Source: a virus
Taxonomy: Duplodnaviria; Caudoviricetes
DNA: 64,000 nt
Strand: one strand, 5' to 3'
IMG/VR virus record: IMGVR_UViG_3300025389_000022
Coordinates: 3,671 to 67,670 of that record
The notes beneath the pieces were generated by a model that was not told the origin of the DNA, did not search any database, and saw nothing but the letters and a program-made list of their open reading frames with translations. Positions within the stretch are counted from its first letter, which is position 1, and the number at the start of each line of letters is the position of its first letter. Positions 1-64,000 of this stretch are shown one piece after another. A program made the position numbers and the translations under genes.

Positions 1-207
1 ACCGCTGGTAGCGTTTGTTACGATAGCTTGATTGGCAGTAAGAGTACCTGGATAGCGAGCACCACCAATAGCGGCTGTGCCAGAACCATCCGGAAGACCT
101 ATCCAGAGTGTATTTGTTGATTGAGTATAGGCTAGCTCGCCGTTTGAGAGACCAGTAACGACTGAGTTGGCTACCGATCTTTTGATTTGAATCTTATTAT
201 TGGCCAT
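1..207 (-). CDS. Tail fiber-like virion protein, N-terminal part (runs off window edge)
   Basis: Manual translation MANNKIQIKRSVANSVVTGLSNGELAYTQSTNTLWIG matches the IQIKRS..L..GELAY..LxIG fibre N-terminal motif. RBS and late promoter lie upstream. Confidence 0.7.
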   Translation of the reverse strand, partial: MANNKIQIKRSVANSVVTGLSNGELAYTQSTNTLWIGLPDGSGTAAIGGARYPGTLTANQAIVTNATSG

Positions 208-231
208 TTAAACGGTTCTCCGGTTTTTGAT

Positions 232-239
232 TATTTATA
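232..239 (-). promoter_or_regulatory. T4-type late promoter TATAAATA
   Basis: Exact tatttata on the + strand, 24 nt upstream of the ATG at 207. Confidence 0.75.
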
Positions 240-242
240 TTT

Positions 243-503
243 TTAAAAAGTTCCACCATCTAAGTTGCCATCGATCTCAGTAAAATCTATATGCTTCACG
301 ACATAAGTGTTCGTAGGCTGGTCGTATATCGGTACTGAACCATCAGTTCTTTGCGCTAAATTTACGTCATTGAGCTGATCAAAACTATTAACACCAGTCG
401 CTAAAGTAGGAACGTTCTTTAGTGTTACTGGAACATCTGTATTTATGATTCCAAGATTAGACTTTTTTGATACGACTACGTTGATGGTCTTATTTGTGGA
501 CAT
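243..503 (-). CDS. Small hypothetical virion-associated protein
   Basis: 86-aa ORF coupled to its neighbours in the structural operon. Ends in DGGTF, a tail common in T4-like structural proteins. Confidence 0.55.
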   Translation of the reverse strand: MSTNKTINVVVSKKSNLGIINTDVPVTLKNVPTLATGVNSFDQLNDVNLAQRTDGSVPIYDQPTNTYVVKHIDFTEIDGNLDGGTF

Positions 504-895
504 TACGTTAACGGGGCGCTGTTAGGAAAGATGTTGGTATTAGGTGCTGCATAAGTTACCTCTGTAGCTCCAGGAGTTACAGTGATATAACCTTCTATCA
601 CTCTTGATACGACCTTTGTGCCATCTAATATCTCTGTTACGTCTACGTCATACACGTATCTTCCAGGAGTCAATGAAGCTGTCGTGTTAGCGTCTAGACT
701 GAGAGTGATTATACCAGATAAAGAATTGATCGAAGTAGTAAACGGTACAAATGTAGAAGAAGTATACCATTTCTTCATCACAGAATTTGCATAATACCCT
801 AATAGATTGATGGGATCTCCATTTGAATCAGTAAGATTCAAGTCTGTAGAAAATGTGGTACCTTGATCTATGACTAAATGCGCCTTTGTTGCCAT
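503..895 (-). CDS. Virion structural protein (conserved T4-like, Ig/BppU-like)
   Basis: LVIDQGTTF...GIITLSLDANTTASL.PGRYVYDV...RVIEG.ITVTP pattern. Confidence 0.7.
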   Translation of the reverse strand: MATKAHLVIDQGTTFSTDLNLTDSNGDPINLLGYYANSVMKKWYTSSTFVPFTTSINSLSGIITLSLDANTTASLTPGRYVYDVDVTEILDGTKVVSRVIEGYITVTPGATEVTYAAPNTNIFPNSAPLT

Positions 896-905
896 TAGAC
901 CTTCC

Positions 906-1553
906 TTAAACTATAGTTCTTACGTACTTTACTGTACAATTTGCGGTAACACTCGGTGCAAAATTGGTGAAATATAGTATAACGTGAGTGGTGTTAGAAC
1001 CGGCAGTGAACACGCCGATAGAATTATTAGTCACGAAAGAAGCGTACTCCGTGATGTACGGGTTTGTAGTATCGTGAGTCACGAGTACCTTACTGGTATA
1101 GTAGTTATTTACTACATTATCTTTAACGCTAAGTAAGTATTCAGCACCGTTAAACGCCGTCATAGGAAACGCATCGATGCCGAACAGGTTATTGCCTGAG
1201 TGCTGGACTGAGCCGTTAGATACTGAAACGAAAGTCCATGCGCCATTAGAAGCTAGATGGAAGTTATTACCATACTGAGAAGCAGTCGGACCTGTTATCG
1301 TCGTGCTGACTGTAGTGTTTGATATAGTTAGAGACGTAGAATTAGCTACGGTGTTAACTGTCGTGTTGCCAGAAATAAACTGTCCAGCTACTGTAAAATT
1401 TCCAGTGATTGCAGCATTACCGGTAGTGGAAGTCGTGCTCCCATTCGCGTCTGTCGTGACGACACACGTTGTAAAATAATTTGACATCTCGTTCGTTCTG
1501 TTGCGCCAGAAATCAAACGTCGAAGATAATGCTGTATTTTGTACTAGAATCAT
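906..1553 (-). CDS. Virion structural/fibre-associated protein
   Basis: N-terminal TFDFWRNRTNE motif typical of T4-like fibre/structural proteins. Rich in S/T/N beta structure. Confidence 0.6.
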   Translation of the reverse strand: MILVQNTALSSTFDFWRNRTNEMSNYFTTCVVTTDANGSTTSTTGNAAITGNFTVAGQFISGNTTVNTVANSTSLTISNTTVSTTITGPTASQYGNNFHLASNGAWTFVSVSNGSVQHSGNNLFGIDAFPMTAFNGAEYLLSVKDNVVNNYYTSKVLVTHDTTNPYITEYASFVTNNSIGVFTAGSNTTHVILYFTNFAPSVTANCTVKYVRTIV

Positions 1554-1762
1554 TTACTATTTTCTCTTAAAAGTGCCTGTAATAAATTTTTAATTTCTGA
1601 TAGATCTTTTTCTACGCGATTCAATCTTTCAGTGTCTTTTGATCTCTCTTCCATAAATAGTTTTTGTTTCTTATAGGCCTGAAGTTTTGCATTATCTACG
1701 TTAAGAACTGCTCCACTCTTTGTGTCTTTAACTAAACCTTCTACATCCGTTTTAACATACAT
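1550..1762 (-). CDS. Conserved small coiled-coil protein of T4-like phages
   Basis: L.KDTKSGAVLN...DLSEIKNLL pattern. RBS AGGAG upstream. Confidence 0.65.
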   Translation of the reverse strand: MYVKTDVEGLVKDTKSGAVLNVDNAKLQAYKKQKLFMEERSKDTERLNRVEKDLSEIKNLLQALLRENSK

Positions 1763-1782
1763 CAGATTCTCCTTTGTATTTA

Positions 1783-4725
1783 TTAAAGCTGTAGAGCCAT
1801 AGCTCTTAAGTCATCAAGAATTGGAACTTTAGAAGAATCATTAGATTGTAGTACAATCTTAATCTGGAACTTCTTGTACCCAGTATATTGACTTCCATCT
1901 CTATTCTGATATGTTATACCAGCTGTAGTCACCGCGTACGCGTTAGCCTGCGTTACTGCAGAAGACCATGGAGTTCCAACTGTCAGAGATACAGAGTTAG
2001 CGATAGAAACGATCTTCTGCTGGTCTCCATTGATCTGTATAATACCACCAGGACTTAGGTCGTATGTGAAGTTGGTGCTACTGAAACCATGCACTTCACC
2101 AGGATTAGTTGACAATCCAGTAAGATTGATGGTAGCGCCGCCTGAAGTCTGAGCGAGACTTACCGTCGATGTGTTAGATGAAGCGATGTAGTACCAAGTG
2201 TTTCCAGTCAGACCGCCGATCGCTGTGTTGCCTGTTGGGACGTAGTAGTATATTCTATCGCCTGGTAGGAAATACGTATTAGCGTTAGATAGCGATATAG
2301 CTTCGGAAACGTTATTAACATAAGTTGTATTAGCAACGAAAGTTGTCGAATAACCAGTGATCGTATTATTAGTAGTAGACGTTGTGACACGACCGGTTAT
2401 CTGCGTGCTAGAGTTTGATGCTAGATAACCAGTTGTTGGTGGTGGAACGATAAAGTAGGCGTTTGAAGTATAGTTACCAATAAATGGACTGTCAAGGGTG
2501 ATCTGTGTGCTGTTGGCTACAGAAATGATCTTCCTTGATACTTCTTTGTAGTTAGCGTTAGCGCTAACCATGTTTATGTACCAGCCGTTGTATACCTGAG
2601 TTCCAAAAAGAGTTCCGGAACCAGTTACGGTCGGCGAAGAATTGGTGCAGGTGATAGTTCCATTTGCTCCAATCAAGGGATATGAATACGGTGAAGAGAA
2701 CACAAACTCTCTAAAATCACCTGGATTACTTGGATCACAGAACAGCTGATTAGACAAGTTTCTCATTGGAGTCCAAGTCTTATCTGTAATAGACTCTGAA
2801 TCGCTACCGTTCCAGAACTTAACCCAGACCTGAATGTCTGAAGAAGGCGGTCTATGCGCAGAAACAACAACTTGTAGGTCTTCTGAGTCTTGACCGTCGG
2901 CGAGAGTAATAACTTGAGAAATATATTTTGTTCTAGAAGCGCCGTTGTTGTAGAATTCTTCGTATACTGAGGTGATAGGATCGATGAGGTTGCGAATAGC
3001 ATAAACGTCTGATCTTACTGTATCGATAACAGGAGAAATTAATGGTGAATCTGATTTCAAATAAGCGTTAACGGTTACAGATTTATTTCCACCCATATTA
3101 GATACTTCGTTGGATTTGCCGACGGCGAGTCTTTCGTAGTCAAACAGTTCAGTCTCATAGCCGAGTTGTAGATCGATCTCAGAAGCGTCTGTGGTATAAC
3201 TGTTGCTTGTACCAACGTATGTATAATTGATGCTAGTACCTGGAGGAGTGATTTGAGCAAATTCTGGTAGAGTAGCATTAATTCTTGGATTATACATGAT
3301 ATACGTATTAGAATATGCGACTAAAGAATTTATGTTAGCGGTGAACGCGGTCGGATTTGAATTAGTAAATCTGTGAATTTGAATATAGCTGTTTCCAGTA
3401 AAGTTGCCTGTCGAGTTTGCGACGTAGAGAAGCTGTCTTACTGGATCGAAATACTGAACCACGCCATGAACACTAGTATTTACTGTTGAGCTAGTAGAAT
3501 CAACATAAGAATTTGTCGCTTGATATACGACGTCTCCAGTAAGAATAGATCTATTATTACTATAACCTATATTATACATAGTCAAATAGTCGTCGTCGGT
3601 GTTCATGAAATAAGCGACGCCGTTTGACTGAGAGAAGTTCGCTATATTAAGATTGAATTTAATATACTCTGTCTGAAGGGCGGTCCACTCGTGCACTGTG
3701 GAACCATAGAAGGCTGTACCGATGACCGGCTGTGACGTCACCTGAACGCCTGTCTTAACGTCAAGGTCGCCGAGGTTTGCCGACCAACAGAAGAAGTCTG
3801 GATCGTTTTGGTCTGGTTTTATCACGAAAGCGTATTCTTTTTGGTTCGCTAAGAATACAGGTGATTCAAACGTGAATTTTGTTGGAACTGAGGCGTCTTG
3901 GCTGATACTAATTTCTGAGTTAGCTTTATGTACCCAGGAGAATGGTAGAATAGTAGAGCCGTCAGGATAGCCATTAACAGTCTCACATAGATAGATGCCA
4001 ACGCCATTATTGACTTGTGAACCCTGTTTGAAATAAAGATCTAAAGACGTAGCAAACACACCGGCTTCGCCGCTAGGCGTGTTGATTGTCAGACCCTGCG
4101 CAATAGGTTCCCAGTGCCACTCATAGATGTTATAAACGTCAGGAGTGACCGTTACGTTAGTGAATGTATTAACAGTGACGATGGTGTTAGTTACAGGAAT
4201 ATAGCTTAAAATTGGATTTACAGTAGTAAGGGTAATGATCTGCTTTGAGACTGAAAGGTTAGAAGCAGTAAATGCCGCAGACGCCATAGTAGTCATAGCG
4301 TCATTACCTCTTGAAAGACTGTCAACATCAGTTAATTCAAGAATTCTATCACCGGTTTTGAAAGTGTTTGCAGGCACACAGAACTGACCAGCGACGTGTC
4401 CAGAAACATCGCTATAAACTGCCGTTCCCCAGTCTCCTGCTCTTGCAATGGACTGATACGTTGATGTGTCTTCACTTACTTTAATACCAGGCGCACAATA
4501 CTGATCGACGAGAACGCTGTCAAAGAATATATGCATTCTCTGATTTGGTCTCATGTTCTGTGCGTAGAAGGAGATTACCTGTGTTGCGATATACGGCTGT
4601 ATAGAAACGTCGGTAACAAAGTTACCGACTATCTGGGTATTACTCTGTGTATCAACCTGTAGTTGAAATCCTTGATTGACATTAGTAGTCGTAATTACCG
4701 TAGTTGTCGTATTTGTTAATGCCAA
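1783..4725 (-). CDS. Large baseplate-associated structural protein, C-terminal half of a DUF4815/VrlC-like protein
   Basis: VTDVSIQPYI..FYAQNMRPNQRMHIFFD, FTFESPVFL...EYAFVI and YKKFQIKIVLQSNDSSKVPILDDLRAMALQ motifs. TTG start preceded by AGGAG. Confidence 0.8.
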   Translation of the reverse strand: MALTNTTTTVITTTNVNQGFQLQVDTQSNTQIVGNFVTDVSIQPYIATQVISFYAQNMRPNQRMHIFFDSVLVDQYCAPGIKVSEDTSTYQSIARAGDWGTAVYSDVSGHVAGQFCVPANTFKTGDRILELTDVDSLSRGNDAMTTMASAAFTASNLSVSKQIITLTTVNPILSYIPVTNTIVTVNTFTNVTVTPDVYNIYEWHWEPIAQGLTINTPSGEAGVFATSLDLYFKQGSQVNNGVGIYLCETVNGYPDGSTILPFSWVHKANSEISISQDASVPTKFTFESPVFLANQKEYAFVIKPDQNDPDFFCWSANLGDLDVKTGVQVTSQPVIGTAFYGSTVHEWTALQTEYIKFNLNIANFSQSNGVAYFMNTDDDYLTMYNIGYSNNRSILTGDVVYQATNSYVDSTSSTVNTSVHGVVQYFDPVRQLLYVANSTGNFTGNSYIQIHRFTNSNPTAFTANINSLVAYSNTYIMYNPRINATLPEFAQITPPGTSINYTYVGTSNSYTTDASEIDLQLGYETELFDYERLAVGKSNEVSNMGGNKSVTVNAYLKSDSPLISPVIDTVRSDVYAIRNLIDPITSVYEEFYNNGASRTKYISQVITLADGQDSEDLQVVVSAHRPPSSDIQVWVKFWNGSDSESITDKTWTPMRNLSNQLFCDPSNPGDFREFVFSSPYSYPLIGANGTITCTNSSPTVTGSGTLFGTQVYNGWYINMVSANANYKEVSRKIISVANSTQITLDSPFIGNYTSNAYFIVPPPTTGYLASNSSTQITGRVTTSTTNNTITGYSTTFVANTTYVNNVSEAISLSNANTYFLPGDRIYYYVPTGNTAIGGLTGNTWYYIASSNTSTVSLAQTSGGATINLTGLSTNPGEVHGFSSTNFTYDLSPGGIIQINGDQQKIVSIANSVSLTVGTPWSSAVTQANAYAVTTAGITYQNRDGSQYTGYKKFQIKIVLQSNDSSKVPILDDLRAMALQL

Positions 4726-4764
4726 CGTATTCTCCTAATTTTAAATCATATACTATTTATTTAA

Positions 4765-7700
4765 TTACCACCAGCCGTTTGCTACGCCAATTACCCACGC
4801 AAGAGCGAAACCGTTATCGCCGCCGCCCTGTGGCGCTGGTGCTGCTCCAGCTGGTGGCAGTGATAGAACTGGGAATCCACCAGCTGGCGCTCCTGAATAT
4901 TGGTTTATGATATTTCCAATTACGAAATCACTACCAGGATTAATTCCATTATACATTAGAACGTTGTATAGCTGTTCTCTTGTTAAATCAGGAGCTGGAA
5001 GGTCATGACTTGATTGCCAACCATAATTAATGTTGTAGTTGTAAGTATTTACTCTACCAGTAAGTACTGTTGTAACCTTAGTATCAATAGACGTTCTCCA
5101 ATCGCCCCAATGGTAGGCAAATGGACTCTGTGCAAAGCTTTCCCAAGGCTGTGCGGTATCAACGGTCATGTTCACTGTACCAGCCTGATTGATATCAGTA
5201 TGGTTATTATAAGACGGGAACAGGGTGACGGTACCGTTCCAAGCATAAGCTACGTGAGTCGCAGAACGATATTTAGTAGCGTATGGTTGTCTGATGAACG
5301 GAGTCGTCGCTTCAGTATAAGGAAGAGTTACGCATCTTCCTGTTTTTTGCACGTTCAGTCCACCAGTAAATTGGATGTTAACGAACTCTCTAATAATCTT
5401 TGGTCTTGCTACACCTTTCTGAGAATCAATAGCGATGTTGAACTCAGGATTTGCTACATCAGATAGGGCAAAATTACTAAATGGATCAGTAAATATACCA
5501 TTCTTAAATCTATCAAGGCCATTGGCATCTGTAACAGTCATGTCTTTAGCTTGTTTCTCAAGTAGAGAAAGCTGTGTGTAGTATTCAAGATTTGAAATTC
5601 TCTTATCAAGTTTACCAATATCCTGCATAGTATATCTTCTGTTTGCCAGAGGAGTAACTGAACAAGAAAGAGAAGTATCTCTACATAGGCTATAACAAGT
5701 CTGATTTAGAGAAACTAGACCATTTACCTGATCTGAAGACAGCGATGGATACTGAGGAACATATATTTCAGCAATAACCATGCCGTTGTCTGGATAGAGC
5801 GGTTGACTTGGTGTAAGACTAGGAACACCTTCTTTAGTTTTAATTACATTAGAAGGAGTGATGTAGACTATGTCTCTTCTTGGTATATAGAAAGTTATAT
5901 CTGCTTGCAAGTTCTTTCCATAAGAAGGAACATTGAGAGAACTAGTACCAAAAGAAACGACATTAGATGGATTAGTATTGCCTGCTGCTAATGCGATAGC
6001 TGCAGTTACTTGTGATGTGTTTGAAATATCAATATTGCCAGTATCTAAAGCCGTTGGTACTGCTACTGGTCTAAAATCAACAAAGTCTCTTAATGGAGTC
6101 TTAGCTCCCTTCTCATCGACATATAGAGGAATGTCTTTAGTCTGAATTGCATTTGTGTTTGCTGTATTTGCGTCGTCAATGGGATAAGATTCAACAGTAA
6201 AGAAACCAATACCAGGTGTAGTATTTGGAGTAAAGTAGTCAAGCTGAACGAGTAAGTTTTGCTGACCGGTTAGACTGATTGTACCTGGTTTTAGACGCAG
6301 ATACGCTAGATCATAATGTGTATCTTTTTGACCAGTATCAAAAGTAAATATGCTTGTAATATCTGATGCGACTTGAGTATTTGAAGAGTATATACCATTA
6401 TTTGTTGAATATACTGCAGTTACTTTCTGAACATCACTAAATCCTAAGCACCATGGCCCTGAAGGATTAGCTGCAGCGTTGATTGTTACGAATCTATTCT
6501 TCTTAATTACTTTATTTGCAGGAGAAGTAGCTGTTCTAAGAACGTCATAAGTAACATTTACAGGTATAGAAGATGAAGGAGGGGTGTTTAGATATACTGT
6601 GAATGACGTTGTATTGGCTACGTTAGCGTATGAACCAGCATTCTGTAGAGAAATTGGTATCTGTTTTCCTGCAGGAAACGCTTTATAATATGCAGCAGCA
6701 GAATTTGCAATAGTAAATGGCGCATCGACTGTCATGTATATGTTGTTAGCGATAGAAGTAATCACTCTAGTGGTAACGCCATCGTAAATAACGTCGCTAA
6801 CTGCAAAATTACTTAGGAAAGTCGTAGAAGTTCCAACGACCGCGTTAGAAGTAGGAGATACAGACACGGTTCCTGAAAGCGCTGCTGAATATCCAGTAGA
6901 TGTTGGTGTGATGTTTATGTTATACGCCTGCAGGTCGTTCAACTGGCCGAGACCATATGGTAGTATATCAATGCCACCAGGAGAAGACGTCGTGATTGTT
7001 ACAGTGGCTGAGCCAGAATTAAGAAGACTCGTTGACGACTTCTTTCTATATGTATATTCTGTATTGTTATTATTAGAAGAATCTCTCAGAGACTTAACAC
7101 CAGCAACACCAAATGAGAATAATTGTTCTTTCTGAGAAGCGTTAATCAACCCAGGAGTTGCAAGATCGGCGATCGCCTTAGTCGATCCACTGTTGTAATA
7201 GACTGATTTAATTTGATTAGTATTATAACCACTATTCAATTTAATATTAAACACGTGTAAGTTGTATAGTGCGTTATTTGATCCAGGAGTACCAGAACCA
7301 TTGTATGTGAAGCAGCGAACCATGGCTGTGCCGACAATATTACCAGAAGGAGTTAGACCTAAGAAATTTCTGGTAGTCACAGATATCTGAGCGGTATCGT
7401 AGAGCGTAACTGTCTGACCATGATCAAAATCAAAAGAACCAGAAACTTCATTTAACTGGAAATAGTTGCCATAATTGAATGTGATCTGTTGTTCTTTATT
7501 TGTCTGAGTGTCTGTACCACGGCGCATATTGACGTATATAGATTTATCAATAGTTACTCTTGAACCTTGAGAATAACCTGTACCTGGATTAATTTTAGCA
7601 AATACATAATCAGAGTTGGCAGGTGAGACGTTCGTATCACCGCTGTTGGTTATAGTGTCGATGGTGAATGGGTTTACTACGTAGTTGCCCGCTTCTTCAT

Positions 7701-8625
7701 ATATTCTTGTAGAAATTGCATCGTTGATTGCAGAATATATCTGTGAATCTGAAGACTTAGAAACGATTGAACCAAAATTATAAACGGCAATAGGATTGAA
7801 ACCTACGGTGTTCGCAGCGGTAACTGGATCAAGAGACACTAGAGTTGGTGTAATTTTTAATCTATGAGCCCCTGGTGCGTTTTCATTTGGATATCCAAGA
7901 GCGTTATCATAGAGCGTTGAGTCTTGATTCTCTGTTATGATTGTTTCAACTGCTTGGAAACCAACGACATTATTACCAGCAAATGTTCCAAAATTATTAA
8001 CAAGTCCAAAAGTTGGAGTTTCAACTTTAATGAAAGCACCATCAAGAAATACAATACCTTCAGAAACAGTAATACCATGAGCATTACCGGTTGCATTAGT
8101 TCCAGCAACATTCGCTAGAGTATAAACATTAGCGTTATTAGTTACTAGCGTTAAGCCACTTGAGTTACTATTGTAGAACTGAATAAGTTCGCTATTAGAG
8201 AATATCTTTTGACCGCTAGTGCCGGTATTGATATAGTTCAGATATATGATGTTACAGTTTGGATAATTGGCTTGGAAACCAACGTTAGCGAATAGGACTC
8301 TTGCTCGAAGATTTGAACTAGCACTTACTGCTATGCAGTTGACGAAGGTTCTAGAATCATATCCATTAGCAGACGCATCAGAGTCAGCAAGAAATACGTA
8401 AGGAACTACTGAAAGATCATTTACCGTGCAACCCTGCACGATGTCACCGTTCTTAAACGCCCACTGTCCAAATCTCTCAACTTGAGTCTGAAAGATATTC
8501 TGTAATTGAGTTAACTCACGCGCCTGGACAGCAGTCGATGGACGAAAAAGAATCTGATGATAATTCTTAGTCTCATCGTAGTCATTATAATATGGAGGGA
8601 TATTTAAATTTGTCGTGAAAGCCAT
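4765..8625 (-). CDS. DUF4815/VrlC-like large structural protein, N-terminal half
   Basis: NLNIPPYYNDYDETKNYHQILFRPSTAVQARELTQLQ N-terminus and RYTMQDIGKLDKRISNLEYYTQLSLLE...GLDRFKNGIFTDPF motif. Confidence 0.85.
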   Translation of the reverse strand: MAFTTNLNIPPYYNDYDETKNYHQILFRPSTAVQARELTQLQNIFQTQVERFGQWAFKNGDIVQGCTVNDLSVVPYVFLADSDASANGYDSRTFVNCIAVSASSNLRARVLFANVGFQANYPNCNIIYLNYINTGTSGQKIFSNSELIQFYNSNSSGLTLVTNNANVYTLANVAGTNATGNAHGITVSEGIVFLDGAFIKVETPTFGLVNNFGTFAGNNVVGFQAVETIITENQDSTLYDNALGYPNENAPGAHRLKITPTLVSLDPVTAANTVGFNPIAVYNFGSIVSKSSDSQIYSAINDAISTRIYEEAGNYVVNPFTIDTITNSGDTNVSPANSDYVFAKINPGTGYSQGSRVTIDKSIYVNMRRGTDTQTNKEQQITFNYGNYFQLNEVSGSFDFDHGQTVTLYDTAQISVTTRNFLGLTPSGNIVGTAMVRCFTYNGSGTPGSNNALYNLHVFNIKLNSGYNTNQIKSVYYNSGSTKAIADLATPGLINASQKEQLFSFGVAGVKSLRDSSNNNNTEYTYRKKSSTSLLNSGSATVTITTSSPGGIDILPYGLGQLNDLQAYNINITPTSTGYSAALSGTVSVSPTSNAVVGTSTTFLSNFAVSDVIYDGVTTRVITSIANNIYMTVDAPFTIANSAAAYYKAFPAGKQIPISLQNAGSYANVANTTSFTVYLNTPPSSSIPVNVTYDVLRTATSPANKVIKKNRFVTINAAANPSGPWCLGFSDVQKVTAVYSTNNGIYSSNTQVASDITSIFTFDTGQKDTHYDLAYLRLKPGTISLTGQQNLLVQLDYFTPNTTPGIGFFTVESYPIDDANTANTNAIQTKDIPLYVDEKGAKTPLRDFVDFRPVAVPTALDTGNIDISNTSQVTAAIALAAGNTNPSNVVSFGTSSLNVPSYGKNLQADITFYIPRRDIVYITPSNVIKTKEGVPSLTPSQPLYPDNGMVIAEIYVPQYPSLSSDQVNGLVSLNQTCYSLCRDTSLSCSVTPLANRRYTMQDIGKLDKRISNLEYYTQLSLLEKQAKDMTVTDANGLDRFKNGIFTDPFSNFALSDVANPEFNIAIDSQKGVARPKIIREFVNIQFTGGLNVQKTGRCVTLPYTEATTPFIRQPYATKYRSATHVAYAWNGTVTLFPSYNNHTDINQAGTVNMTVDTAQPWESFAQSPFAYHWGDWRTSIDTKVTTVLTGRVNTYNYNINYGWQSSHDLPAPDLTREQLYNVLMYNGINPGSDFVIGNIINQYSGAPAGGFPVLSLPPAGAAPAPQGGGDNGFALAWVIGVANGWW

Positions 8626-8636
8626 GTAAGTTCCTA

Positions 8637-10172
8637 CTAAACTTGAATAATTAACTTATAAGATTCTAGCTGAGTGTTTGAGCGTTGAACGTCAATCAAA
8701 TTCTGAACGTATAGTGGCTCAAGATCTTTAGCGTATATGTTACCAAGTGTATTTATAGTGATCTGAGTTGTTGTTCCAGATTTAGATGCTATATATTCGC
8801 CATTAGAGAAATTCTTATCTCCTGTTAAATATATAGTAGTCGTGTTAGCAAAAGCAACTGTGCCTGTAGCGTTTGTAGTCTTTCCAACAATAATATCACC
8901 AACGTTATAAGTTACAGCTGGAGATATATTTGCTTGTAATACTTGACTGAAAGTCGTATTAGTCCAAGATAGAGCGCTCTTTGAACCATTAGCTTGATTA
9001 AGAACTCTTGGATTTTTAATGATACCAACTTTATTATAATGGACATTTGTTGGAATAGTATTATTTTCATTATTAGAAAAATTAAATGAAAAACATAAAC
9101 CCTGCACGTTTAACTGTGATACAGGATCATAACCATATCCACCAGAAGGTGGCGTAATTGCATAAAGATTAGCGCCGGAACCATATACGCCAGGTAAAAT
9201 ATAAGTATTTGCTCTAGAAATATTAGTTCCAGTATCTGTAATTACCACCCCATAGATAGCATTAGAATATGTATTAACAACAGAATAACCAATAGGATTA
9301 GTATTACCGTCTGTATTAAATAATACTCTTGGCGATAAAATATACTTTGTAACACCGGGTGTAATAATGTTAGTATTTACAGCGCTATCCACCTGAATCC
9401 AATTTCCAGATGAATTTACGTTATAATTCGTAACCGTTTTTAACTGCGCAGTATTCTGACCAGTTGTATAAATGTATATACCACAATTTACGAAAAAGTT
9501 TGAAATAGGTGATTGAGTGCTTTCGATCTGTAAGATGTTAACAGAAGGATTAGATTGAATAATACCATTAGCGTATGTTCTATAATCCGAGCCACCATTA
9601 GCGACTACTACAACATCAACACCAGAATTAATGGCTGAACCTAAAGATAATGTACTATTTGCATATACTGGAGCAAAGGCAGCTGTAGAATATTTCTTAT
9701 AATCTGAATCACTAATAGAAGTTATGTATCTCCATATATATCCATCACTCTTTGTAATCGAAGTAGATTGAATAATATCAGGTTTAACGGTTGAAGGATT
9801 GCCATTAGCATTATCTAAACACATGTATATATCATGTGATCCACCGGTTGTTGCTGGTGGTGTGATTACGTAATACGACAATGAATAAAGATTAGCATTG
9901 GTATCATCATATCTATCGTATACTGTATTTGATGTCCATTGAATATTCTTAATAACCGGCAAGATGTTATTATTAGTTATTTGTTTACCAAATAACATCT
10001 GCCAATTACTTGTAAAAACTGTAGTAAATTCATCAGTGGTTAAAGTGGGTACACCTGCAGTCAGAGATACAGGATTTGAAGCGAAGGCATAATAATAAGA
10101 AGTATTAGTTGAGATAGTACTTACTAGATCTTCAATAATCGCCTTCTTGTATCTTGGTAAAAGTGCACCCAT
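8637..10172 (-). CDS. gp8: Baseplate wedge subunit gp8
   Basis: W..MLFGKQI....I..V...QWTSNTVYDRYDD, YMCLDNANG.PSTVKP and DGYIWRY motifs. Confidence 0.85.
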   Translation of the reverse strand: MGALLPRYKKAIIEDLVSTISTNTSYYYAFASNPVSLTAGVPTLTTDEFTTVFTSNWQMLFGKQITNNNILPVIKNIQWTSNTVYDRYDDTNANLYSLSYYVITPPATTGGSHDIYMCLDNANGNPSTVKPDIIQSTSITKSDGYIWRYITSISDSDYKKYSTAAFAPVYANSTLSLGSAINSGVDVVVVANGGSDYRTYANGIIQSNPSVNILQIESTQSPISNFFVNCGIYIYTTGQNTAQLKTVTNYNVNSSGNWIQVDSAVNTNIITPGVTKYILSPRVLFNTDGNTNPIGYSVVNTYSNAIYGVVITDTGTNISRANTYILPGVYGSGANLYAITPPSGGYGYDPVSQLNVQGLCFSFNFSNNENNTIPTNVHYNKVGIIKNPRVLNQANGSKSALSWTNTTFSQVLQANISPAVTYNVGDIIVGKTTNATGTVAFANTTTIYLTGDKNFSNGEYIASKSGTTTQITINTLGNIYAKDLEPLYVQNLIDVQRSNTQLESYKLIIQV

Positions 10173-10179
10173 TTAATTT

Positions 10180-12231
10180 TTAAACTCCAATAGCAGTCCA
10201 GAACACGTTTGTTGCAGTCGTATTAGAAGTTAATACAGTAGCTGCAGCTTTTGTCCATGCAGTAACAGCTGGAGCGTATGTTGCACCGGCAGTATTACTC
10301 GTTGCGGTAATTGAATAAGCGTTAGTAGCAAATGCTGGTGTGAATGTGATAGCGCCAGCAGAACTAGTAGCAGATACCCAACCCCACATTAGACGAATAC
10401 CATTTGGTAGGTAAGTATAACCATTCGCAGCGCTCGTCGATGTACCAAGATTAAGAGTATTACTAGTAATAGTAGCGTTTACTACGCTGATTGTTCCGAT
10501 ACCAATGCTAGTGCATGATCCGGAGTTGCCAACCAATATAGAACCGGTGCCAGATGAAGAATTGATTACTAGAGATGTTGGTGTTAAAGTAAGATTGCTT
10601 ACTGTATTAACAAGAACGTCAGCAGTATTATTACCAAACCCATACACGGTCGAGTTACCAGAATAGAAGTGTGTTGAGTTAGTATAAGCGTATACGGTCG
10701 AGTTACCAGTTCCAATGATGGAGCTGTTAACGACAGTACCACCGGTGGTTGTTTGATAACCAGCACCAAATGCAATGCCAGTAGTCGTTACTGTACCATT
10801 GACTGTAAGACCGGTAGAATTGACTACCATCATCAAATTGGCGCCAACGTTCCCGGTAACAGCGTTAGTATAGAAACTCAAACCATCAGCAGAACCAACT
10901 GCGATACGGCCATTGCCAGTAACGTAATCAAATATGATACCGTCTGTATATGTACCACCCCAAACACCTGTCGAATACATACCGTTGGTAGCTTGAATTG
11001 CTGAGTTAGAAGCAAATACACCAAGAGAGTTAGCAGTAACAAAAACGGTGCTGTTACCAACATTCAACGAAGTCGAAGTTACAGCGGCATTCACAGTTGA
11101 GTTACCAACATAGAGATTGTTGTTAGCAATAACAGTTGCCGCGTTAACGTAACCAAGGAGTACGGCGTTATTACCATTAACAAATACAGTATTTGCAACA
11201 GTCAAAGAGTTAGCGCTAATAGTAACTTTAAGATCGGTAGATGTAGTACCATTAGCGTGGAACTTAATAGTGCCGTTGTTAGCTGCAGTGCCAATCGAAA
11301 GACTACTGTTAGAAGAATAAAGATATCCTTCTAGAGCACCGCCGATGTTATATGCTGTCTGATTATAGTTCGAACCGTTGATGCCAAGATCGATATAGTT
11401 AATAGAATCGTTACCAGAATCAGCGGTAAGAATAAGGTCTGTAGTAGCGCTGTTACCGGTGTTAGCGTTCTGAGATACGAACTCAAAATAGTTGTTTACG
11501 TTACCATTACCTTCTACACCGACAATACCACCAGTGATACCAGCAAAGTTATAGCCAGATGATAGACCAATACTTACTAAAGAAACAGCGTTAACTACGT
11601 TTGCAGTAATCGCGATTGAGTTAACGATACTGTTTGACTGGGTGTTGCCAATATAGATCGTGCTTGTATTAACACTAACGTTAGAGATAGTATTAAGTAG
11701 AACGATAGAAGAAGTGTTCATCGTCGCGTTAACAGTGCTGTTTCCAATGAACAAGTTGCTAGAAGCGTTGGCTGAAATAGAAACAGAAACAGGATTAACA
11801 GTCACGACACCTGTAGTATTTGAAATTGTTCTATAAGTAGCAGCTGAAGTGGCGTTCGCCGTAGTGTTTCCGATAGTAATCGAAGAAGAATTAACAACGG
11901 AGTTAATGCTAGAATTACCGACAGAGACAAAGCTCGCACCATTTGCTGCAACACTCAAAGAATATGGATTAATAGTCAGAGTTCCTAGAGTATTTGCTAG
12001 ACTCATAGAAATTGAGTTAGAAACTGAATTGACAGTGGTATTGCCAATTACGATATAAGATGAGTTTACGAAAACGTTGACCGTAGAATTACCCACGCTG
12101 ACATTTCCGGAAACAAGTGGTATAGTATATAAATCAGTAAAATTCTGATTTACTTTATTCATCGCAGTGCGTAGTGGATCACCTGTTCCATCATTGGGCA
12201 CTGATCCAATATTAATTAGTTGTTGGGTCAA
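10180..12231 (-). CDS. gp9/gp10-like baseplate wedge-fibre connector with long beta-repeat body
   Basis: INIGSVPNDGTGDPLRTAMNKVNQNF N-terminus of the gp9/gp10 family. GNST repeats. C-terminal NGYTYLPNGIRLMWG fibre-tip motif. Confidence 0.8.
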   Translation of the reverse strand: MTQQLINIGSVPNDGTGDPLRTAMNKVNQNFTDLYTIPLVSGNVSVGNSTVNVFVNSSYIVIGNTTVNSVSNSISMSLANTLGTLTINPYSLSVAANGASFVSVGNSSINSVVNSSSITIGNTTANATSAATYRTISNTTGVVTVNPVSVSISANASSNLFIGNSTVNATMNTSSIVLLNTISNVSVNTSTIYIGNTQSNSIVNSIAITANVVNAVSLVSIGLSSGYNFAGITGGIVGVEGNGNVNNYFEFVSQNANTGNSATTDLILTADSGNDSINYIDLGINGSNYNQTAYNIGGALEGYLYSSNSSLSIGTAANNGTIKFHANGTTSTDLKVTISANSLTVANTVFVNGNNAVLLGYVNAATVIANNNLYVGNSTVNAAVTSTSLNVGNSTVFVTANSLGVFASNSAIQATNGMYSTGVWGGTYTDGIIFDYVTGNGRIAVGSADGLSFYTNAVTGNVGANLMMVVNSTGLTVNGTVTTTGIAFGAGYQTTTGGTVVNSSIIGTGNSTVYAYTNSTHFYSGNSTVYGFGNNTADVLVNTVSNLTLTPTSLVINSSSGTGSILVGNSGSCTSIGIGTISVVNATITSNTLNLGTSTSAANGYTYLPNGIRLMWGWVSATSSAGAITFTPAFATNAYSITATSNTAGATYAPAVTAWTKAAATVLTSNTTATNVFWTAIGV

Positions 12232-12243
12232 CTTTTATCTCCT

Positions 12244-14778
12244 TTAGTAGCTCAAATAGGTAGCGTCAGCAGTTAAGAATACGTTATCGATCGAGAAATC
12301 TGTTTCATCCATAGTCACGTTCAGATAATATTCATCTACTGTGAGTAGTGTACTGTCTGAAGTGGTTCCGGTAGTATCAACTGTAAAGAATACTTCATGA
12401 ACTTTTTCATAGATTTCAGAGACAAGAGCCTGCTTTGAAATTATAGAATCGACATTGAAGTAGTCACCAAAGAGTTCCATACCAGAGCTATGAAACGTAT
12501 TATAAATTATTTGCTTATATTTATCTAATGTACTGGCAGCCCTGATCTGATACGAATAGTCTTGATAAAAATAACTGTCTTGTATATATTTATCAGAATT
12601 TAAGAAACTTCTAGTCGTTGACCAGTAACCAGGAGCGACGCCTATACCTTTTTTATTGATTTTTCCCACGACTTTACTATACGTATTAAGCATAGTAGGT
12701 GGAGCGAGATCTGACGTCAGTTTTGCTCCAGTACCATGAGTTGTAGCGACTGAAATGATAGGTGGACTAGTGTAGTTTGCACCCATATTAACAAGGGTAC
12801 ACTGCACGATGCCACCAGAAGTATTTGTCTGAATAAAGCCGTTTGCCTGCACAGAAGTAGTGCCGCCGGTAAATACTAGTAACTCACCGTTTGCATACCC
12901 AGAACCACCAGCTACGACTTCTGGAGTGGTAATACCGTCGTAGAGATACGCGTTGATAGTCTCACCCTGCAGATAACCCTTGCCTGAATCATATGCGACT
13001 GCTTTACTTACGATGTTATTACCGTTGTTTGGAATGGCGCCAATGAAAGCGTTTTCACCGGGAACTGTACCGTCTACCATATACATCGGAGGCTCATATA
13101 GAGCGAACTGAGATCTCATCAATGATGGTGCTAGAAAATACTGTGCAGACGATGTTGAGTTATTAGTCGGTGATCCATAAAGAATAATTAAGCTATCATT
13201 TACTACCTTATTAATGACTTGGAATTCTAGAGTCGTAGCGTTAGCGCTATTAGCCTGTAGACCTATCACGTCATTTGCCACATATAGAGAATTAAATCCA
13301 GTTCCAGTTCCAACGACGTATGGAACTTTATGGTATTGTGAGAATGACGTAGAATTATTAACAGGCTTATCAGTCAGCGTTATTGAGGTATTACTATTAA
13401 CAGAATATATTACATGATACTCTTGTATTCCACCCGTATTAGCTGCTTGTAATCCAATAACGTCTCCATTAGAGAATAAACTTAAAAATCCAGTACTAGT
13501 TCCAGTTAGAGTATTTGACGTTGTGTTATAACTAATCTGTCCAAGTTGTAGCTGGAATATGTTAGCATTTTTATAACTTATCGTTCCAATATTAACAGCC
13601 TTTGAAGTCAATGAAGACCGCAAGAAAATGTTTGGAGAATATATATAATTATTTCCTGGATTAATATTAGTAAGTGAATATACTGAACCGAAGTTATTAT
13701 TAGAGTAACCTAAAGCATCAGAAAGATTATAAATTAAATTAGCTGATGGATCTGATGGAAAATTATACTGAGAAGCGTTTATTGTAGTATTTCTATAATC
13801 ATAAATTAGATCGGTATTATAAGTATAATTCTTAACGAATGACAATGGTCCAAGATCAAACGACGCGCCATAACCACCGTTATCGCCAATAGCTTTATAA
13901 AAGTATATAGACGTATTGGCAGTTATACCTGATCCACTTTCACTAATATAATATTCTAATGTACCTTGTGATCTAGACGTCTCAGTTATCTTTAATTTAC
14001 CATTAACACCGTATGATACCGCTTGTCCAGTTATTGGGTCAAAGCCGGCTATTGCTAGAATATCACCAACATTAAATCCATCACCACCATTAATGATAGT
14101 AATATCTGACATCGATCCAATAACTGTCGGAGCATCATAGAGAGTATATGCTGATGTATTTGCATAGTTTAATAGCTGTTCACCTATTACGAAATCTGAG
14201 CCTCTTGGCGTAATATTTGAAATATAGAGACTGTATGTTAAGTTATTGTTTAATGATTCTTCATTAACGCTCTCAATAGTGCCTACAGTATCAGATATTG
14301 ATCCAATTACCTGTAGACCTATTAGATCTTTTACGACTGTGGAATTTGTTACTTCAATGTATTTTGGTTGAATCCAAGTACCATCAGAAACTTTTAACAT
14401 ATCATAACTTGGACGATAAATTTCTATGTCTTCATCGTAGATAAGTCTGAATAATAGAGCATAACATCTATCTGTTCCTTTTGAGCGATAGATATCCAAT
14501 ATATGTTTTAGTAGAAATCTTTTATCTGAAATGATATTAAATGGAATGCCATATAGATATTTCTTTTGAAAGTAAACAAGAAAATCATTAATATTAGTTG
14601 TATCAATATCTCTATATTCGAATAGGTTTCTAGCTCTGCCTACGGCATTTTCATCTTGTTCTAACCATTCATAATATGCTTGTAAAAAAAGAACAAATGT
14701 TGGACCTTCTGTTTCATAAAAAGAAGGAAATTGATTCTTTATAAAATTTGATATAAATTTTTCTACAGGAAATGCCAT
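12244..14778 (-). CDS. gp7: Baseplate wedge initiator gp7
   Basis: QFPSFY..EGP.FV.FLQAYYEWLE, IYRSKGT, and C-terminal GYW...SFLNSDKYIQDSYFYQDYSY motifs. Confidence 0.85.
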   Translation of the reverse strand: MAFPVEKFISNFIKNQFPSFYETEGPTFVLFLQAYYEWLEQDENAVGRARNLFEYRDIDTTNINDFLVYFQKKYLYGIPFNIISDKRFLLKHILDIYRSKGTDRCYALLFRLIYDEDIEIYRPSYDMLKVSDGTWIQPKYIEVTNSTVVKDLIGLQVIGSISDTVGTIESVNEESLNNNLTYSLYISNITPRGSDFVIGEQLLNYANTSAYTLYDAPTVIGSMSDITIINGGDGFNVGDILAIAGFDPITGQAVSYGVNGKLKITETSRSQGTLEYYISESGSGITANTSIYFYKAIGDNGGYGASFDLGPLSFVKNYTYNTDLIYDYRNTTINASQYNFPSDPSANLIYNLSDALGYSNNNFGSVYSLTNINPGNNYIYSPNIFLRSSLTSKAVNIGTISYKNANIFQLQLGQISYNTTSNTLTGTSTGFLSLFSNGDVIGLQAANTGGIQEYHVIYSVNSNTSITLTDKPVNNSTSFSQYHKVPYVVGTGTGFNSLYVANDVIGLQANSANATTLEFQVINKVVNDSLIILYGSPTNNSTSSAQYFLAPSLMRSQFALYEPPMYMVDGTVPGENAFIGAIPNNGNNIVSKAVAYDSGKGYLQGETINAYLYDGITTPEVVAGGSGYANGELLVFTGGTTSVQANGFIQTNTSGGIVQCTLVNMGANYTSPPIISVATTHGTGAKLTSDLAPPTMLNTYSKVVGKINKKGIGVAPGYWSTTRSFLNSDKYIQDSYFYQDYSYQIRAASTLDKYKQIIYNTFHSSGMELFGDYFNVDSIISKQALVSEIYEKVHEVFFTVDTTGTTSDSTLLTVDEYYLNVTMDETDFSIDNVFLTADATYLSY

Positions 14779-14779
14779 A

Positions 14780-16615
14780 TTAGTTTGAAGTACCTATTGC
14801 ATTAATTGTTACGTCTATCGCATCTATTAATAATATTTTTGTTTGACTTACCATAATATCTTTATTTAACGGTTTCATATATATTGATATGTACGTATCA
14901 TAATAAGAAGCTGCAAAAGTAGAAATACTTACTGTTCCAGTTGTATAATCAATTGTTCCTAAATTACCATTTAATATAGTAAATACACCATTAATATCAG
15001 TATATACAGCAAGATTACCAATATTATCATCTCTTATATAGGATAAAGGATAATTAACATTTGTTTTAGGATCAATATAAGTGAATGATGAAGAAGTAAT
15101 TACTGGTTCATCTGCAAACGCAGAGTATGCATTATATCCCATTGATGGATCATAAGATTCAACATCCGCTGGATTATTAAAACTAAAAGATATAGATGTA
15201 GCATAATCAAGAAGAGGCGATAATCTTTTAGAAAGATATATATCAGTCTGATTTGATATAATACTTGGTTCTGTGCTATCAATTGTAGCAGTAAATTTAC
15301 TATATCTAAAATTACTATTAAACTGTTCTAGATTATTATAAGAGAAATTAATAATATTTGTTAAAACTAAATTTTGAATATCATTAACATATTTCGTTGT
15401 CTGTGTTGGGTCATAATTGACTTTACTATTAACTCTTACATATAGATAGTCTGGATCTTGCATGACGATACGCATCTGTGACTTATCAAACATGTAATTA
15501 GTAATTTCACTCTTTAGATAGTTTGGAATAATAGTAGCGCCGTTTGGTTTAATACAGACTACGACCGCTCCATATTGTTTTGGCTCTATCTCTTGTCCGC
15601 CAAACACGTTGATGTCTTTAATATAAGAGCCGTATTTTGCACGAATTAATGACTTGTAGTCGTCATTAGAAACTCCGCGCTCCTGCGTCGCATACCATCT
15701 TGGAGCTCTAAATCTAATATTTTCTATAGTCTCAGAAGATGAACCGCCAATTGAATTAGCCTGTGGAGTTAATGTTGTGACATTAACAGTTCCGCCATTA
15801 ACGTTATTCAGACTTTGAGATAGCTGGAATGAAGAAACACCATCTGCTAGTGGACCTTTTGATATTCTATAATTTGCTAAAACGATAGCTCCATTTTGTG
15901 GTCTACGACCGTACACACCGTCACCAAATACTAGTTCATATAGATTGTTCTGAGATGCTTGTAAGAAATATATATCAGAGACGTCTTTTAGTCCAAATAG
16001 ATTTACAGCTTGAGAAAATATAGTGTTAGTCTGACCATTATCTTCTACTACGTTTACTGTTAACGAACTAATATCGATATTTGGATTTGATAGGATAAAT
16101 CTTTGATTATCAATCGTAGAATCGACAACGAACGATTGATCAATATAACTTCCTTCAAATATTTCAACGTTATTTGCATAGTATATAGTATTTGCAGAAG
16201 TAAATGTTGCTGTATATGATGTCACAAATGTATACGTACCATTTGAATTAATTCCAGTAAATATCGTTCCTTGTGGAATTGTAAGTTTACCGTTTAGTCC
16301 TGCAGTCTCAAAAACTATATTAACATTAGCTTGTGAAGACTTATATGATTGTGGAACGTAGTTTAATTCTTTAGCGTGAGACACTACTGAATCTAATTTC
16401 TGAGCTGAGTCCATAAACATCTCAGAAGCAACCATATTAAGATAGAATGAATTAAGATACGTATTATAAGACATGATGTCTATTAATACATTCATGTTAG
16501 ATCCACTAAAATTGTAGTCTTTAAATGTATTTTGAGATTTTAAGAAAGTAACAAAGTTATTTTTGAGATTATCAAAATCTAGACTCGTTAGGTTAAGACT
16601 ACTATTTGCGGCCAT
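14780..16615 (-). CDS. gp6: Baseplate wedge subunit gp6
   Basis: LDFDNLKNNF..FLKSQ..FKDYNFSGSNMNVLID.MSYNTY..SFY.NM..SEMFMDSAQ motif. Confidence 0.93.
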   Translation of the reverse strand: MAANSSLNLTSLDFDNLKNNFVTFLKSQNTFKDYNFSGSNMNVLIDIMSYNTYLNSFYLNMVASEMFMDSAQKLDSVVSHAKELNYVPQSYKSSQANVNIVFETAGLNGKLTIPQGTIFTGINSNGTYTFVTSYTATFTSANTIYYANNVEIFEGSYIDQSFVVDSTIDNQRFILSNPNIDISSLTVNVVEDNGQTNTIFSQAVNLFGLKDVSDIYFLQASQNNLYELVFGDGVYGRRPQNGAIVLANYRISKGPLADGVSSFQLSQSLNNVNGGTVNVTTLTPQANSIGGSSSETIENIRFRAPRWYATQERGVSNDDYKSLIRAKYGSYIKDINVFGGQEIEPKQYGAVVVCIKPNGATIIPNYLKSEITNYMFDKSQMRIVMQDPDYLYVRVNSKVNYDPTQTTKYVNDIQNLVLTNIINFSYNNLEQFNSNFRYSKFTATIDSTEPSIISNQTDIYLSKRLSPLLDYATSISFSFNNPADVESYDPSMGYNAYSAFADEPVITSSSFTYIDPKTNVNYPLSYIRDDNIGNLAVYTDINGVFTILNGNLGTIDYTTGTVSISTFAASYYDTYISIYMKPLNKDIMVSQTKILLIDAIDVTINAIGTSN

Positions 16616-17037
16616 TATCGGACTCTTTTTAGATTTAGTGTTAAATCAATAGGATTAGGATTATTTATCACGTAGAAAATAATGTTTATCTGTAGATACT
16701 GTTTACTCTCTACTGGAAGAACGGTCACACTAACGTCTATCGCTCTAGGTTCATGATACTTTATAGTATTTTGAATATAGTTAGTGAGTTCTAATGACGT
16801 TATTAGATCATTAAACTCGAATAGACTTCTATTAACATTTGTTCCAATATCAGGCTGAAAGAATCTATCACCAACGTTGGTCAACACTAGATTCTTTACA
16901 GATTGTTTAACAGCGTTTTCATTTATTGTCTTTGCTATATCTCCACCGTTTGGTAGAGGAAAGAAAGAATTTAAGAAGTCCGAATAATATTCTTTTTTCT
17001 TTGAAGTTTCTGTTAATGTATCAGCTCTTGTTACCAT
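16615..17037 (-). CDS. gp25: Baseplate wedge subunit gp25
   Basis: NENAVKQSVKNLVLT..GDRFFQPDIG and YEPR-like motifs. Lies next to gp6. Confidence 0.9.
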   Translation of the reverse strand: MVTRADTLTETSKKKEYYSDFLNSFFPLPNGGDIAKTINENAVKQSVKNLVLTNVGDRFFQPDIGTNVNRSLFEFNDLITSLELTNYIQNTIKYHEPRAIDVSVTVLPVESKQYLQINIIFYVINNPNPIDLTLNLKRVR

Positions 17038-17045
17038 TTTGATCC

Positions 17046-17954
17046 TTATGGATAAGTGACAGGTGGTGAAGACATACCGCCACCGTTGATCTTGACTGGA
17101 TGACCCTTAATATCAACTGTTCCAGAACCAGCGTCAATAGTAATACCAGAAGTAGAAATTGTTATCTTAGAAGAACCCACTTTAATTTGAATATTTTGAT
17201 CAGAAGTTATAGTAATGCTCTGTTTTCCGGTAATAGTAACGTCAGAATTACCTGTTACTTCCATAGTATCTGATGACGTCAAAGTATATTTAGCGTTCGA
17301 AGTCTGTGTCATATCAGACTGAGATAATATATTTAGGGCAGCGTTCGTCTGTACTTTGAAGTCTTGTTCGACGTAAATTCTACCTTTTTTCTTTGTGTAG
17401 TGATCAGAGTTTCCGCCGGTGTATGACATAAATTCAGACTGTTGACTCATGATGCGAAGATCAGTAGTCATGTCCACGATAGCTTCTTTTGTGTTGTTGT
17501 ATCGATAACCGTCGTTGTGAGACGAAACCTTACCCTGGGCACTTAGCTCGTGGTGTTCGTTGTCTGTGTAGGTCGTTAGCACGTTCTTAGCGACGTTTAG
17601 TACTTGTCCATAGATTGCTCTAGAGAAGTCTTTTGCTATCTCTCCTTGAAATCCACCAAGATTAATATGTCTAAGGCCACCAAGAATCATTTGATCCATA
17701 GCACCTTCAGTTACTCTTGTCTCACCATTTGAAGTTAGTGTATTTTTCTGATTTGCTGTTAGTTCTACTTTATGACCATCCTTTGTATGTTCAGTGTACG
17801 AACCACTTGGATGTCTTACTCTTGAAGACTCTTGATCAGGCGTGCTGTTCCAGAATATCTCATGTCCGCCAAGAGTGTGAACCACTTGATTCCATGGATA
17901 TTCCCATACAGCATCGCTTTCTGGTACTTTCTTATTCTTTGGATCATTAGCCAT
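17046..17954 (-). CDS. gp5: gp5 C-terminal part (central domain plus beta-helix needle)
   Basis: YPWNQV.HT.GGHEIFWNSTP..E..R.RHPSGSYTE resembles the gp5 YPYNHV..ESGH..E.DDTP...HRSGT motif, followed by beta-helix repeats. Confidence 0.75.
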   Translation of the reverse strand: MANDPKNKKVPESDAVWEYPWNQVVHTLGGHEIFWNSTPDQESSRVRHPSGSYTEHTKDGHKVELTANQKNTLTSNGETRVTEGAMDQMILGGLRHINLGGFQGEIAKDFSRAIYGQVLNVAKNVLTTYTDNEHHELSAQGKVSSHNDGYRYNNTKEAIVDMTTDLRIMSQQSEFMSYTGGNSDHYTKKKGRIYVEQDFKVQTNAALNILSQSDMTQTSNAKYTLTSSDTMEVTGNSDVTITGKQSITITSDQNIQIKVGSSKITISTSGITIDAGSGTVDIKGHPVKINGGGMSSPPVTYP

Positions 17955-19960
17955 TAGTTGTTGCTCGCATAAATTGAGAAGTAACCGAACGTCACCACAT
18001 TAGCAGTATTAGAGTTAGGAATGGTGCTCACGTTAGAAACTGTATTACCAGTTTTAGTGATATAAGTTAATATTGAAGTATTTGGCGTGCTGGTACCGGT
18101 AGGTGATCCACTACCTCCGCCACCACTACCTCCACCTCCACCACTTCCTCCACCCATATTACCAAATCCAAGTAGACCACTTCCCATTAGATTTTGCATG
18201 TCATTCTTCTGCTGAACTGCCTGTTTTGCAAACTGCTTCTTCTTGTTGACGTCTGCGTTTTTCTTTTGATAGTCCTGTAGTTTCTTTTGAATCTTTCCTT
18301 GATCTAATACAGACATTGGTAGTTGGTCTGACTGCAGCATACCAATCAACTGACCCAACATTCCAAGCAGCTGTTGAATCATATTGTTATTACCGTTTGA
18401 ACCCTTACCTTGAGTATTCTCGTTACCTTGAGCAGAAGCGGTATCTCTCGCTCTCTGTGTGATGGTCGTATGCTCAGCGATAGTCAGTTTGCCCGCTTTG
18501 ATAAGAGCTAATAGATCATTTATAATTTCATATATGCCGGCGTTGATAGCATCTTCTGTCGGCGTCGCGGTGTATGGTCTGTTTGCTGGACGAGGACAGA
18601 ACAGTCTTTCACCGTTTGGTCCTTCCCATTCCATATAACCAGGATACGGATCTGTTTCTATAAAATAAAATACTTGAATATAACCGTCTGGTATTAGTGA
18701 TATGTCAGACACGTATCCACCAGGAAGAATTATCTCACTAACCTGCGTTAATGGTGTCTGCGAAACTACCGTAGTGTCAACTCCGCCGCTGGTATTGTAT
18801 CTATTGATGTCTACTTCGCTACTCTGAGAGATTGTTATATAGGTATTTGTATTAAGATCAGCACCGACGTTGTTCATTAACTCTATCATACTCAAATACA
18901 AAGCTTCTTTATCAGCAACTGACATGCCGGCAATAGTATTTGTTGGTGTAGAATAACCACCAAGCTGATTTAATAGTTCGGCGGCTGTTACAGCGATGTC
19001 GTTTGGAGTCGTTGGAACTTGATCGGCGTAGTATGGACCATTTCCACCGCCAGGAGCACCACCAATGCCGCTGCCACCGCCATTACCTCCACCTCCTCCA
19101 CCTCCCATACCACCAAGCATACCAGTCATGCCAGATAGCATCGAAAGATCAACACCAAGCATTCCACTCAAAGAACCTAGCACGTTACCAATGCCTATAT
19201 TACCAGCTATACCTGAGAGCGACCCACCCATAACGCTGCCGGCTAGACCGTTGATACCACCTATTCCATTCATGCTACCGACTGATAGTATTTTCTGGAA
19301 CATCTGTGGAGCCATCATTAAAGCACCGGCTTCATTCTGAGAGTCGATTCCTAAAATCTTATCGAGTATTCCACTGTTTTTTGTCTTATCGATAGAGCCG
19401 ACAGTTGGTTTATCTTTAGTCTTAGCAAATTTATCTCTCGCTGTCTTTAGACCATCTTCACCCTGTTTCTCTGCAGGATCTAATTTATTATATTTTGGCT
19501 TTTCATTTTTAGATACGTCATAATTATAGCCAACTTTAGTGACTACATTTGTTTTCTTAGAACCTGGATTTTTAAAAGTAGTCTTAGTAGTTCTACTTGC
19601 AGAACCAATAGCGGCTAGAGGAACGTCTGAATACGATTCATCGATATCGTCTTTTCCTTTTGTATTATCATCTTCACTCTTCTGTTTACCAGCTCTTGGA
19701 AAAGAACCCATGATTACAGGATACTGGTGGGCATCGTCTAAGAAATATCCCATGACTCTAGAACCAACAAGAAGTCCGGTCGGTGACGTACCAATTCTAT
19801 TAGTCGATGCTGAAGTGATAGGTAATAATACCATGGCCCATGGAAGATCTTCGTCTTTGATATTCTGCTCATCGTCATGGTAGCCGTATATTCTAATCTG
19901 GACTCTACCAGATTCCCATGGATCTTTTAGATTTCTTACTTCACCAATAAACTTATCCAT
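17954..19960 (-). CDS. gp5: gp5 N-terminal OB-fold protein with long low-complexity extension
   Basis: FIGEV....DP...GRVQIRIYGYH......LPWA..LLP.TSAS...G.SPTGLLVGSRV.GYFLD...QYPVIMGS motif. Confidence 0.85.
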   Translation of the reverse strand: MDKFIGEVRNLKDPWESGRVQIRIYGYHDDEQNIKDEDLPWAMVLLPITSASTNRIGTSPTGLLVGSRVMGYFLDDAHQYPVIMGSFPRAGKQKSEDDNTKGKDDIDESYSDVPLAAIGSASRTTKTTFKNPGSKKTNVVTKVGYNYDVSKNEKPKYNKLDPAEKQGEDGLKTARDKFAKTKDKPTVGSIDKTKNSGILDKILGIDSQNEAGALMMAPQMFQKILSVGSMNGIGGINGLAGSVMGGSLSGIAGNIGIGNVLGSLSGMLGVDLSMLSGMTGMLGGMGGGGGGGNGGGSGIGGAPGGGNGPYYADQVPTTPNDIAVTAAELLNQLGGYSTPTNTIAGMSVADKEALYLSMIELMNNVGADLNTNTYITISQSSEVDINRYNTSGGVDTTVVSQTPLTQVSEIILPGGYVSDISLIPDGYIQVFYFIETDPYPGYMEWEGPNGERLFCPRPANRPYTATPTEDAINAGIYEIINDLLALIKAGKLTIAEHTTITQRARDTASAQGNENTQGKGSNGNNNMIQQLLGMLGQLIGMLQSDQLPMSVLDQGKIQKKLQDYQKKNADVNKKKQFAKQAVQQKNDMQNLMGSGLLGFGNMGGGSGGGGGSGGGGSGSPTGTSTPNTSILTYITKTGNTVSNVSTIPNSNTANVVTFGYFSIYASNN

Positions 19961-21213
19961 TACGAACCTACTCCTTGATCAAAACCAGCTTTAATAAATT
20001 CAACAATCGTAGTATATCTAGGCGATTGTCCAGCAGGCTTCATTGAGTGCTTGACTCTAATCACTAGTACCTTTGCGGTTATCTGTGTTTCTTCTTGTCC
20101 GCCGGCGTTATCAGAAGATTTGTTTGGTATTTTAAGTTTGATTGTAGTTCCTACTCTAACGTCTGGATTACCGTACACTTCCATCCAACCGACGTCATTT
20201 CCTAATCTTGCAACTACTGCTGATTTATAAGATTTTGTCTGACTGATATACGTCTGGTCTTTGTCGTTTTCAGGTGATATGACCACATGTCTTATTGGCT
20301 TCTGTTCCTTCGACGGCTTATTGATCTTTTGCTTTTCTTGACCAGAAATAGGTGACTCAGATGTAGGCATTTTAGGATCTTTAAACTCTTTATCTTCTTT
20401 CTGTTGTTTACCTGAAGCAAGATTATAAGAGCTCTTTGCAGTAGGAGCGTTCCAGCGATATGGAGTCAAGAAAGAAGAAGGAATGTGAAGATTTAATATA
20501 TTTTTTTCATCTGGACCCTCTGACGTCTTACTGCCGGCAGTTCCGTCCTGTGAAAATTCTATACCGGCGTCGTCGTCCATCATCTTCTTAAACGTAGTAA
20601 ACTTAATAACCTGATCGCCTGAGCTGTTTCTAGTCTCAAACAGAGAAAATGCAGATCCATCCTCTTCATAGTTCTGAGAAACGTGTCTGTCCTTTAAATG
20701 ATCGATGAATTTGTGCGGGTGCATACTGTTACCAAGTATTCTCTGCTTGGCTTTAGTCTCTTGACCGATCTCTACTTTTTTCTCTGATTCCCAATAATTT
20801 TCAACTACGTCTTTTACTATATTAGAAGTCTGATCGTGATAGCTCTTGTTAATTACTTTGTTTTGAGACTTGAGTAGTTCAGGTGAGCACATGCGAAGCT
20901 GATAGGTCTTGCCCTTCATGGCGCCGGTATGTTTCATCTCAGCGTTCTGTAGCATCGCAAATTTAAACGTAGCAGTGTTCTGTCCCGCCCCCTTAAAGCT
21001 AATATCTACAGTCTCATCACCGGCAAATTTATTCTTTCCTAGTACGTCATTAGAATCAAACACAGTCACGTCTGCATACGTATGATGATCGATGGCGCTC
21101 TCGTAGACATTCATACCAAGCACTACTAGTTTTTTATCACTCGCTAGGTCTATATTACCTCGCGATGAATTGATTGATAGAGTATCTAGATCTATATCGC
21201 CTGGTGATGCCAT
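19960..21213 (-). CDS. Baseplate hub protein (gp27-like)
   Basis: Sits between gp53 and gp5. Phage D/gp27-like pattern with C-terminal VYGNPDVRVG.TIKL..P and VLV..VKH motifs. Confidence 0.65.
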   Translation of the reverse strand: MASPGDIDLDTLSINSSRGNIDLASDKKLVVLGMNVYESAIDHHTYADVTVFDSNDVLGKNKFAGDETVDISFKGAGQNTATFKFAMLQNAEMKHTGAMKGKTYQLRMCSPELLKSQNKVINKSYHDQTSNIVKDVVENYWESEKKVEIGQETKAKQRILGNSMHPHKFIDHLKDRHVSQNYEEDGSAFSLFETRNSSGDQVIKFTTFKKMMDDDAGIEFSQDGTAGSKTSEGPDEKNILNLHIPSSFLTPYRWNAPTAKSSYNLASGKQQKEDKEFKDPKMPTSESPISGQEKQKINKPSKEQKPIRHVVISPENDKDQTYISQTKSYKSAVVARLGNDVGWMEVYGNPDVRVGTTIKLKIPNKSSDNAGGQEETQITAKVLVIRVKHSMKPAGQSPRYTTIVEFIKAGFDQGVGS

Positions 21214-21214
21214 A

Positions 21215-22387
21215 TTATTTCAACAAGTTCTTTATATTTAACGCTATCTGTCTCGAGTAAGTACTGTCTACTACATTAATAGTCTTATTTCCTTCATTCT
21301 TCTCATATTCATAATCATAGTATGTTACTGGAGAAAAGTATGTAACTTCTTCCGGCAGTAGATTCTGCGCATAGAATGAAGAAGAGTATATCGCATTATT
21401 TACTCCACTCTCCGTTCCATATATATAACTATTACTGGTGATATACGCATAACCTTCTAGATTAGACTTGACATACGGCGGAATAAAGTGGTGTACCTCT
21501 GCTGGACTGTTAGTTCTTATATCATTGAGACCGATTTTTGGACCACCGGAAGATAAAGATAAACTAAATCCAATACTATTAGCCGCGACGACGTAGTAGT
21601 ATGAATTAGCAGTCAGCGCTGATAAGGCTGTATTACCAGTTGGAACTTCGTAGTATATTCTTTCATTTATATCGAACTTTAAGTCAGAATTAGCTAAAAA
21701 TATCGTAGCGGTGGCAGGATCAAATCCAGCAATATTTGCCGATATCGATAGCTTATTACCTACCACGAATCCAGAAGTATGCTGAATATAGACGTATCCG
21801 TTATTAGCAAATAGTACCTGTCCACGACCAGAAGTATTTGCGTCATAATAGACATTCACTATCTCATCCGTCATAAAGTCTGTATTACTTACTGGATAGG
21901 CGACTATGTTATTAGTGTTTATTTCAGTATCATCTTTTTTTCTCTGATAACCTATGACGTTGTTCATAGTGCCGTACTGTGGTTCCCAATACTTAAATAG
22001 GGTTGGTGGTAGGGCATCGTATTCACTAATAGATATAGCATTTGCGCTGAACCAATTATTTTTATAATATTTTACCTTAACTTGAGCTAATTCATATGAA
22101 CCGTATTTCTTTTGAATTAGCTCACTCAACTCTTCTTCTTGCAGATACCACTCATAGTATGGATCTACGACGCTATTAGATAGGTATAAGAGCCAACTAT
22201 AAAATGAATCGTCATAGTATCTGTTAGCGAACTGATCTGGTCTCTCATAAGTCTCAATAGTATATGGATAAAACACATAAGGATTCTTTAAAGTATTGTC
22301 AGTAAAGACTACACGCTCGGTGATGTCTCTTGCTTGATTATTTGCATAAGTAATAATTGGAAACTTATCAAAATATCTTTCTGACAT
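21215..22387 (-). CDS. gp53: Baseplate wedge protein gp53 with inserted domain
   Basis: YFDKFP.I.Y, ERPDQFANRYYDD..YSWLL.LSN..VDPYYEW and C-terminal YEYEKNE..KTI.V motifs. Confidence 0.85.
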   Translation of the reverse strand: MSERYFDKFPIITYANNQARDITERVVFTDNTLKNPYVFYPYTIETYERPDQFANRYYDDSFYSWLLYLSNSVVDPYYEWYLQEEELSELIQKKYGSYELAQVKVKYYKNNWFSANAISISEYDALPPTLFKYWEPQYGTMNNVIGYQRKKDDTEINTNNIVAYPVSNTDFMTDEIVNVYYDANTSGRGQVLFANNGYVYIQHTSGFVVGNKLSISANIAGFDPATATIFLANSDLKFDINERIYYEVPTGNTALSALTANSYYYVVAANSIGFSLSLSSGGPKIGLNDIRTNSPAEVHHFIPPYVKSNLEGYAYITSNSYIYGTESGVNNAIYSSSFYAQNLLPEEVTYFSPVTYYDYEYEKNEGNKTINVVDSTYSRQIALNIKNLLK

Positions 22388-22395
22388 ATACTATC

Positions 22396-23124
22396 CTATC
22401 TTAAATCTTCTTGTAACCAGTATTCGATTTCTGTTAGATTGACTGTCATTCTTACTTGAGTTGGGCCGCCGGTGTTCTTAAAGAAAGATGGATTACCACC
22501 TGGGTTATAGTCGTATTGAACAGAATTTATAGCGCAAGGCTTCATCTGAAATAGATAATCATCAGGATGAAACTGCGGCACTACTATTTTTGGATATTTT
22601 AGCGTAGCGTTAATACCAAAAAGGTTTTGTCCTGCGCTAGGCATCATATTTTTTCTAAAAGTCTGTAGTATATCCTGTAAGTCTCTAGTTTCATCTTGCG
22701 TTCTTGGAGCTAGATTCCAAGTAAAAGAAAAGTGTTTAAACTGTGGAGCTTTAAACAACATGACTAGAAATGGATTGATGGTCTGTCCACCAATATAACC
22801 TAATCCTACATTTCCTGCTTTTGCTATAGCTTCTGCAGAAGCCAATGCGCCTGATACCGAACCAGAAAGAATACCACTAGATAGAGTAGATGCGGCGTCC
22901 CATAGATTTTCTTGCTGCCAGTCTACAGTAGGATGATCATTTATTTTATCTGGCATTGGAAGTATGACCGAAGAGCCGCCGGCAAATTGCAGAGAAGCTC
23001 CGGATCCACCTCTGTTATAGTCGTAAAAAGAAAATGAAGTATAAAAGGATTTTGAACCATCAGTTAAATCGCTAGGGAATTGTGTTCCACCCCCGCCGAT
23101 AGATGGTGCTGTTGGTGCTGCCAT
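22396..23124 (-). CDS. gp48: Baseplate tail-tube cap gp48
   Basis: INPFL.MLFKAPQFKHFSFTWNLAPR..DE...I...F and P....MT.NLTE.E motifs. Confidence 0.8.
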   Translation of the reverse strand: MAAPTAPSIGGGGTQFPSDLTDGSKSFYTSFSFYDYNRGGSGASLQFAGGSSVILPMPDKINDHPTVDWQQENLWDAASTLSSGILSGSVSGALASAEAIAKAGNVGLGYIGGQTINPFLVMLFKAPQFKHFSFTWNLAPRTQDETRDLQDILQTFRKNMMPSAGQNLFGINATLKYPKIVVPQFHPDDYLFQMKPCAINSVQYDYNPGGNPSFFKNTGGPTQVRMTVNLTEIEYWLQEDLR

Positions 23125-23155
23125 AATAGTCCTTTAATAAATATTTTTTATATTT

Positions 23156-23163
23156 TATTTATA
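23156..23163 (-). promoter_or_regulatory. Late promoter TATAAATA driving the leftward baseplate operon
   Basis: Exact match in the divergent gp48/gp4 intergenic region. Confidence 0.7.
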
Positions 23164-23181
23164 TCAAGTTTGAGAGTTAAT

Positions 23182-23613
23182 ATGGCCACCTACAAGGGTA
23201 AATTTAAACCAAAGAATCCACAGAAGTATAAAGGAAATCCCACTAACATCATTTATCGTTCTAGATGGGAATTGAAACTAATGTCTAGACTTGACGACGA
23301 TCCACAGGTCGTGCAGTGGTCTTCTGAAGAAATTATAATACCTTATATTTCTCCAATTGATGGTAAACGACATCGATATTTTCCTGATTTTTGGGTAAAG
23401 AATGCGAGTGGCGATGTGATACTCATTGAAGTTAAACCATTTAATCAGACCAAGCCACCAGAAGTAGTAAGCAAACCAACAAGAAGATACATAAATGAGG
23501 TAGTCACTTGGGGAAAAAATCAAGCAAAATGGAAAGCGGCGGAAGAGTACTGTGCTGATAGAAAGTGGAAGTTTGTTATCATGACCGAGCACGAACTAGG
23601 TATAAAATTCTAA
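23182..23613 (+). CDS. gp4: Head completion protein gp4 (TnsA-like nuclease fold)
   Basis: YKGKFKPKNPQKYKGNPTNIIYRSRWE...WSSEE..IPY.SP.DGK.HRYFPDF motif. Start taken at ATG 23182. Confidence 0.92.
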   Translation: MATYKGKFKPKNPQKYKGNPTNIIYRSRWELKLMSRLDDDPQVVQWSSEEIIIPYISPIDGKRHRYFPDFWVKNASGDVILIEVKPFNQTKPPEVVSKPTRRYINEVVTWGKNQAKWKAAEEYCADRKWKFVIMTEHELGIKF

Positions 23614-23621
23614 TATAAATA
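23614..23621 (+). promoter_or_regulatory. Late promoter TATAAATA upstream of gp2
   Basis: Exact match. Confidence 0.75.
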
Positions 23622-23647
23622 TCATGAATTTAACAACTGGAAGATAA

Positions 23648-24280
23648 ATGCCGTCAATAGTATTTCAAAATCTACTTAAACAATCTAGTGTAAAAATTCA
23701 GTCAGATGAGAAGAACTCTGTTGACTGGTTCCGAAAGATGGCTCTAGGTGTGAAGCAGGTAAATACAAAAGACTTAATAACTGATACTAAAGACCCGTTC
23801 AAAAGAATAGTAAAACTATCAGAGACGTCTGTCGGTAAGATGTACATGTTCACTTACGATCCAAAGACAAAAGCGGATCTCCCGTACTACGACAGATATC
23901 CTTTAATATTTCCAGTGGACTACCACGCTGATGGTTTTTCAGGCATCAATCTTCACTATCTACCACCATTAGCTAGAGCAAAGTTGATGGACGCTTTATA
24001 TACCATAATAAATAACAACAAACAGGATAAAACAACTAAACTTAAGATATCTTATCAGGTATTAAAGTCATCTTCTAAATTCGTACTATTTAAAGCTTGT
24101 TATAAGAAGTATCTATTTAATCATGTTAGATCAAATTTTTTATATATTGCGCCAGATGAGTGGAATATTGCTTTGATGCTCCCAACTCAGAAGTTTCTTA
24201 AAACTACACCCGGTGGTTCTGATATTGGTGTCGATACCACACAAATCTATAGGGATTCGATAAGAAAAACATATGTTTAA
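23648..24280 (+). CDS. gp2: DNA end protector gp2
   Basis: GKMYMFTYDPKTK..LPYYDRYPLIFP.....GF.GINLHYLPP..RA.L motif. Confidence 0.93.
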   Translation: MPSIVFQNLLKQSSVKIQSDEKNSVDWFRKMALGVKQVNTKDLITDTKDPFKRIVKLSETSVGKMYMFTYDPKTKADLPYYDRYPLIFPVDYHADGFSGINLHYLPPLARAKLMDALYTIINNNKQDKTTKLKISYQVLKSSSKFVLFKACYKKYLFNHVRSNFLYIAPDEWNIALMLPTQKFLKTTPGGSDIGVDTTQIYRDSIRKTYV

Positions 24281-24974
24281 CATAGATAATTTTAAATCAA
24301 GCATAGAGAAAAACTCATACCTTCAAACTAATAAGTTTAAGGTAATAATTCCTGTTCCACCGTCAATAAGTCAGCATGTAGTTGGTCAAGGCGAGGGAGA
24401 TGTTGGTAAGCTATTAACTTTTAGAGCTGAAGCTGTAAAGGCGCCTGGTATCACCTTGAACAGCGATCAGGTATATCGCTATGGTATCGGCACGCAGCAG
24501 CAGATGCCATACTCGGCTTCATACACCGACAATGTCATCTCATTTATATCAGACGGTCGTGGTACGATCTGGAATTTCTGGTATCTATGGATTAGAAGCA
24601 TATTTGGATTCGCAGGCAACGATAGTTTTACCGGTGGTGGTAACTTCAACACCATGCCGGACTATCAGGTAGAGTATAAAGAGAACTACGCTACAGAGAT
24701 TTCAGTTATAATTTTTGATAATTTTGGAAATGAGATTCAGACAATTAACATGTATGACGCATTTCCTATATCATTTAATGACGTGCAGTTGAACTGGGCA
24801 GATAATAATAACCTGCTGAGAGTGACTGTCGGATTCACCTTCAAGGAATTCACAGTCGATGGCGCCGGTATGAACGCTCTATCTTCTAACATACCACCGA
24901 GACCAAAGATTATCTCACCGACGATTTCATCTACTAATCCAACTACACCTTCTGCAAAACCTAATACGTTTTAA
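24273..24974 (+). CDS. gp54: Tail tube initiator gp54-like (gp19 family)
   Basis: gp19/gp54-family motifs YATEI....FD.........DAFP.S...V.LNW.......V.F.F. Confidence 0.7.
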   Translation: MFNIDNFKSSIEKNSYLQTNKFKVIIPVPPSISQHVVGQGEGDVGKLLTFRAEAVKAPGITLNSDQVYRYGIGTQQQMPYSASYTDNVISFISDGRGTIWNFWYLWIRSIFGFAGNDSFTGGGNFNTMPDYQVEYKENYATEISVIIFDNFGNEIQTINMYDAFPISFNDVQLNWADNNNLLRVTVGFTFKEFTVDGAGMNALSSNIPPRPKIISPTISSTNPTTPSAKPNTF

Positions 24975-24998
24975 TTGAAAACATAATGGAGATTTATA

Positions 24999-25712
24999 AT
25001 GTCAAGTTTACCGAAGATTAGTTATCCTATCAATGACGTTAAAATACCTTCTCTTAATAAGTCTTTTAAATTTAGACCATTCTTGGTTAAAGAAGAGAAG
25101 CTGTTGTTGATGGCAAAAGAGAGTCAGACACCATCTGATATCCTGCAGGCAATTAAGCAGGTAGTTAATAACTGTTCGATTGATATTAAGTTTGACGCCG
25201 ATAGACTAGCGATATTCGATTTAGAATATATCTTTTTAAGACTTCGCGCTATGTCGGTGGACAACGTAGTCAAGGTGACGTACAAAGACTATGAGGACGA
25301 AAAGAACTACGATTTCGACATCGATCTCAATAAAGTAGAAGTAGACTTTCCTAAAGAGTTCGATAATAAAGTAGTAGTCACTGACAAGTCCGGCATCATC
25401 CTCAAGTACCCATCTGCCAGTCTATATGACGATAAAGAATTCATCAACTCAGAAAAAGACTATCTGTTTGAGCTTATCGTCAGGTGCGTAGATAAAATCT
25501 ACGAGAACGAAAACGTATTTGAGGCAAAAGACTATTCTTTAAAAGAGATTAGAGAGTTTCTAGAAAACTTAGACGTTAAGACCTTTGATAAAATTAGAGA
25601 GTTTCTTCTCAACCTTCCAAAGCTTAAATACGTAATAGAGTATAAAAACTCGCTAGGAAACGACAGGAAGATAGAGCTTAATTCTCTCAATGATTTTTTT
25701 ACCTTGCGCTAA
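24999..25712 (+). CDS. gp26: Baseplate hub assembly chaperone gp26
   Basis: LPKI.YP......PS.....KFRPFLVKEEKLLLMAKES, FDLEYIFLRLRAMSV and terminal L.DFF motifs. Confidence 0.9.
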   Translation: MSSLPKISYPINDVKIPSLNKSFKFRPFLVKEEKLLLMAKESQTPSDILQAIKQVVNNCSIDIKFDADRLAIFDLEYIFLRLRAMSVDNVVKVTYKDYEDEKNYDFDIDLNKVEVDFPKEFDNKVVVTDKSGIILKYPSASLYDDKEFINSEKDYLFELIVRCVDKIYENENVFEAKDYSLKEIREFLENLDVKTFDKIREFLLNLPKLKYVIEYKNSLGNDRKIELNSLNDFFTLR

Positions 25713-25888
25713 ACCACAATACGCTGCATAACTATTTTGCTACCGTGTTCAGTTTAGCGCAACACCATAAATATTCGATTAGCGACGTTGAAAACTTAAT
25801 GCCATTTGAGCGTGATATCTATGTGGATATGTTAGTCACTTACATCAAACAACAAGAAGAAGCGCAAAACAACGCACAGAATAGGTAG
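25694..25888 (+). CDS. gp51: Baseplate hub assembly protein gp51 (no canonical start; probably reached by -1 frameshift from gp26)
   Basis: Manual translation FFYLALNHNTLHNYFATVFSLAQHHKYSISDVENLMPFERDIYVDMLVTYIKQQEEAQNNAQNR* carries the gp51 HHKYS..E.M.P.ER.IY motif. Not in the ORF track. Confidence 0.85.
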   Translation, partial: FFYLALNHNTLHNYFATVFSLAQHHKYSISDVENLMPFERDIYVDMLVTYIKQQEEAQNNAQNR

Positions 25889-25891
25889 TAA

Positions 25892-28339
25892 ATGGCAAAG
25901 CAAAGAAATATACCTGTAAGAGATATAGCCGCCAATCCTATATTAAAGGCGGCGTATGAAAAACAATTACAGGAAAATCCTGTCGATAGCGATTTTAGAA
26001 AAGCAGCTTCCGAATACGATCCATCTTCCATCAAGGGTGTAAAAGATCTCAGCAACGTAGTTAGAGATCAGAAGACCTATATGACTAACCTTGATAGGAC
26101 TCTAAAGAGACTAGATAAGACCATTAACAAGGTCGATGGTACCATGTCTAAGACGATGCAGGTCTTGACAGAGTCTCTTGGTATTCAAAGAAAAATGGTA
26201 TCTGAACTTCAAAAACTCAACAATTTGACTCGTAGAGAAGACGATCAGATGCTTGAGGTGTTGCAGGACATCGATGATCATATAAGCAATGATGGCGGGA
26301 AGGCTGAAGGTCATGGCAGTGAATTAGCTAGTGGACTGCAGAGTAAGTTAGAGAGTATACTGTTAAGCGTATTTAATAAGACGGCTCTACAGTTAGGATC
26401 GGCAGGCGCCGGTCTGTTTGCCGGTATAAAACTCAATGAGCTTATAAAAGATTTTACTAATAGCGAAACAGGTCAAAAAATTGGCGATGCTGTCGCTACA
26501 GCTAAAAAGAGTATAGGTTTTACTCAGGAAAACTTTCCAGAATTAACTGAGATGATTAGATCTTGGTATGGTACTGGAATCCCTGAGATGCTTGGTGGTA
26601 AGAGCAAAAAAGAATTTGAACAGTCACATAATCTAACACCAAATAAAGCTGAAGTATCTGAAAGCATTAAAGAGCTACAAAATAAACAACAAGCTAAAAG
26701 AATTGGTGAACAAAGATATCATGGAGATGAATTAACCGAAGAGCAAAAGAAAAAAGGATATGAAAATCCTTACAATAAAGATCCTAATAAAGGTGGTTAT
26801 AATTCTTCTAATGAACAATTTTCTAGTGGAGGCGAAGTTCCTAAAAATGGTTGGTGGACTTCAGAGAAACAGAAACAAGCTGTAGATTATTTAATTAAAA
26901 ATGGTGGATTTACAGAATATGGAGCTGCTGCGGCTGTCGCAAGAATGACAAAAGAAGCGCCAAAAGGTCCAGGAGATTCGAATAACATAGGTGGTGGTCA
27001 CTGGGGTATAGCGCAGTGGGGAGTTAATAGAAGAGGTCGTGAAATGGCCAATGCTTCTTTTGAAGAGCAATTGGCTTGGTATGTTAAGGAAACACAAACA
27101 ACAGAAAAACCAGCAGGAGAAAGATTTAGAACAGCCAAAAACGCTCAAGAAGGAGCATACGCTGCAGCTAGTTTTGAAAGAGCAGAAGGATGGAAAGAAA
27201 GTGGTGGTAAAAAAGATGTTCTAATGAACAATACACCAATTGATGACGTTTATAAAAATACTATAGGCCAAAGTTCTTCGACAAAACAAAACACTCAAGA
27301 ATCTACAGAACCACGTACTATAAAGAAATTTGTAAAAGGCGCTGGTTGGACTGGTATGCAAGAAGTACCAAACCCAAAATATAAAGCGCCGGATGCAACT
27401 CAAGTTGCATCTTCTTCTTCTAAAGTAGTGTCACCAAACGAGGGACGTGATGCAAATTCACAAACAAAAACTAGTACTGCTGGAGAAAAAGCATATTCAG
27501 GTAATTTAGAAGGAGTAAATAGCGCACTTGTTTCTGCGTTTGAACAAGCTGCAGCAGAATATAAACAAAAAACACATAAAGATGTTAAAGTCAATTCTGG
27601 GCTTAGAACTTATGAAGAACAGCAAAAATTATGGGACAATAGAAAAAACAATCCAAATCCTGTAGCAAGACCAGGAACAAGTTTGCATGAAAAGGGTTTA
27701 GCAATTGATATCAATTCTGCACAAGCAAACGAAATGGACAGGATGGGTATACTTGCTAAATACGGATTAAACAGGCCAGTCCCAGGAGATCCTCCTCATA
27801 TACAATTAATGGGTACAAAATATAAAGAAGCTTCTAATGCTCCTTTACCAAACATAGGTCCACCTGATACAACTAATACATCACAAAATGCACAACCTGT
27901 TTCTCAACAGCCGATGACACCATCGATGGGTATGCCTATGATGGGAGGTTTAGGTAATATAATGGGAATGATTGGTGGAATGGGAGGCATGGGAGGAATT
28001 GGTGGTATGCTTGGAATGGCAATGCCGCTTATTGGTAATCTTCTTGGAAGTATCTTTGATGAAAGCAATGGACTACCGCAGGGAATGCCGAGTAGACCAG
28101 CATCTTCTTTAATACCTGCGTTTGCAGACCAGTCAATAATGGGTGGTTTGAATTCTGCAGTCAATGGACAGGATGGCGCGCAGGGTAGTCAAAGATTTCC
28201 ATCGCAGAGTCAGAGCGCACAGGGGCTGCCTCCTGAAGTATCTGGAGTCGGTAACATGGCCATGTCGGCTACAGTCCCATGGGCTGACCTGCTTAAGACT
28301 ATATTTGGATCTGGAGCTAAAGAAGGTCCGCACAAATAA
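25892..28339 (+). CDS. Tape-measure/gp29-like protein with tail-lysozyme and M15 peptidase domains
   Basis: Coiled-coil N-terminus. Lysozyme-like segment AVDYL...G...GAAA.VA.M..E...GIAQW...R. M15 segment VNSGLRTYEEQ...ARPGTSLHEKGLAIDI...DPPHIQ. Confidence 0.7.
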   Translation: MAKQRNIPVRDIAANPILKAAYEKQLQENPVDSDFRKAASEYDPSSIKGVKDLSNVVRDQKTYMTNLDRTLKRLDKTINKVDGTMSKTMQVLTESLGIQRKMVSELQKLNNLTRREDDQMLEVLQDIDDHISNDGGKAEGHGSELASGLQSKLESILLSVFNKTALQLGSAGAGLFAGIKLNELIKDFTNSETGQKIGDAVATAKKSIGFTQENFPELTEMIRSWYGTGIPEMLGGKSKKEFEQSHNLTPNKAEVSESIKELQNKQQAKRIGEQRYHGDELTEEQKKKGYENPYNKDPNKGGYNSSNEQFSSGGEVPKNGWWTSEKQKQAVDYLIKNGGFTEYGAAAAVARMTKEAPKGPGDSNNIGGGHWGIAQWGVNRRGREMANASFEEQLAWYVKETQTTEKPAGERFRTAKNAQEGAYAAASFERAEGWKESGGKKDVLMNNTPIDDVYKNTIGQSSSTKQNTQESTEPRTIKKFVKGAGWTGMQEVPNPKYKAPDATQVASSSSKVVSPNEGRDANSQTKTSTAGEKAYSGNLEGVNSALVSAFEQAAAEYKQKTHKDVKVNSGLRTYEEQQKLWDNRKNNPNPVARPGTSLHEKGLAIDINSAQANEMDRMGILAKYGLNRPVPGDPPHIQLMGTKYKEASNAPLPNIGPPDTTNTSQNAQPVSQQPMTPSMGMPMMGGLGNIMGMIGGMGGMGGIGGMLGMAMPLIGNLLGSIFDESNGLPQGMPSRPASSLIPAFADQSIMGGLNSAVNGQDGAQGSQRFPSQSQSAQGLPPEVSGVGNMAMSATVPWADLLKTIFGSGAKEGPHK

Positions 28340-28342
28340 AAA

Positions 28343-28360
28343 GGAGGGCCGAAGCCCTCC
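28343..28360 (-). terminator. Intrinsic terminator after gp32 (at the convergent junction with the gp29-like gene)
   Basis: Minus strand reads GGAGGGC-TTCG-GCCCTCC followed by TTTTTATTT. Confidence 0.85.
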
Positions 28361-28365
28361 TAGTA

Positions 28366-29277
28366 TTAGCCGGCTAGTGACTTAAAGAATTCCAAAGACT
28401 CATCGTCTTCGTCATCGCTACCTGAGTACTTAGGAGCGTGAGTCGCCTTAAACGACGGAGCAGACTCCTCGCGCGCCCACGGCACTTCTTCCTCTTCAGC
28501 CTTCTTTACTTTAGCCGTAGCGTCACCAGATAGTACCTTAACGAGCTTGGCCTTCAGCTCTTCATATGTCTTAAAGTTTTCAGGCTTCAAGAAGTCTTGA
28601 AGTGAGTGCTCAGACTCCCAGACCTTCTCAAGCTTCTCGTCGTCCTTGAGCAGCGCGCTGACCTTGTCGAACTCAGACTTATCGTAGTTGCGATAGCCTT
28701 CTACCTGACGAATCTTAAGCTTGAAGTTCGCACCAGCCCAGAGATCAAACGGGTTCATCGCCTCTTCATCAGCGAACTGAGGTTCCATAGCTTCCTTGAG
28801 CTTGTCGAAGATCTTCTTGCCGTACTTGTAGAGGAATACCTTACCCTCATTATCTGGGTTGGCCTGATCCTGAACGACATAGATGTTTGAGATGAAGTGA
28901 AGACGACGCTTCTGCTTACGAGCCTGCTTGCGCTCTTCTGAATTGTCGTCAGTCGTAGAGTTCCAGAGCTTTGAGTTATACTCAGATACTGGATCCTGCT
29001 TACCGATAGACGTCAGTGAGTTTTCGATGTACCATCCGCCTGGGCCTTGAAAGCCATGATCAAAGACTCGTACAAAAGGTACATCCTCATTAGGGGGAGC
29101 AGGGAGAAAACGAATAACGGCATAACCATTACCAGCCTTATCTACAGTCGGTGACCAGAAGCGATCGTCGCCCGCCTTCTTAGCACCTTCTTGATTGGAA
29201 ATCTTGTTGAGCTCTTCAGTGAGAGCGGATAGTGACTTGTTACCTGATGCTGACTTAAGCTTTGCAAAATTGGACAT
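28366..29277 (-). CDS. gp32: Single-stranded DNA-binding protein gp32
   Basis: DDRFW.PTVDKAGNGYAVIRFLPAP, HGFQGPGGWYIENSLT and GKVFLYKYGKKIFDK motifs. Acidic C-terminal tail. Confidence 0.97.
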   Translation of the reverse strand: MSNFAKLKSASGNKSLSALTEELNKISNQEGAKKAGDDRFWSPTVDKAGNGYAVIRFLPAPPNEDVPFVRVFDHGFQGPGGWYIENSLTSIGKQDPVSEYNSKLWNSTTDDNSEERKQARKQKRRLHFISNIYVVQDQANPDNEGKVFLYKYGKKIFDKLKEAMEPQFADEEAMNPFDLWAGANFKLKIRQVEGYRNYDKSEFDKVSALLKDDEKLEKVWESEHSLQDFLKPENFKTYEELKAKLVKVLSGDATAKVKKAEEEEVPWAREESAPSFKATHAPKYSGSDDEDDESLEFFKSLAG

Positions 29278-29344
29278 ATGTATCTCCTTGTATATGCGTT
29301 GTATGTGCTATGTATAAATGGCATCTGTATCGCCATTATTATTT

Positions 29345-29373
29345 ATTATACTACTCTTTACCATAAATGTCAA
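29345..29373 (-). promoter_or_regulatory. Sigma70-type promoter for gp32
   Basis: TTGACA-17 nt-TATAAT on the minus strand. Confidence 0.8.
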
Positions 29374-29932
29374 CCACTATCTTTTTAAACTTCTCCTTGT
29401 CATACTTAATAAACGGCGTATACTTTTTTACTCTCATACTTATCTCATCCCACACTGGATCGTACTGCATCTTCTTGTCCCAGTACTCTTTAGACCTAGT
29501 CAACTCGAGCATGATGCAGAACGTCTCGATAGACAGATTCCCACTTAGGTAGCTGCGAAGAAAGTGTGGGTGCTCTCCATCTTTATGGACGAAGTTCGAG
29601 TTAAATGGAGTTAGCATTCCCATCACCTCGTTCTTAAAGATGTAGCTGAGAGACTGGTTTCTTTTCTTCCACTCTTGATATATCTTCTCAGAGCTTGGAG
29701 AGTACGCTAGGTCTCTAATCCAAGACTTACTGTTCTCTACAAAGTTAGATATGAGGAAGTTGTGTACGTCTTCGTGCTTGGCCAGCTTCTCAAAGAAGAT
29801 ACGATCCTTTCTCTTTTGGAACGTATCGACTTTAGTTCTAAGCTTACCTTGGTACTTTATGTAGTCGTATTCTGGTTTTGTGAAGTGGTTCTTAAGAGCG
29901 AGATATTCGTTGTAGCATTCATATGGCGTCAT
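29351..29932 (-). CDS. gp59: Helicase loader gp59
   Basis: Y..YLALKNHFT...YDY.KY.GK......F.KRKDR.FFEKLA motif. Adjacent to gp32. Confidence 0.9.
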   Translation of the reverse strand: MTPYECYNEYLALKNHFTKPEYDYIKYQGKLRTKVDTFQKRKDRIFFEKLAKHEDVHNFLISNFVENSKSWIRDLAYSPSSEKIYQEWKKRNQSLSYIFKNEVMGMLTPFNSNFVHKDGEHPHFLRSYLSGNLSIETFCIMLELTRSKEYWDKKMQYDPVWDEISMRVKKYTPFIKYDKEKFKKIVVDIYGKE

Positions 29933-30389
29933 CGTCCTCTTTCAATATACCCATAAATTTAATGAACAGACCCTTCTCACGGCCGTAAGCCTCGATCTCC
30001 CAAGGTTGTTCCCAGTAGTCCATGTTGTCTGAGTCGTATTTCTCACCGAGCCATTTTACCATTCTCGCCGGCCGAAATATATCCTTAAGCTCACCCTTAG
30101 CGTACTGCTTCAGGTGGACCATCTCGTGGGCCAGCGCGAGAAGTATTTCTTTCTTTGGAAGCTTAGAGTCGATCGTTATTAGAAAGTCTCTAGCCTTGTG
30201 GTTGTCGTCAGTCCAGTCGCAAAAAGCGTACTCGTTAGATCCTCTATCAAAAGAGATAAACTCGATTGTAAGATCTATGTTGTTGGCTAATTTCTTACCA
30301 AGAAGATACTCTCCGTAGAATCTAGCAGCTTTTTTCACAATATAGTTAGATAAATCTTTCTTAGGTTTACCCACTATCTTGATGAACAT
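29919..30389 (-). CDS. Zn-metallopeptidase-like protein (HExxH)
   Basis: LAHEMVHLKQY...EL and YW.QPWE.EAY motifs. TATAAATA late promoter at 30421-30428. Confidence 0.7.
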   Translation of the reverse strand: MFIKIVGKPKKDLSNYIVKKAARFYGEYLLGKKLANNIDLTIEFISFDRGSNEYAFCDWTDDNHKARDFLITIDSKLPKKEILLALAHEMVHLKQYAKGELKDIFRPARMVKWLGEKYDSDNMDYWEQPWEIEAYGREKGLFIKFMGILKEDDDAI

Positions 30390-30423
30390 TTGACACCTCC
30401 TCCAAATGCTGGGCTCGGTATAT

Positions 30424-30642
30424 TTATAAAGGTAGGCTATTTCCCTTTTTAGTCTTAAGAAGATTAACTAATTCAGCTTCTCCACGAATCTTTGCTCTAA
30501 GAACAGGATCCTTCTTGATTAGTAGAGCTGCAGCCTCCACCTCGTATCTATGCTGCTCACACCAGAGCACCACACTCTCGGTATAGGATATGTCCTTCAT
30601 CCATACCAAGTCTTCTATCTCATTAGCAAAGGACTCATTCAT
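30424..30642 (-). CDS. gp33: Late transcription coactivator gp33
   Basis: F...IE..V....ISY.E.V...C.....E.E....LI....L..KI..EA...N.L pattern, in gp59-gp33 synteny. Confidence 0.8.
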   Translation of the reverse strand: MNESFANEIEDLVWMKDISYTESVVLWCEQHRYEVEAAALLIKKDPVLRAKIRGEAELVNLLKTKKGNSLPL

Positions 30643-30909
30643 CTAAACTTCTCTCTCAATTCCTTGACTCTGGTTCTTAAATAGTCTTCGATGATCTTTC
30701 TCTTTTCATCGTCCTTCTCAAATTTAAGAAGACCAAGCTCGTACTCAAAACAAAATCTCATGTTGTATCCCATTGAAGGAATAATACTCTTATTTCGGTC
30801 CATATTGTTTTCTCCAGAGCCAAGCGTTGAGAGATGATACCCTACCGGCGAACCAGTTCATCAACCCGCTGTTCCAGAAAAAGTGGTCGTATTTGCCCAT
30901 TGTACACTC

Positions 30910-31311
30910 CTATTTGATAGTGATTTTTGTCTCGTTGATATTCTGTCTTACTAGTTCAAAAAGAGTCGCCGAGTCTGATGGGGAGACTCTGACACATCCG
31001 TGACTTGCTGGACGACCCAGGTTATTGACACGAGGAGTAGCGTGAATAGCGTAGCCGCCGTTAAAAAAGATCGAATTTGGCATTGGCGCATTGTCGTACT
31101 TCTTTGAGTAGTGCATACGTTGAAGTGAGTATGGATAGTAGGTTCCAACAGGAGTGTAGTAACCCTTTCGAGCCGTAGACACCGGCATCACGTCGATCAG
31201 CTCACCATTCTGATACACCTCCATCGATTGATGTCTCTTGCTGACTACCAGCTCTATGTCTGCAAGAGCCGGTGTGGTAAACATAAGAGCCGCGAGTAGT
31301 AACTTCTTCAC
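30910..31311 (-). CDS. L,D-transpeptidase (YkuD/ErfK family) with signal peptide
   Basis: PVSTARKGYYTP.G, MHYSKKYDNAPMP.SIFF.GGYAIHAT and catalytic LGRPASHGCVRV motifs. Confidence 0.9.
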   Translation of the reverse strand: MKKLLLAALMFTTPALADIELVVSKRHQSMEVYQNGELIDVMPVSTARKGYYTPVGTYYPYSLQRMHYSKKYDNAPMPNSIFFNGGYAIHATPRVNNLGRPASHGCVRVSPSDSATLFELVRQNINETKITIK

Positions 31312-32043
31312 TCAGTCCTCCATAAGATTGTTCTTGATCTCTCTTAGAATAGTGCTTCGCTGTTTAGACTCTCTAAAAAACTTGTACCAGTACGGCATGC
31401 GACTATACTTGATACCAATAAAGTCTTTGAGTAAGACATTTTCTGACATCAGCTTAGCCAACTTGGTGTTGAGTTCAAACTTCTTTAGCGTAATATTCTC
31501 GTCTGTAAGAAACGTTACATAGCAATAATCGTCATCCTTGTTTAATTTTACATTATTAATAGATGAATCAACAAGCATTGCGCATTCAATAGGTCTAAAC
31601 CATTTACCAATGTTAAACTTACCAGGAATAAGTCTTGCTGATTTAGTGAATTCATTATTACTAAAATAAGGTCCACTAGTCATAATCTCGAGTGACTCTT
31701 CACAGAACATAATATATCTCACCTTTGCGGTGATCATTCCATCTGGAATACTTCTTAAATGTAAATAACTATCAAAGAACTTTTGATCATATAATAAAGA
31801 TCCAGCTTTATCATTCTCTCTATCTAAAGAGAATTCATAGTCGAATGGGAACTTAAGAGCATACGTATTCTTTGTTGAGTCTTTAACTGCAGGACAATAT
31901 TTAATTTTAGTCTGCTCACCAATAAACTTCATATCACATATACGTTCAAAGATATTCTCTGGTTCAGCGCAGCAGTTTGATGTAGAGAACGTATCAAGAG
32001 AATCATTAAATACGTCAGTAAATGCGGACCAATAGACAATCAT
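31312..32043 (-). CDS. Hypothetical protein
   Basis: 243-aa ORF with GGAG RBS. Contains CPA..D...NTY...FP.D and PG.F.IGKWFRP segments. Confidence 0.6.
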   Translation of the reverse strand: MIVYWSAFTDVFNDSLDTFSTSNCCAEPENIFERICDMKFIGEQTKIKYCPAVKDSTKNTYALKFPFDYEFSLDRENDKAGSLLYDQKFFDSYLHLRSIPDGMITAKVRYIMFCEESLEIMTSGPYFSNNEFTKSARLIPGKFNIGKWFRPIECAMLVDSSINNVKLNKDDDYCYVTFLTDENITLKKFELNTKLAKLMSENVLLKDFIGIKYSRMPYWYKFFRESKQRSTILREIKNNLMED

Positions 32044-32060
32044 TATAATACTCCATAAAG

Positions 32061-32135
32061 TGGCGATTCCACCAGGATTCGAACCTGGACCTAAGGTTTA
32101 GAAGACCCCTATGATATCCCTTTCACCATGGAACC
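32061..32135 (-). tRNA. tRNA-Arg (anticodon UCU) with encoded CCA
   Basis: Reverse complement GGTTCCATGGTGAAAGGGATATCATAGGGGTCTTCTAAACCTTAGGTCCAGGTTCGAATCCTGGTGGAATCGCCA folds as a cloverleaf with anticodon loop CT-TCT-AA and T-loop TTCGAAT. Confidence 0.95.
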
Positions 32136-32174
32136 ATTATACATATAATATCACGTTCCGCTGGTCTTGTAAAC

Positions 32175-32321
32175 TTATTTGATAGCGTGAGTGTCTTTAC
32201 CCTTGAAGCTCTTCTTCACGATCTTGAGCCAGAGCTTTCTCTCTTTCTTAGCGTCTTTGTCGATGATAGCCTTATAGAACTTCATGATGAGACGCTGAGT
32301 CTTACTCAACTTCTTAGCCAT
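32175..32321 (-). CDS. 48-aa highly basic protein
   Basis: MAKKLSKTQRLIMKFYKAIIDKDAKKERKLWLKIVKKSFKGKDTHAIK, with AGGAG RBS. Lies between the tmRNA and the tRNA. Confidence 0.7.
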   Translation of the reverse strand: MAKKLSKTQRLIMKFYKAIIDKDAKKERKLWLKIVKKSFKGKDTHAIK

Positions 32322-32339
32322 TTAACTTCTCCTAAAGAA

Positions 32340-32600
32340 TTGCCAGATTCTGTTTCTAGGTTCTGGCGGACCCAATGATTATGCTGCTAGAGCAATATCA
32401 AATGGTGCGAAGTTATCGTTAGCACCTGTTATTTGCCTTTGGTCTCCTTGAACCCTTACTACGCAGATCGATTCCCAGTATCACCCCCATCATAAGCACT
32501 CTTTTTAGCATAAATGGACTTTTGAGTGTTTATGGTGGAGGTGGGGGGATTTGAACCCCCGTCTCTTACGTCTATGTCGTTCCTCTCAACGACCTTGGCA
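32340..32600 (-). ncRNA. ssrA: Two-piece (circularly permuted) tmRNA, tag (A)ANDNFAPFDIALAA
   Basis: Acceptor piece ends ...GACGGGGGTTCAAATCCCCCCACCTCCACCA at 32533. A 44-nt spacer follows. The coding piece starts GGGGGTGATACTGGGAATCGA at 32488 and gives a 7-bp acceptor stem with G3:U. Tag ORF spans 32423-32379. Outer ends are approximate. Confidence 0.93.
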
Positions 32601-32605
32601 ATCTC

Positions 32606-32613
32606 TATTTATA
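32606..32613 (-). promoter_or_regulatory. Late promoter TATAAATA upstream of the tmRNA
   Basis: Exact match a few nt before the predicted 5' end of the acceptor piece. Confidence 0.75.
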
Positions 32614-32644
32614 ATTGTCTATCACCTCTTCATCCGGTAAGATG

Positions 32645-32761
32645 CTACCAGTTGCATGGGTTCGAAGTGTTGTCCCGTATAGCACACTCTGCGTACTTTG
32701 CAGATTGACAGCTAGCCAAGCTACAAAAGGATAACACCGTAATTAGTAAAAAATATTTCAT
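32645..32761 (-). CDS. Small lipoprotein (38 aa)
   Basis: MKYFLLITVLSFCSLASCQSAKYAECAIRDNTSNPCNW has a signal peptide and LASC lipobox. Its start overlaps the upstream stop. Confidence 0.6.
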   Translation of the reverse strand: MKYFLLITVLSFCSLASCQSAKYAECAIRDNTSNPCNW

Positions 32762-33123
32762 ACTTTCTGTCCTCTTACTTTATCTAAAAGCTTTGATAAG
32801 AACTCAATAGCAGAGTCATTGAATGTTACATCGTGGACTACACCGGTGACACAGTACTTCTCAGCTACAAGAGCATTCCCATCCTTTGTCTTATCATACT
32901 CAACAGTTATTGCACGACGATCATTAGAGATCATGAGCTCCTGTCGTCTGCCAGCTGTTGTCTCACCACCATAGACAGTGACAAGGTGATTATCCTCGAT
33001 ATACTTCATGAACTCTTTATTAGGATAGCACTTATACTCTGGCTTCGCCTCTTGTGCACCTGCATATGTTAGACCAAGCATGGCACCAACAAGAATGCCA
33101 TAGATATATAAAACTTTAGTCAT
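32758..33123 (-). CDS. Hypothetical exported protein
   Basis: N-terminal hydrophobic signal followed by AxA. Confidence 0.6.
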   Translation of the reverse strand: MTKVLYIYGILVGAMLGLTYAGAQEAKPEYKCYPNKEFMKYIEDNHLVTVYGGETTAGRRQELMISNDRRAITVEYDKTKDGNALVAEKYCVTGVVHDVTFNDSAIEFLSKLLDKVRGQKV

Positions 33124-33131
33124 GTTCTCTC

Positions 33132-33368
33132 CTATTCTACATCAATCACAGCATTGACGCTGAGACATGTATATTCTATCTTATTTTGTCTACGATCATA
33201 ATGGTACGTATATTTTAGAGGTATGCCTCCTGCGTCCAAACACATGTTATCAAAAGATTCTTTATGTTGTTGCTCTTCATAAGCAGCATATATAATAATA
33301 GATAAGAATACGATCGATAAGAAGGTCATTACATTTAGCAATACGTCTAGAAGTTTTCTATTCATCAC
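33132..33368 (-). CDS. Hypothetical membrane-anchored protein
   Basis: One N-terminal TM segment and a CxxxGG motif. Confidence 0.55.
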   Translation of the reverse strand: MMNRKLLDVLLNVMTFLSIVFLSIIIYAAYEEQQHKESFDNMCLDAGGIPLKYTYHYDRRQNKIEYTCLSVNAVIDVE

Positions 33369-33871
33369 ACCATCCTTAGTTGTTCTGTTTCATCTTTAAA
33401 TAGTTTTAATTCGCTATTTGTTTCTATCCATAATGATCTTTTATTTTCTTTCTTATTCTCTTCTTTACATACATATAGACATGGTCCTAATATATCTATT
33501 GCTTTACATTTTTCTGTATTATCATTAGTGGTAACATAGCATATTGGATTTGATCCAATATATATACCGTTTGGCCAATAATTTTTCTGCATAGCATTCT
33601 TATCTACCAATATTTTAGTTTTCATCTCACCATAATTATAATGATCGTCATCATGGTAAGTTACTTCTGATTTAGTAATACACCAAGCGCGTTTAATTCT
33701 TTTAGGAGTTCCTGGTGTTACAGGATAATCCGGATCATCTATATAAACTATTTGAGATGGTCCGGATACGTATAAACCTCGTGTTGCTGTTCCAATAAGT
33801 TTCCAATTACTATCTGAAACAACGATAGTTAAAACAGGATCAAACCATAAGTTTATATTCTTTAAACCCAC
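33365..33871 (-). CDS. Hypothetical protein
   Basis: 168-aa AT-rich ORF coupled to both neighbours. Confidence 0.5.
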   Translation of the reverse strand: MGLKNINLWFDPVLTIVVSDSNWKLIGTATRGLYVSGPSQIVYIDDPDYPVTPGTPKRIKRAWCITKSEVTYHDDDHYNYGEMKTKILVDKNAMQKNYWPNGIYIGSNPICYVTTNDNTEKCKAIDILGPCLYVCKEENKKENKRSLWIETNSELKLFKDETEQLRMV

Positions 33872-35007
33872 TAAATGATCCTTAGTAATATTGTGCTTTC
33901 ATTAATGCGCGACTGTATCGCCGCATTGTGTTTGAGTTCTTGATCGAGTTTTCTAAGAATAATTTTTCCGCCATCCAAGACTTTCTTGACCACTTCTTCC
34001 GGCTTGCGACCAGTTCGCAGGGTAAAGGACGATGCTTCATCGAATTTAATAATCGAAGCCCCCTTAACATCAAGACCTCCTCGATCAAGCGCACGAAATA
34101 CCGAGATCGTCTTATACTTTGTATTGAACGTCCATAATTCTTGTGCGCCAATGATTTTCTCAGGATTAACCGACGCAATCTTGAACGTGTTGTCTTCTTT
34201 CTGATATTTGAACGATTTAAGTTTCTTCTCGACCGACTGAACTCTTGGTTTTCTAGGCGCGCGAGTTCTCTTCGCCACTCCGGCATATTTTTCGGCATCA
34301 TCGCACATAGTAGAGTAGAACTTAACAAGTTTTTGTATATCGCTCTTTTTAAGATGTTTATATCCCTCTTTGAGTTGCTCATCCTTACCCTCGTATGCCT
34401 CAATTAGCTCATCAAGAACTGGTGCCAATTTAGCAATGATAGATGTAGAGTATGTAGCTGGTATGCTATTACTCTGAAGCCAATTGTATAGAGAGAACTC
34501 TTGATTTTCATGTATATAATCATCAATCATTCCCTCGATCTCACCGAGTATATCATGCGTCTTTTCTCTCATACGATCTTGAATAGATACTACCGGCTTA
34601 TCATTCTTCTCTTCTTTAATCTCTTCTTTAACTTTAGACCACATTGTGGTAAAATTACTACCAATAAATTGCATCGTGGTACCAGCAGGTTGATAACCAC
34701 GATTAATCATACGACAGAGCCAAGCAGCCGTCATTGGTATATCTGTGTCTGATATACGAGAGAGTTTCTTAGCGAGCTCAGGCTTGCCAGTGTTCTTAAA
34801 GTACTCCTTGATGTAATCACGAGCATCTGAATAGTTACACATATAATTGTACCAAGTCAGAGCGCGTGCTACATTGATCTCACCAACCATCACTGGCTCG
34901 TCGCCCAGATACTTACCATTGATCACCTGTTGCTCGGTCTTAGTGGTACGAGTAACTTTAGGTTTACTTTTGATTAAGTTAGGACGACGAGCCATCATTA
35001 TCTCCAA
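33871..35007 (-). CDS. Conserved T4-like hypothetical protein
   Basis: ALTWYNY and C-terminal IIGAQELWTFNTKYK...LR KPEE...RIN..TILLR family pattern. Has its own sigma70 promoter. Confidence 0.75.
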   Translation of the reverse strand: MEIMMARRPNLIKSKPKVTRTTKTEQQVINGKYLGDEPVMVGEINVARALTWYNYMCNYSDARDYIKEYFKNTGKPELAKKLSRISDTDIPMTAAWLCRMINRGYQPAGTTMQFIGSNFTTMWSKVKEEIKEEKNDKPVVSIQDRMREKTHDILGEIEGMIDDYIHENQEFSLYNWLQSNSIPATYSTSIIAKLAPVLDELIEAYEGKDEQLKEGYKHLKKSDIQKLVKFYSTMCDDAEKYAGVAKRTRAPRKPRVQSVEKKLKSFKYQKEDNTFKIASVNPEKIIGAQELWTFNTKYKTISVFRALDRGGLDVKGASIIKFDEASSFTLRTGRKPEEVVKKVLDGGKIILRKLDQELKHNAAIQSRINESTILLRII

Positions 35008-35018
35008 TTGTTATTATA

Positions 35019-35047
35019 ATTATACACCATCGAAGCGATGGTGTCAA
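35019..35047 (-). promoter_or_regulatory. Consensus sigma70 promoter with a 9-bp inverted repeat spanning the spacer
   Basis: TTGACA-17-TATAAT. ACACCATCG-AAG-CGATGGTGT at 35024-35044. Confidence 0.8.
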
Positions 35048-35410
35048 TCAAAGACTTCCTTTAGCTGAATTATAAGTACGTAAGAATTCACGATTATTTT
35101 TCTCTGGTAGTCTATAGAGCTCATACTTATCTAACTCTTCTACAAATCCAACGCTTGACATACCTTTGATATAGCAATAGCCTGTAAACTTAGATCCACC
35201 AAGTTTCTTAACAATATCTTCACATTCTTTTGTAGTTATTGTAGAACGAGGCCAATCAATAATCTTCTCAATAAAGTTTTTCTTTAAGTATCCACGTGGA
35301 AACTTAGATCTCTTTAATTTTGGTTTCTCTTTATTATTGAGAGAAGCCACGAAATCCGTGACTCTCTCTACTTGACTGGATTCTATATCAAATATAACTT
35401 GAACTTTCAT
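35048..35410 (-). CDS. Hypothetical basic protein (possible winged-helix)
   Basis: 120-aa ORF with AGGAG RBS. Confidence 0.55.
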   Translation of the reverse strand: MKVQVIFDIESSQVERVTDFVASLNNKEKPKLKRSKFPRGYLKKNFIEKIIDWPRSTITTKECEDIVKKLGGSKFTGYCYIKGMSSVGFVEELDKYELYRLPEKNNREFLRTYNSAKGSL

Positions 35411-35427
35411 AATATATACTCCTGTTA

Positions 35428-36384
35428 TTAAGCAGTTTCTGCGTATTCGACTGCCAGCTCGAGAGCCTTCGTCTTGAGGTTCTTATTAGTACCATACCAA
35501 GCAGAGGTCAGACGAGTATCTGCTGAGCGACCAACAAGATGGTCTGTGAGGTAGGTGACTGAATTATAAGCCTGCCACCAAGAACCCTCAGCGTACTCAG
35601 CTCCGGGCTGCTCATGAACAATTGATAGTGCACGTGAAGCGTTACGAGAAAGATCTTTCTTATTCTCATTTGAACCACCAACAGGGAACAGACGCTGGAA
35701 GTACTCGACGAGTGACTCCTCCTTATACATCTTCTCACCAAGGAACTGAGCCATCTCTTTGTACTGAGCCAGCTTATCCTTAGCGACACCGAGCATGATC
35801 TTGACATTGTCGGCATCAAATTGCTTGCGATGAGAGATCTTAGCCATTCTCTCTACCGAAGAACTCAGTGATAGCGACAGTGTATTGTTACACACCACGC
35901 GGATCGGGGTGAAGCGTACGTCGGTGGAGAACCCGTACTTATGGAAGTTAGAGAAAAGTAGATAGGAGTCGATCTTATCTCCCTTGAACAGCTCAAATGA
36001 GTCATTCACCTTAGCAAGAGCCCAGACGATCTGGCCATTTTTGAGTGAACCAGCCGTGTGCATCTGCATTTCACCAGCAGCAATGAAGTCGTTAAAGAAC
36101 TCAAAGGCTTCGAGGTTCTGCACTGGGTTCCAGTCGTCAGACACGATGTCAAGGATCTTAGAGTCTGATGAGCGAACAAGAGCCGCACGAGAAAGCTCTA
36201 CCAACTCTTCTTTAACGAGAGCAAACGTCGGAGATTTCTCGACGGTCCAGTTGAGACCAGCCTCATCGAGCATCTGGAGTGGAGTAAGATCAGGAGATAC
36301 CTGTTTGCCTAATCCATGCCATGGAACATCACCTGCGTAAGCCATCTGAGCCACGCCATTTACGAACTCAATTTCATGTGCCAT
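35428..36384 (-). CDS. DUF932 family protein
   Basis: MAY.G.VPWHGLG, V...W.PVQN.EAFEFF, TAGSLK.G..VWALA and FTPIRVVC.NTL motifs. Confidence 0.88.
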   Translation of the reverse strand: MAHEIEFVNGVAQMAYAGDVPWHGLGKQVSPDLTPLQMLDEAGLNWTVEKSPTFALVKEELVELSRAALVRSSDSKILDIVSDDWNPVQNLEAFEFFNDFIAAGEMQMHTAGSLKNGQIVWALAKVNDSFELFKGDKIDSYLLFSNFHKYGFSTDVRFTPIRVVCNNTLSLSLSSSVERMAKISHRKQFDADNVKIMLGVAKDKLAQYKEMAQFLGEKMYKEESLVEYFQRLFPVGGSNENKKDLSRNASRALSIVHEQPGAEYAEGSWWQAYNSVTYLTDHLVGRSADTRLTSAWYGTNKNLKTKALELAVEYAETA

Positions 36385-36451
36385 AATATAGTTTCCTTTG
36401 TTGTTTGACTATAAGATTATTATATCATATCAAATCAAAAAGTAAACTCTT

Positions 36452-36664
36452 TTATGCTGATCTTAGAGTGTTAGCGTAGGCGGTATGAGCGCATTTAAAG
36501 CCAGAGATCCACTCGTTCTGACGATAGAGCTCTGTCTGGACCAGCTTATCATTGGTCTGATCCACTGATAGATAGTTGTAAGGGCAATCCCTAACAGCAC
36601 CACCTTCTAGATAGTGCTCTCTACCCTCTTCAAAGAATTGATTAGTGTACTGCCATTCGCCCAT
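36452..36664 (-). CDS. Hypothetical protein
   Basis: FEEG...Y..G.....CPY...W..G pattern. Operonic context. Confidence 0.55.
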   Translation of the reverse strand: MGEWQYTNQFFEEGREHYLEGGAVRDCPYNYLSVDQTNDKLVQTELYRQNEWISGFKCAHTAYANTLRSA

Positions 36665-36667
36665 GTA

Positions 36668-36871
36668 TCACTCCTCTGTCAAGTCTTTCTTATTACGATC
36701 TACACCCACGAAGTTCTCTGGGTGCTTTAGTATCTCAGCCAAGAAAGTAAGAAACTCTTTTAAGTCTTCTTTATTATACTTAGCGCCGATCTTCTCTTCT
36801 CTAAGATATGCTCCAATTAAGCAATAAGCCTCATTAGCTGCTGGATAGTTTAATTTATCTCCTACTAACAT
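36668..36871 (-). CDS. Hypothetical protein
   Basis: AGGAG RBS. Operonic context. Confidence 0.55.
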   Translation of the reverse strand: MLVGDKLNYPAANEAYCLIGAYLREEKIGAKYNKEDLKEFLTFLAEILKHPENFVGVDRNKKDLTEE

Positions 36872-36897
36872 ATTAACTCCTGACTTTTGTTAAATAA

Positions 36898-37188
36898 TTA
36901 CTTATACTCTTCTAGAGTCCTATAATACCAGTAATTATCAACAAGATTTTGAAATTGACTCTCGAGTCCGTAATACACGTCACGGTCCATGATCGCTCCG
37001 AGAATATAAAGATAATCTTCTGGATCTGGTAAATATTGCTTACACAGATCAAGATAATCTCTACCACTCTTAGGTGGTTTGACCTTCACCCCGTCGATGA
37101 CGTAGGGCCAGTCTTCTGGTAATGGATCGTCGATGGTGGATGTGTTTAACGGCTTCTTAACAGGAAAAGCTATAATCTCAGCGGTCAT
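36898..37188 (-). CDS. Hypothetical protein
   Basis: Starts MTAEIIAFP. GAGG RBS. Confidence 0.55.
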   Translation of the reverse strand: MTAEIIAFPVKKPLNTSTIDDPLPEDWPYVIDGVKVKPPKSGRDYLDLCKQYLPDPEDYLYILGAIMDRDVYYGLESQFQNLVDNYWYYRTLEEYK

Positions 37189-37282
37189 TATACCCTCACT
37201 AGTCTCACTACTTTAAAAGTGGTGTTGTTGATCCAATAACCAACTTCCCATGCGTTTAGTGACATATTGTAGCGTCTCACCA

Positions 37283-37474
37283 TCACTTAGTCTCCAATAC
37301 CGGCTTACCAACTAGGCGATCCTGCTTTAGTAGATGGAGGAATATGATAGCGTCGTTCATCGTAGGAAACTTATGACGACGCTCGACGATAAAACCATCG
37401 TCGTTCTTAACAGAATAAGATACTCGAATAGACTTGTGATACCGCATAGCATCCTCCATCGTTGAGCTTCTCAT
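37283..37474 (-). CDS. Hypothetical protein
   Basis: GGAGG RBS before the internal Met. Operonic context. Confidence 0.5.
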   Translation of the reverse strand: MRSSTMEDAMRYHKSIRVSYSVKNDDGFIVERRHKFPTMNDAIIFLHLLKQDRLVGKPVLETK

Positions 37475-37634
37475 ATTTATTAACGCTTGTCTAACTTAGC
37501 ACCAATGCTCAGTAGTACGCACAGGATAGCGAAGAGCATATCGTACTCCGCCATCACCATGTTACCGACAAAAGCGAAGTAGCCAGACATGGCTATAAAG
37601 ATCATACAGATTATTTCCCAACCAACTGAAATCA

Positions 37635-38012
37635 TTACGCAGCCTCCATTACTTCTTTGACATGAGAACAAGTGCGACGACACCCGAAACCAGTACAGTC
37701 ACAGGAAAGAGAGCCAGTACCAGACATGGAGACTGTATACTGCTTGCCGTTCTTTCCAGGGATACATACGTACTTTCGATCATCATCGACATTTCGTGCA
37801 GCGGCGACACGCCAGCCACAGACGATATTATCCTTGAATAGTATTCTAACATCTCCGTTATCCTCTCTTAGACAAAACCAACTATCATCCAGCCAAGGGA
37901 ACCTAGGAATAATATTCCCAGTGTAGTCACTATGAGGACTAATAATGCAAGAAGGAGAGTAGCGGTCGCGTATAGGGTAGAGTACATTTGCGATCCTCAC
38001 TTTCAGTCTCAT
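37635..38012 (-). CDS. SWIM zinc-finger protein
   Basis: Y.V........SCDC.GF..RR.CSH motif. Confidence 0.7.
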   Translation of the reverse strand: MRLKVRIANVLYPIRDRYSPSCIISPHSDYTGNIIPRFPWLDDSWFCLREDNGDVRILFKDNIVCGWRVAAARNVDDDRKYVCIPGKNGKQYTVSMSGTGSLSCDCTGFGCRRTCSHVKEVMEAA

Positions 38013-38203
38013 CTCTTATCTTCCCTCTCATATTCTCCACACCAGTCGTTGGAGTATGTGGCAGGAAACTCTGACTCTTCTGAGTTGACGCGCGTCGGTG
38101 GATAGCGCCGACAGGAGTTGGTGTCGTGCTCATCGAGACGCACCCACGAAGAGCGATCCCAATAGATACACGACTCACATGTCTTCTTTTTCTTCATGAC
38201 CAA
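38009..38203 (-). CDS. Small Cys-rich protein
   Basis: C..C.YW...CRRYPP...FP.T...DWCGE pattern. Confidence 0.65.
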   Translation of the reverse strand: MVMKKKKTCESCIYWDRSSWVRLDEHDTNSCRRYPPTRVNSEESEFPATYSNDWCGEYEREDKR

Positions 38204-38218
38204 CTATCCTCGACCAAC

Positions 38219-39064
38219 TTACTTGCAGCACGTAATACGCGCTATCCTTTCCCAGTTGGAGCCCTGACGGCGAAGAGCGCCGAGCTTGAGAGCCATGCGG
38301 AGCGACAGCTCGCGAAGAGACTCAGAGTTCTTGTCGATGAACGACATAACGTCGGAGCGCTCAGCGACAGAGAGATCATCGAGGAGACCCTGCTTGATCA
38401 CCTGCTTGATGCGGATGATGTAGTCGCGACGAGACTTCATGGCGAGGTCGATGTAGTGAGCGCGAGAGACCAACGCCTGCAGGTGCGGGGCCAGCTTGTG
38501 ACCCTTGTCGATCATGGCATCAAAGTCATAGTTGGAGATAAAGATGATCGTGCCCTTGAACTCAAAGGTACGTGGGACCAGCATGCCGGTCTCATCGTCG
38601 ACCAGCTTACCCTCTGACATCCACGACACGACGCGACGCTCAGTGGTGTCGCACACGGCTTTAAGAAGATTGAGCGATACATCGTCAAAGAAAATAGCAT
38701 CGGCATCATCAAACACGATGACCTTACCCTCGTCCTTGTACTGGTTAAGCAGCTTGACAAGGCCGGTAGCACGAACATATCCTTTGACGATCGTGTAGTT
38801 ATCGCCCGATGGATCCCAGGTCGACAGACGCTCTTCAACTGTGTACGACTTACCAAGACCAGCAGGACCAGAGACGATCAGGGCTCGTGAGTTACCACAT
38901 GTGCATGCCTCGGCAAGTACATCAAGGATCTCAAAGCGCTCAGAGAGGCGGGCCTCGATCTCAGCGTCAGTCTCATTCGTGAGGTGGTCGTACTTTACTT
39001 TGACGTCGACCAACTTGTCGTATGACTTAGTGGAAGACTTGCGCTCATATACACCACGTGGCAT
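38219..39064 (-). CDS. AAA+-type ATPase
   Basis: Walker A GPAGLGKS, Walker B VIVFDDAD, sensor IIFISN. Confidence 0.85.
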   Translation of the reverse strand: MPRGVYERKSSTKSYDKLVDVKVKYDHLTNETDAEIEARLSERFEILDVLAEACTCGNSRALIVSGPAGLGKSYTVEERLSTWDPSGDNYTIVKGYVRATGLVKLLNQYKDEGKVIVFDDADAIFFDDVSLNLLKAVCDTTERRVVSWMSEGKLVDDETGMLVPRTFEFKGTIIFISNYDFDAMIDKGHKLAPHLQALVSRAHYIDLAMKSRRDYIIRIKQVIKQGLLDDLSVAERSDVMSFIDKNSESLRELSLRMALKLGALRRQGSNWERIARITCCK

Positions 39065-39167
39065 GATTGACTCCTCGTTAGCTTATATTCTTATATTACC
39101 ATATCTAGACCAGATGTACATAAAATAATGATTGTAAACTTAAAATATTTTTGTTTATGTAAACAGA

Positions 39168-39356
39168 TCATTCGCCATCGACGTTTACAATCCTCACGTC
39201 CTTGTCGTACACTTGAGTTGGATAGAGCCAGTCTAAGAAGTTGTACGCCTCGTCGTAGCTCTCAAACGTGTACGGCTCATCGTGAGAGGGAGAGACATCT
39301 CTCCACTCCCATCGACCATCTGAGCCCTCGCGACCAACCTGCAGTTTGTACGTCAT
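39168..39356 (-). CDS. Hypothetical early protein
   Basis: Coupled ORF in the leftward early operon. Confidence 0.55.
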   Translation of the reverse strand: MTYKLQVGREGSDGRWEWRDVSPSHDEPYTFESYDEAYNFLDWLYPTQVYDKDVRIVNVDGE

Positions 39357-39571
39357 GGGATCATATTAATAAGAGCGCCGTTGAGCATCGCACGCACGGC
39401 CTGGTTAGGAAATCTCTTCTTAAGCTGGTCAAGAGCATGTTGAACATTATAACCAATATTCGCGACTCTCCCCATCGTCGTCCAGTTCTTAGACGCGACC
39501 TGTTGGAGCTGGATGTCTACGCTCTCCATATTATTCCTCCTCTTCCTCTTCTTCTTTCTTCTCCACACCAT
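39353..39571 (-). CDS. Hypothetical early protein (likely start about 39529)
   Basis: GGAGG RBS precedes MESVDIQL. Confidence 0.5.
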   Translation of the reverse strand: MVWRRKKKRKRRNNMESVDIQLQQVASKNWTTMGRVANIGYNVQHALDQLKKRFPNQAVRAMLNGALINMIP

Positions 39572-39872
39572 AGTACTTATCTATAGCGTCCTCCACGCGT
39601 GAGCCGTCGCGAGTGTAGAAGACGTAGTCGCCGCATTCGACGCGAAACTCAGAGTCCACGTACTCAAATCCCCCGTAGTACTGGAGGGAGCGATCGTGGC
39701 TCTTGTGTATGACCACGCACTCCTCGTCCACCCAGAGCCTGTAGCCGGCGCGTATGTCGAGCCCCAGCTTCTTCGCGTCGGTCTCGTCCATGTTCCTCAC
39801 TCGACGATGAGCCAGCTCAGCGACCTCGTCGAGGAAGCTAAGCGTGGGTATCTCCCAGATTAAATGTTCCAT
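39531..39872 (-). CDS. Hypothetical early protein with acidic tail
   Basis: First gene after the promoter at 39934, with GGAG RBS. Confidence 0.6.
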   Translation of the reverse strand: MEHLIWEIPTLSFLDEVAELAHRRVRNMDETDAKKLGLDIRAGYRLWVDEECVVIHKSHDRSLQYYGGFEYVDSEFRVECGDYVFYTRDGSRVEDAIDKYYGVEKKEEEEEEE

Positions 39873-40055
39873 GTTCGTCTCCGCGTTGTCTCCACGTTAT
39901 ATTCTTATATTATATTAAAGAGAGAAATTGTACACAGAATAATGATTGTCGACTACATTTATTTTTGTTTATGTAAACAGAATTTTTTTGATAAAAATGT
40001 AAGTTTACATACTCTTACCTATGTACATTATCTCAGAATATGATATATTAAGAAT

Positions 40056-40355
40056 ATGATCAACGCTAAGGAGTCAGACATGACAGACCTCAATAAGCTC
40101 GCCTCGCTCATCTCCACCATCGACTCAATAGACGACCTAAGAAAGGTCAACGAGTGGGTGAGGGCGAAGGCATCTCACCTCCAGCGCGTCTCAGCCCACT
40201 CATTCTACAAGGGTATGAGAGTATCATTTAAGTCTAATAAGACAGGCTGTATAATCACTGGTAGAGTTAATAGAGTTAATCAAAAGACTCTATCCATCAT
40301 AGCCGAAGACGGTACGAGCTGGAAAGTCTCAGCGTCTCTAGTAAAGTCTATATAA
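40056..40355 (+). CDS. Hypothetical early protein, SH3-like C-terminus (likely start 40080)
   Basis: F.KGMRV.F......G.V.RVNQKT.S......WKVS pattern. Confidence 0.6.
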   Translation: MINAKESDMTDLNKLASLISTIDSIDDLRKVNEWVRAKASHLQRVSAHSFYKGMRVSFKSNKTGCIITGRVNRVNQKTLSIIAEDGTSWKVSASLVKSI

Positions 40356-40372
40356 TAAGAGGATATTATAAT

Positions 40373-40690
40373 ATGACTATATCTCTAGATCTATCTTATA
40401 CTAAGATTAACTCAGGATGTGGTACGTCTCTACAGGGATACATCAAGACCACGTACGCCGACCTCGTACACCTACTAGGTAAACCATCCTATAGGGGAGA
40501 GGGAGAGAAGATAACGTGTGAGTGGATTATTAAGTTTAATAATGGTCCACTAGTAACTATATACGACTATAAGACTGGTAAAACTCCTAAAGATCTATAT
40601 GAATGGCACGTGGGAGGGAACTCTAAGAACGCTCTATTCTATATTAATGAACTCGTTAAGAAGAACGACGTCTACGCTATCGTGAGCTAG
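40373..40690 (+). CDS. Conserved hypothetical phage protein
   Basis: GTSLQGYI..TY..LV..LG.P....K...EW....TIYDYK...WHVGG pattern. Confidence 0.65.
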   Translation: MTISLDLSYTKINSGCGTSLQGYIKTTYADLVHLLGKPSYRGEGEKITCEWIIKFNNGPLVTIYDYKTGKTPKDLYEWHVGGNSKNALFYINELVKKNDVYAIVS

Positions 40691-41127
40691 TCTACGTTGC
40701 TCCATATAATCCCCATACTAGGGGGATAGAGTATGACTAATGTACATATTTTCTGTGTGGATTAAAAACATCACTCTGGAAACACGTGCATCACTGTGAA
40801 CCACCGTTTACATTCTGAAAACAAAGTGTGGTTGACATTCATGTTTACAGTTGACATCTCTGGGCTCTATGGTATAATCTAATTATGATAAGGAATCGCA
40901 CGATGGTACGCAGGGCGCTCACTGACTTCTTCGCTACGGCCACTCTGACTTGGCCCTATCCACTCTGTAAGTACATGCTCTATCTCCAGGGCTGGCTTGG
41001 GTTGACATACGATAATATAGACTAGTATACAATAAACAAAGTGCTCTGTCAACTACAAATAATGGTTGACAATATCTGAGAACTTGGTATAATAGTCTAT
41101 ACGAACGACACAATAGGAGCTTGATTC

Positions 41128-41379
41128 ATGGCTAGATCATCAGCCTACAGGTTTACAGTCACCTCTCTAGAGGATCCTAGACTGGCTGAGCTGAGAGAGT
41201 TTGTCTCGTATACAAACACCATTAGAGAGCCAGGTACCGAGAGACGCAGAGTCTCTATTAGGCCGAGACTGGGCAAGAAGAACCCATACGCGTTCATGTA
41301 TCGCGGCATGTACCAGAGATCAATTAAGCGTAGCCATGCAAAGCACTTTGATATTTACGTCCACTGGGACGCGCGATGA
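41128..41379 (+). CDS. Hypothetical early protein
   Basis: AGGAG RBS and its own promoter at 41066. Confidence 0.6.
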   Translation: MARSSAYRFTVTSLEDPRLAELREFVSYTNTIREPGTERRRVSIRPRLGKKNPYAFMYRGMYQRSIKRSHAKHFDIYVHWDAR

Positions 41380-41419
41380 GTATACATACGCCTACTGCAC
41401 TATAAGCTAGGAGACTATC

Positions 41420-41659
41420 ATGCCGTACTACAGATTCGAGGAAGCGTGCCGGACGTTGACAGAGTGTGTCGATGCCATAGATATAGAGGTAGATGCCGGC
41501 TTGTCTTATGATGAGTTCGTCGCCGGCCTGTCGAGCGACCATGATAGGGATTCGTTCGAGCAGCTGGTGATCGCATGCGAGAACTTTATCGAGGTGATTG
41601 AGTGGCTCAAGATACCGGTAGAGGACGTCGACGAGGACGGAGTATACATACGTATGTAA
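41420..41659 (+). CDS. Hypothetical acidic early protein
   Basis: AGGAG RBS. Confidence 0.6.
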   Translation: MPYYRFEEACRTLTECVDAIDIEVDAGLSYDEFVAGLSSDHDRDSFEQLVIACENFIEVIEWLKIPVEDVDEDGVYIRM

Positions 41660-41747
41660 ACAGAATTATTTTCAGTTTACAATCACTTTCCCTATTGACA
41701 TATTCTTAGAGTATGGTATATTGAGACTATAAGCTAAGGAGAACGAC

Positions 41748-41918
41748 ATGAATGCTCGGTTTGTAAACAAGTCCGTACCATCATCCATGGCCCAGGCTAT
41801 AGCTGCATGCACGGTGCCGGTCACGGTTGTCAACAAGGGCTCTAACAGGCGCCACCAGACCGGCTTCTCCAACACCCAGATCTTCAAGGGTACGTACCGC
41901 GTGCCGGTAAAGTTCTGA
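41748..41918 (+). CDS. Hypothetical 56-aa early protein
   Basis: Manual translation MNARFVNKSV...YRVPVKF. AAGGAG RBS after the promoter at 41695. Confidence 0.55.
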   Translation: MNARFVNKSVPSSMAQAIAACTVPVTVVNKGSNRRHQTGFSNTQIFKGTYRVPVKF

Positions 41919-42100
41919 AAATAAGTGATTGTCGACTACACTTTTGTGGTTGACATGTTCTAAGAATATGGTAATATAAGAATATAACATGGAGACAAGA
42001 TCATGAATACGCAAGAGCTTCAGAACGTCATCGGCCTCTCGATCGTTACGGTCGGCCTGCTGGTATTCGTCGTTATGGTTCAGGTGCTCGAGGTGATCCA

Positions 42101-42286
42101 ATGAAGGTAGGCACGTATAAGCTGCTCATAGAGTACTACGACCACCAGTCCAACCACCCGCTCAAGGTCGCGTTCTCAGGGATCAGCCGGTCGGCGGTCC
42201 AGCGCTACATGGCCTATTACAGGAGAAAGTACGTGGTCAAGAGCTGGATGATGCTCGACCGTCCCGATGGACTTGTATCGTTCTGA
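42101..42286 (+). CDS. Hypothetical early protein
   Basis: Coupled to an upstream 33-aa hydrophobic ORF (42003-42104). Confidence 0.5.
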   Translation: MKVGTYKLLIEYYDHQSNHPLKVAFSGISRSAVQRYMAYYRRKYVVKSWMMLDRPDGLVSF

Positions 42287-42388
42287 TACAGTTTATGTAA
42301 ACAGAAAAAAGTGTATGTAAACTGCACTTTGTGGGTTGACAAGTTCCGAGAATATGGTACTATGAGAATATAACATGGAGACAGTGAT

Positions 42389-42886
42389 ATGACAACGTTT
42401 ACTAAGCACGCATACGCCCTCAAGGTACTCGGCGACAACAGCGCGATCACCGAGGCAGACTTCATCGAGCAGATGCTCACGGGCGCCTGCTTCCTCAAGT
42501 CCAGCCCGTTCACGCCGGATCAGGCCAAGGCATACTTTCGCGGCTGCTCCAAGGAGCTCGGTCTCGTCGTAGCCAAGGCGGTTCGCATGAAGCAGCCCAA
42601 GAAGGCAGGCAAGGTCAAGGTCACGCCTCAGAAGTTCCCTAAGGTGCTCATGACCGATAAGCCTAAGGTGACTGACAAGACAGTCGAGGAGCTCGCAGAC
42701 ATCAAGGCTAAGAACCTTGCTCGTCTGAAGGCCGTTGGCGCCAAGTACCAGAAAGGCCAGGTCGCTGCGGTACGGTACTCAGACGAGCCCTTTGATGAGA
42801 GCGCAGTCCCGAACCTGCTGAACGAACTCGACTCGTTCAAGGCCCCAGCGTTTCTCTCGAAGGACGACGTGAAGGCGCTCGTCTAA
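42389..42886 (+). CDS. Hypothetical early protein (Lys/Ala-rich)
   Basis: First gene after the promoter at 42336. GC3-rich, host-like codons. Confidence 0.7.
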   Translation: MTTFTKHAYALKVLGDNSAITEADFIEQMLTGACFLKSSPFTPDQAKAYFRGCSKELGLVVAKAVRMKQPKKAGKVKVTPQKFPKVLMTDKPKVTDKTVEELADIKAKNLARLKAVGAKYQKGQVAAVRYSDEPFDESAVPNLLNELDSFKAPAFLSKDDVKALV

Positions 42887-43066
42887 CAGGCTCTGCAGTG
42901 CGACTGTAAACGGTGTAGGCATCGGGTCTCGGCTCGGTGCCTATATTACATATTTCTAGTGTAAATTGTTTACAATTAACAAAATAAAAGTGTAGTTTAC
43001 AATCACTTTCCTATGTACATTCTGGCCGGATATGGTATTATAAGAATATAAGCTGAGGAGAGTCGG

Positions 43067-43246
43067 ATGGATCGCAAGGTTATACAGATCGCCTATATCG
43101 AGGACGCGGTGGAGCGCATGTCGGTCGAGGAGCTGGTGTGGTTCGCTAAGATGCGCATGAAGGAGGACCTAGACCTGCTGGACGACGAGGAGCTGATCGC
43201 TGAGGTCCGCGATCTGGCGCCTGAGCTTCTGGAGGAGTCGAAATGA
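43067..43246 (+). CDS. Hypothetical acidic 59-aa early protein
   Basis: Manual translation MDRKVIQIAYIEDAVERMSVEELVW. GAGGAG RBS after the promoter at 43014. Confidence 0.6.
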   Translation: MDRKVIQIAYIEDAVERMSVEELVWFAKMRMKEDLDLLDDEELIAEVRDLAPELLEESK

Positions 43247-43378
43247 ATAGCGTGCACCAGGTGATCTTCTCCGGCTCGTTCCGGTACGTGGCCAGGCGCC
43301 TCGATGAGATGTCGGACCTCGGCTACAGAGTGGTCAAGTCTAAGAAGTGGTCCGACGACAAGTGGACGTACGTGATGA

Positions 43379-43894
43379 CTAAAGATATTCGAAGGTGAAC
43401 GGACACTTGAATGTTGGTCTAGCGTCTGGTTTGACTTTAGTGCATATAGTTCGTCTGGTAATACCGAGAGCATTAGCGCATTCATTAACGCTATCGTATA
43501 CTATTCCGGTCTGTATGCATCTTACCTTCTGTCTGCGATGACCACTGGCTAACTGAGCAGCCGACATACTAAGACGTGCTTCTTCTGTTACTGGTGGTCT
43601 GTTGTGCCAGTTCTCTCGTAGCTTATCGGACATCTTCTTCCTGGCCTCTTCTATATGTCGCCAGCCGGTTCTACGTCTATTGGATTCTCTTATGGTCTCT
43701 GACATGATCTCGTCCATACCTACTAACCCTGATATGCATTTAAATGCGATGAGATCATAGTGATTGCCATGCTTCTCGTATAGCTCTTTATGAGCTTCTG
43801 CGTGTTCTTCTATGGTGAGTTTGATAAGATTAGATGGGTCGTCAGTGCCGCCCATGTGCTTGGGGATGATGTGGTGGATATGATAAGTAGTCAT
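43379..43894 (-). CDS. Free-standing HNH homing endonuclease with NUMOD3/NUMOD1-type DNA-binding repeats
   Basis: HHIIPKHMGGTDD.SNL..LT.EEH..AH, H.EE.RKKMS and C..TG.VYDS..E.A..LG motifs. Confidence 0.9.
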   Translation of the reverse strand: MTTYHIHHIIPKHMGGTDDPSNLIKLTIEEHAEAHKELYEKHGNHYDLIAFKCISGLVGMDEIMSETIRESNRRRTGWRHIEEARKKMSDKLRENWHNRPPVTEEARLSMSAAQLASGHRRQKVRCIQTGIVYDSVNECANALGITRRTICTKVKPDARPTFKCPFTFEYL

Positions 43895-43998
43895 GCTGAT
43901 GCCTCTGTGTTAGGTGTTAGAGCCCATGGATGTTAGCGCATCGCGATGGGTATTATATTTATTCAACTAATATACGTGATGGAGAAGGAGATCAAGCG

Positions 43999-44175
43999 AT
44001 GAGCCGCATCCCTAGGGAGTACACGAACAAGATCGCCGAGATGGTCGACAATCACGTCCTCGACAAGGGCCGTCTCATAGAGGACCTGCTCTGCTGGATG
44101 TCTGAGGACGACGTCAAGGACTTCTACATGGCGAACATAGCTCCGGAGTTCGACGATGAAGAAGAAGAGGAATAG
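43999..44175 (+). CDS. Hypothetical acidic protein
   Basis: AAGGAG RBS precedes MSRIPREY. Confidence 0.6.
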   Translation: MSRIPREYTNKIAEMVDNHVLDKGRLIEDLLCWMSEDDVKDFYMANIAPEFDDEEEEE

Positions 44176-44366
44176 GCCGGTAAACGTATACGCCATGGCC
44201 CTGTCTGAGAATGTATACAGACAGAGGGTAGTGCAGTCGAGGCGCGTATACAATCGCAAGAGACTGTCTAAAATATAGTCATCGGTAACCCCTGTTTACA
44301 TTCACTTTTTTGTGTACTTTATCTCCACTTATGGTATTATAAGAATATAGGCTGACGTGAGACACC

Positions 44367-44585
44367 ATGGAGACTGTGATGAAAGTTTATACCCTTTCCC
44401 ACTGCACCTCATACGAAGGCGATAACTTACTTGGTATCTACCAGTATCTCTCTCAGGCACAAGAAGCCGAGTATGCATTCAAACTCAACGAAGAAATGTT
44501 TGATGCTTGGACTGAGATACGTGAAGTAACTATGGGTGCTGCTCCTAAGCTCGATTTTGGTGGACTCGGTGAGGAGGTAAAGTAA
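44367..44585 (+). CDS. Hypothetical early protein
   Basis: First gene after the promoter at 44313. Confidence 0.55.
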   Translation: METVMKVYTLSHCTSYEGDNLLGIYQYLSQAQEAEYAFKLNEEMFDAWTEIREVTMGAAPKLDFGGLGEEVK

Positions 44586-45058
44586 TGGCATATCTCAACG
44601 CGCTCGACGCCGACTCCGGATGGGTCGTCGTATATATAACCCTAGACAAGGTGAACTGGGCCGGCCCGTCCAGCTCAATATGGATCGTTCCGGGTACGAT
44701 CGACGAAACCGCGAGGTGGTAACATGACACTTATGGAAGAGTTCGCTAAGTACGACTGCCGTCTCATAAAGGACGAGGAGTCACTGGTCTGGCTCGGCAT
44801 GGCTCTCTGGGAGGAATGATCATGGCTGAGACCGTACTGGGGCTGCTCCTCGTGCCCGTCATATTCGCGGCCGCTGTCGCAATCGATCGCTACTTTGGAG
44901 ACTGGTGATGCCTGAGTTCTTTTCTAGAGACGCTGACTCGAGACTCCATGAGATCGCGTCCGTGCTGTATGGCAGACTCGAGGATCTCAGAGAGGGCATG
45001 GACGTCCGGTCTGAGTTCAAGTTCCTGTGCGAGCTCCTAGACAGGATGGAGAGGTGAT

Positions 45059-45241
45059 GTGTCTAAGATAGTAAAGATGATCGATCCTCCTGGTGGATGG
45101 AGATATGGTTTTCCTAAAATCATACCAGAAGGCGTCGACGTCATAAAGTGGCTGGTAGAACAGGGTTATCCACAGGCCGAGATCGACAGCTGTGGCGATC
45201 ATTTCTACTGTAGGTACTGGCAGGAGGAGATAGACGAATGA
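45059..45241 (+). CDS. Conserved small phage protein
   Basis: MIDPP.GWRYGFPK.......WL...GYP pattern. Confidence 0.6.
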   Translation: MSKIVKMIDPPGGWRYGFPKIIPEGVDVIKWLVEQGYPQAEIDSCGDHFYCRYWQEEIDE

Positions 45242-45594
45242 GTGACTATACAGACCTTGTGAAGCGATTGCGTCGTGATGGCGTTGCTGCCCGAGACACA
45301 TTGAAATGTGTGGAAATGGCGCCTACGGTTGACCCAGAAGATGCGCTTGAAGCCGCTGATGCTATTGAGGCGCAAGCAAAACGAATTGAGGAACTAGAGG
45401 CTGATCTCATAGAAAAGATTAACGTTGATAGGATCGTCTTGGAAGAACTAAAAGAGTCCTATCGTGAGACGATCCGGGTCGATGATGATGAGGCATTACT
45501 AATTGCCCTCAATGCGGTGATCTCATATTATTCTACTCATGAAGAGTACCAGGAGTGGATAGTAGAGAAGAATAAATTGAGGGAAAAGAAATGA
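45238..45594 (+). CDS. Coiled-coil hypothetical protein, paralog 1
   Basis: MSDYTDLVKRLR...EAADAIE...RIEELEA. Confidence 0.65.
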   Translation: MSDYTDLVKRLRRDGVAARDTLKCVEMAPTVDPEDALEAADAIEAQAKRIEELEADLIEKINVDRIVLEELKESYRETIRVDDDEALLIALNAVISYYSTHEEYQEWIVEKNKLREKK

Positions 45595-45938
45595 CTGACT
45601 ATTCAGACCTTATGACACGATTGAGAGAACATGCCGAAAATATGTATGTAGATTTCCTCAATGAAGCCGCCGATGCTATTGAGCTTTTACAGCGCGAACT
45701 AAAATGCGCGAATGAACTATGGGAGCAGCAAAAGGAACTGGCATTGGAATATTTGGCTGACATAGAGAAGGCTAATGAGCGGATTGCTGAACTAGAGGCA
45801 GCGTTAAAGCCGTTCGCGCTAGGAGAGACAGCAATAGAAGCCGGACATAATGCTGCATCAGACGACTATCCTTTGATGCAAGTTGTATCATGTGGCGACC
45901 TACGCCAAGCTCGTAAGGTATTAGGAGAGAAGGAATGA
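45591..45938 (+). CDS. Coiled-coil hypothetical protein, paralog 2
   Basis: MTDYSDLMTRLR...EAADAIE...RIAELEAALKPFA...GDLRQA. Confidence 0.65.
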   Translation: MTDYSDLMTRLREHAENMYVDFLNEAADAIELLQRELKCANELWEQQKELALEYLADIEKANERIAELEAALKPFALGETAIEAGHNAASDDYPLMQVVSCGDLRQARKVLGEKE

Positions 45939-46339
45939 CTGACTATTCAAATCTTGTAAAGCGTCAGCGAGAAATATCAGAAGCCTCATACAAAATGCGT
46001 GATAATATTTACCGTCCAGTAAATGAGACTGCCGACGCATTAGAGGCGAAGGACGCGGAAATAGATTATTGGAAAAACCGCACCCGCGAAGCACTCGAAA
46101 CAATAAATCACATCGAACGCATTGCACAAAAACAATCTGATGAACTGAATGTGCTTCGTGGTAGCATAGCGAATTACCAGGTTGGAGTGCATGAAGCTCG
46201 CATCGCTGAACTAGAGGCAGCACTACGACCGTTTGCTGATGCCAGTGATCTCCACCTTGGTAGCGATGATATGTCTATAGCGTTTCGTATAATCATCGGA
46301 AACCTACGTCAAGCTAAGAGCGTATTGGATAACAAATGA
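45935..46339 (+). CDS. Coiled-coil hypothetical protein, paralog 3
   Basis: MTDYSNLVKRQR...ETADALE...RIAELEAALRPFA...GNLRQA. Confidence 0.65.
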   Translation: MTDYSNLVKRQREISEASYKMRDNIYRPVNETADALEAKDAEIDYWKNRTREALETINHIERIAQKQSDELNVLRGSIANYQVGVHEARIAELEAALRPFADASDLHLGSDDMSIAFRIIIGNLRQAKSVLDNK

Positions 46340-46542
46340 CAGACTTCAGAGAATTAACAGACGAGCAGGTGCTGGAGGAGGCCCATCGCCTGGCGCGGTC
46401 CGTCTCGTACTACAACGCTGCAGAGGGCAACTGGGACAGGGAGCGTCGAGAGCGCGAGGCTTGCTACGTCCAGTATCGCGCGGTGATGAGAGAGATGAGT
46501 GCTCGTGGACTTGAGTTTGTCAACAAGGGGTACCTACTATGA
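46336..46542 (+). CDS. Hypothetical protein
   Basis: ATGA-coupled ORF. Confidence 0.55.
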   Translation: MTDFRELTDEQVLEEAHRLARSVSYYNAAEGNWDRERREREACYVQYRAVMREMSARGLEFVNKGYLL

Positions 46543-46922
46543 AGTTTCAGTTAAGAGACCGTGTCATCATGGTCGTGACAGAGACAAAGTATAGAGGAGA
46601 GATCGGCACGGTCGTAGATCTAGACTGCGTCGGAAACCACGTGGTCAACCTCGTGGTCCAGTTCGACTGCAACAAGATCGGTCATCACGTTAGGTTTCCT
46701 TCTCACTACTTCGAGCTCTACTTTCGAAAAGAAGTGCATGATCCCGAACCAGTCAAAGACTATGAGAGCATGAACTTTGTTCTTCAAGAGAAGATACAGA
46801 GACTCAACGAGTATATCGCGAAGCTCGAGGACGACGGGTTCAAGTATCGAAGAGCTCTTGTTGAGATACAAATGAAGGCGCAGGAAACTCTAAGACCGAT
46901 ACCGTTTCAGGAGGATGAATAA
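46539..46922 (+). CDS. Hypothetical protein (SH3-like N-terminus plus coiled coil)
   Basis: KFQL.DRV.......Y.GEIGTVV pattern. Confidence 0.55.
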   Translation: MKFQLRDRVIMVVTETKYRGEIGTVVDLDCVGNHVVNLVVQFDCNKIGHHVRFPSHYFELYFRKEVHDPEPVKDYESMNFVLQEKIQRLNEYIAKLEDDGFKYRRALVEIQMKAQETLRPIPFQEDE

Positions 46923-46971
46923 TGTTACTAAATCGCAAGACAGAGATCTATTGGCTGTGGAACCCTAGATT

Positions 46972-47265
46972 ATGGGAGATCGGCTCTACGCCGAGGTTCA
47001 ACTCGGGCGATCCATATGTCTCGTATCACTTCGGGCCGATATGGATAAGGAGGTGGGGATGGAAGACGAACTACTGAGACTCAAAGAGTTCAGAGATCTG
47101 GTATACTTCATAGCGAACGACTACCACGAGCTCTCGTACGAGAAGGCCGTCTGGCAGCGAGACGACTGGAAGAGGCGCTGTAATAAGTTAATAGAGGAAT
47201 TAGAGTCAGACGATGATAGTGATTCGGTTCCCGGGCATCCACACATAGAGGGTGATAATGACTAG
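46972..47265 (+). CDS. Hypothetical protein (likely start about 47059)
   Basis: AGGAGG RBS before MEDELLRL. Confidence 0.5.
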   Translation: MGDRLYAEVQLGRSICLVSLRADMDKEVGMEDELLRLKEFRDLVYFIANDYHELSYEKAVWQRDDWKRRCNKLIEELESDDDSDSVPGHPHIEGDND

Positions 47266-47397
47266 TCACTGTTCAATTTATACTCTATATAGAGCATTAA
47301 TGAAGTCTCAGAATAGGGGTCTCTGTACCGAGCACAGTTTAATTGACTCCGCGCGCCTTTGGTGGTATAATGGCTACGAGACTAACGAGAGGTTATT

Positions 47398-47598
47398 TTG
47401 ATGTCTTACATGTCTGATAAAGATCTTGCCATTAGAGAAGATATGGAAGACGTGGATCCGTATTCTTATTTCGAAGAAGGTGAACACGGTTTCATTTCGA
47501 GCTCTGTTAATCCATACGAGGTCGGTTCTTTCGCCTACTCAGAGTGGGACAGGGGTTATATGAGCATGGCGAAGAGGGAGTCTCGAGATGAGCGCTGA
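47398..47598 (+). CDS. Hypothetical acidic protein
   Basis: Follows a TTGACT-N-TATAAT promoter near 47343. F.EG...NPY...EW.RGY pattern. Confidence 0.55.
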   Translation: MMSYMSDKDLAIREDMEDVDPYSYFEEGEHGFISSSVNPYEVGSFAYSEWDRGYMSMAKRESRDER

Positions 47599-47779
47599 GC
47601 GTCCGAAGAGGCCTATATTGGACTCTACCACGTACTACAACTACGTCCCCGCCGAGCTGATCGACTGCATGAAGAGGTCGATCGCTGAGCTGAATGAAAA
47701 GGTCGAGAGGCTAGAGGCGCGCCTGTCGTACATCGAGCTGTTAGAAGACGAGGAGTCTACGCTACATGAAGAACATTGA
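47588..47779 (+). CDS. Hypothetical coiled-coil protein
   Basis: Coupled ORF. Confidence 0.5.
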   Translation: MSAERPKRPILDSTTYYNYVPAELIDCMKRSIAELNEKVERLEARLSYIELLEDEESTLHEEH

Positions 47780-48035
47780 CATCCAGAGGCGTCTCACTGT
47801 TAAGGTCGAGTTTACCCCCGAACAGTGGGACCTCTATATACAGCCGGAGAACGACGCGGACTACGCCGCCGTCAAGCTGAATATTGAGCTAGAGAGGCTC
47901 GTTAACTCCGGAATGAGCCGTTCAGAGGTGGAGCGCTCCATGCACGAGCTCATGAGGTCTCTGGCCCACCACGGCGCGTACGACTCGGAGCCTATATACT
48001 TTCTAGGGTGCGTCCTAGACGAGGTGTACGCATGA
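47766..48035 (+). CDS. Hypothetical protein
   Basis: GAGGAG RBS. Confidence 0.55.
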   Translation: MKNIDIQRRLTVKVEFTPEQWDLYIQPENDADYAAVKLNIELERLVNSGMSRSEVERSMHELMRSLAHHGAYDSEPIYFLGCVLDEVYA

Positions 48036-48164
48036 CGGTCACTGCACAGGTACCACTCGGGTGAACCGCGGGTGACTCCGTTTCAGGTCACCCACACACC
48101 TAGGAGACATTCAGTGATACTCAGCAGTGGGTCAGAGAGATAAAAAAATAGCCCTGCTTAAAGA

Positions 48165-48172
48165 TATAAATA
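48165..48172 (+). promoter_or_regulatory. Late promoter TATAAATA
   Basis: Exact match 30 nt upstream of the ORF at 48203. Confidence 0.75.
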
Positions 48173-48202
48173 AGAGTACGTATGATTTTAGATAGGTGAT
48201 AT

Positions 48203-48406
48203 ATGTCGAATTTAAGCGAGGGACTCCTACACCGTAAAGAAGTTGCTAAGGAGCGCATGCTGATATGTATGGAGTGTGATAGGTACAACCACACGACTAC
48301 CCAGTGCGGCGAGTGCCAGTGCGTCATGCTGGTTAAGACTATATTCCCGAGCTCATCTTGCCCGCTCGGTAAGTGGGGCGCAGACCTCACGCCTAAGAAA
48401 GATTAA
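48203..48406 (+). CDS. Small Cys-rich Zn-binding protein
   Basis: ERM.IC..C......QC..C.C.M..KT......CP.GKW motif. Confidence 0.75.
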   Translation: MSNLSEGLLHRKEVAKERMLICMECDRYNHTTTQCGECQCVMLVKTIFPSSSCPLGKWGADLTPKKD

Positions 48407-48416
48407 AGGATACTGA

Positions 48417-49100
48417 ATGACATTACCTGCTTCCGGATCAATAACATTTTCTCAGATATCACAGATTGTATATAATAGTTCTTCTGCTACCACTTCACTT
48501 GGTACTTCAGACGTACGCTATCTCCTTGGTGTTGCTTCCGGACAGATATCTATTAGCTCGGGCTACAGCAAGCCTACGACGTACTCTTACAGCTACACCT
48601 CTCCAGGTACTTACACTCTCGTTACCCCTCCGTATCAGTACATGGACGTGTACACATATGGTGGTGGACAGGGAGGACAGGGTGGTTCCGGCGGCGGAAC
48701 ATGTACTCAGTGGTGTGGGGTTTACTGCTTCGTGTCGTACTGCTGCAATGTGTCTGGTCCAGGTGTTGGCGGTGATGGATCCGGATCTTCATTTTCTGGT
48801 GCTGGTATAACATCTGTAGTAGCGAACGCTGGTACATCTGGTGGAGCCGGTGGTGGTTCTGGTGGTTCTGTTACTACTGGTGGTGGTGGCGCCGGTGGTG
48901 GAGGTGGTGGAGCAACCGGTTGTGCTGGAGGTACAGGAGCGACAGGAAACGCAGGTGGTAGGACTATTAATACATATACACATGGTGGTGGCGGACCTGC
49001 TTACGCACTCTCCTGTACTATCGTTGTTGGTTCTGGTGGTTCAGCAACCGGCAACGCCGGCGCCGGCGGTAATGGTACCGTGAACGTAAACACGCGTTAA
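48417..49100 (+). CDS. Glycine-rich fibre-adhesin-like protein
   Basis: MTLPASG.I.FS.I N-terminus, GGGxGG repeats, and a Cys cluster CTQWCGVYCFVSYCC. Confidence 0.7.
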   Translation: MTLPASGSITFSQISQIVYNSSSATTSLGTSDVRYLLGVASGQISISSGYSKPTTYSYSYTSPGTYTLVTPPYQYMDVYTYGGGQGGQGGSGGGTCTQWCGVYCFVSYCCNVSGPGVGGDGSGSSFSGAGITSVVANAGTSGGAGGGSGGSVTTGGGGAGGGGGGATGCAGGTGATGNAGGRTINTYTHGGGGPAYALSCTIVVGSGGSATGNAGAGGNGTVNVNTR

Positions 49101-49112
49101 TCGAGGTATAGT

Positions 49113-49709
49113 ATGAAAACAAAAGAACAAAATTATTATATTCAACTTGGTGAGAACGGCGGTCCTATAACTTATCCTATTCTTGAAGAGAACCTAAAGC
49201 ACGTCATTCCTAACTTCGATCCAAAGAACCCTCCGCAGAACCTAGTCAAGTTCGTCAAGACCCCGCCGCCTGAGCTAAAGGGTGAAGAGAGATACGACTA
49301 CCTAGACTACGAGCACTGTCCTAAGCTGTCAAAGAAGCACGGGCAGCCTACGTGGAAAGAGGTCCACAACGTCAAGCTGATAACGCCCGAGGAGCGCGAT
49401 GAGATAATCAAGAAGTTTAAGGAGCTCAATCCTGAGCTCGACGACTGGGTATACGACGCAGATACGGCGTCTCTAGTTCCTCCTATTCCAAAGCCGGTAG
49501 ACGACAAGACGTACTACTGGGACGTTTATCATAAGACGTGGCTCGAGTCTACCCCTGAGCTGCACCTAGACGACATGATGGAGGTAGCTAAGGAGCTCGG
49601 ACACGACCTGACTAAATTAGGTGCGAATACGAGTCTGAGCCACGACGACGTGAGAAAGATAGTAGACGAGGTAACTAAGGGACAGCAGAAGAGACCTCCA
49701 AAGAATTAG
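49113..49709 (+). CDS. Hypothetical protein (possible fibre assembly helper)
   Basis: W..D.....VPP.PKP.D...Y.WD....W motif. Confidence 0.55.
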   Translation: MKTKEQNYYIQLGENGGPITYPILEENLKHVIPNFDPKNPPQNLVKFVKTPPPELKGEERYDYLDYEHCPKLSKKHGQPTWKEVHNVKLITPEERDEIIKKFKELNPELDDWVYDADTASLVPPIPKPVDDKTYYWDVYHKTWLESTPELHLDDMMEVAKELGHDLTKLGANTSLSHDDVRKIVDEVTKGQQKRPPKN

Positions 49710-49720
49710 GAATTGTAGAT

Positions 49721-50329
49721 ATGAGTGAAAAGCCCCCGTTTAAATTATTGGGCAACGTCGATCCTAGAGGTCTAATTGAAAAAGTAAATTCTATATTCGA
49801 CAGGGGTTGGGAGCAATACTGCTTCGATCCTGGCCCTCCATGGAACAGGCTCAATAAGACTGCGGCGATTCATCAGATACTATTGTTTTCTCTTCCGGAC
49901 AGAAAGAATATCGTCTTAAAGGAGTTCATATATAATTCTGAGTTTCTTAATACTTTTAGAGAAGACATAGAGGAAGTCGATAGGATATACGGGAGTCACT
50001 ATCCTAACCAGAACGCTAAGAGGATAACGCTGAACATCCTCAGGCCTTACTCTATAATTCCTGAGCACGTGGACTTCATGGCCCACTACGAGAAGACTAC
50101 TAGAATACACGTTCCCATCATCACCAATGAGTCTGTAGTGTTTACGTTTCCCACTGTAGATCAGACTCTTAATATGAAAGTCGGTGAGGTGGTGGAGTTC
50201 AACAACAACATACCTCACTCCGGAGTGAATGACGAGAACGAGTACAGGGTTCACATGACTCTAGACTACGGCGACGAAAAAGATCCATACTATGGTGAAA
50301 AAGATAGTTACTGGAAGAACTATTTGTGA
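49721..50329 (+). CDS. 2OG-Fe(II) oxygenase, aspartyl/asparaginyl beta-hydroxylase-like
   Basis: HxD (EHVD), RIHVPIITN, M..GEV.EFNN..PH...N...RVH..LD motifs. Confidence 0.85.
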   Translation: MSEKPPFKLLGNVDPRGLIEKVNSIFDRGWEQYCFDPGPPWNRLNKTAAIHQILLFSLPDRKNIVLKEFIYNSEFLNTFREDIEEVDRIYGSHYPNQNAKRITLNILRPYSIIPEHVDFMAHYEKTTRIHVPIITNESVVFTFPTVDQTLNMKVGEVVEFNNNIPHSGVNDENEYRVHMTLDYGDEKDPYYGEKDSYWKNYL

Positions 50330-50358
50330 TATAATAGATCATATCATGGAGTTAAGAG

Positions 50359-50649
50359 ATGCCTAAGATAGTACTAGTAGAGACTGTTTCCACATTTCGA
50401 CACATGTACGCCGTTGAGGTGCCAGACGACGGTGAGATCGAGTGGGCTATTGATACTGTGGTCGACCATGCTACTGGCGCAGAGACAGGGCTATCCGAGT
50501 TTGCCCAGAACCATATCGCCGAGGATACCTTCTCTTATCGTGAAGTATCCGAACAGGAGTATCTAGAAATCTTTGATAAAGAGAACGACTACCTAATAGA
50601 ACTTTCTGACGAACGAAAGAAGTTGTATATCTATAGGGGTGAAGAATGA
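50359..50649 (+). CDS. Hypothetical acidic protein
   Basis: VLVETVS.FRH.Y.VE pattern. GGAG RBS. Confidence 0.6.
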   Translation: MPKIVLVETVSTFRHMYAVEVPDDGEIEWAIDTVVDHATGAETGLSEFAQNHIAEDTFSYREVSEQEYLEIFDKENDYLIELSDERKKLYIYRGEE

Positions 50650-51242
50650 AAGTCTACATTGGACCATACAAGAAGTGGTGGGGACCGTACCAGATCGCGG
50701 ATCTGGTTCCATTCACGTCTGAGGAGCAAAAAGATAAGATCGGTGATTTTCTCTTTAATACCTGGCTGACTAAGGTCTGTGATTGGTTTAACGACATCGC
50801 CGGCGAGCGCGACATCAGAGTACGCATCGACAAGTACGATACTTGGAACATGGACAATACGCTCGCGCTCATTGCTCTTCCTATGCTCAAGCGGCTGCTC
50901 GAGACTAAGAACGGGTCTCCGCCGGTAGACGATGAAGATCTCCCTCCACACATGCGATACGGCAATCCGGATGGAGATGATAACTGGATCCACTATAGGT
51001 GGGAATGGATCATTAAAGAGATGATCTTCTCGTTTGAGAATCTAGTAGACGACTCGTGGCAGAACAAGTACTACCATGGCGAGCCCATCTACGTGTTTAA
51101 GCCCATCGACGATACATTTAAAGAGGTGGTACAGACGAACCCGGAGTATCATTTTGACGCAGTAGGTTATAAAGCGTACAACGAAAGAATATCGAACGGC
51201 TTTAGACTGTTTGGTAAGTACTACCGCAGCCTGTGGGACTGA
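50646..51242 (+). CDS. Conserved hypothetical phage protein
   Basis: V.ID.YDTW.MD.TLA.I..PML..L...K.G.P...W.WI..EMI..F...G..LFGKYY..LWD pattern. Confidence 0.75.
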   Translation: MKVYIGPYKKWWGPYQIADLVPFTSEEQKDKIGDFLFNTWLTKVCDWFNDIAGERDIRVRIDKYDTWNMDNTLALIALPMLKRLLETKNGSPPVDDEDLPPHMRYGNPDGDDNWIHYRWEWIIKEMIFSFENLVDDSWQNKYYHGEPIYVFKPIDDTFKEVVQTNPEYHFDAVGYKAYNERISNGFRLFGKYYRSLWD

Positions 51243-51432
51243 TATCATGAGCGATTGGAAAGACGCGGCCGCAGAGGCCATATGCAAGAAGTGCCACTCG
51301 TGGTGGGACAACAACGACGACCGCAACGGTCTTAAGACTATATGGCGGAAAGAGATAAGAGAGATCATCGAGAGTCACATTAAAGACGAATCAACGAGTT
51401 CTACTAGTAAGACTAGAGAGGATGTAGGATGA
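51211..51432 (+). CDS. Hypothetical protein (likely start 51247)
   Basis: Operonic context. Confidence 0.45.
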   Translation: MVSTTAACGTDIMSDWKDAAAEAICKKCHSWWDNNDDRNGLKTIWRKEIREIIESHIKDESTSSTSKTREDVG

Positions 51433-51629
51433 CAGAGCACGAGATCGAAAAAGAATTCTCAGCCAAGCTGAAGTGGATCGACGAGGCGTACCAGACTAAA
51501 CAGATCGGCATCTATGAGTACGAGGCTGAGATCGACGCTCTAGAAGACTGGCTTGAAAATAAATACGCTAGAGCAGGACTCAAGTCTATTAAAGAACGCA
51601 TGCACACAGAGGGTCCAAGTTATGACTGA
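51429..51629 (+). CDS. Hypothetical protein
   Basis: Coupled ORF. Confidence 0.5.
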   Translation: MTEHEIEKEFSAKLKWIDEAYQTKQIGIYEYEAEIDALEDWLENKYARAGLKSIKERMHTEGPSYD

Positions 51630-51798
51630 AGAACAGTTCAAGTACGTCACAGACGCCCTATACAATCGCTATCACGAGCTGCAGCACGAGACCGACGAGC
51701 TTCCTGAGACGGAGTTTGAGGCGGGTTTTCATATGGCGTCTAAAGGTCACCTTAAGTGGCTAGAAGAGCTGTTGGCAGAGATCGAAGTTATTGGATAG
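51622..51798 (+). CDS. Hypothetical protein
   Basis: Start taken at ATG 51622, coupled to the upstream gene. Confidence 0.5.
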   Translation: MTEEQFKYVTDALYNRYHELQHETDELPETEFEAGFHMASKGHLKWLEELLAEIEVIG

Positions 51799-52084
51799 CG
51801 TCATGGTGACGATAGGCAAGTACACACTCCCATTCTTTGGTGAAATAAAGCTGGACATACCATACGGCGCTCAGTTCTTATCAGTCAACATGCACGAGAG
51901 AAAAATCGTGATGTACGCTATAGTAGACCAAGACTCCACAGTGGAGTGCCGTAAGTTTAGAATATACAGTACAGGGGGAAATATCGAGCGTTCGGATCTG
52001 CACTCTTTGAGATTTATTGGCACCGTGCAGGATGAGCACTGGTCTGAGGAGTGGCACGTGTTCGAGCGCGTAGATCGCCGCTAA
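51791..52084 (+). CDS. Conserved small phage protein
   Basis: I.KY.L......P.GA..LSV......MYA.VD......TG......FIGTV...WHVFE pattern. Confidence 0.65.
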   Translation: MDSVMVTIGKYTLPFFGEIKLDIPYGAQFLSVNMHERKIVMYAIVDQDSTVECRKFRIYSTGGNIERSDLHSLRFIGTVQDEHWSEEWHVFERVDRR

Positions 52085-52119
52085 AGAAAAATTCTTCCCT
52101 TTAAAGAGAAAGATATATC

Positions 52120-52311
52120 GTGTCTGATAAGAAAAAGAAAAAAACTCTGCAGTCTAAAGTATATGAGTTCATACCTGTGAAAGATATTAATATAGAAGAA
52201 ATAGAAGAGCTAGCTACGCTAGTAAGAATAGGAGTCGGCGGTCATATTATAGATATGGCGTCTGATGGATTAAAGAGACATTTTACAGAAATTAAGGACA
52301 GTAAGAAATGA
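52120..52311 (+). CDS. Hypothetical protein
   Basis: Y.F.P..DI...E...L...G.....RHF pattern. Confidence 0.5.
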   Translation: MSDKKKKKTLQSKVYEFIPVKDINIEEIEELATLVRIGVGGHIIDMASDGLKRHFTEIKDSKK

Positions 52312-52814
52312 CAGATAGTCCAAAAAAGATATCTGATCTAACATGGATGAAGATCGCAGGTAGTTATATAGGACTGCATGAAGGAACAGACCTTAAAGCG
52401 AATCCTACAGTCATTAAGTTCTTTAAAGAGAGTGGTCATCCTGAAGTCAAGAATGATCATCAGACACCGTGGTGCGCAGCTTTTGTTGGTGCTGTTCTCA
52501 AAGAGGCAGGACTACCAAATACAGGATCATTGCTTGCGTTGAGTTACGCAAAATATGGTCAAAAATTAAGTAAACCAATTGTTGGCGCTATTGCCACCAA
52601 GAAAAGAAAAGGAGGGGGCCATGTATTCTTCATTGCTTCTTTTGACGATAAGTATGTCTATGGGCTGGGTGGTAATCAAAACGATCAGGTCTCGATTGCA
52701 AGATTTGACAGAAAAGTCATTAATTCGTATTCCTGGCCGGAAGGGATCAAGATACCAGAGAAACAAGACAATATATTAGTATCTAATGTAGCAACCAACG
52801 TTAAGGAGTCATAG
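52308..52814 (+). CDS. TIGR02594-family NlpC/P60-like peptidoglycan hydrolase (candidate endolysin)
   Basis: WM.IA....G..E, D.TPWCAAFV..VL and GGGHV.F......LGGNQ.D.V motifs. Confidence 0.85.
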   Translation: MTDSPKKISDLTWMKIAGSYIGLHEGTDLKANPTVIKFFKESGHPEVKNDHQTPWCAAFVGAVLKEAGLPNTGSLLALSYAKYGQKLSKPIVGAIATKKRKGGGHVFFIASFDDKYVYGLGGNQNDQVSIARFDRKVINSYSWPEGIKIPEKQDNILVSNVATNVKES

Positions 52815-53159
52815 TATGTTTGAGATTAGCGAAGAAACTAGAGTAGCTGCTATTGAAGCGATTAAAGAAGTACTTAAGAAAGATGGAGTTTGTGACAAGC
52901 ATCTCACTGACGAGGTGTTAGGCGAGGCTATGGACGCTGCAGTCGCTGTCGTAAAACGTCAGTTTGGTTTTTAATAATGAAAGAACTCGTACTAGCGACA
53001 ATTTTTATGTGCTTGGGTAGTACTTGCGAAGAGCATCAGGTAAAAATTGAAGAGCGCGCCTGTTCGTTTGGCACAGTACACGCTAAAGTAGCTTTTGCTG
53101 GTGAATGGACAGACGGTAGAGTCGGCATTAAGTGTCATAAGTAATAAAACTGTAAAATA

Positions 53160-53948
53160 ATGCGCAAAAATAAATACTTCGTATCATCAACACGGAGAAA
53201 TGTTTTGAAATCTAAAGATAAGAAAAAGTATCGTTCGATTTTTATATCGGACGTGCATCTTGGATTTAAACATTGTAATGCTGAAAAACTACTTCATTTC
53301 CTAAAAACTACAGAAGCTGATACCTATTATCTAATAGGAGACATTATTGACGGCTGGGCAATGAAAAGTAAATTCTATTGGCCGCAGTCACACAACAATG
53401 TAGTGCAGCATTTTTTAAAGTTATCAAAGAAAGATCATAAAGTCATTTACGTAACAGGAAACCACGATGAATTCCTTAGAAATTATTCTGGAACTGTTCT
53501 GGGAAATATTCAAGTGGTTGATGAAGCCATTCATGAAGGACCCTTGGGACAGCGATTCTTAGTTATTCATGGCGATCAATTTGACATGGTAACCATGAAT
53601 GCTAAATGGTTAGTTCATATTGGTTCATGGGCTTATGATGTTATGATATCTTTAAACTCAAAGTTACATTGGTTATTTACTAAACTGAATATGCCTGGAT
53701 TTTCTTTATCTGCTTGGGCAAAACACAATGTTAAAGAAGCAGTAAACTTTATAGGAGATTATGAGAATGTCGTTGCTGAATACGCTTCTAAGCGAGACGT
53801 TGCTGGCGTTGTCTGCGGTCATATTCATTCTTGCAATATTAGAGATATGAATGGTATTAAGTATATGAACACGGGTGATTGGGTAGAGTCTTGTACTGCA
53901 ATCGTAGAAGATTTTGAAGGTAATTTCTCAATAGCGAGAATTTTATGA
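53160..53948 (+). CDS. plcP: Calcineurin-like metallophosphoesterase, PlcP (phospholipase C)/LpxH-like
   Basis: FISDVHLG, YLIGDIIDGW, GNHDE, HGDQFD, CGHIH and MNTGDWVESCTA motifs. Followed by a GT4 gene. Confidence 0.75.
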   Translation: MRKNKYFVSSTRRNVLKSKDKKKYRSIFISDVHLGFKHCNAEKLLHFLKTTEADTYYLIGDIIDGWAMKSKFYWPQSHNNVVQHFLKLSKKDHKVIYVTGNHDEFLRNYSGTVLGNIQVVDEAIHEGPLGQRFLVIHGDQFDMVTMNAKWLVHIGSWAYDVMISLNSKLHWLFTKLNMPGFSLSAWAKHNVKEAVNFIGDYENVVAEYASKRDVAGVVCGHIHSCNIRDMNGIKYMNTGDWVESCTAIVEDFEGNFSIARIL

Positions 53949-54940
53949 ATATAACTATATTTACTGATGCTTGGGATCCACAGATCAACGGTGTAGTGAC
54001 TACATTAAAGACTACCGTAGATCATCTAAAAAGACGAGGATACGACGTTCACGTCGTGCATCCCGGTCTATATAAGTTAACAGTTCCACTACAACCATCC
54101 ACTGGAATCTTTATGCCGGTTTTGCCTATGGGTATTGCTGATGAAGAGGTGAAGAATGCCGACTACATTCACATCGCAACAGAAGGAGCTATAGGTCTTG
54201 CCGCTAGGTATTCTTGCAAGAAGTACAAAAAGAAGTTTACGACATCCTTTCATACAAAGTATCCGGAATACGTCAAGATTCATACTGGTATATCACCAAG
54301 AGTTAGCGGTAAGTATTTTCGTTGGTTCCATAGAAACAGCCATTGTGTTATGGTTACAACCCCCTCTATGGTTGACTACTGTGCTGAATTGGGTATTAAA
54401 AAATTAAAGATCTGGTCAAGAGGTGTTGACACGTCTCTATATAGACCAGAGTATGAAGAAAAGAAGATAAATCCTAACTCTATAAATGCTGTGTACTGTG
54501 GTAGAATATCAGCAGAGAAGAATTTAGAAGCGTTTCTTTCAATAGAAGATTCTCGTATTCGTAAGACTCTTATTGGTGATGGTCCGCAGCTTGACGAGTA
54601 CAAGATAAAGTATCCAAAAGCAAAGTTCTTAGGTAAGATGAATAAGTATCAGATAGCGAATGAGCTCCGTAAGCACGACGTGTTTGCATGGCCGTCGTTG
54701 ACTGATACTTTTGGCCTAGTAGTCTTAGAAGGAATGGCGAGTGGACTACCTGTCGCTGCATTTGATAACGAAGTCAATCGCTACATTATTGAAGACGATA
54801 AGTCAGGTATTCTAATGAAAGATAATTTAAAAGAAGCGATATTGATGGCTACTCAACTAGAAAAGAAAGATGCTGTTGATAGAGCAAAGAAGTTCTCTTG
54901 GGAAGCAGCCACAGAACAATTTATTGAGAATCTAATATGA
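53945..54940 (+). CDS. GT4 glycosyltransferase, Agt-like glycolipid synthase
   Basis: TDAW.PQ.NGVV.T, HIATEG.IG.AAR, FTT.FHT.YPEY, W.RGVD, GR.S.EKN and PS.TDTFGLV.LE.MASG.PV motifs. Confidence 0.85.
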   Translation: MNITIFTDAWDPQINGVVTTLKTTVDHLKRRGYDVHVVHPGLYKLTVPLQPSTGIFMPVLPMGIADEEVKNADYIHIATEGAIGLAARYSCKKYKKKFTTSFHTKYPEYVKIHTGISPRVSGKYFRWFHRNSHCVMVTTPSMVDYCAELGIKKLKIWSRGVDTSLYRPEYEEKKINPNSINAVYCGRISAEKNLEAFLSIEDSRIRKTLIGDGPQLDEYKIKYPKAKFLGKMNKYQIANELRKHDVFAWPSLTDTFGLVVLEGMASGLPVAAFDNEVNRYIIEDDKSGILMKDNLKEAILMATQLEKKDAVDRAKKFSWEAATEQFIENLI

Positions 54941-55161
54941 AAGATTTAGAAAAATACTATATGATTGTTCCTCAAGAATATCTTGAAGATGGTGCTAAAC
55001 TAATGAGAGAAGAAGGTGAAGAAGAGAATGCTTTTCAGAAGATGATCGATGTTTCTAGAGAATATAAAGAAGCAGATCTTACTCCAGTTGTTGTTTATGA
55101 TTTTAAATCTAAAAGCATGATATGCATAGTTAAAGAGCTATATGGCAAGAAATTGCACTAA
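54937..55161 (+). CDS. Hypothetical protein
   Basis: ATGA-coupled ORF. Confidence 0.55.
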   Translation: MKDLEKYYMIVPQEYLEDGAKLMREEGEEENAFQKMIDVSREYKEADLTPVVVYDFKSKSMICIVKELYGKKLH

Positions 55162-55170
55162 ATAATATAT

Positions 55171-55220
55171 GTGGCGCCGAAAGGGTCACGGATTTAAATC
55201 TCGCTTAATAGGAGAAACAT
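55171..55220 (+). promoter_or_regulatory. ROSE-like RNA thermometer in the hsp20 5' UTR
   Basis: GNRA hairpin at 55171-55189, then TCTCGCT-TAAT-AGGAGA (55199-55215), which pairs the SD with a bulged G. Confidence 0.7.
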
Positions 55221-55673
55221 ATGACACATAATGCACTTTTACCTTGGGACACTGCACACTTTGATAAATTTTTTGTTGGTGCAGATAAAGTCCTTAAAAA
55301 TCTTCACTCAGCTCACGAAACATACGCTAAGAGTGTTCCCGGATATCCTCCATACAATATCGTTAAAAATGATGAAAATAACTACACTATTGAATTGGCT
55401 GTGGCTGGATTCGGTAAACATAATCTAGATATTGAATTAGCGAATAACACTCTCGTCGTAAAGGGTGGATTTACTGTCGATGAGATAGACCCTGTTGAAA
55501 ATCCTGTGGAATATATTTGGAAGGGTATCGCAGATCGTGTATTCACTCGTAAGTTTACTTTAGCTGACACAGTTGAGGTGAAAAATGCAGAATACATCAA
55601 TGGTATGCTCAAGATCTTTCTTGAAAATGTGGTTCCGGACTCTAAGAAACCTAAGAAAGTCGATATTAAGTAA
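55221..55673 (+). CDS. hsp20: Small heat-shock protein Hsp20 (IbpA-like)
   Basis: YPPYNI......Y.IE.AVAGF, Y..KGIA.R.F.R.FTLA and A...NG.L.I.LE..VP..KKP.K..I motifs. Confidence 0.95.
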   Translation: MTHNALLPWDTAHFDKFFVGADKVLKNLHSAHETYAKSVPGYPPYNIVKNDENNYTIELAVAGFGKHNLDIELANNTLVVKGGFTVDEIDPVENPVEYIWKGIADRVFTRKFTLADTVEVKNAEYINGMLKIFLENVVPDSKKPKKVDIK

Positions 55674-55689
55674 ATCGACCATAAATATG

Positions 55690-55714
55690 GGGAGGGGTCC
55701 ACCCTCCCTTTTTT
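55690..55714 (+). terminator. Intrinsic terminator after hsp20
   Basis: GGGAGGG-GTCCA-CCCTCCC-TTTTTT. Confidence 0.8.
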
Positions 55715-55730
55715 ATTTTAGGAGATTGTT

Positions 55731-56246
55731 ATGCCATCAGCCAAGTGTAAAGAGTTGTTTCCGCACGAAGATATACTAAGATTGAATGAATTCTTTGGAG
55801 ATCCTTCCGGAAAAAACGGTGAAGTAGACCCTAAGTGGTTTAAAGAGAACATCGTAAAGTGGACTCCACCATATCCGATGTTTTTTAACGCTACTGGACA
55901 GAAATTTAGCACAATGAAGCTTCATAAGAAAGTCGTTGATGTGTATACATCAGCTTTTACAGAAGTATTAAATCATTTTGGTAAAGACAACATCAAGAAG
56001 CTGCATCTCGATCAATCTGGTGGCACTTTTAACTATCGACTGATGCGAGGTGGTGATAGATTATCAGTTCATTCTTGGGGTATTGCGATAGATATGGATC
56101 CAGCAAGAAATCCATGGCCGTCTTCTTGGCACGAAGGCATGCTAAATCATGATTTTGCTGATATTTTACAAAAACATGGACTCTGGTGGAGAGGATCTCC
56201 AGGAGATAATGATCCAATGCATTTTCAGTGTGCGTGGAGAAATTAA
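55731..56246 (+). CDS. M15-family peptidoglycan peptidase (candidate endolysin)
   Basis: GG.FNYR.MRG...LS.HSWG.AID.DP and W.G...D.MHFQ motifs. Confidence 0.85.
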   Translation: MPSAKCKELFPHEDILRLNEFFGDPSGKNGEVDPKWFKENIVKWTPPYPMFFNATGQKFSTMKLHKKVVDVYTSAFTEVLNHFGKDNIKKLHLDQSGGTFNYRLMRGGDRLSVHSWGIAIDMDPARNPWPSSWHEGMLNHDFADILQKHGLWWRGSPGDNDPMHFQCAWRN

Positions 56247-56249
56247 TAA

Positions 56250-56278
56250 TTGACATTCTGTGAAATATGTGATATGAT
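56250..56278 (+). promoter_or_regulatory. Sigma70 promoter for gp43
   Basis: TTGACA-17-TATGAT. Confidence 0.7.
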
Positions 56279-56307
56279 TGACTTTAAATATATTATGGGA
56301 GATAGTG

Positions 56308-58800
56308 TTGTCAAAGTTTTATACCAATGTTTTTCAATATGGTAATAAGATCTATGTTAGAGGTTATGATACTGGTATAAAATTTAAAGAAATAGTACCA
56401 TACAAGCCATATCTATTTGTCACTGACCGCAATAATACAAATAGTGGCTATAAGAGTCTAAATAACAAGCCGGTCGCTAAGATCGAGTTTGATTCTATTA
56501 GAGACGCTAGAGACTTTCTAGATGATCATAAGGATGTTGGTGGGTTCCAAGTATTTGGACTCACTAACTATCCTTATCTCTATATCTATGACAACTATCA
56601 AGGTGACGTTGATTACGATCCTAAAATGATTAATGTAGTCACTCTTGATATTGAGTGCGGCGGCGAAGATGTCGTAGGTTTTCCTGATGTTGATAAAGCA
56701 GATCAGCCAATAACAGCTATCACAATTCATAGTCGTGGAAAGACTGCGTCTTTTGGTATTAAATACTTTAAACCAACTAGTGAAAACTCATTCTACTTGA
56801 AATGTAAAGACGAATATGACCTTATTCAGAAATTTCTTCAAGTCTGGGAATCAGACGCGTGGATGCCGGACATCATCACGGGATGGAATATTGAATTTTT
56901 TGATATCCCATATCTTATTAACCGGATTAAGGCTTTATATAATGAAAGAGAAGCTAAAAGACTATCTCCTTGGAAGATGTTGAATGAAAAAATAGTAGAG
57001 TTTCGCGGCAAAGAGAATAGAGTATATGAGATCGTAGGTGTGTCTGATCTAGACTACTATCGACTGTATCGTAAGTTCTCATTTGGTAATCAAGAGTCTT
57101 ATAAGTTAGATTATATTGCTCAGATAGAATTAGGTGAGAGAAAGTTAGACTATTCTGAATATGGATCTCTCAATGAATTCTATAAGAATAACTTTCAAAA
57201 GTATATGGAGTACAACATACACGACGTTCTTCTAGTTCAGAAGCTTGAAGATAAGTTAAAGTTTATTGAGCAGGTAATGGCGATCGCTTATGACGCTAGG
57301 GTTAACTATACAGATACTATGGCCACAGTTCGTCCATGGGATGTTATTATTCATAACTATCTACTAGATCAAAAGATAGTAATTCCACAGTCTAAGAAAC
57401 AGGTGTTTGAAGGTGGTCTTGTCGGTGGATACGTTAAAGATCCAAAGATTGGTCTGAGTAAATGGGTCGTATCGTTTGATTTGAACTCTCTGTATCCACA
57501 TCTTATCATGCAGTATAATATCAGTCCTGAAACACTCACTGGGAAACTTGGTCCTTCTGGTGGTGTGGATTGGTTACTTGATGGTAATTTTGAATATAAA
57601 GATAGTAACTATGCATATGCGGCTAATGGATGTACATTTAAAAAAGATAAGCAGGGATTTCTTCCCGCACTAATGGAAAGAATGTATGACGACCGTACTA
57701 AGTATAAGAAACTAATGCTTGAAGCTAAGCAGCGTTATGAGAAGACAAAGACACTTGAAGATGAAAAACTTGTCGCTAGATATCATAATATGCAGCTTGC
57801 AAAAAAGATTCAGTTAAATTCAGCTTACGGCGCTCTTGCTAACCAGTATTTTCGTTGGTTTAACTTTGATCTAGCAGAAGCTATTACAACTTCTGGTCAG
57901 TTATCTATTCGTTGGATTGAAAAGAAAATAAATCAGTATATGAATATAATATTAAAGACAGATGAGGATTATGTTATCGCATCTGATACTGATTCGATCT
58001 ATGTTCGCATGGATAAGCTCGTGGTCACAATGGGCGATGTAGATGAAAAGAAGATAGTTAATGCCTTAGATATATTCTGTGAAAAGAAACTGCAGCAATA
58101 TATCGATGAGTGCTATCAAGAACTAGCTGATATGATGAATGCCTATCAGCAGAAGATGAAGATGAAGCGTGAAACCATAGCTAATAAGGGTATTTGGCGT
58201 GGTAAGAAGATGTATATACTTAATGCATGGGACGTTGAGGGTGTACGATATGAAGAGCCAAAGTTAAAGCTTCAAGGAATTGAGGCTATTAGATCTTCTA
58301 CGCCGCACGCTTGTAGAGAGAATATTAAAGACGCTCTTAAGATTATTATGAATGGAACTCAGGACGAGCTAAAGAGTTTTATAATTAATTTTAGAAAAGA
58401 CTTTGATGCTCTTCCATTTGAGTCTATAGCATTTCCAAGAGGCGTTAACGGGCTAGATGTATTCTCAGATAGATCAAAGGTATATAAAAAATCTACACCT
58501 ATGCACGTTAAAGGTTGTTTGATGTTTAACTACCTATTGAAGAAACACGGCATTAACAATATACCTCCAATAGTAAATGGAGATAAGATTAGGTTCGTCT
58601 ATCTTATGACCCCTAATCCTATAATCAATGAGAACGTTATAGCCACTCCAGACGAGTTACCTAAAGAACTCGATCTTGAAAAATATATAGATAGAGAGAT
58701 GCAGTTCAATAAATCTTTTCTTGATCCACTAAAATCTATAACTGACGTTATCGGCTGGGATTTGGAAGAAAAATCAACTATAGAAGGATTCTTTGTATGA
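56308..58800 (+). CDS. gp43: DNA polymerase B gp43 (TTG start after GGGAG; ORF track starts at 56278)
   Basis: Exonuclease motifs DIEC, GWN..FFD and Y...D. Polymerase motifs SFDLNSLYP, K...NS.YG and DTDS. Confidence 0.97.
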   Translation: MSKFYTNVFQYGNKIYVRGYDTGIKFKEIVPYKPYLFVTDRNNTNSGYKSLNNKPVAKIEFDSIRDARDFLDDHKDVGGFQVFGLTNYPYLYIYDNYQGDVDYDPKMINVVTLDIECGGEDVVGFPDVDKADQPITAITIHSRGKTASFGIKYFKPTSENSFYLKCKDEYDLIQKFLQVWESDAWMPDIITGWNIEFFDIPYLINRIKALYNEREAKRLSPWKMLNEKIVEFRGKENRVYEIVGVSDLDYYRLYRKFSFGNQESYKLDYIAQIELGERKLDYSEYGSLNEFYKNNFQKYMEYNIHDVLLVQKLEDKLKFIEQVMAIAYDARVNYTDTMATVRPWDVIIHNYLLDQKIVIPQSKKQVFEGGLVGGYVKDPKIGLSKWVVSFDLNSLYPHLIMQYNISPETLTGKLGPSGGVDWLLDGNFEYKDSNYAYAANGCTFKKDKQGFLPALMERMYDDRTKYKKLMLEAKQRYEKTKTLEDEKLVARYHNMQLAKKIQLNSAYGALANQYFRWFNFDLAEAITTSGQLSIRWIEKKINQYMNIILKTDEDYVIASDTDSIYVRMDKLVVTMGDVDEKKIVNALDIFCEKKLQQYIDECYQELADMMNAYQQKMKMKRETIANKGIWRGKKMYILNAWDVEGVRYEEPKLKLQGIEAIRSSTPHACRENIKDALKIIMNGTQDELKSFIINFRKDFDALPFESIAFPRGVNGLDVFSDRSKVYKKSTPMHVKGCLMFNYLLKKHGINNIPPIVNGDKIRFVYLMTPNPIINENVIATPDELPKELDLEKYIDREMQFNKSFLDPLKSITDVIGWDLEEKSTIEGFFV

Positions 58801-59006
58801 GTAGTGATTTTGATTTTGGTTTTACTACAGAAGATGAACTTAGAGGTGAACAAGAGAAATTACAAGGTCTTGTTAAAATGATCATGCCATTTCTTAATAA
58901 TCTTAAAGGTGATTCTACTAAAGATATTATTAAATGGAACGGCGCTGATAGAGTAAAGCAGATCGATGCGTTTATTAAAAAGATGAACGATTATGTAAGC
59001 AGTTGA
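58797..59006 (+). CDS. Small hypothetical protein following gp43
   Basis: FDFGF...DE...I.PFL.NL....I.W..R pattern. Confidence 0.65.
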   Translation: MSSDFDFGFTTEDELRGEQEKLQGLVKMIMPFLNNLKGDSTKDIIKWNGADRVKQIDAFIKKMNDYVSS

Positions 59007-59031
59007 CATACATTGCTATAAATTGTATAAT
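59003..59031 (+). promoter_or_regulatory. Sigma70 promoter for uvsX
   Basis: TTGACA-17-TATAAT. Confidence 0.75.
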
Positions 59032-59054
59032 ACTATAATATATGGAGAATTAAT

Positions 59055-60110
59055 ATGTCTTTAAAAGAAAAACTTATTAAAAATAGTACTATTGAATATA
59101 CTTCAACTCTTACTGATTCTAAGATCTATACTAAGAAAGATATGATCCCAACGCCGGTACCGATGATCAATGTAGCGTTATCTGGTTCTATTGACGGTGG
59201 TATCACACCAGGACTCACGATGCTTGCCGGTCCTTCTAAACATTTTAAGACTGGTTTTGCTCTTCTTCTTGCTTCTTCTTATCTTAAGAAATATCCGGAC
59301 GGAGTCATCTTATTCTATGACTCTGAGTTTGGTACGCCGCAGTCTTACTTCTCAAAGTTCAATATTCCATTAGACTCTGTTGTTCATACGCCAATCACAG
59401 ACGTTGAAGAGCTTAAGTTTGATATTATGAAGCAGCTCAAAGAAATTGATCGTAAAGATCGTGTGCTTATTATTATTGACTCTATTGGTAATCTTGCTTC
59501 AAAGAAAGAAGTTGAAGATGCTCTTAATGAAAAGTCAGTTGCCGACATGTCTCGTGCAAAACAGCTTAAGTCACTGTTTAGAATGATCACACCACATCTT
59601 ACGCTCAAAGACATTCCAGTTGCTGCGGTAAATCATACGTATATGGAAATTGGTATGTTTCCAAAAGCAGTCGTCGGTGGTGGCACAGGCGCGTACTACG
59701 GCGCAGATAATATCTGGATTTTAGGAAGGCAGCAGGATAAAGATGGAACAGAGATTCAGGGGTACCATTTTGTCATCAATGTTGAGAAATCCCGTTACGT
59801 ACGTGAAAAATCTAAGATACCAATTACCATTAGCTATGAGGGTGGTATTAATCGCTGGAGCGGTCTTCTCGATCTTGCCATCGAGGGTAATTACGTGGCT
59901 AAGCCAAAAGTGGGATGGTACTCCGTCGTCAATCGTGAAACTGGCGAAGTCGATGGAAAGAACTTCAGAGCGTCTGATATTGTGGACAGTAAAGAATTTT
60001 GGATGAATATGTTTAAGACTACAGACTTTGCTGACTATATTAAGAAGACTTATTCACTTGACACTGAAGGAAGTCTGGTATATAATGATGATGAATCGGA
60101 GGCATGTTAA
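59055..60110 (+). CDS. uvsX: RecA-like recombinase UvsX
   Basis: AGPSKHFKT Walker A, YDSEFG, IDSIGNLASKKE and DMSRAK.LKSLFR motifs. Confidence 0.97.
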   Translation: MSLKEKLIKNSTIEYTSTLTDSKIYTKKDMIPTPVPMINVALSGSIDGGITPGLTMLAGPSKHFKTGFALLLASSYLKKYPDGVILFYDSEFGTPQSYFSKFNIPLDSVVHTPITDVEELKFDIMKQLKEIDRKDRVLIIIDSIGNLASKKEVEDALNEKSVADMSRAKQLKSLFRMITPHLTLKDIPVAAVNHTYMEIGMFPKAVVGGGTGAYYGADNIWILGRQQDKDGTEIQGYHFVINVEKSRYVREKSKIPITISYEGGINRWSGLLDLAIEGNYVAKPKVGWYSVVNRETGEVDGKNFRASDIVDSKEFWMNMFKTTDFADYIKKTYSLDTEGSLVYNDDESEAC

Positions 60111-61526
60111 TTGAATATCGAACGCGTCATACTTTCTAATCTCGTGTTTAACGAGGATTTCAGCAGGAAGGCTATACCGTTTTTAAAGACAGAATATTTT
60201 ACAGATTACTCAGAGAGAACTGTCTTTGAGTTAGTCGATGAATACGTTAAGAAGTACAATTCATTTCCATCAGTCGAGGCTCTGGCGATCGACCTAAGTA
60301 ACAAGGACGGCTTAAGCGAAGACAGCTTCAAGTCGTGCAAAGACATAATCGGGTCGCTGTCACAGGACCCAAACACTAAACTAGATTGGATTTTGGATCA
60401 GACAGAAAAATTCTGTCAAGATAAATCACTCTATCTTGCGATCATGAAGTCAATCAAAATAATGGATGAGAAGAATGCTTCAATCTCAAAAGGTTCGATT
60501 CCTCAAATACTTACTGATGCCCTTGCTGTTTCTTTTGACACCCATATTGGTCATGATTTCTTGGTGGATACTGATGAACGATATGAGTTCTACCACCGTA
60601 AAGAGAAGAGAGTTCCATTCGATCTTGACTACTTTAACGCCATTACAAACGGTGGCCTGCCGAACAAGACTCTCAATATCGCACTCGCGGGTACAGGTGT
60701 CGGAAAATCGCTATTCATGTGTCACTGTGCCGCAGCAAACCTCTCAAGAGGACTCAATGTTCTATACATTACGCTAGAGATGGCTGAGGAGAGAATTGCA
60801 GAGCGCATCGACGCTAATCTCCTCAACGTCACAATGGATGAATTAGAACTATTACCAAAACAATCTTATGACTCTAAAATAGGTACGCTCAAGACAAAGA
60901 CTACTGGTAAACTTATTATCAAAGAATATCCGACTGCTTGTGCTGGATCTGCTAACTTTAGACATCTTCTTAATGAACTAAAGATCAAGAAGAACTTTCA
61001 GCCTGATATTATCTATATTGATTATCTTAACATTTGTATGTCATCGAGGATGAAGTATGGAGCCACAGTCAATTCTTATACCTATATCAAAGCAATCGCA
61101 GAAGAGCTTCGAGGACTTGCAGTGGAATACGATGTACCTATCGTCTCTGCGACTCAAACAACTAGAGGCGGATATTCGAACAGCGACGTGGGACTGGAAG
61201 ATACATCAGAATCCTTTGGACTCCCGGCCACAGCTGATTTTATGTTTGCGCTCATCTCAACAGAAGAGCTGGAGTCACTCAATCAAATCATGGTTAAACA
61301 GCTCAAGAATCGCTATAATGATCCAGGGAGCAATCGTAGGTTCGTCATTGGTATTGATCGCTCAAAGATGCGACTTTACGATGTTGATCAATCAGCTCAA
61401 GACGGTATTTTAGACGGTCCTTCAACTAAATCAGTATTTGATAATTCTAAATTTGGAGAAGAAGACTTTGAAAGAAACAGACCAAAGCCAAAATTCGACA
61501 GAAACAAATTTAGCGACTTCAAATGA
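60111..61526 (+). CDS. gp41: Replicative DNA helicase gp41
   Basis: AGTGVGKSL, LEMAEE.IAERIDAN, IDYL.I, AEELRGLA and SESFGLPATAD motifs. Confidence 0.97.
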   Translation: MNIERVILSNLVFNEDFSRKAIPFLKTEYFTDYSERTVFELVDEYVKKYNSFPSVEALAIDLSNKDGLSEDSFKSCKDIIGSLSQDPNTKLDWILDQTEKFCQDKSLYLAIMKSIKIMDEKNASISKGSIPQILTDALAVSFDTHIGHDFLVDTDERYEFYHRKEKRVPFDLDYFNAITNGGLPNKTLNIALAGTGVGKSLFMCHCAAANLSRGLNVLYITLEMAEERIAERIDANLLNVTMDELELLPKQSYDSKIGTLKTKTTGKLIIKEYPTACAGSANFRHLLNELKIKKNFQPDIIYIDYLNICMSSRMKYGATVNSYTYIKAIAEELRGLAVEYDVPIVSATQTTRGGYSNSDVGLEDTSESFGLPATADFMFALISTEELESLNQIMVKQLKNRYNDPGSNRRFVIGIDRSKMRLYDVDQSAQDGILDGPSTKSVFDNSKFGEEDFERNRPKPKFDRNKFSDFK

Positions 61527-61756
61527 TGAATTTGATCTAGTAATGGCTGAAATAGTCTGGCAGAAGTGTAAGGGATATCCAATACCAGACTGTTTTAGTA
61601 GAGAAGATAGACTAAGTATCTTAGAGAGATACTGGACGAGAGCTATGGAAAAAGAGTAATGTTAGATCCTAGAGTTGTTATACTTTTAAAGGCTCTTTGC
61701 ATAGCAGGAACTTCTAGCGTATTGTTGAAAATAACAATGCAGTTATTAGGAAACCC

Positions 61757-61939
61757 ATGATATTATGTTCGTGTAATATTATATCCACTAAAGACATAAA
61801 AGATTATGTCAACAATCATACTAATACATCTATTAAAGACGCCCTTAGTTGTATTGGTTGGAAATCTGGTTGTACCACATGTTTATCTCTATTGATTCAG
61901 GAGATAAAGACTGAAATAAATAACAAGTCATTTACATAA
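61757..61939 (+). CDS. bfd: Bfd-like [2Fe-2S] ferredoxin
   Basis: C4-x-C6-x32-C39-x2-C42 spacing. Confidence 0.75.
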   Translation: MILCSCNIISTKDIKDYVNNHTNTSIKDALSCIGWKSGCTTCLSLLIQEIKTEINNKSFT

Positions 61940-61951
61940 TAGGAGAAAATA

Positions 61952-62698
61952 ATGACTGCTAGAAAGTATGGTTGGCGGCCTGATAAACCGGACTATAGAG
62001 ATAAAATTTGTACTTTAAGAGCAAAACGCGGCGTTTCAAAGAACGTTGACCTAAGAACGACAGGTCATCTGCCTCCTGTTTATGATCAAGGTCAGCTTGG
62101 TTCTTGCACCGGCAACGCAATTGCAGCCGCTGTAGCATATGGTCTAAGAGCACAAGGTAAGCACGATTATAACCCTTCTCGCTTGTTTATATATTATAAC
62201 GAGCGCGTTTTAGAGGGTACTACCTCTATCGATGCTGGCGCAGAAGAGCGTGATGGTATTAAAGTCGTTGCTACTTTAGGATCTCCTTCTGAAGATATTT
62301 GGCCGTATGATATTTCTAGATTCGCTGAAAGACCTTCTGATCAAGTATACGCTGAAGCTAAGAAGAGCATAATTAAACAGTATTCTAGAGTTCCTGTTAA
62401 GTTAGCAAATATTCAGAACGTATTAACACATCAGATTCCCATCGTATTTGGTATAGCTCTCTATGAGTCATTTGAGAGCGATGCAGTCGCTGCTAGTGGC
62501 GTAGTTCCAATGCCTGATCTTTCTGAAAGAATGATCGGTGGTCATTGTATGCTATTAGTAGGTTCGACCGACACTCACTTTATAGTCCGCAATTCATGGG
62601 GAGAAGGATGGGGAGATAGAGGTTATTGCTATATCCCTCATGAATACGTAACTGACACTAGACTTGCAGACGATTTTTGGGCGATCTTTTTATCATGA
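61952..62698 (+). CDS. Papain-family (C1A) cysteine peptidase
   Basis: Catalytic DQGQLGSC, GGH.MLLVG and RNSWG..WG..GY motifs. Confidence 0.92.
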   Translation: MTARKYGWRPDKPDYRDKICTLRAKRGVSKNVDLRTTGHLPPVYDQGQLGSCTGNAIAAAVAYGLRAQGKHDYNPSRLFIYYNERVLEGTTSIDAGAEERDGIKVVATLGSPSEDIWPYDISRFAERPSDQVYAEAKKSIIKQYSRVPVKLANIQNVLTHQIPIVFGIALYESFESDAVAASGVVPMPDLSERMIGGHCMLLVGSTDTHFIVRNSWGEGWGDRGYCYIPHEYVTDTRLADDFWAIFLS

Positions 62699-62712
62699 GA
62701 GGTAGAATAAGA

Positions 62713-62910
62713 ATGAACTATGAAGTCGTGCCTGTTAATAGCGATAGATTTTATGTCCTAGAGACTAAGACTAATCAGATTGTGGTAGAGTGTGATAAGC
62801 TATGCGACGCTAGAAAATTCATGAAACACTTCAACCATGGCGGTGGATTTGACGGTAACACACCAAATTTTTTTTTAAAAACCACTCAAAAAGTTGATTC
62901 TATTGTATAA
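62713..62910 (+). CDS. Small conserved T4-like hypothetical protein
   Basis: F.V.E..T.Q.V......DA......N.GGGFDG.TP.FF pattern. Confidence 0.6.
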   Translation: MNYEVVPVNSDRFYVLETKTNQIVVECDKLCDARKFMKHFNHGGGFDGNTPNFFLKTTQKVDSIV

Positions 62911-62913
62911 ATA
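62906..62913 (+). promoter_or_regulatory. Late promoter TATAAATA
   Basis: Exact match upstream of an ORF-less structured region. Confidence 0.7.
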
Positions 62914-62920
62914 AACTTGT

Positions 62921-63055
62921 ATTCATTCAGTATGTTAAAGTGCTCGATTATAGCGCTGGAACAGAAGAGTAGATAAGGAACGCTGGATTACGATGGTGGT
63001 TTCGCCAGCCGTACTGAATTGAACGGGGGAGTCGGGATGACTCCCCTATTTTTTT
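62921..63055 (+). ncRNA. Candidate structured small RNA
   Basis: Bounded by a late promoter and a terminator. A 13-bp closing stem pairs 62922-62934 with 63010-63023. No RBS-led ORF. Confidence 0.5.
63026..63055 (+). terminator. Intrinsic terminator
   Basis: GGGGAGTC-GGGAT-GACTCCCC-TATTTTTTT. Confidence 0.85.
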
Positions 63056-63085
63056 ATATGTACTTTTTCCTTGTTTTAGATATTA

Positions 63086-63093
63086 TATAAATA
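63086..63093 (+). promoter_or_regulatory. Late promoter TATAAATA
   Basis: Exact match 21 nt upstream of the ORF at 63115. Confidence 0.75.
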
Positions 63094-63114
63094 TCTATAA
63101 AAACAGGGAAGCAT

Positions 63115-63768
63115 ATGATAAATTTCAGAAGTTTCATTTGTGAAAAAAAAGATGAAGATTCTAATACTCTTCATGCTTTTGACATAGACGATACCCTCTT
63201 CCATCACGATCCAGAGGGAATGAGAATACACGTTATAGATCCACAAGGAAATAGATCACGTACCCTAACGAGTTCTGAGTTTAATACGCATACCCTTCCA
63301 GACAATCATTCTTACGACTTTAGAGAGTTCAGAAGCTCAGACGCCTTTGGCAAGCATGCTAGACCAATTCGTAAGATGATAGCTAAACTTAAGGCTATCC
63401 ATAAGAACAACAAGAACGTAGAGATATTGACCGCTCGATCAGACCTTGACGACCAGAAGAAGTTTGCTCATCATATGTCGAAGTACGGTATAGATATTGG
63501 TGAGATTCATGTTAGAAGAGCCGGCAATCTCCCTATGAAGGCAGCCGATGCTAAAGCCGCTATCATGCACGACCAGATAAAGAAGAATAAATACAGTAGA
63601 GTTCATCTATATGATGATTCTGAAGATAATTTAAAAAAGTTTATAGCTCTTAAGAAACATCATCCAGAAGTAGAATTTCACGCACACCATGTAAAGCATG
63701 ATCCTGAAACCGGTGAGGTAGTAGTGACGACGACTTCAATAAAACCAAAACCACTAAAGGAAAATTGA
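63115..63768 (+). CDS. HAD-superfamily phosphatase-like protein, possible internal head protein
   Basis: FDIDDTLF (DxDxT), LTAR, K and YDDS..N motifs. N-terminus MINFRSFICE. Confidence 0.75.
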   Translation: MINFRSFICEKKDEDSNTLHAFDIDDTLFHHDPEGMRIHVIDPQGNRSRTLTSSEFNTHTLPDNHSYDFREFRSSDAFGKHARPIRKMIAKLKAIHKNNKNVEILTARSDLDDQKKFAHHMSKYGIDIGEIHVRRAGNLPMKAADAKAAIMHDQIKKNKYSRVHLYDDSEDNLKKFIALKKHHPEVEFHAHHVKHDPETGEVVVTTTSIKPKPLKEN

Positions 63769-63770
63769 TT

Positions 63771-64000
63771 ATGTTAGGATTTAGTACATATCTAATTGAA
63801 ATGGCGGCGGCGAGTTCTTCTGAATCTAATGACGACAAGGGTAAACTGCACGAGTTATTGTTAGGAAAACATTTACATCCAGAAAATCGACTTCCAGAAC
63901 ACCATAGATCTGAGTCTGAAGACTATGGTGGTACGCCTGAACAGGTTCATAAGAAATTAAAAGATAAAATGAGTCCGGCGGCATATACTGAAATTGACAA
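63771..64000 (+). CDS. Partial late protein (runs off window edge), possible internal head protein
   Basis: Manual translation MLGFSTYLIEMAAASSSESNDDKGKLHELLLG... Confidence 0.6.
   Translation, partial: MLGFSTYLIEMAAASSSESNDDKGKLHELLLGKHLHPENRLPEHHRSESEDYGGTPEQVHKKLKDKMSPAAYTEID

Follow-up and report, generated by a model that had tools for sequence, protein, structure and literature searches.

On the minus strand of the window, by which we mean the whole stretch of DNA analysed here (64 kb out of a 67.7-kb IMG/VR virus record with a CheckV completeness of 40%), ARAGORN called a permuted gene at 32288–32626 for tmRNA, which releases ribosomes that have stalled and marks their unfinished proteins for destruction. 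Two Rfam models matched the locus at full length, namely tmRNA_permuted (RF04321; 83.5 bits against a cut-off of 47, E 1.7e-14) and alpha_tmRNA (RF01849; 62.4 bits against a cut-off of 50, E 9.5e-15). The first-pass annotation of this DNA had described a phage-borne, acceptor-first tmRNA of the alphaproteobacterial type, and the permuted ARAGORN call and both Rfam scores bear out that description.

The gene is laid out with the acceptor piece first (32594–32533), followed by an intervening spacer (32532–32489) and then by the coding piece, which runs from 32488 on the minus strand (Table 1). The 3ʹ end of the acceptor piece reads GACGGGGG-TTCAAAT-CCCCC-CACCTCC-A-CCA, and the coding piece holds a D-loop-like GG..AUCGA. 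The parts that had been listed before, namely the box TATAAATA, the acceptor CCA at 32533, the 44-nt spacer, the GGGGGTG at 32488 and the tag ANDNFAPFDIALAA, all lie on the minus strand where they had been placed, and reading the sequence also confirmed the G3:U alanine identity pair, the encoded CCA and the ANDN...ALAA tag. ARAGORN starts the tag of the window gene one codon early (GANDNF...), and most of its calls in relatives start at the A. When the tags were read from the alignment, every one in the family began at a GCN alanine resume codon. The loop GAAACAGAA of the pseudoknot that follows the tag is invariant across the relatives.

Table 1. Positions of the tmRNA gene parts, the upstream promoter box and neighbouring features in the window
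Feature	Position	Strand	Details
T4-type late promoter box TATAAATA	32606..32613	-	Exact match; predicted start ~32600
5ʹ leader UUGCC of the acceptor piece, pairing with GGCAA 32437-32433 of the coding piece (helix P2d)	32597..32601	-	94-96% of cells paired
Acceptor piece, 62 nt, including the P2 3ʹ strand	32533..32594	-	RF04321 model positions 1-62
T-arm	32560-32544	-	100% paired, 4 covarying pairs
Acceptor 3ʹ strand CACCTCC	32543-32537	-	
Discriminator A	32536	-	A in 25/25 sequences
Encoded CCA	32535-32533	-	
Intervening spacer, 44 nt, without ORF; terminal stem (AAACACTC with GAGTGCTT) stacked on the acceptor stem	32489..32532	-	Single-sequence fold
Coding piece, ~150 nt, 3ʹ end approximate; starts GGGGGTG at 32488	32334..32488	-	
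Acceptor 5ʹ strand	32488-32482	-	7 bp with CACCTCC, including G3:U
P2 5ʹ strand in coding piece	32467-32441	-	
Tag frame: resume codon GCT 32423-32421, 14 codons ANDNFAPFDIALAA, stop TAA 32381-32379	32379..32423	-	
Pseudoknot 3ʹ of tag	32342..32373	-	Both stems with covariation
Pseudoknot stem a: GGGU with ACCU	32373-32370 with 32361-32358	-	
Pseudoknot stem b: GCCAGA with UCUGGC	32367-32362 with 32347-32342	-	
48-codon lysine-rich ORF with AGGAGA ribosome-binding site, between tmRNA and tRNA gene	32175..32321	-	
tRNA-Arg(TCT), usual downstream neighbour of window-type tmRNA	32061..32135	-	ARAGORN + Rfam
gp33 homologue (T4 late-transcription co-activator)	30424..30642	-	37% identity over 57 residues, E 4e-11, to Mosig 'putative late promoter transcription accessory'

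Genome context of the tmRNA gene

The gene set of the window, which comes from an uncultured lake phage, is that of a T4-like myovirus. It comprises a gp5-type baseplate hub, a baseplate wedge and tail proteins together with gp32 (single-strand DNA-binding protein), gp59 (helicase loader), gp43 (DNA polymerase), gp41 (helicase) and UvsX. The tmRNA locus is flanked by these phage genes (gp59, gp32, gp43, gp41, UvsX and baseplate). The gp43 DNA polymerase is about 50% identical to marine cyanomyovirus polymerases, and there is no closer cultured phage.

Downstream of the tmRNA gene lie the 48-codon ORF and the gene for tRNA-Arg(TCT), and the same order of tmRNA and then tRNA-Arg(TCT) was seen in four relatives (L010, L013, L015 and L017). 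The ORF is kept in two close relatives, L041 and L053, the latter differing at one residue and carrying several synonymous changes. Only two protein clusters in a large protein database matched the 48-residue protein, which gave no family, and a Pfam search returned no family above noise. A sigma-70-like site is present at 32173–32145 (minus strand), between this ORF and the tRNA gene, and the terminator scan revealed no canonical terminator downstream of the tmRNA gene.

The tmRNA family in uncultured phages

The first-pass annotation had proposed a survey of related phages. IMG/VR was scanned for exact matches to three short patterns from the gene, which yielded about 100 contigs. The 96 contigs with a 17-nt search motif were not all tmRNA contigs, many being chance matches in unrelated GC-rich contigs, and only loci at which the gene is complete entered the family count. 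These came to 59 in IMG/VR, all with a permuted gene of the window family, and amount to about 30 distinct sequences. The spacer varies in length from 44 nt in the window, which is the shortest, to 520 nt, and some spacers of the family contain HNH homing nuclease genes.

The record is a metagenome-derived fragment and is incomplete by CheckV, so an assembly chimera or host contamination in the viral contig was weighed as the origin of the gene. Against this, the gene recurs in independent contigs from many samples together with its neighbours (tRNA-Arg(TCT), the 48-codon ORF and the upstream gene), and the flanks of the gene in the window and in L053 are 90% identical upstream and 93% identical downstream. 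We consider such an artefact extremely improbable.

SmpB was found neither in the window record nor in four large relatives (G001–G004, three of them 96–100% complete), which extends the earlier observation that no smpB lies in the window and means that the tmRNA must rely on host factors. An SspB adaptor was not found either. A ClpP-family gene is present in three of the four large relatives. As its scores are below the NCBIfam ClpP cut-offs and it matches ClpP-related head proteases equally well, we did not link this protein to the tag.

Selection on structure and tag

The structure was written from the window sequence and scored against 25 distinct members of the family aligned with MAFFT. 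Standard pairs were present in 93.1% of the cells, compared to 37–49% when the partners were slid, and changes on both sides occurred at 25 pairs, compared to a mean of 13.3 in shuffles. The covariation score was 0.371 and fell to 0.146 in shuffles, 0 of 500 of which reached 0.371, and to 0.085 or less when slid.

All seven pairs of the acceptor stem were standard in 25 of 25 sequences, with the G3:U invariant and pairs 4–6 covarying. The architecture of the P2 duplex between the two pieces was common to 20 distinct types. Within it, P2b and P2c were 100% paired, and P2b had changed on both sides in all four pairs, while P2a was 79% paired, a shortfall that stems partly from the alignment. The terminal helix of the spacer was 90% paired with six covarying pairs, and among 29 distinct spacers the duplex of the spacer ends reached −12.5 kcal/mol for cognate ends and −5.9 kcal/mol for non-cognate ends; the spacer stem of the window is the weakest in the family (−7.3 kcal/mol). 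In stem a of the pseudoknot (GGGN with NCCU), the last pair covaries as U:A, G:C or C:G, and the stem b duplex reached −10.6 kcal/mol for cognate strands, compared to −3.4 kcal/mol for non-cognate strands, in 30 distinct 3ʹ domains.

One element of the earlier structural reading is not upheld as the conserved structure. The GTCGTT/AACGAC hairpin proposed for the acceptor piece does form in the single-sequence minimum-energy fold, but it is kept in only 66% of cells, whereas an alternative in which these bases pair with the coding piece (GGUC/GACC and GAAC/GUUC) is present in 98–100% of cells with compensatory changes. Relatives replace GAAC/GUUC by ACGA/UCGU, ACGC/GCGU or UAGC/GCUA.

The helix formed by the 5ʹ leader, which lies just before the part of the RNA covered by the model, is likewise varied in a compensatory manner, with a double change to UGCUU/AAGCA in L002 and the same one in the L011 sequence. 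At the place of PK1, only 17 nt separate P2c from the resume codon, and these are taken by the helix of the leader with GGCAA. An 18-nt stretch of the RF01849 consensus in the PK1 region is missing from the window gene, and in the structure predicted from the window sequence and the alignment no pseudoknot of the PK1 type could be made out in the interval from P2 to the resume codon. The minimum-energy fold also pairs the 5ʹ leader with UGGCAAU at the 3ʹ end. This pairing was rejected, since it would compete with stem b, which covaries, and nothing corresponding to it is present in L002.

The tag was examined at the level of the family as well. The 22 distinct tags are 13–15 residues long and all in frame, and their differences in length are whole codons. 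Every tag starts with (A)ANDN, and the ends are ALAA (19 tags) or ALVA (3 tags). The covariation of base pairs, together with the kept tag frame, rules out a decaying relic, and these compensatory changes and the preserved frame indicate that the phage genes of this family are under selection as working tmRNAs.

The tags also bear on the question of whether the tmRNA-like RNA acts mainly as a decoy or regulator that soaks up host SmpB, AlaRS or RNase R, or inhibits host trans-translation. The tmRNA-like RNA of mycobacteriophage DS6A, which has no coding part, inhibits host tmRNA when expressed in E. coli (PMC11915505), and another report discusses the regulation of RNase R by tmRNA-SmpB (PMC11662646). 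With no phage SmpB found, the RNA of the window phage would moreover compete for host SmpB. However, a pure decoy would not need a tag frame, and all 22 tag variants keep theirs, together with the conserved start, the ALAA or ALVA end, the stop and the whole-codon steps in length. A role mainly as a decoy or regulator is therefore quite unlikely in our judgement.

A late-type promoter box upstream of the gene

The first-pass annotation had placed the gene under a late promoter. A T4-type late box is indeed found directly upstream, at a distance of 4 nt from the conserved UUGCC leader and of 11 nt from G1, the first acceptor base. In T4, the transcript begins about 6 nt after the late box. From the position of the box and this rule, the RNA is predicted to start at about 32600, at the UUGCC leader, and the spacing suggests that the primary 5ʹ end of the transcript may also be its mature 5ʹ end.

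The box is conserved in the relatives. TAAATA lies 9–11 nt before the first acceptor base in all 28 distinct upstream regions, and 26 of them have ATAAATA, while the upstream regions beyond the late box are unrelated between subgroups. Over the whole window, TATAAATA is not enriched (9 found, 6.1 expected). The same box occurs 21–31 nt before the start codons at 23156 (−), 23614 (+), 30421 (−) and 63086 (+).

About 1.7 kb downstream of the tmRNA gene, the window carries a homologue of gp33, which points to transcription of late genes in the T4 manner; no gp55 turned up among the scanned ORFs of this 40% complete record. The promoter scan detected no sigma-70-like promoter upstream of the window tmRNA gene on the minus strand. 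A perfect TTGACA-16-TATAAT overlaps the late box in two of the relatives (L011 and L057). For the window lineage, late expression is a well-supported prediction from the sequence.

The promoter region is also informative about a further possibility, namely that the phage carries a recently captured copy of a host ssrA as a neutral passenger from which it gains nothing. Such a capture would fit the alphaproteobacterial type of the gene and the frequent use of tmRNA genes as integration sites, from which fragments are picked up (PMC9004378). Nevertheless, the gene is complete, and many diverged T4-like contigs of the lytic type have it at the same position in the genome. A phage late box takes the place of a host promoter, and compensatory change in the gene is extensive. 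A comparison of the tag with candidate host tags, proposed at the outset, points in the same direction. When a degenerate pattern encoding ANDNFAPF was run over one genome for each of 185,579 species, 15 matches were obtained and none was tmRNA by ARAGORN, a result that excludes the exact 8-residue prefix ANDNFAPF only. We regard neutral carriage of a recent host copy as highly unlikely.

Proposed working of the phage tmRNA

Considering the sequence evidence as a whole, we have good confidence that the locus represents a functional, phage-encoded and circularly permuted ssrA of the alphaproteobacterial type, one of a large family in uncultured aquatic T4-like myoviruses. On this reading of a working phage tmRNA, phage late transcription (with gp33 present and gp55 assumed) would start at about 32600 and yield a precursor of about 270 nt. 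In the fold of the precursor, the CACCUCC 3ʹ strand would pair with the GGGGGUG 5ʹ strand, and the spacer stem would stack on that helix. Host RNase P would then cleave 5ʹ of G32488, and host 3ʹ processing would trim the acceptor piece to the encoded CCA (32533), with the 44-nt spacer being discarded. The resulting ~67-nt and ~150-nt pieces would be held together by the acceptor stem and the four-part P2 helix.

The mature RNA would be charged by host AlaRS via the G3:U pair and the discriminator A, and host SmpB and EF-Tu would bring the charged RNA to stalled ribosomes. Translation would resume at GCU and add ANDNFAPFDIALAA, the ALAA end of which would serve as a ClpXP-type degron. The likely benefit for the phage is that ribosome recycling is kept up late in infection. 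The RNA might also restore rescue after loss of host RNA, counter a tRNA-cleaving defence or change the tagging specificity.

Possible exchange of the tmRNA core between close relatives

Between the well-conserved flanks that the window shares with L053, identity is 51% across 32582–32397. This stretch corresponds to the tmRNA core, which begins with P2b, takes in the T-arm, the acceptor stem and the spacer, and ends halfway through the tag. The two genes also differ in the type of their T-loop, since the window has the general type UUCAAAU and its close relatives L041 and L053 have the alpha-type GGCGGUA. It appears that the tmRNA core can be exchanged between near-identical phages.

Phages could thus swap tmRNA cassettes, perhaps carried along by the HNH homing nucleases in some spacers. 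If this is true, such swaps might help evade host nucleases aimed at tRNA-like RNAs, or might retune the adaptor or protease handling tagged proteins late in infection. The tags of the family share an internal PF(D/E/G) motif. That the phage tmRNA family is evolving as a lineage of its own under diversifying pressure is an idea we hold to be doubtful.

Comparison with known tmRNA systems

A two-piece ssrA of the alpha type has been reported in the OM43 phage Melnitz (Buchholz et al. 2022, PMC9004378). In the same study, two-piece forms accounted for 53 among 133 unique phage tmRNAs, 50 being from marine or aquatic phages, and a permuted tmRNA was found in 17 of 47 related contigs (PMC9004378). 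The premise of the first-pass annotation that the known phage tmRNAs are one-piece is out of date, given these published forms and the SsrA annotated in phage Mosig. The window gene is a further case of the two-piece ssrA class known in aquatic T4-like phages since 2022.

The Methylophilales phage Melnitz and the Pelagibacter phage Mosig EXVC030M were compared by reference to PMC9004378 and GenBank MT647606.1. The GenBank record of Mosig places its annotated SsrA immediately upstream of a group made up of gp33, thyX and a gp59-like gene, with gp32 presumably beyond, and ARAGORN reads the Mosig gene as permuted. Like the window gene, the genes of both phages are permuted alpha-type tmRNAs in a T4-like phage, and no phage SmpB has been reported for either. 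The likeness to Mosig extends to synteny, the tmRNA lying upstream of a gp33/gp59/gp32 module, to a short self-pairing spacer that starts UAAACAC and ends UUUAUG, and to the GAAACAGAA loop in the 3ʹ domain.

The differences from Mosig are also considerable. Similarity to the window gene is limited to a 38-nt stretch of the T-arm (89.5%), the tag is (G)EDNFALAA in Mosig and ANDNFAPFDIALAA in the window, and gp33 adjoins SsrA in Mosig, whereas it is ~1.7 kb away in the window. A 5ʹ hairpin is retained in Mosig, which lacks the ATAAATA box, whereas in the window family the hairpin is gone and the late box lies 9–11 nt from the RNA. The ssrA of Melnitz was read as having an early promoter and a glutamine riboswitch (PMC9004378), so the timing of expression may differ between lineages. 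This riboswitch, in the 3ʹ part of the gene, was found in Melnitz and Mosig only and is not a defining feature (PMC9004378). In the window, neither the glnA nor the Downstream-peptide riboswitch matched at E up to 1 across positions 31000–34000.

With default limits, BLASTN of the window gene gave no match among 50,697 phage records, and at E up to 10 the cultured phages yielded short T-arm matches only, the best relevant one being Mosig SsrA. Judging from these searches, no cultured phage appears to carry exactly the tmRNA family of the window.

The two-piece tmRNA of alphaproteobacteria, of the Caulobacter type, is attributed to Keiler, Shapiro and Williams (2000) as cited in PMC9004378. The window gene resembles this type (RF01849) in that the acceptor piece comes first, the tRNA-like domain and P2 are formed between the pieces, the tag is of the ANDN... 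kind with a hydrophobic AA end, and the 3ʹ domain has a conserved CAGAA loop. In contrast, the window gene is phage-borne and under a phage late-type box, lacks the 5ʹ hairpin and the 18-nt PK1-region stretch of the RF01849 consensus, and has the general T-loop UUCAAAU instead of the alpha-type GGCGGUA. The one-piece phage tmRNAs (mycobacteriophage, Streptomyces phage, RF00023) are likewise rescue RNAs dependent on host SmpB, with similar T-arm sequences; they have the standard order, whereas the window gene is permuted and needs an extra cut to mature.

Set against these systems, what is new here is modest. It consists of family-wide compensatory changes and a preserved tag frame that point to selection, of a late-type box that replaces the host-type 5ʹ hairpin in the window lineage where no glutamine riboswitch was found, and of a tmRNA core that is mosaic relative to L053, with an ANDNFAPF tag start for which no bacterial tmRNA match was obtained. 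Within the two-piece class already known from Melnitz and Mosig, this family is a reasonable choice for studying what leads lytic phages to invest in late ribosome rescue.

Apparent exchange of the tmRNA core between related phages

When the window was compared with the IMG/VR locus L053, the sequences on either side of the tmRNA core were 90% and 93% identical, and identity within the core, about 190 nt long, was only 51%. The low-identity segment spans P2b, P2a, the T-arm, the acceptor stem, the spacer, the 5' strand and the first half of the tag, and the window also differs from L053 in the T-loop type. This comparison of sequences points to an apparent exchange of the tmRNA core between near-identical phages.

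Spacers of some relatives carry coding sequence. In L002 (also L003, L004, L006 and L007) and in L035, the segment between the two tmRNA pieces is long, at 482 and 520 nt, respectively, and in all six loci it contains an ORF of about 155 codons that starts with an HNH-type motif, HHI[IV]PKH.GG. The 113-nt spacer of L013 retains only the 3' end of this ORF.

Upstream promoters

A perfect sigma-70 promoter, TTGACA-16-TATAAT, was found upstream of the tmRNA in two relatives, L011 and L057, whereas the window carries only the late box there. Because the sigma-70 promoter overlaps the late ATAAATA box, the promoter sequences of L011 and L057 suggest that their tmRNA is expressed both early and late.

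Neighboring genes and ClpP-family proteins of the large relatives

Between the window tmRNA and tRNA-Arg(TCT) sits a lysine-rich ORF of 48 codons with a good ribosome-binding site, which is kept in L053 and L041 with synonymous changes. Its product matched only two protein clusters in a large protein database, and a family search matched it to no protein family. The tmRNA is followed, about 1 kb downstream, by an ORF matching the YkuD L,D-transpeptidase domain.

The GC content is 46–49% over positions 36000–52000, compared to 34–43% elsewhere in the window, which may mark this stretch as an accessory block or an acquired one. A free-standing homing-endonuclease-like ORF falls within this higher-GC region.

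Features located in the window and its relatives
Feature	Location	Strand	Remarks
tmRNA core compared	window 32397-32582; L053:2941-3223		
48-codon ORF	32175-32321	minus	
YkuD-domain ORF	30910-31311	minus	domain match E 1.1e-20
Homing-endonuclease-like ORF	43379-43894	minus	phrog_655, E 4e-18
ClpP-family gene	L124:1492-2058 (G001)		G003 and G004 carry similar genes

Three of the four large phage relatives carrying the same tmRNA family (G001, G003 and G004) encode a ClpP-family protein of 188–206 residues. Its score falls short of the curated thresholds for ClpP, and its match to ClpP-related head-maturation proteases is about equally good.

Follow-up and report, generated by a model that had tools for sequence, protein, structure and literature searches.

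Why would a T4-like phage carry, overlapping end to start, a metallophosphoesterase gene and a glycosyltransferase gene? The pair lies in a 64,000-nucleotide stretch of viral DNA (the window throughout), which is a fragment of an uncultured T4-like myovirus from a lake, taken from an IMG/VR viral contig. It encodes gp5/6/7/8-type baseplate proteins, gp32, gp43, UvsX and gp41, and phage genes lie on both sides of the pair. Our reading, to which we give a probability of about three in four on the strength of sequence comparison, is that the phage has its own copy of the plcP-agt lipid-renovation operon of bacteria, which would direct phospholipid-to-glycolipid remodelling on the phage's own timing. 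The first-pass annotation had described an ATGA-coupled metallophosphoesterase and a GT4 glycosyltransferase, each with a set of motifs, and every one of these was found in the two genes. The features of the locus are as follows.

53160..53948, + strand: plcP-like gene for a 262-aa PlcP-family metallophosphoesterase (intracellular phospholipase C type), called from its ORF, Pfam match, tree and model
53945..54940, + strand: agt-like gene, ATGA-coupled to plcP, for a 331-aa Agt/GTcp-clade GT4 glycosyltransferase (predicted diacylglycerol glucosyl/glucuronosyl transferase)
54937..55161, + strand: small acidic ORF of 74 aa, in ATGA overlap with the GT4 stop codon
55221..55673, + strand: gene for an Hsp20 small heat-shock protein, closing the co-directional run that contains the pair (Pfam HSP20, E 4e-16; phrog_432, E 6e-36)
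55689..55709, + strand: intrinsic-terminator-like hairpin with a T-run (8-bp stem with 6 G-C pairs, then TTTTTTATTTT)

The layout is compact. Only 15 nt separate the esterase gene from the preceding ORF, the esterase and GT4 genes meet in an ATGA stop/start overlap (...TTTTATGAATAT...), and a second ATGA overlap couples the GT4 gene to the 74-aa ORF; the hairpin is the first terminator-like site 3' of the pair. The small ORF matches no Pfam or PADLOC family and accompanies the pair within the syntenic phage lineage, lying directly 3' of the GT4 gene in related loci L004-L008, L015, L016, L024, L025 and L027 (30-89% identity by tblastn). An alternative TTG start at 53205, with GGAG 8 nt upstream, would give an esterase of 247 aa, which matches the 245-247 aa of most relatives; the longer call has a 15-residue N-terminal extension found elsewhere only in its nearest relatives, and the structural model shows this stretch as disordered. 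Relatives 65-92% identical number in the hundreds and dN/dS is 0.05-0.17 for both genes, so both can be taken as genuine genes, kept by purifying selection. The pair is flanked on one side by a gene with a CHAP/gp5-type lysozyme domain (52308-52814) and on the other by an M15 peptidase/endolysin-like gene (55731-56246).

The esterase has the motifs SDVHLG (residues 30-35), GDIIDGW (60-66), GNHDE (100-104), HGD (137-139), GHIH (220-223) and NTGDWVES (237-244) and matches Pfam Metallophos (E 1e-10). As in calcineurin-like phosphoesterases generally, the metal-binding motifs DxH, GD, GNH[DE], H and GHxH are all present, and their residues D31, H33, D61, N101, H102, H137, H221 and H223 are invariant in alignments of 14 and of 52 sequences. 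Source databases label its relatives LpxH, and its fold is LpxH-like: with an AF2 model (pLDDT 83) as query, the top 25 PDB matches were all LpxH (E ~5e-10), the next class, Mre11, being ~1000-fold weaker. Like the LpxH structures (PDB 5K8K, 5B49, 8QJZ and others), the protein combines the common metallophosphoesterase core with a helical insert between the HGD and GHxH motifs, here at residues 138-211, the position of the LpxH lipid-binding lid. That LpxH is the best structural match suggests, from the model, that the esterase works like a lipid-directed phosphoesterase.

A true LpxH, that is, a UDP-2,3-diacylglucosamine diphosphatase boosting lipid A synthesis, would account for both the database name and the fold, but it is hardly credible on the remaining evidence. 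Both curated NCBIfam LpxH equivalog models score the esterase far below their cut-offs (NF003743, 41.7 bits against 134; TIGR01854, 40.7 against 190.35), and among 14 control genomes the LpxH model rose above cut-off in E. coli only. Identity to LpxH is 17-21%, PDB LpxH chains match in sequence only at E ~1e-3, and alignment to them bears out the earlier observation that the esterase reads GNHD where LpxH reads GNRD. The genomic partner also differs, being agt and not the lipid A genes. A phylogeny against PlcP and LpxH, which the first-pass annotation had called for, sets the esterase among alphaproteobacterial PlcP homologues and apart from E. coli LpxH: it falls in a viral and metagenomic clade with 99% support, nested in a 95%-supported group of Rhizobiaceae (including A. 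tumefaciens), Nitrobacteraceae and Beijerinckiaceae, and the E. coli LpxH outgroup sits on a very long branch of ~10 changes per site. The tree was anchored on same-genus or same-family orthologues in place of SMc00171, MED193_17359, PB7211_983 and PA3219 themselves. PlcP is known from S. meliloti, Phaeobacter MED193, Pelagibacter HTCC7211 and P. aeruginosa. The phage esterase is 48-55% identical to alphaproteobacterial and Pseudomonas homologues, and no cellular genome exceeds 55% among the matches listed and an even sample of 401 Alphaproteobacteria. It is, then, a member of the PlcP family of Mn/metal-dependent phosphoesterases, its function predicted by homology; the active site is intact and the helical lid resembles that of LpxH.

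The transferase can be placed with similar precision. It has the GT-B architecture expected for its clade (Pfam Glyco_transf_4, E 9e-20; Glycos_transf_1, E 2e-17) and the motifs TDAW.PQ.NGVV (7-18), HIATEG (76-81), FHT.YPEY (102-109), RGVD (159-162) and DTFGLV.LE (254-262). The Agt/GTcp clade is defined by a His/Asp dyad in which Asp replaces the usual GT4 Glu, and by the UDP-sugar motifs GRVAxEKN and FPSxTDTFG (Wei et al. 2021, PMC8231724; bioRxiv 10.1101/2021.03.25.437072). Mutagenesis has defined catalytic residues as well as the diacylglycerol (DAG) contacts Thr162, Arg163 and Trp320 of GTcp, and clade members are reported to share <25% identity with the remaining GT4s (Wei et al. 2021, PMC8231724). 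The window's GT4 agrees with this published signature in H103, S158-R159, GRISAEKN (186-193), WPSLTDTFG (249-257) with D254, E262 and W319. Residues S158, R159 and W319 match the three DAG contacts; Ser158 stands in place of Thr162, a variant shared with the A. tumefaciens homologue. That homologue, the sole close one in its genome and by inference atu2297, is 38% identical, and bacterial plcP-linked GT4s are 36-42% identical. The phage enzyme thus resembles Agt (atu2297) of Agrobacterium tumefaciens and GTcp of Pelagibacter sp. HTCC7211 in being a GT4 of ~330 aa with the His/Asp dyad, GRxxxEKN, xPSxTDTFG and the Arg and Trp DAG contacts. Solved GT4 structures match it only at E 2.5e-5 or weaker. 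With its catalytic His-Asp pair, both UDP-sugar motifs and DAG-contact residues, it is an Agt/GTcp-clade enzyme, its function predicted by homology. Two other family models were considered and set aside: the Acholeplasma-type alpha-monoglucosyl-DAG synthase model (NF049988; 64.8 bits against a cut-off of 400) reflects kinship at the GT4 level only, and Pfam 'GT4-conflict' (24.2 against 26) matches just the generic donor-binding stretch. PADLOC returned no defence-system family above noise.

The pairing itself has close bacterial counterparts. Among the 80 best bacterial loci, 56 have a GT4 on the same strand 57-245 nt 3' of the plcP homologue, with 36-42% identity to that of the window; this is the 'type 2' layout of plcP followed by agt (Sebastian et al. 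2016, PMC4796936). In Methylosinus trichosporium OB3b the plcP-agt operon has been knocked out; it makes GADG and acts as a phosphate-stress pathway, with a growth phenotype at low phosphate only (PMC9239053). By its authors' figures, the OB3b proteins are 51% and 43% identical to the characterised HTCC7211 proteins (PMC9239053), roughly the range that separates the phage proteins from their bacterial homologues. Gene order and strand are identical between the phage pair and the bacterial operon, and the catalytic motifs are all intact in the phage copy. The differences are that the carrier is a T4-like phage, that GC content has shifted to that of the phage core (0.35 and 0.39, where bacterial homologues have 0.50-0.69), that the phage genes are ATGA-coupled and not spaced apart, that the phage pair has no Pho box and an additional coupled 74-aa ORF, and that the phage transferase lacks the C-terminal tail of bacterial copies.

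Both genes form phage-only clades, the phage GT4 copies making up a single clade with 100% support. The cassette is common, with ~470 sequences (72 clusters) placed in the phage clade and 24 IMG/VR loci that have it; in all 23 of these that have sequence 3' of the esterase, the pair is kept. Close relatives sit on contigs of 160-175 kb, including one of 166,772 bp whose GT4 is identical to the window's and whose esterase is nearly so. What the first-pass annotation took for a phage-borne PlcP plus Agt-type pair is therefore upheld along several lines: the failed LpxH equivalogs, GNHD in place of GNRD, the phylogeny, bacterial plcP-agt synteny, the catalytic and DAG-binding signature of the Agt clade, and the viral context. 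Cultured phages offer little for comparison. A blastn search with the pair gave no match in 50,697 phage records, and no GT4 match from a cultured phage exceeded 28% identity. In the collection searched, only Pelagibacter phage Mosig EXVC030M (Mosig_00120, 40%) and Synechococcus phage S-SRM01 (38%, annotated 'UDP-2,3-diacylglucosamine diphosphatase') have an esterase homologue. In contrast to the pair described here, both are lone genes without agt, on long basal branches outside the phage clade; Mosig_00120 stands back-to-back with pstS.

Eight of the 24 related viral loci carry pmoC between the pair and hsp20. The window and its two nearest relatives have no pmoC at this position; tblastn of the window with PmoC from a relative as query gave no match, and a profile search of the 67.7-kb record for AmoC/PmoC families, a weak one in that no control genome was positive, also found none. 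Hsp20 lies beside pmoC in six published pmoC-phages (Chen et al. 2020, PMC7674155), which, like the phages described here, are T4-like, cyanomyophage-related large freshwater phages with hsp20. The main text of that paper and the supplements examined (PMC7674155) make no mention of the plcP-agt pair. The syntenic relatives are kin of these pmoC-phages of methanotrophs, hosts with an experimentally validated plcP-agt operon, and the hosts of the present lineage are probably alphaproteobacteria related to methanotrophs. This kinship of the nearest syntenic relatives did not feature in the first-pass annotation.

How might the pair be expressed? It belongs to a series of closely spaced genes, all in one direction, that stops at the terminator after hsp20, and no promoter of its own was found. 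A Pho-box pattern matched three sites in the window, where chance alone would give 7.1, and none of them is near the pair. The T4 late-promoter motif TATAAATA occurred nine times against 6.1 expected, the nearest on the + strand being at 48165, ~5 kb 5' of the pair, and sigma-70-like sites were not enriched (19 against 15.7 expected). With neither a promoter nor a Pho box of its own, and within a co-directional run reaching to the terminator, the pair is probably expressed under the phage programme rather than under host PhoB. A family search found neither pstS nor phoH in the 67.7-kb record, nor were they near the pair in five related fragments, so the suggested co-occurrence with these genes failed to appear.

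We propose that the phage probably remodels the host membrane during infection and, by doing so, may release phosphorus from it. PlcP would cut host glycerophospholipids to diacylglycerol and a phospho-head group, and Agt would move glucose or glucuronic acid from a UDP-sugar onto the diacylglycerol. The resulting phosphorus-free glycolipid would preserve membrane area while lipid phosphorus passed to the soluble pool. Two benefits could follow: phosphorus freed to replicate a genome of probably ~165 kb, and membranes that keep working in phosphorus-poor lake hosts. PlcP products are phospho-alcohols and not free phosphate, so a phosphatase would also have to act; no candidate for it was identified. 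Some relatives encode, just 5' of the pair, UDP-glucose dehydrogenase, the source of UDP-GlcA. In loci L010, L011 and L023, the pair is preceded by another GT4, UDP-glucose dehydrogenase, two epimerases and a methyltransferase; a sugar-nucleotide/glycosyltransferase cluster adjoining the pair in relatives could indicate glycan over lipid chemistry.

Other roles have to be weighed against this proposal. The same chemistry could serve a different end, with the benefit lying in superinfection exclusion, by an altered envelope lipid composition that blocks adsorption or injection of competitors, or in stabilizing the cell until lysis, and not in phosphorus gain. The fragment's want of a Pho box, pstS and phoH counts against the phosphate-stress link of our main reading and is in keeping with this alternative, as is expression apparently tied to the phage programme. 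Lipid renovation or aminolipids are linked to phage attachment in the titles and abstracts of two papers (PMC9804370, PMC9938194), and in a survey of pelagimyophages the glycosyltransferases of phages are interpreted as a defence against coinfection (PMC7029224). We nevertheless consider an envelope benefit unlikely: glyceroglycolipids made from inner-membrane DAG are no obvious surface receptors, the bacterial operon answers to phosphate stress in the OB3b work described above (PMC9239053), and the distant PlcP-like gene of pelagiphage Mosig adjoins pstS.

The chemistry itself would differ if the pair served glycan or LPS modification, the esterase acting on a sugar-nucleotide or lipid-linked intermediate and the GT4 transferring sugar to LPS, capsule, virion or DNA. 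Such a role draws on the gene cluster 5' of the pair in L010, L011 and L023, on the closest solved fold being that of a lipid A enzyme and on the placing of 'lpxH' under LPS biosynthesis in virus surveys, but the UDP-glucose dehydrogenase in that cluster fits UDP-GlcA supply for GADG equally well and the esterase fails the LpxH equivalog models. Moreover, the GT4 has the mutagenesis-defined DAG-contact and catalytic residues of GTcp, and its 36-42% identity to plcP-linked Agt homologues compares with a reported <25% between the clade and other GT4s; we judge this role decidedly improbable. Very unlikely, too, is a part in lysis, with the esterase degrading inner-membrane phospholipid late in infection and the transferase incidental. 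The position of the pair between the lysozyme-domain and endolysin-like genes invites this idea, yet the pair stays together in relatives while neighbours vary, no late-promoter motif lies nearby, and the esterase is both tightly coupled in translation to a DAG-consuming transferase and universally conserved along with it, which favours membrane rebuilding over destruction.

Returning to lipid renovation, a broader version of it can be put forward tentatively, with the odds against it. An entire lineage of large T4-like phages from fresh water, the pmoC-phages of methanotrophs among them, would run lipid renovation on its own timetable, without host PhoB, and the pair, pmoC and hsp20, which form one island in many of these phages, would act jointly: stacked intracytoplasmic membranes and methane monooxygenase would be kept working while membrane phosphorus went to phage DNA.

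Our literature search found no paper describing a plcP-agt pair in viruses. The 'lpxH' gene that appears under LPS biosynthesis in virus surveys is probably the PlcP-like family described here; if so, its ecological meaning has been misread. Phosphorus is often limiting for hosts and for phage DNA synthesis in lakes and oceans, and the phosphorus-related genes known from phages, pstS, phoA and phoH, serve uptake. A plcP-agt pathway in a phage would be a distinct strategy, one that taps host membrane phospholipid and leaves the membrane intact. Finally, the adjacency of pmoC in methanotroph phages ties the cassette to hosts whose methane oxidation at low phosphate falls when plcP-agt is lost, and if the island reading is true, viral lipid remodelling would influence how methane is oxidised in lakes when phosphorus is limiting.

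The two genes proposed in the first-pass annotation as a phage-borne lipid-remodelling module lie where it placed them, as co-directional ORFs for a metallophosphoesterase and a GT4 glycosyltransferase. An ATGA overlap joins the esterase stop to the transferase start, and all the motifs quoted for both proteins are present.

53160-53948, +, plcP-like esterase ORF, 262 aa, Pfam Metallophos
53945-54940, +, agt-like transferase ORF, 331 aa, Pfam Glyco_transf_4 and Glycos_transf_1
54937-55161, +, small third ORF, 74 aa, ATGA-coupled to the transferase gene
55689-55709, +, first terminator-like hairpin downstream of the pair, after hsp20

The start of the esterase gene is slightly uncertain: a TTG at 53205, with GGAG in front, fits the 245-247-aa length of most relatives, and the longer N-terminus is common to the nearest relatives only.

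The carrier of the pair is a phage. The record is a 67.7-kb IMG/VR viral contig, about 40% complete by estimate, and the window codes for T4-type baseplate wedge and hub proteins, gp32, UvsX, a gp41-type helicase and a family-B DNA polymerase at most 50% identical to T4-like cyanophage polymerases. The pair is flanked by a CHAP-domain gene and hsp20, with replication genes beginning just downstream; its GC is 0.35 and 0.39 (GC3 0.29 and 0.36), against 0.36 for the phage polymerase and 0.50-0.69 in bacterial homologues of the pair. A short way upstream of the pair, positions 38000-52000 have a GC of 0.44-0.50, compared with 0.32-0.42 across most of the remaining window, and ORFs at 49113-51242 in this block reach a GC3 of 0.52-0.62; the block may have come from another source. 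Three further ORFs are recorded here as side observations.

25892-28339, +, 815-aa protein with an endolysin/peptidase-like domain at residues 517-674, between the baseplate module and gp32
49721-50329, +, aspartyl/asparaginyl beta-hydroxylase family, described as a core gene of pelagimyophages (PMC7029224)
61952-62698, +, papain-family cysteine protease (Peptidase_C1, E 2e-12), downstream of the gp41-type helicase

The pair is probably transcribed within a long phage unit, because the gap between the preceding ORF and the esterase gene is only 15 nt, no Pho box or T4 late motif lies near the pair, sigma-70-like sites in the window are at background level and the first terminator-like hairpin falls beyond hsp20. 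The Pho-box pattern is also not enriched in the window as a whole. The suggested co-occurrence with phoH or pstS was not seen close to the pair: neither was found in the incomplete 67.7-kb record, and phoH occurs in only one of five related, likewise incomplete fragments, about 50 kb from the pair.

Scanning IMG/VR uncovered 24 loci carrying the esterase at 66-91% identity, with a GT4 gene directly after it in all 23 that have downstream sequence. Non-syntenic loci have phage-like flanks (ribonucleotide reductase, thymidylate synthase, exonuclease, primase/terminase-like ATPase), the phage GT4 copies form a single clade with 100% support, and pairwise dN/dS is 0.05-0.17 for both genes. The pair is an intact plcP-agt pair, resident in phages and under selection. 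In three related viral loci, a sugar-nucleotide cluster with a second GT4, UDP-glucose dehydrogenase and two NAD-dependent epimerases lies directly upstream, joined by a methyltransferase in L011 and L023. UDP-glucuronate, the product of UDP-glucose dehydrogenase, is the donor for glucuronosyl-DAG. An acyl-CoA dehydrogenase is present in L010 and L016.

L010, 95-4045, sugar-nucleotide cluster
L011, 293-5183, sugar-nucleotide cluster
L023, 30-5346, sugar-nucleotide cluster

Could the esterase instead be LpxH, which shares its fold? An AlphaFold model (pLDDT 83) predicts a phosphoesterase sandwich with a helical insert at residues 138-211, and LpxH accounts for each of its 25 best PDB matches (E about 5e-10, TM 0.54-0.64), with Mre11-type nucleases next, about 1000-fold weaker. 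Because LpxH is the best fold match and carries its lipid-binding lid in the position of the insert, the modelled protein resembles an esterase directed at lipids, though not LpxH itself. Against the two curated LpxH equivalog models it reaches 41.7 and 40.7 bits, far under cut-offs of 134 and 190, and solved LpxH chains align only at E about 1e-3, with GNRD opposite the GNHD of the window, a distinction that the first-pass annotation had drawn; the failed models and this motif rule LpxH out. Among 14 control genomes, the same LpxH model exceeds its cut-off in E. coli alone, with only a sub-cut-off signal in Caulobacter.

Searched against 5.8 billion proteins, the esterase has thousands of relatives. 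About 470 sequences, 64-91% identical, make up the 72 best clusters, which are mainly unnamed or auto-named 'LpxH'; the next matches reach 52-59%, the named ones coming from Hyphomicrobiales (Beijerinckiaceae, Hansschlegelia, Pinisolibacter). Among the matches listed for named genomes, including Bradyrhizobium, Rhizobium, Agrobacterium tumefaciens, Methylocystis, Beijerinckiaceae and Pseudomonas, the best homologues are 48-55% identical. A homologue occurs, nearly always in single copy, in 142 of 401 evenly sampled Alphaproteobacteria, none of which has one more than 55% identical. In a maximum-likelihood tree rooted on E. coli LpxH, all viral sequences and the metagenomic relatives at least 64% identical form one clade (SH-aLRT 99), nested within a 95%-supported group of alphaproteobacterial homologues; a Pseudomonas clade falls outside that group and LpxH is separated by about 10 changes per site. 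None of the eight metal-binding or catalytic residues varies among 52 family members. As first proposed, the esterase is, judged by sequence, PlcP-like and not LpxH. The cultured SAR11 phage Mosig carries a lone PlcP-like gene back-to-back with pstS (L001, the Mosig locus, 3906-5741) and without an agt partner; an aspartyl/asparaginyl beta-hydroxylase-family gene adjoins both. Its annotation, UDP-2,3-diacylglucosamine hydrolase, may be the same kind of misannotation.

The assignment of the partner as an Agt-like GT4 also stands at the level of signature residues. Agt is unlinked in A. tumefaciens, whose genome has exactly one close transferase homologue (38% identity, E 6e-64). Of the best 80 bacterial loci, 56 have a GT4 with 36-42% identity to the window transferase, placed 57-245 nt downstream of an esterase homologue on the same strand, as in the 'type 2' plcP-then-agt arrangement of Sebastian et al. 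(PMC4796936). The Agt/GTcp clade is defined by a His104/Asp256 dyad, the motifs GRVAxEKN and FPSxTDTFG, DAG contacts Thr162, Arg163 and Trp320, and less than 25% identity to other GT4s (Wei et al., PMC8231724); the window protein has H103, D254, GRISAEKN, WPSLTDTFG, S158-R159 and W319. Most signature positions are at least 97% conserved in 82 phage and bacterial sequences, and the window transferase fails curated models for other glycolipid synthases.

Of the 24 viral loci, 8 carry a PmoC gene of full length (Pfam AmoC, 361 bits) on the downstream side of the pair, L024, L025 and L027 among them.

L008, 8177-8935, pmoC after the pair
L011, 8108-8872, pmoC after the pair
L015, 7860-8615, pmoC after the pair
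L016, 5778-6533, pmoC after the pair
L023, 8145-8909, pmoC after the pair

In all six that also have hsp20, pmoC sits between the pair and hsp20, and L008 and L015, two of the eight, have their genes in the same order as the window; in the window itself and the two relatives closest to it, pmoC was not found at this position. The eight loci match the large freshwater pmoC-phages described by Chen et al. 2020 (PMC7674155), a paper that records hsp20 next to pmoC; neither its text nor the supplements searched mention the plcP-agt pair. An alphaproteobacterial-type tmRNA encoded in the window, together with the esterase tree, points to an alphaproteobacterial host. This tmRNA is permuted (two-piece; Rfam tmRNA_permuted 83.5 bits, alpha_tmRNA 62.4 bits), with the tag peptide GANDNFAPFDIALAA.

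32288-32644 and 32061-32135, -, permuted tmRNA and adjoining tRNA-Arg(TCT)

When plcP-agt was deleted from Methylosinus trichosporium, a type II methanotroph, GADG reportedly disappeared, cells grew more slowly at low phosphate, methane oxidation fell and the intracytoplasmic membranes lost their regular packing (PMC9239053).

Acting on host phospholipid, PlcP would yield diacylglycerol and a phospho-head group; Agt would then turn the diacylglycerol into glucosyl- or glucuronosyl-DAG. Readings that give the pair a role in LpxH chemistry, glycan modification, lysis or defence have less in their favour. Our literature searches found no paper describing a phage plcP-agt pair; in two virus surveys, 'lpxH' appears among the auxiliary genes for LPS biosynthesis and may belong to the same family as the phage esterase. 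Both enzymes are ordinary members of their families; what is new is their carriage by a virus, their phage-style regulation and, in relatives, their proximity to pmoC. For the phage, such lipid remodelling might pay by supplying phosphorus for DNA synthesis, by maintaining the membrane or by excluding other phages.
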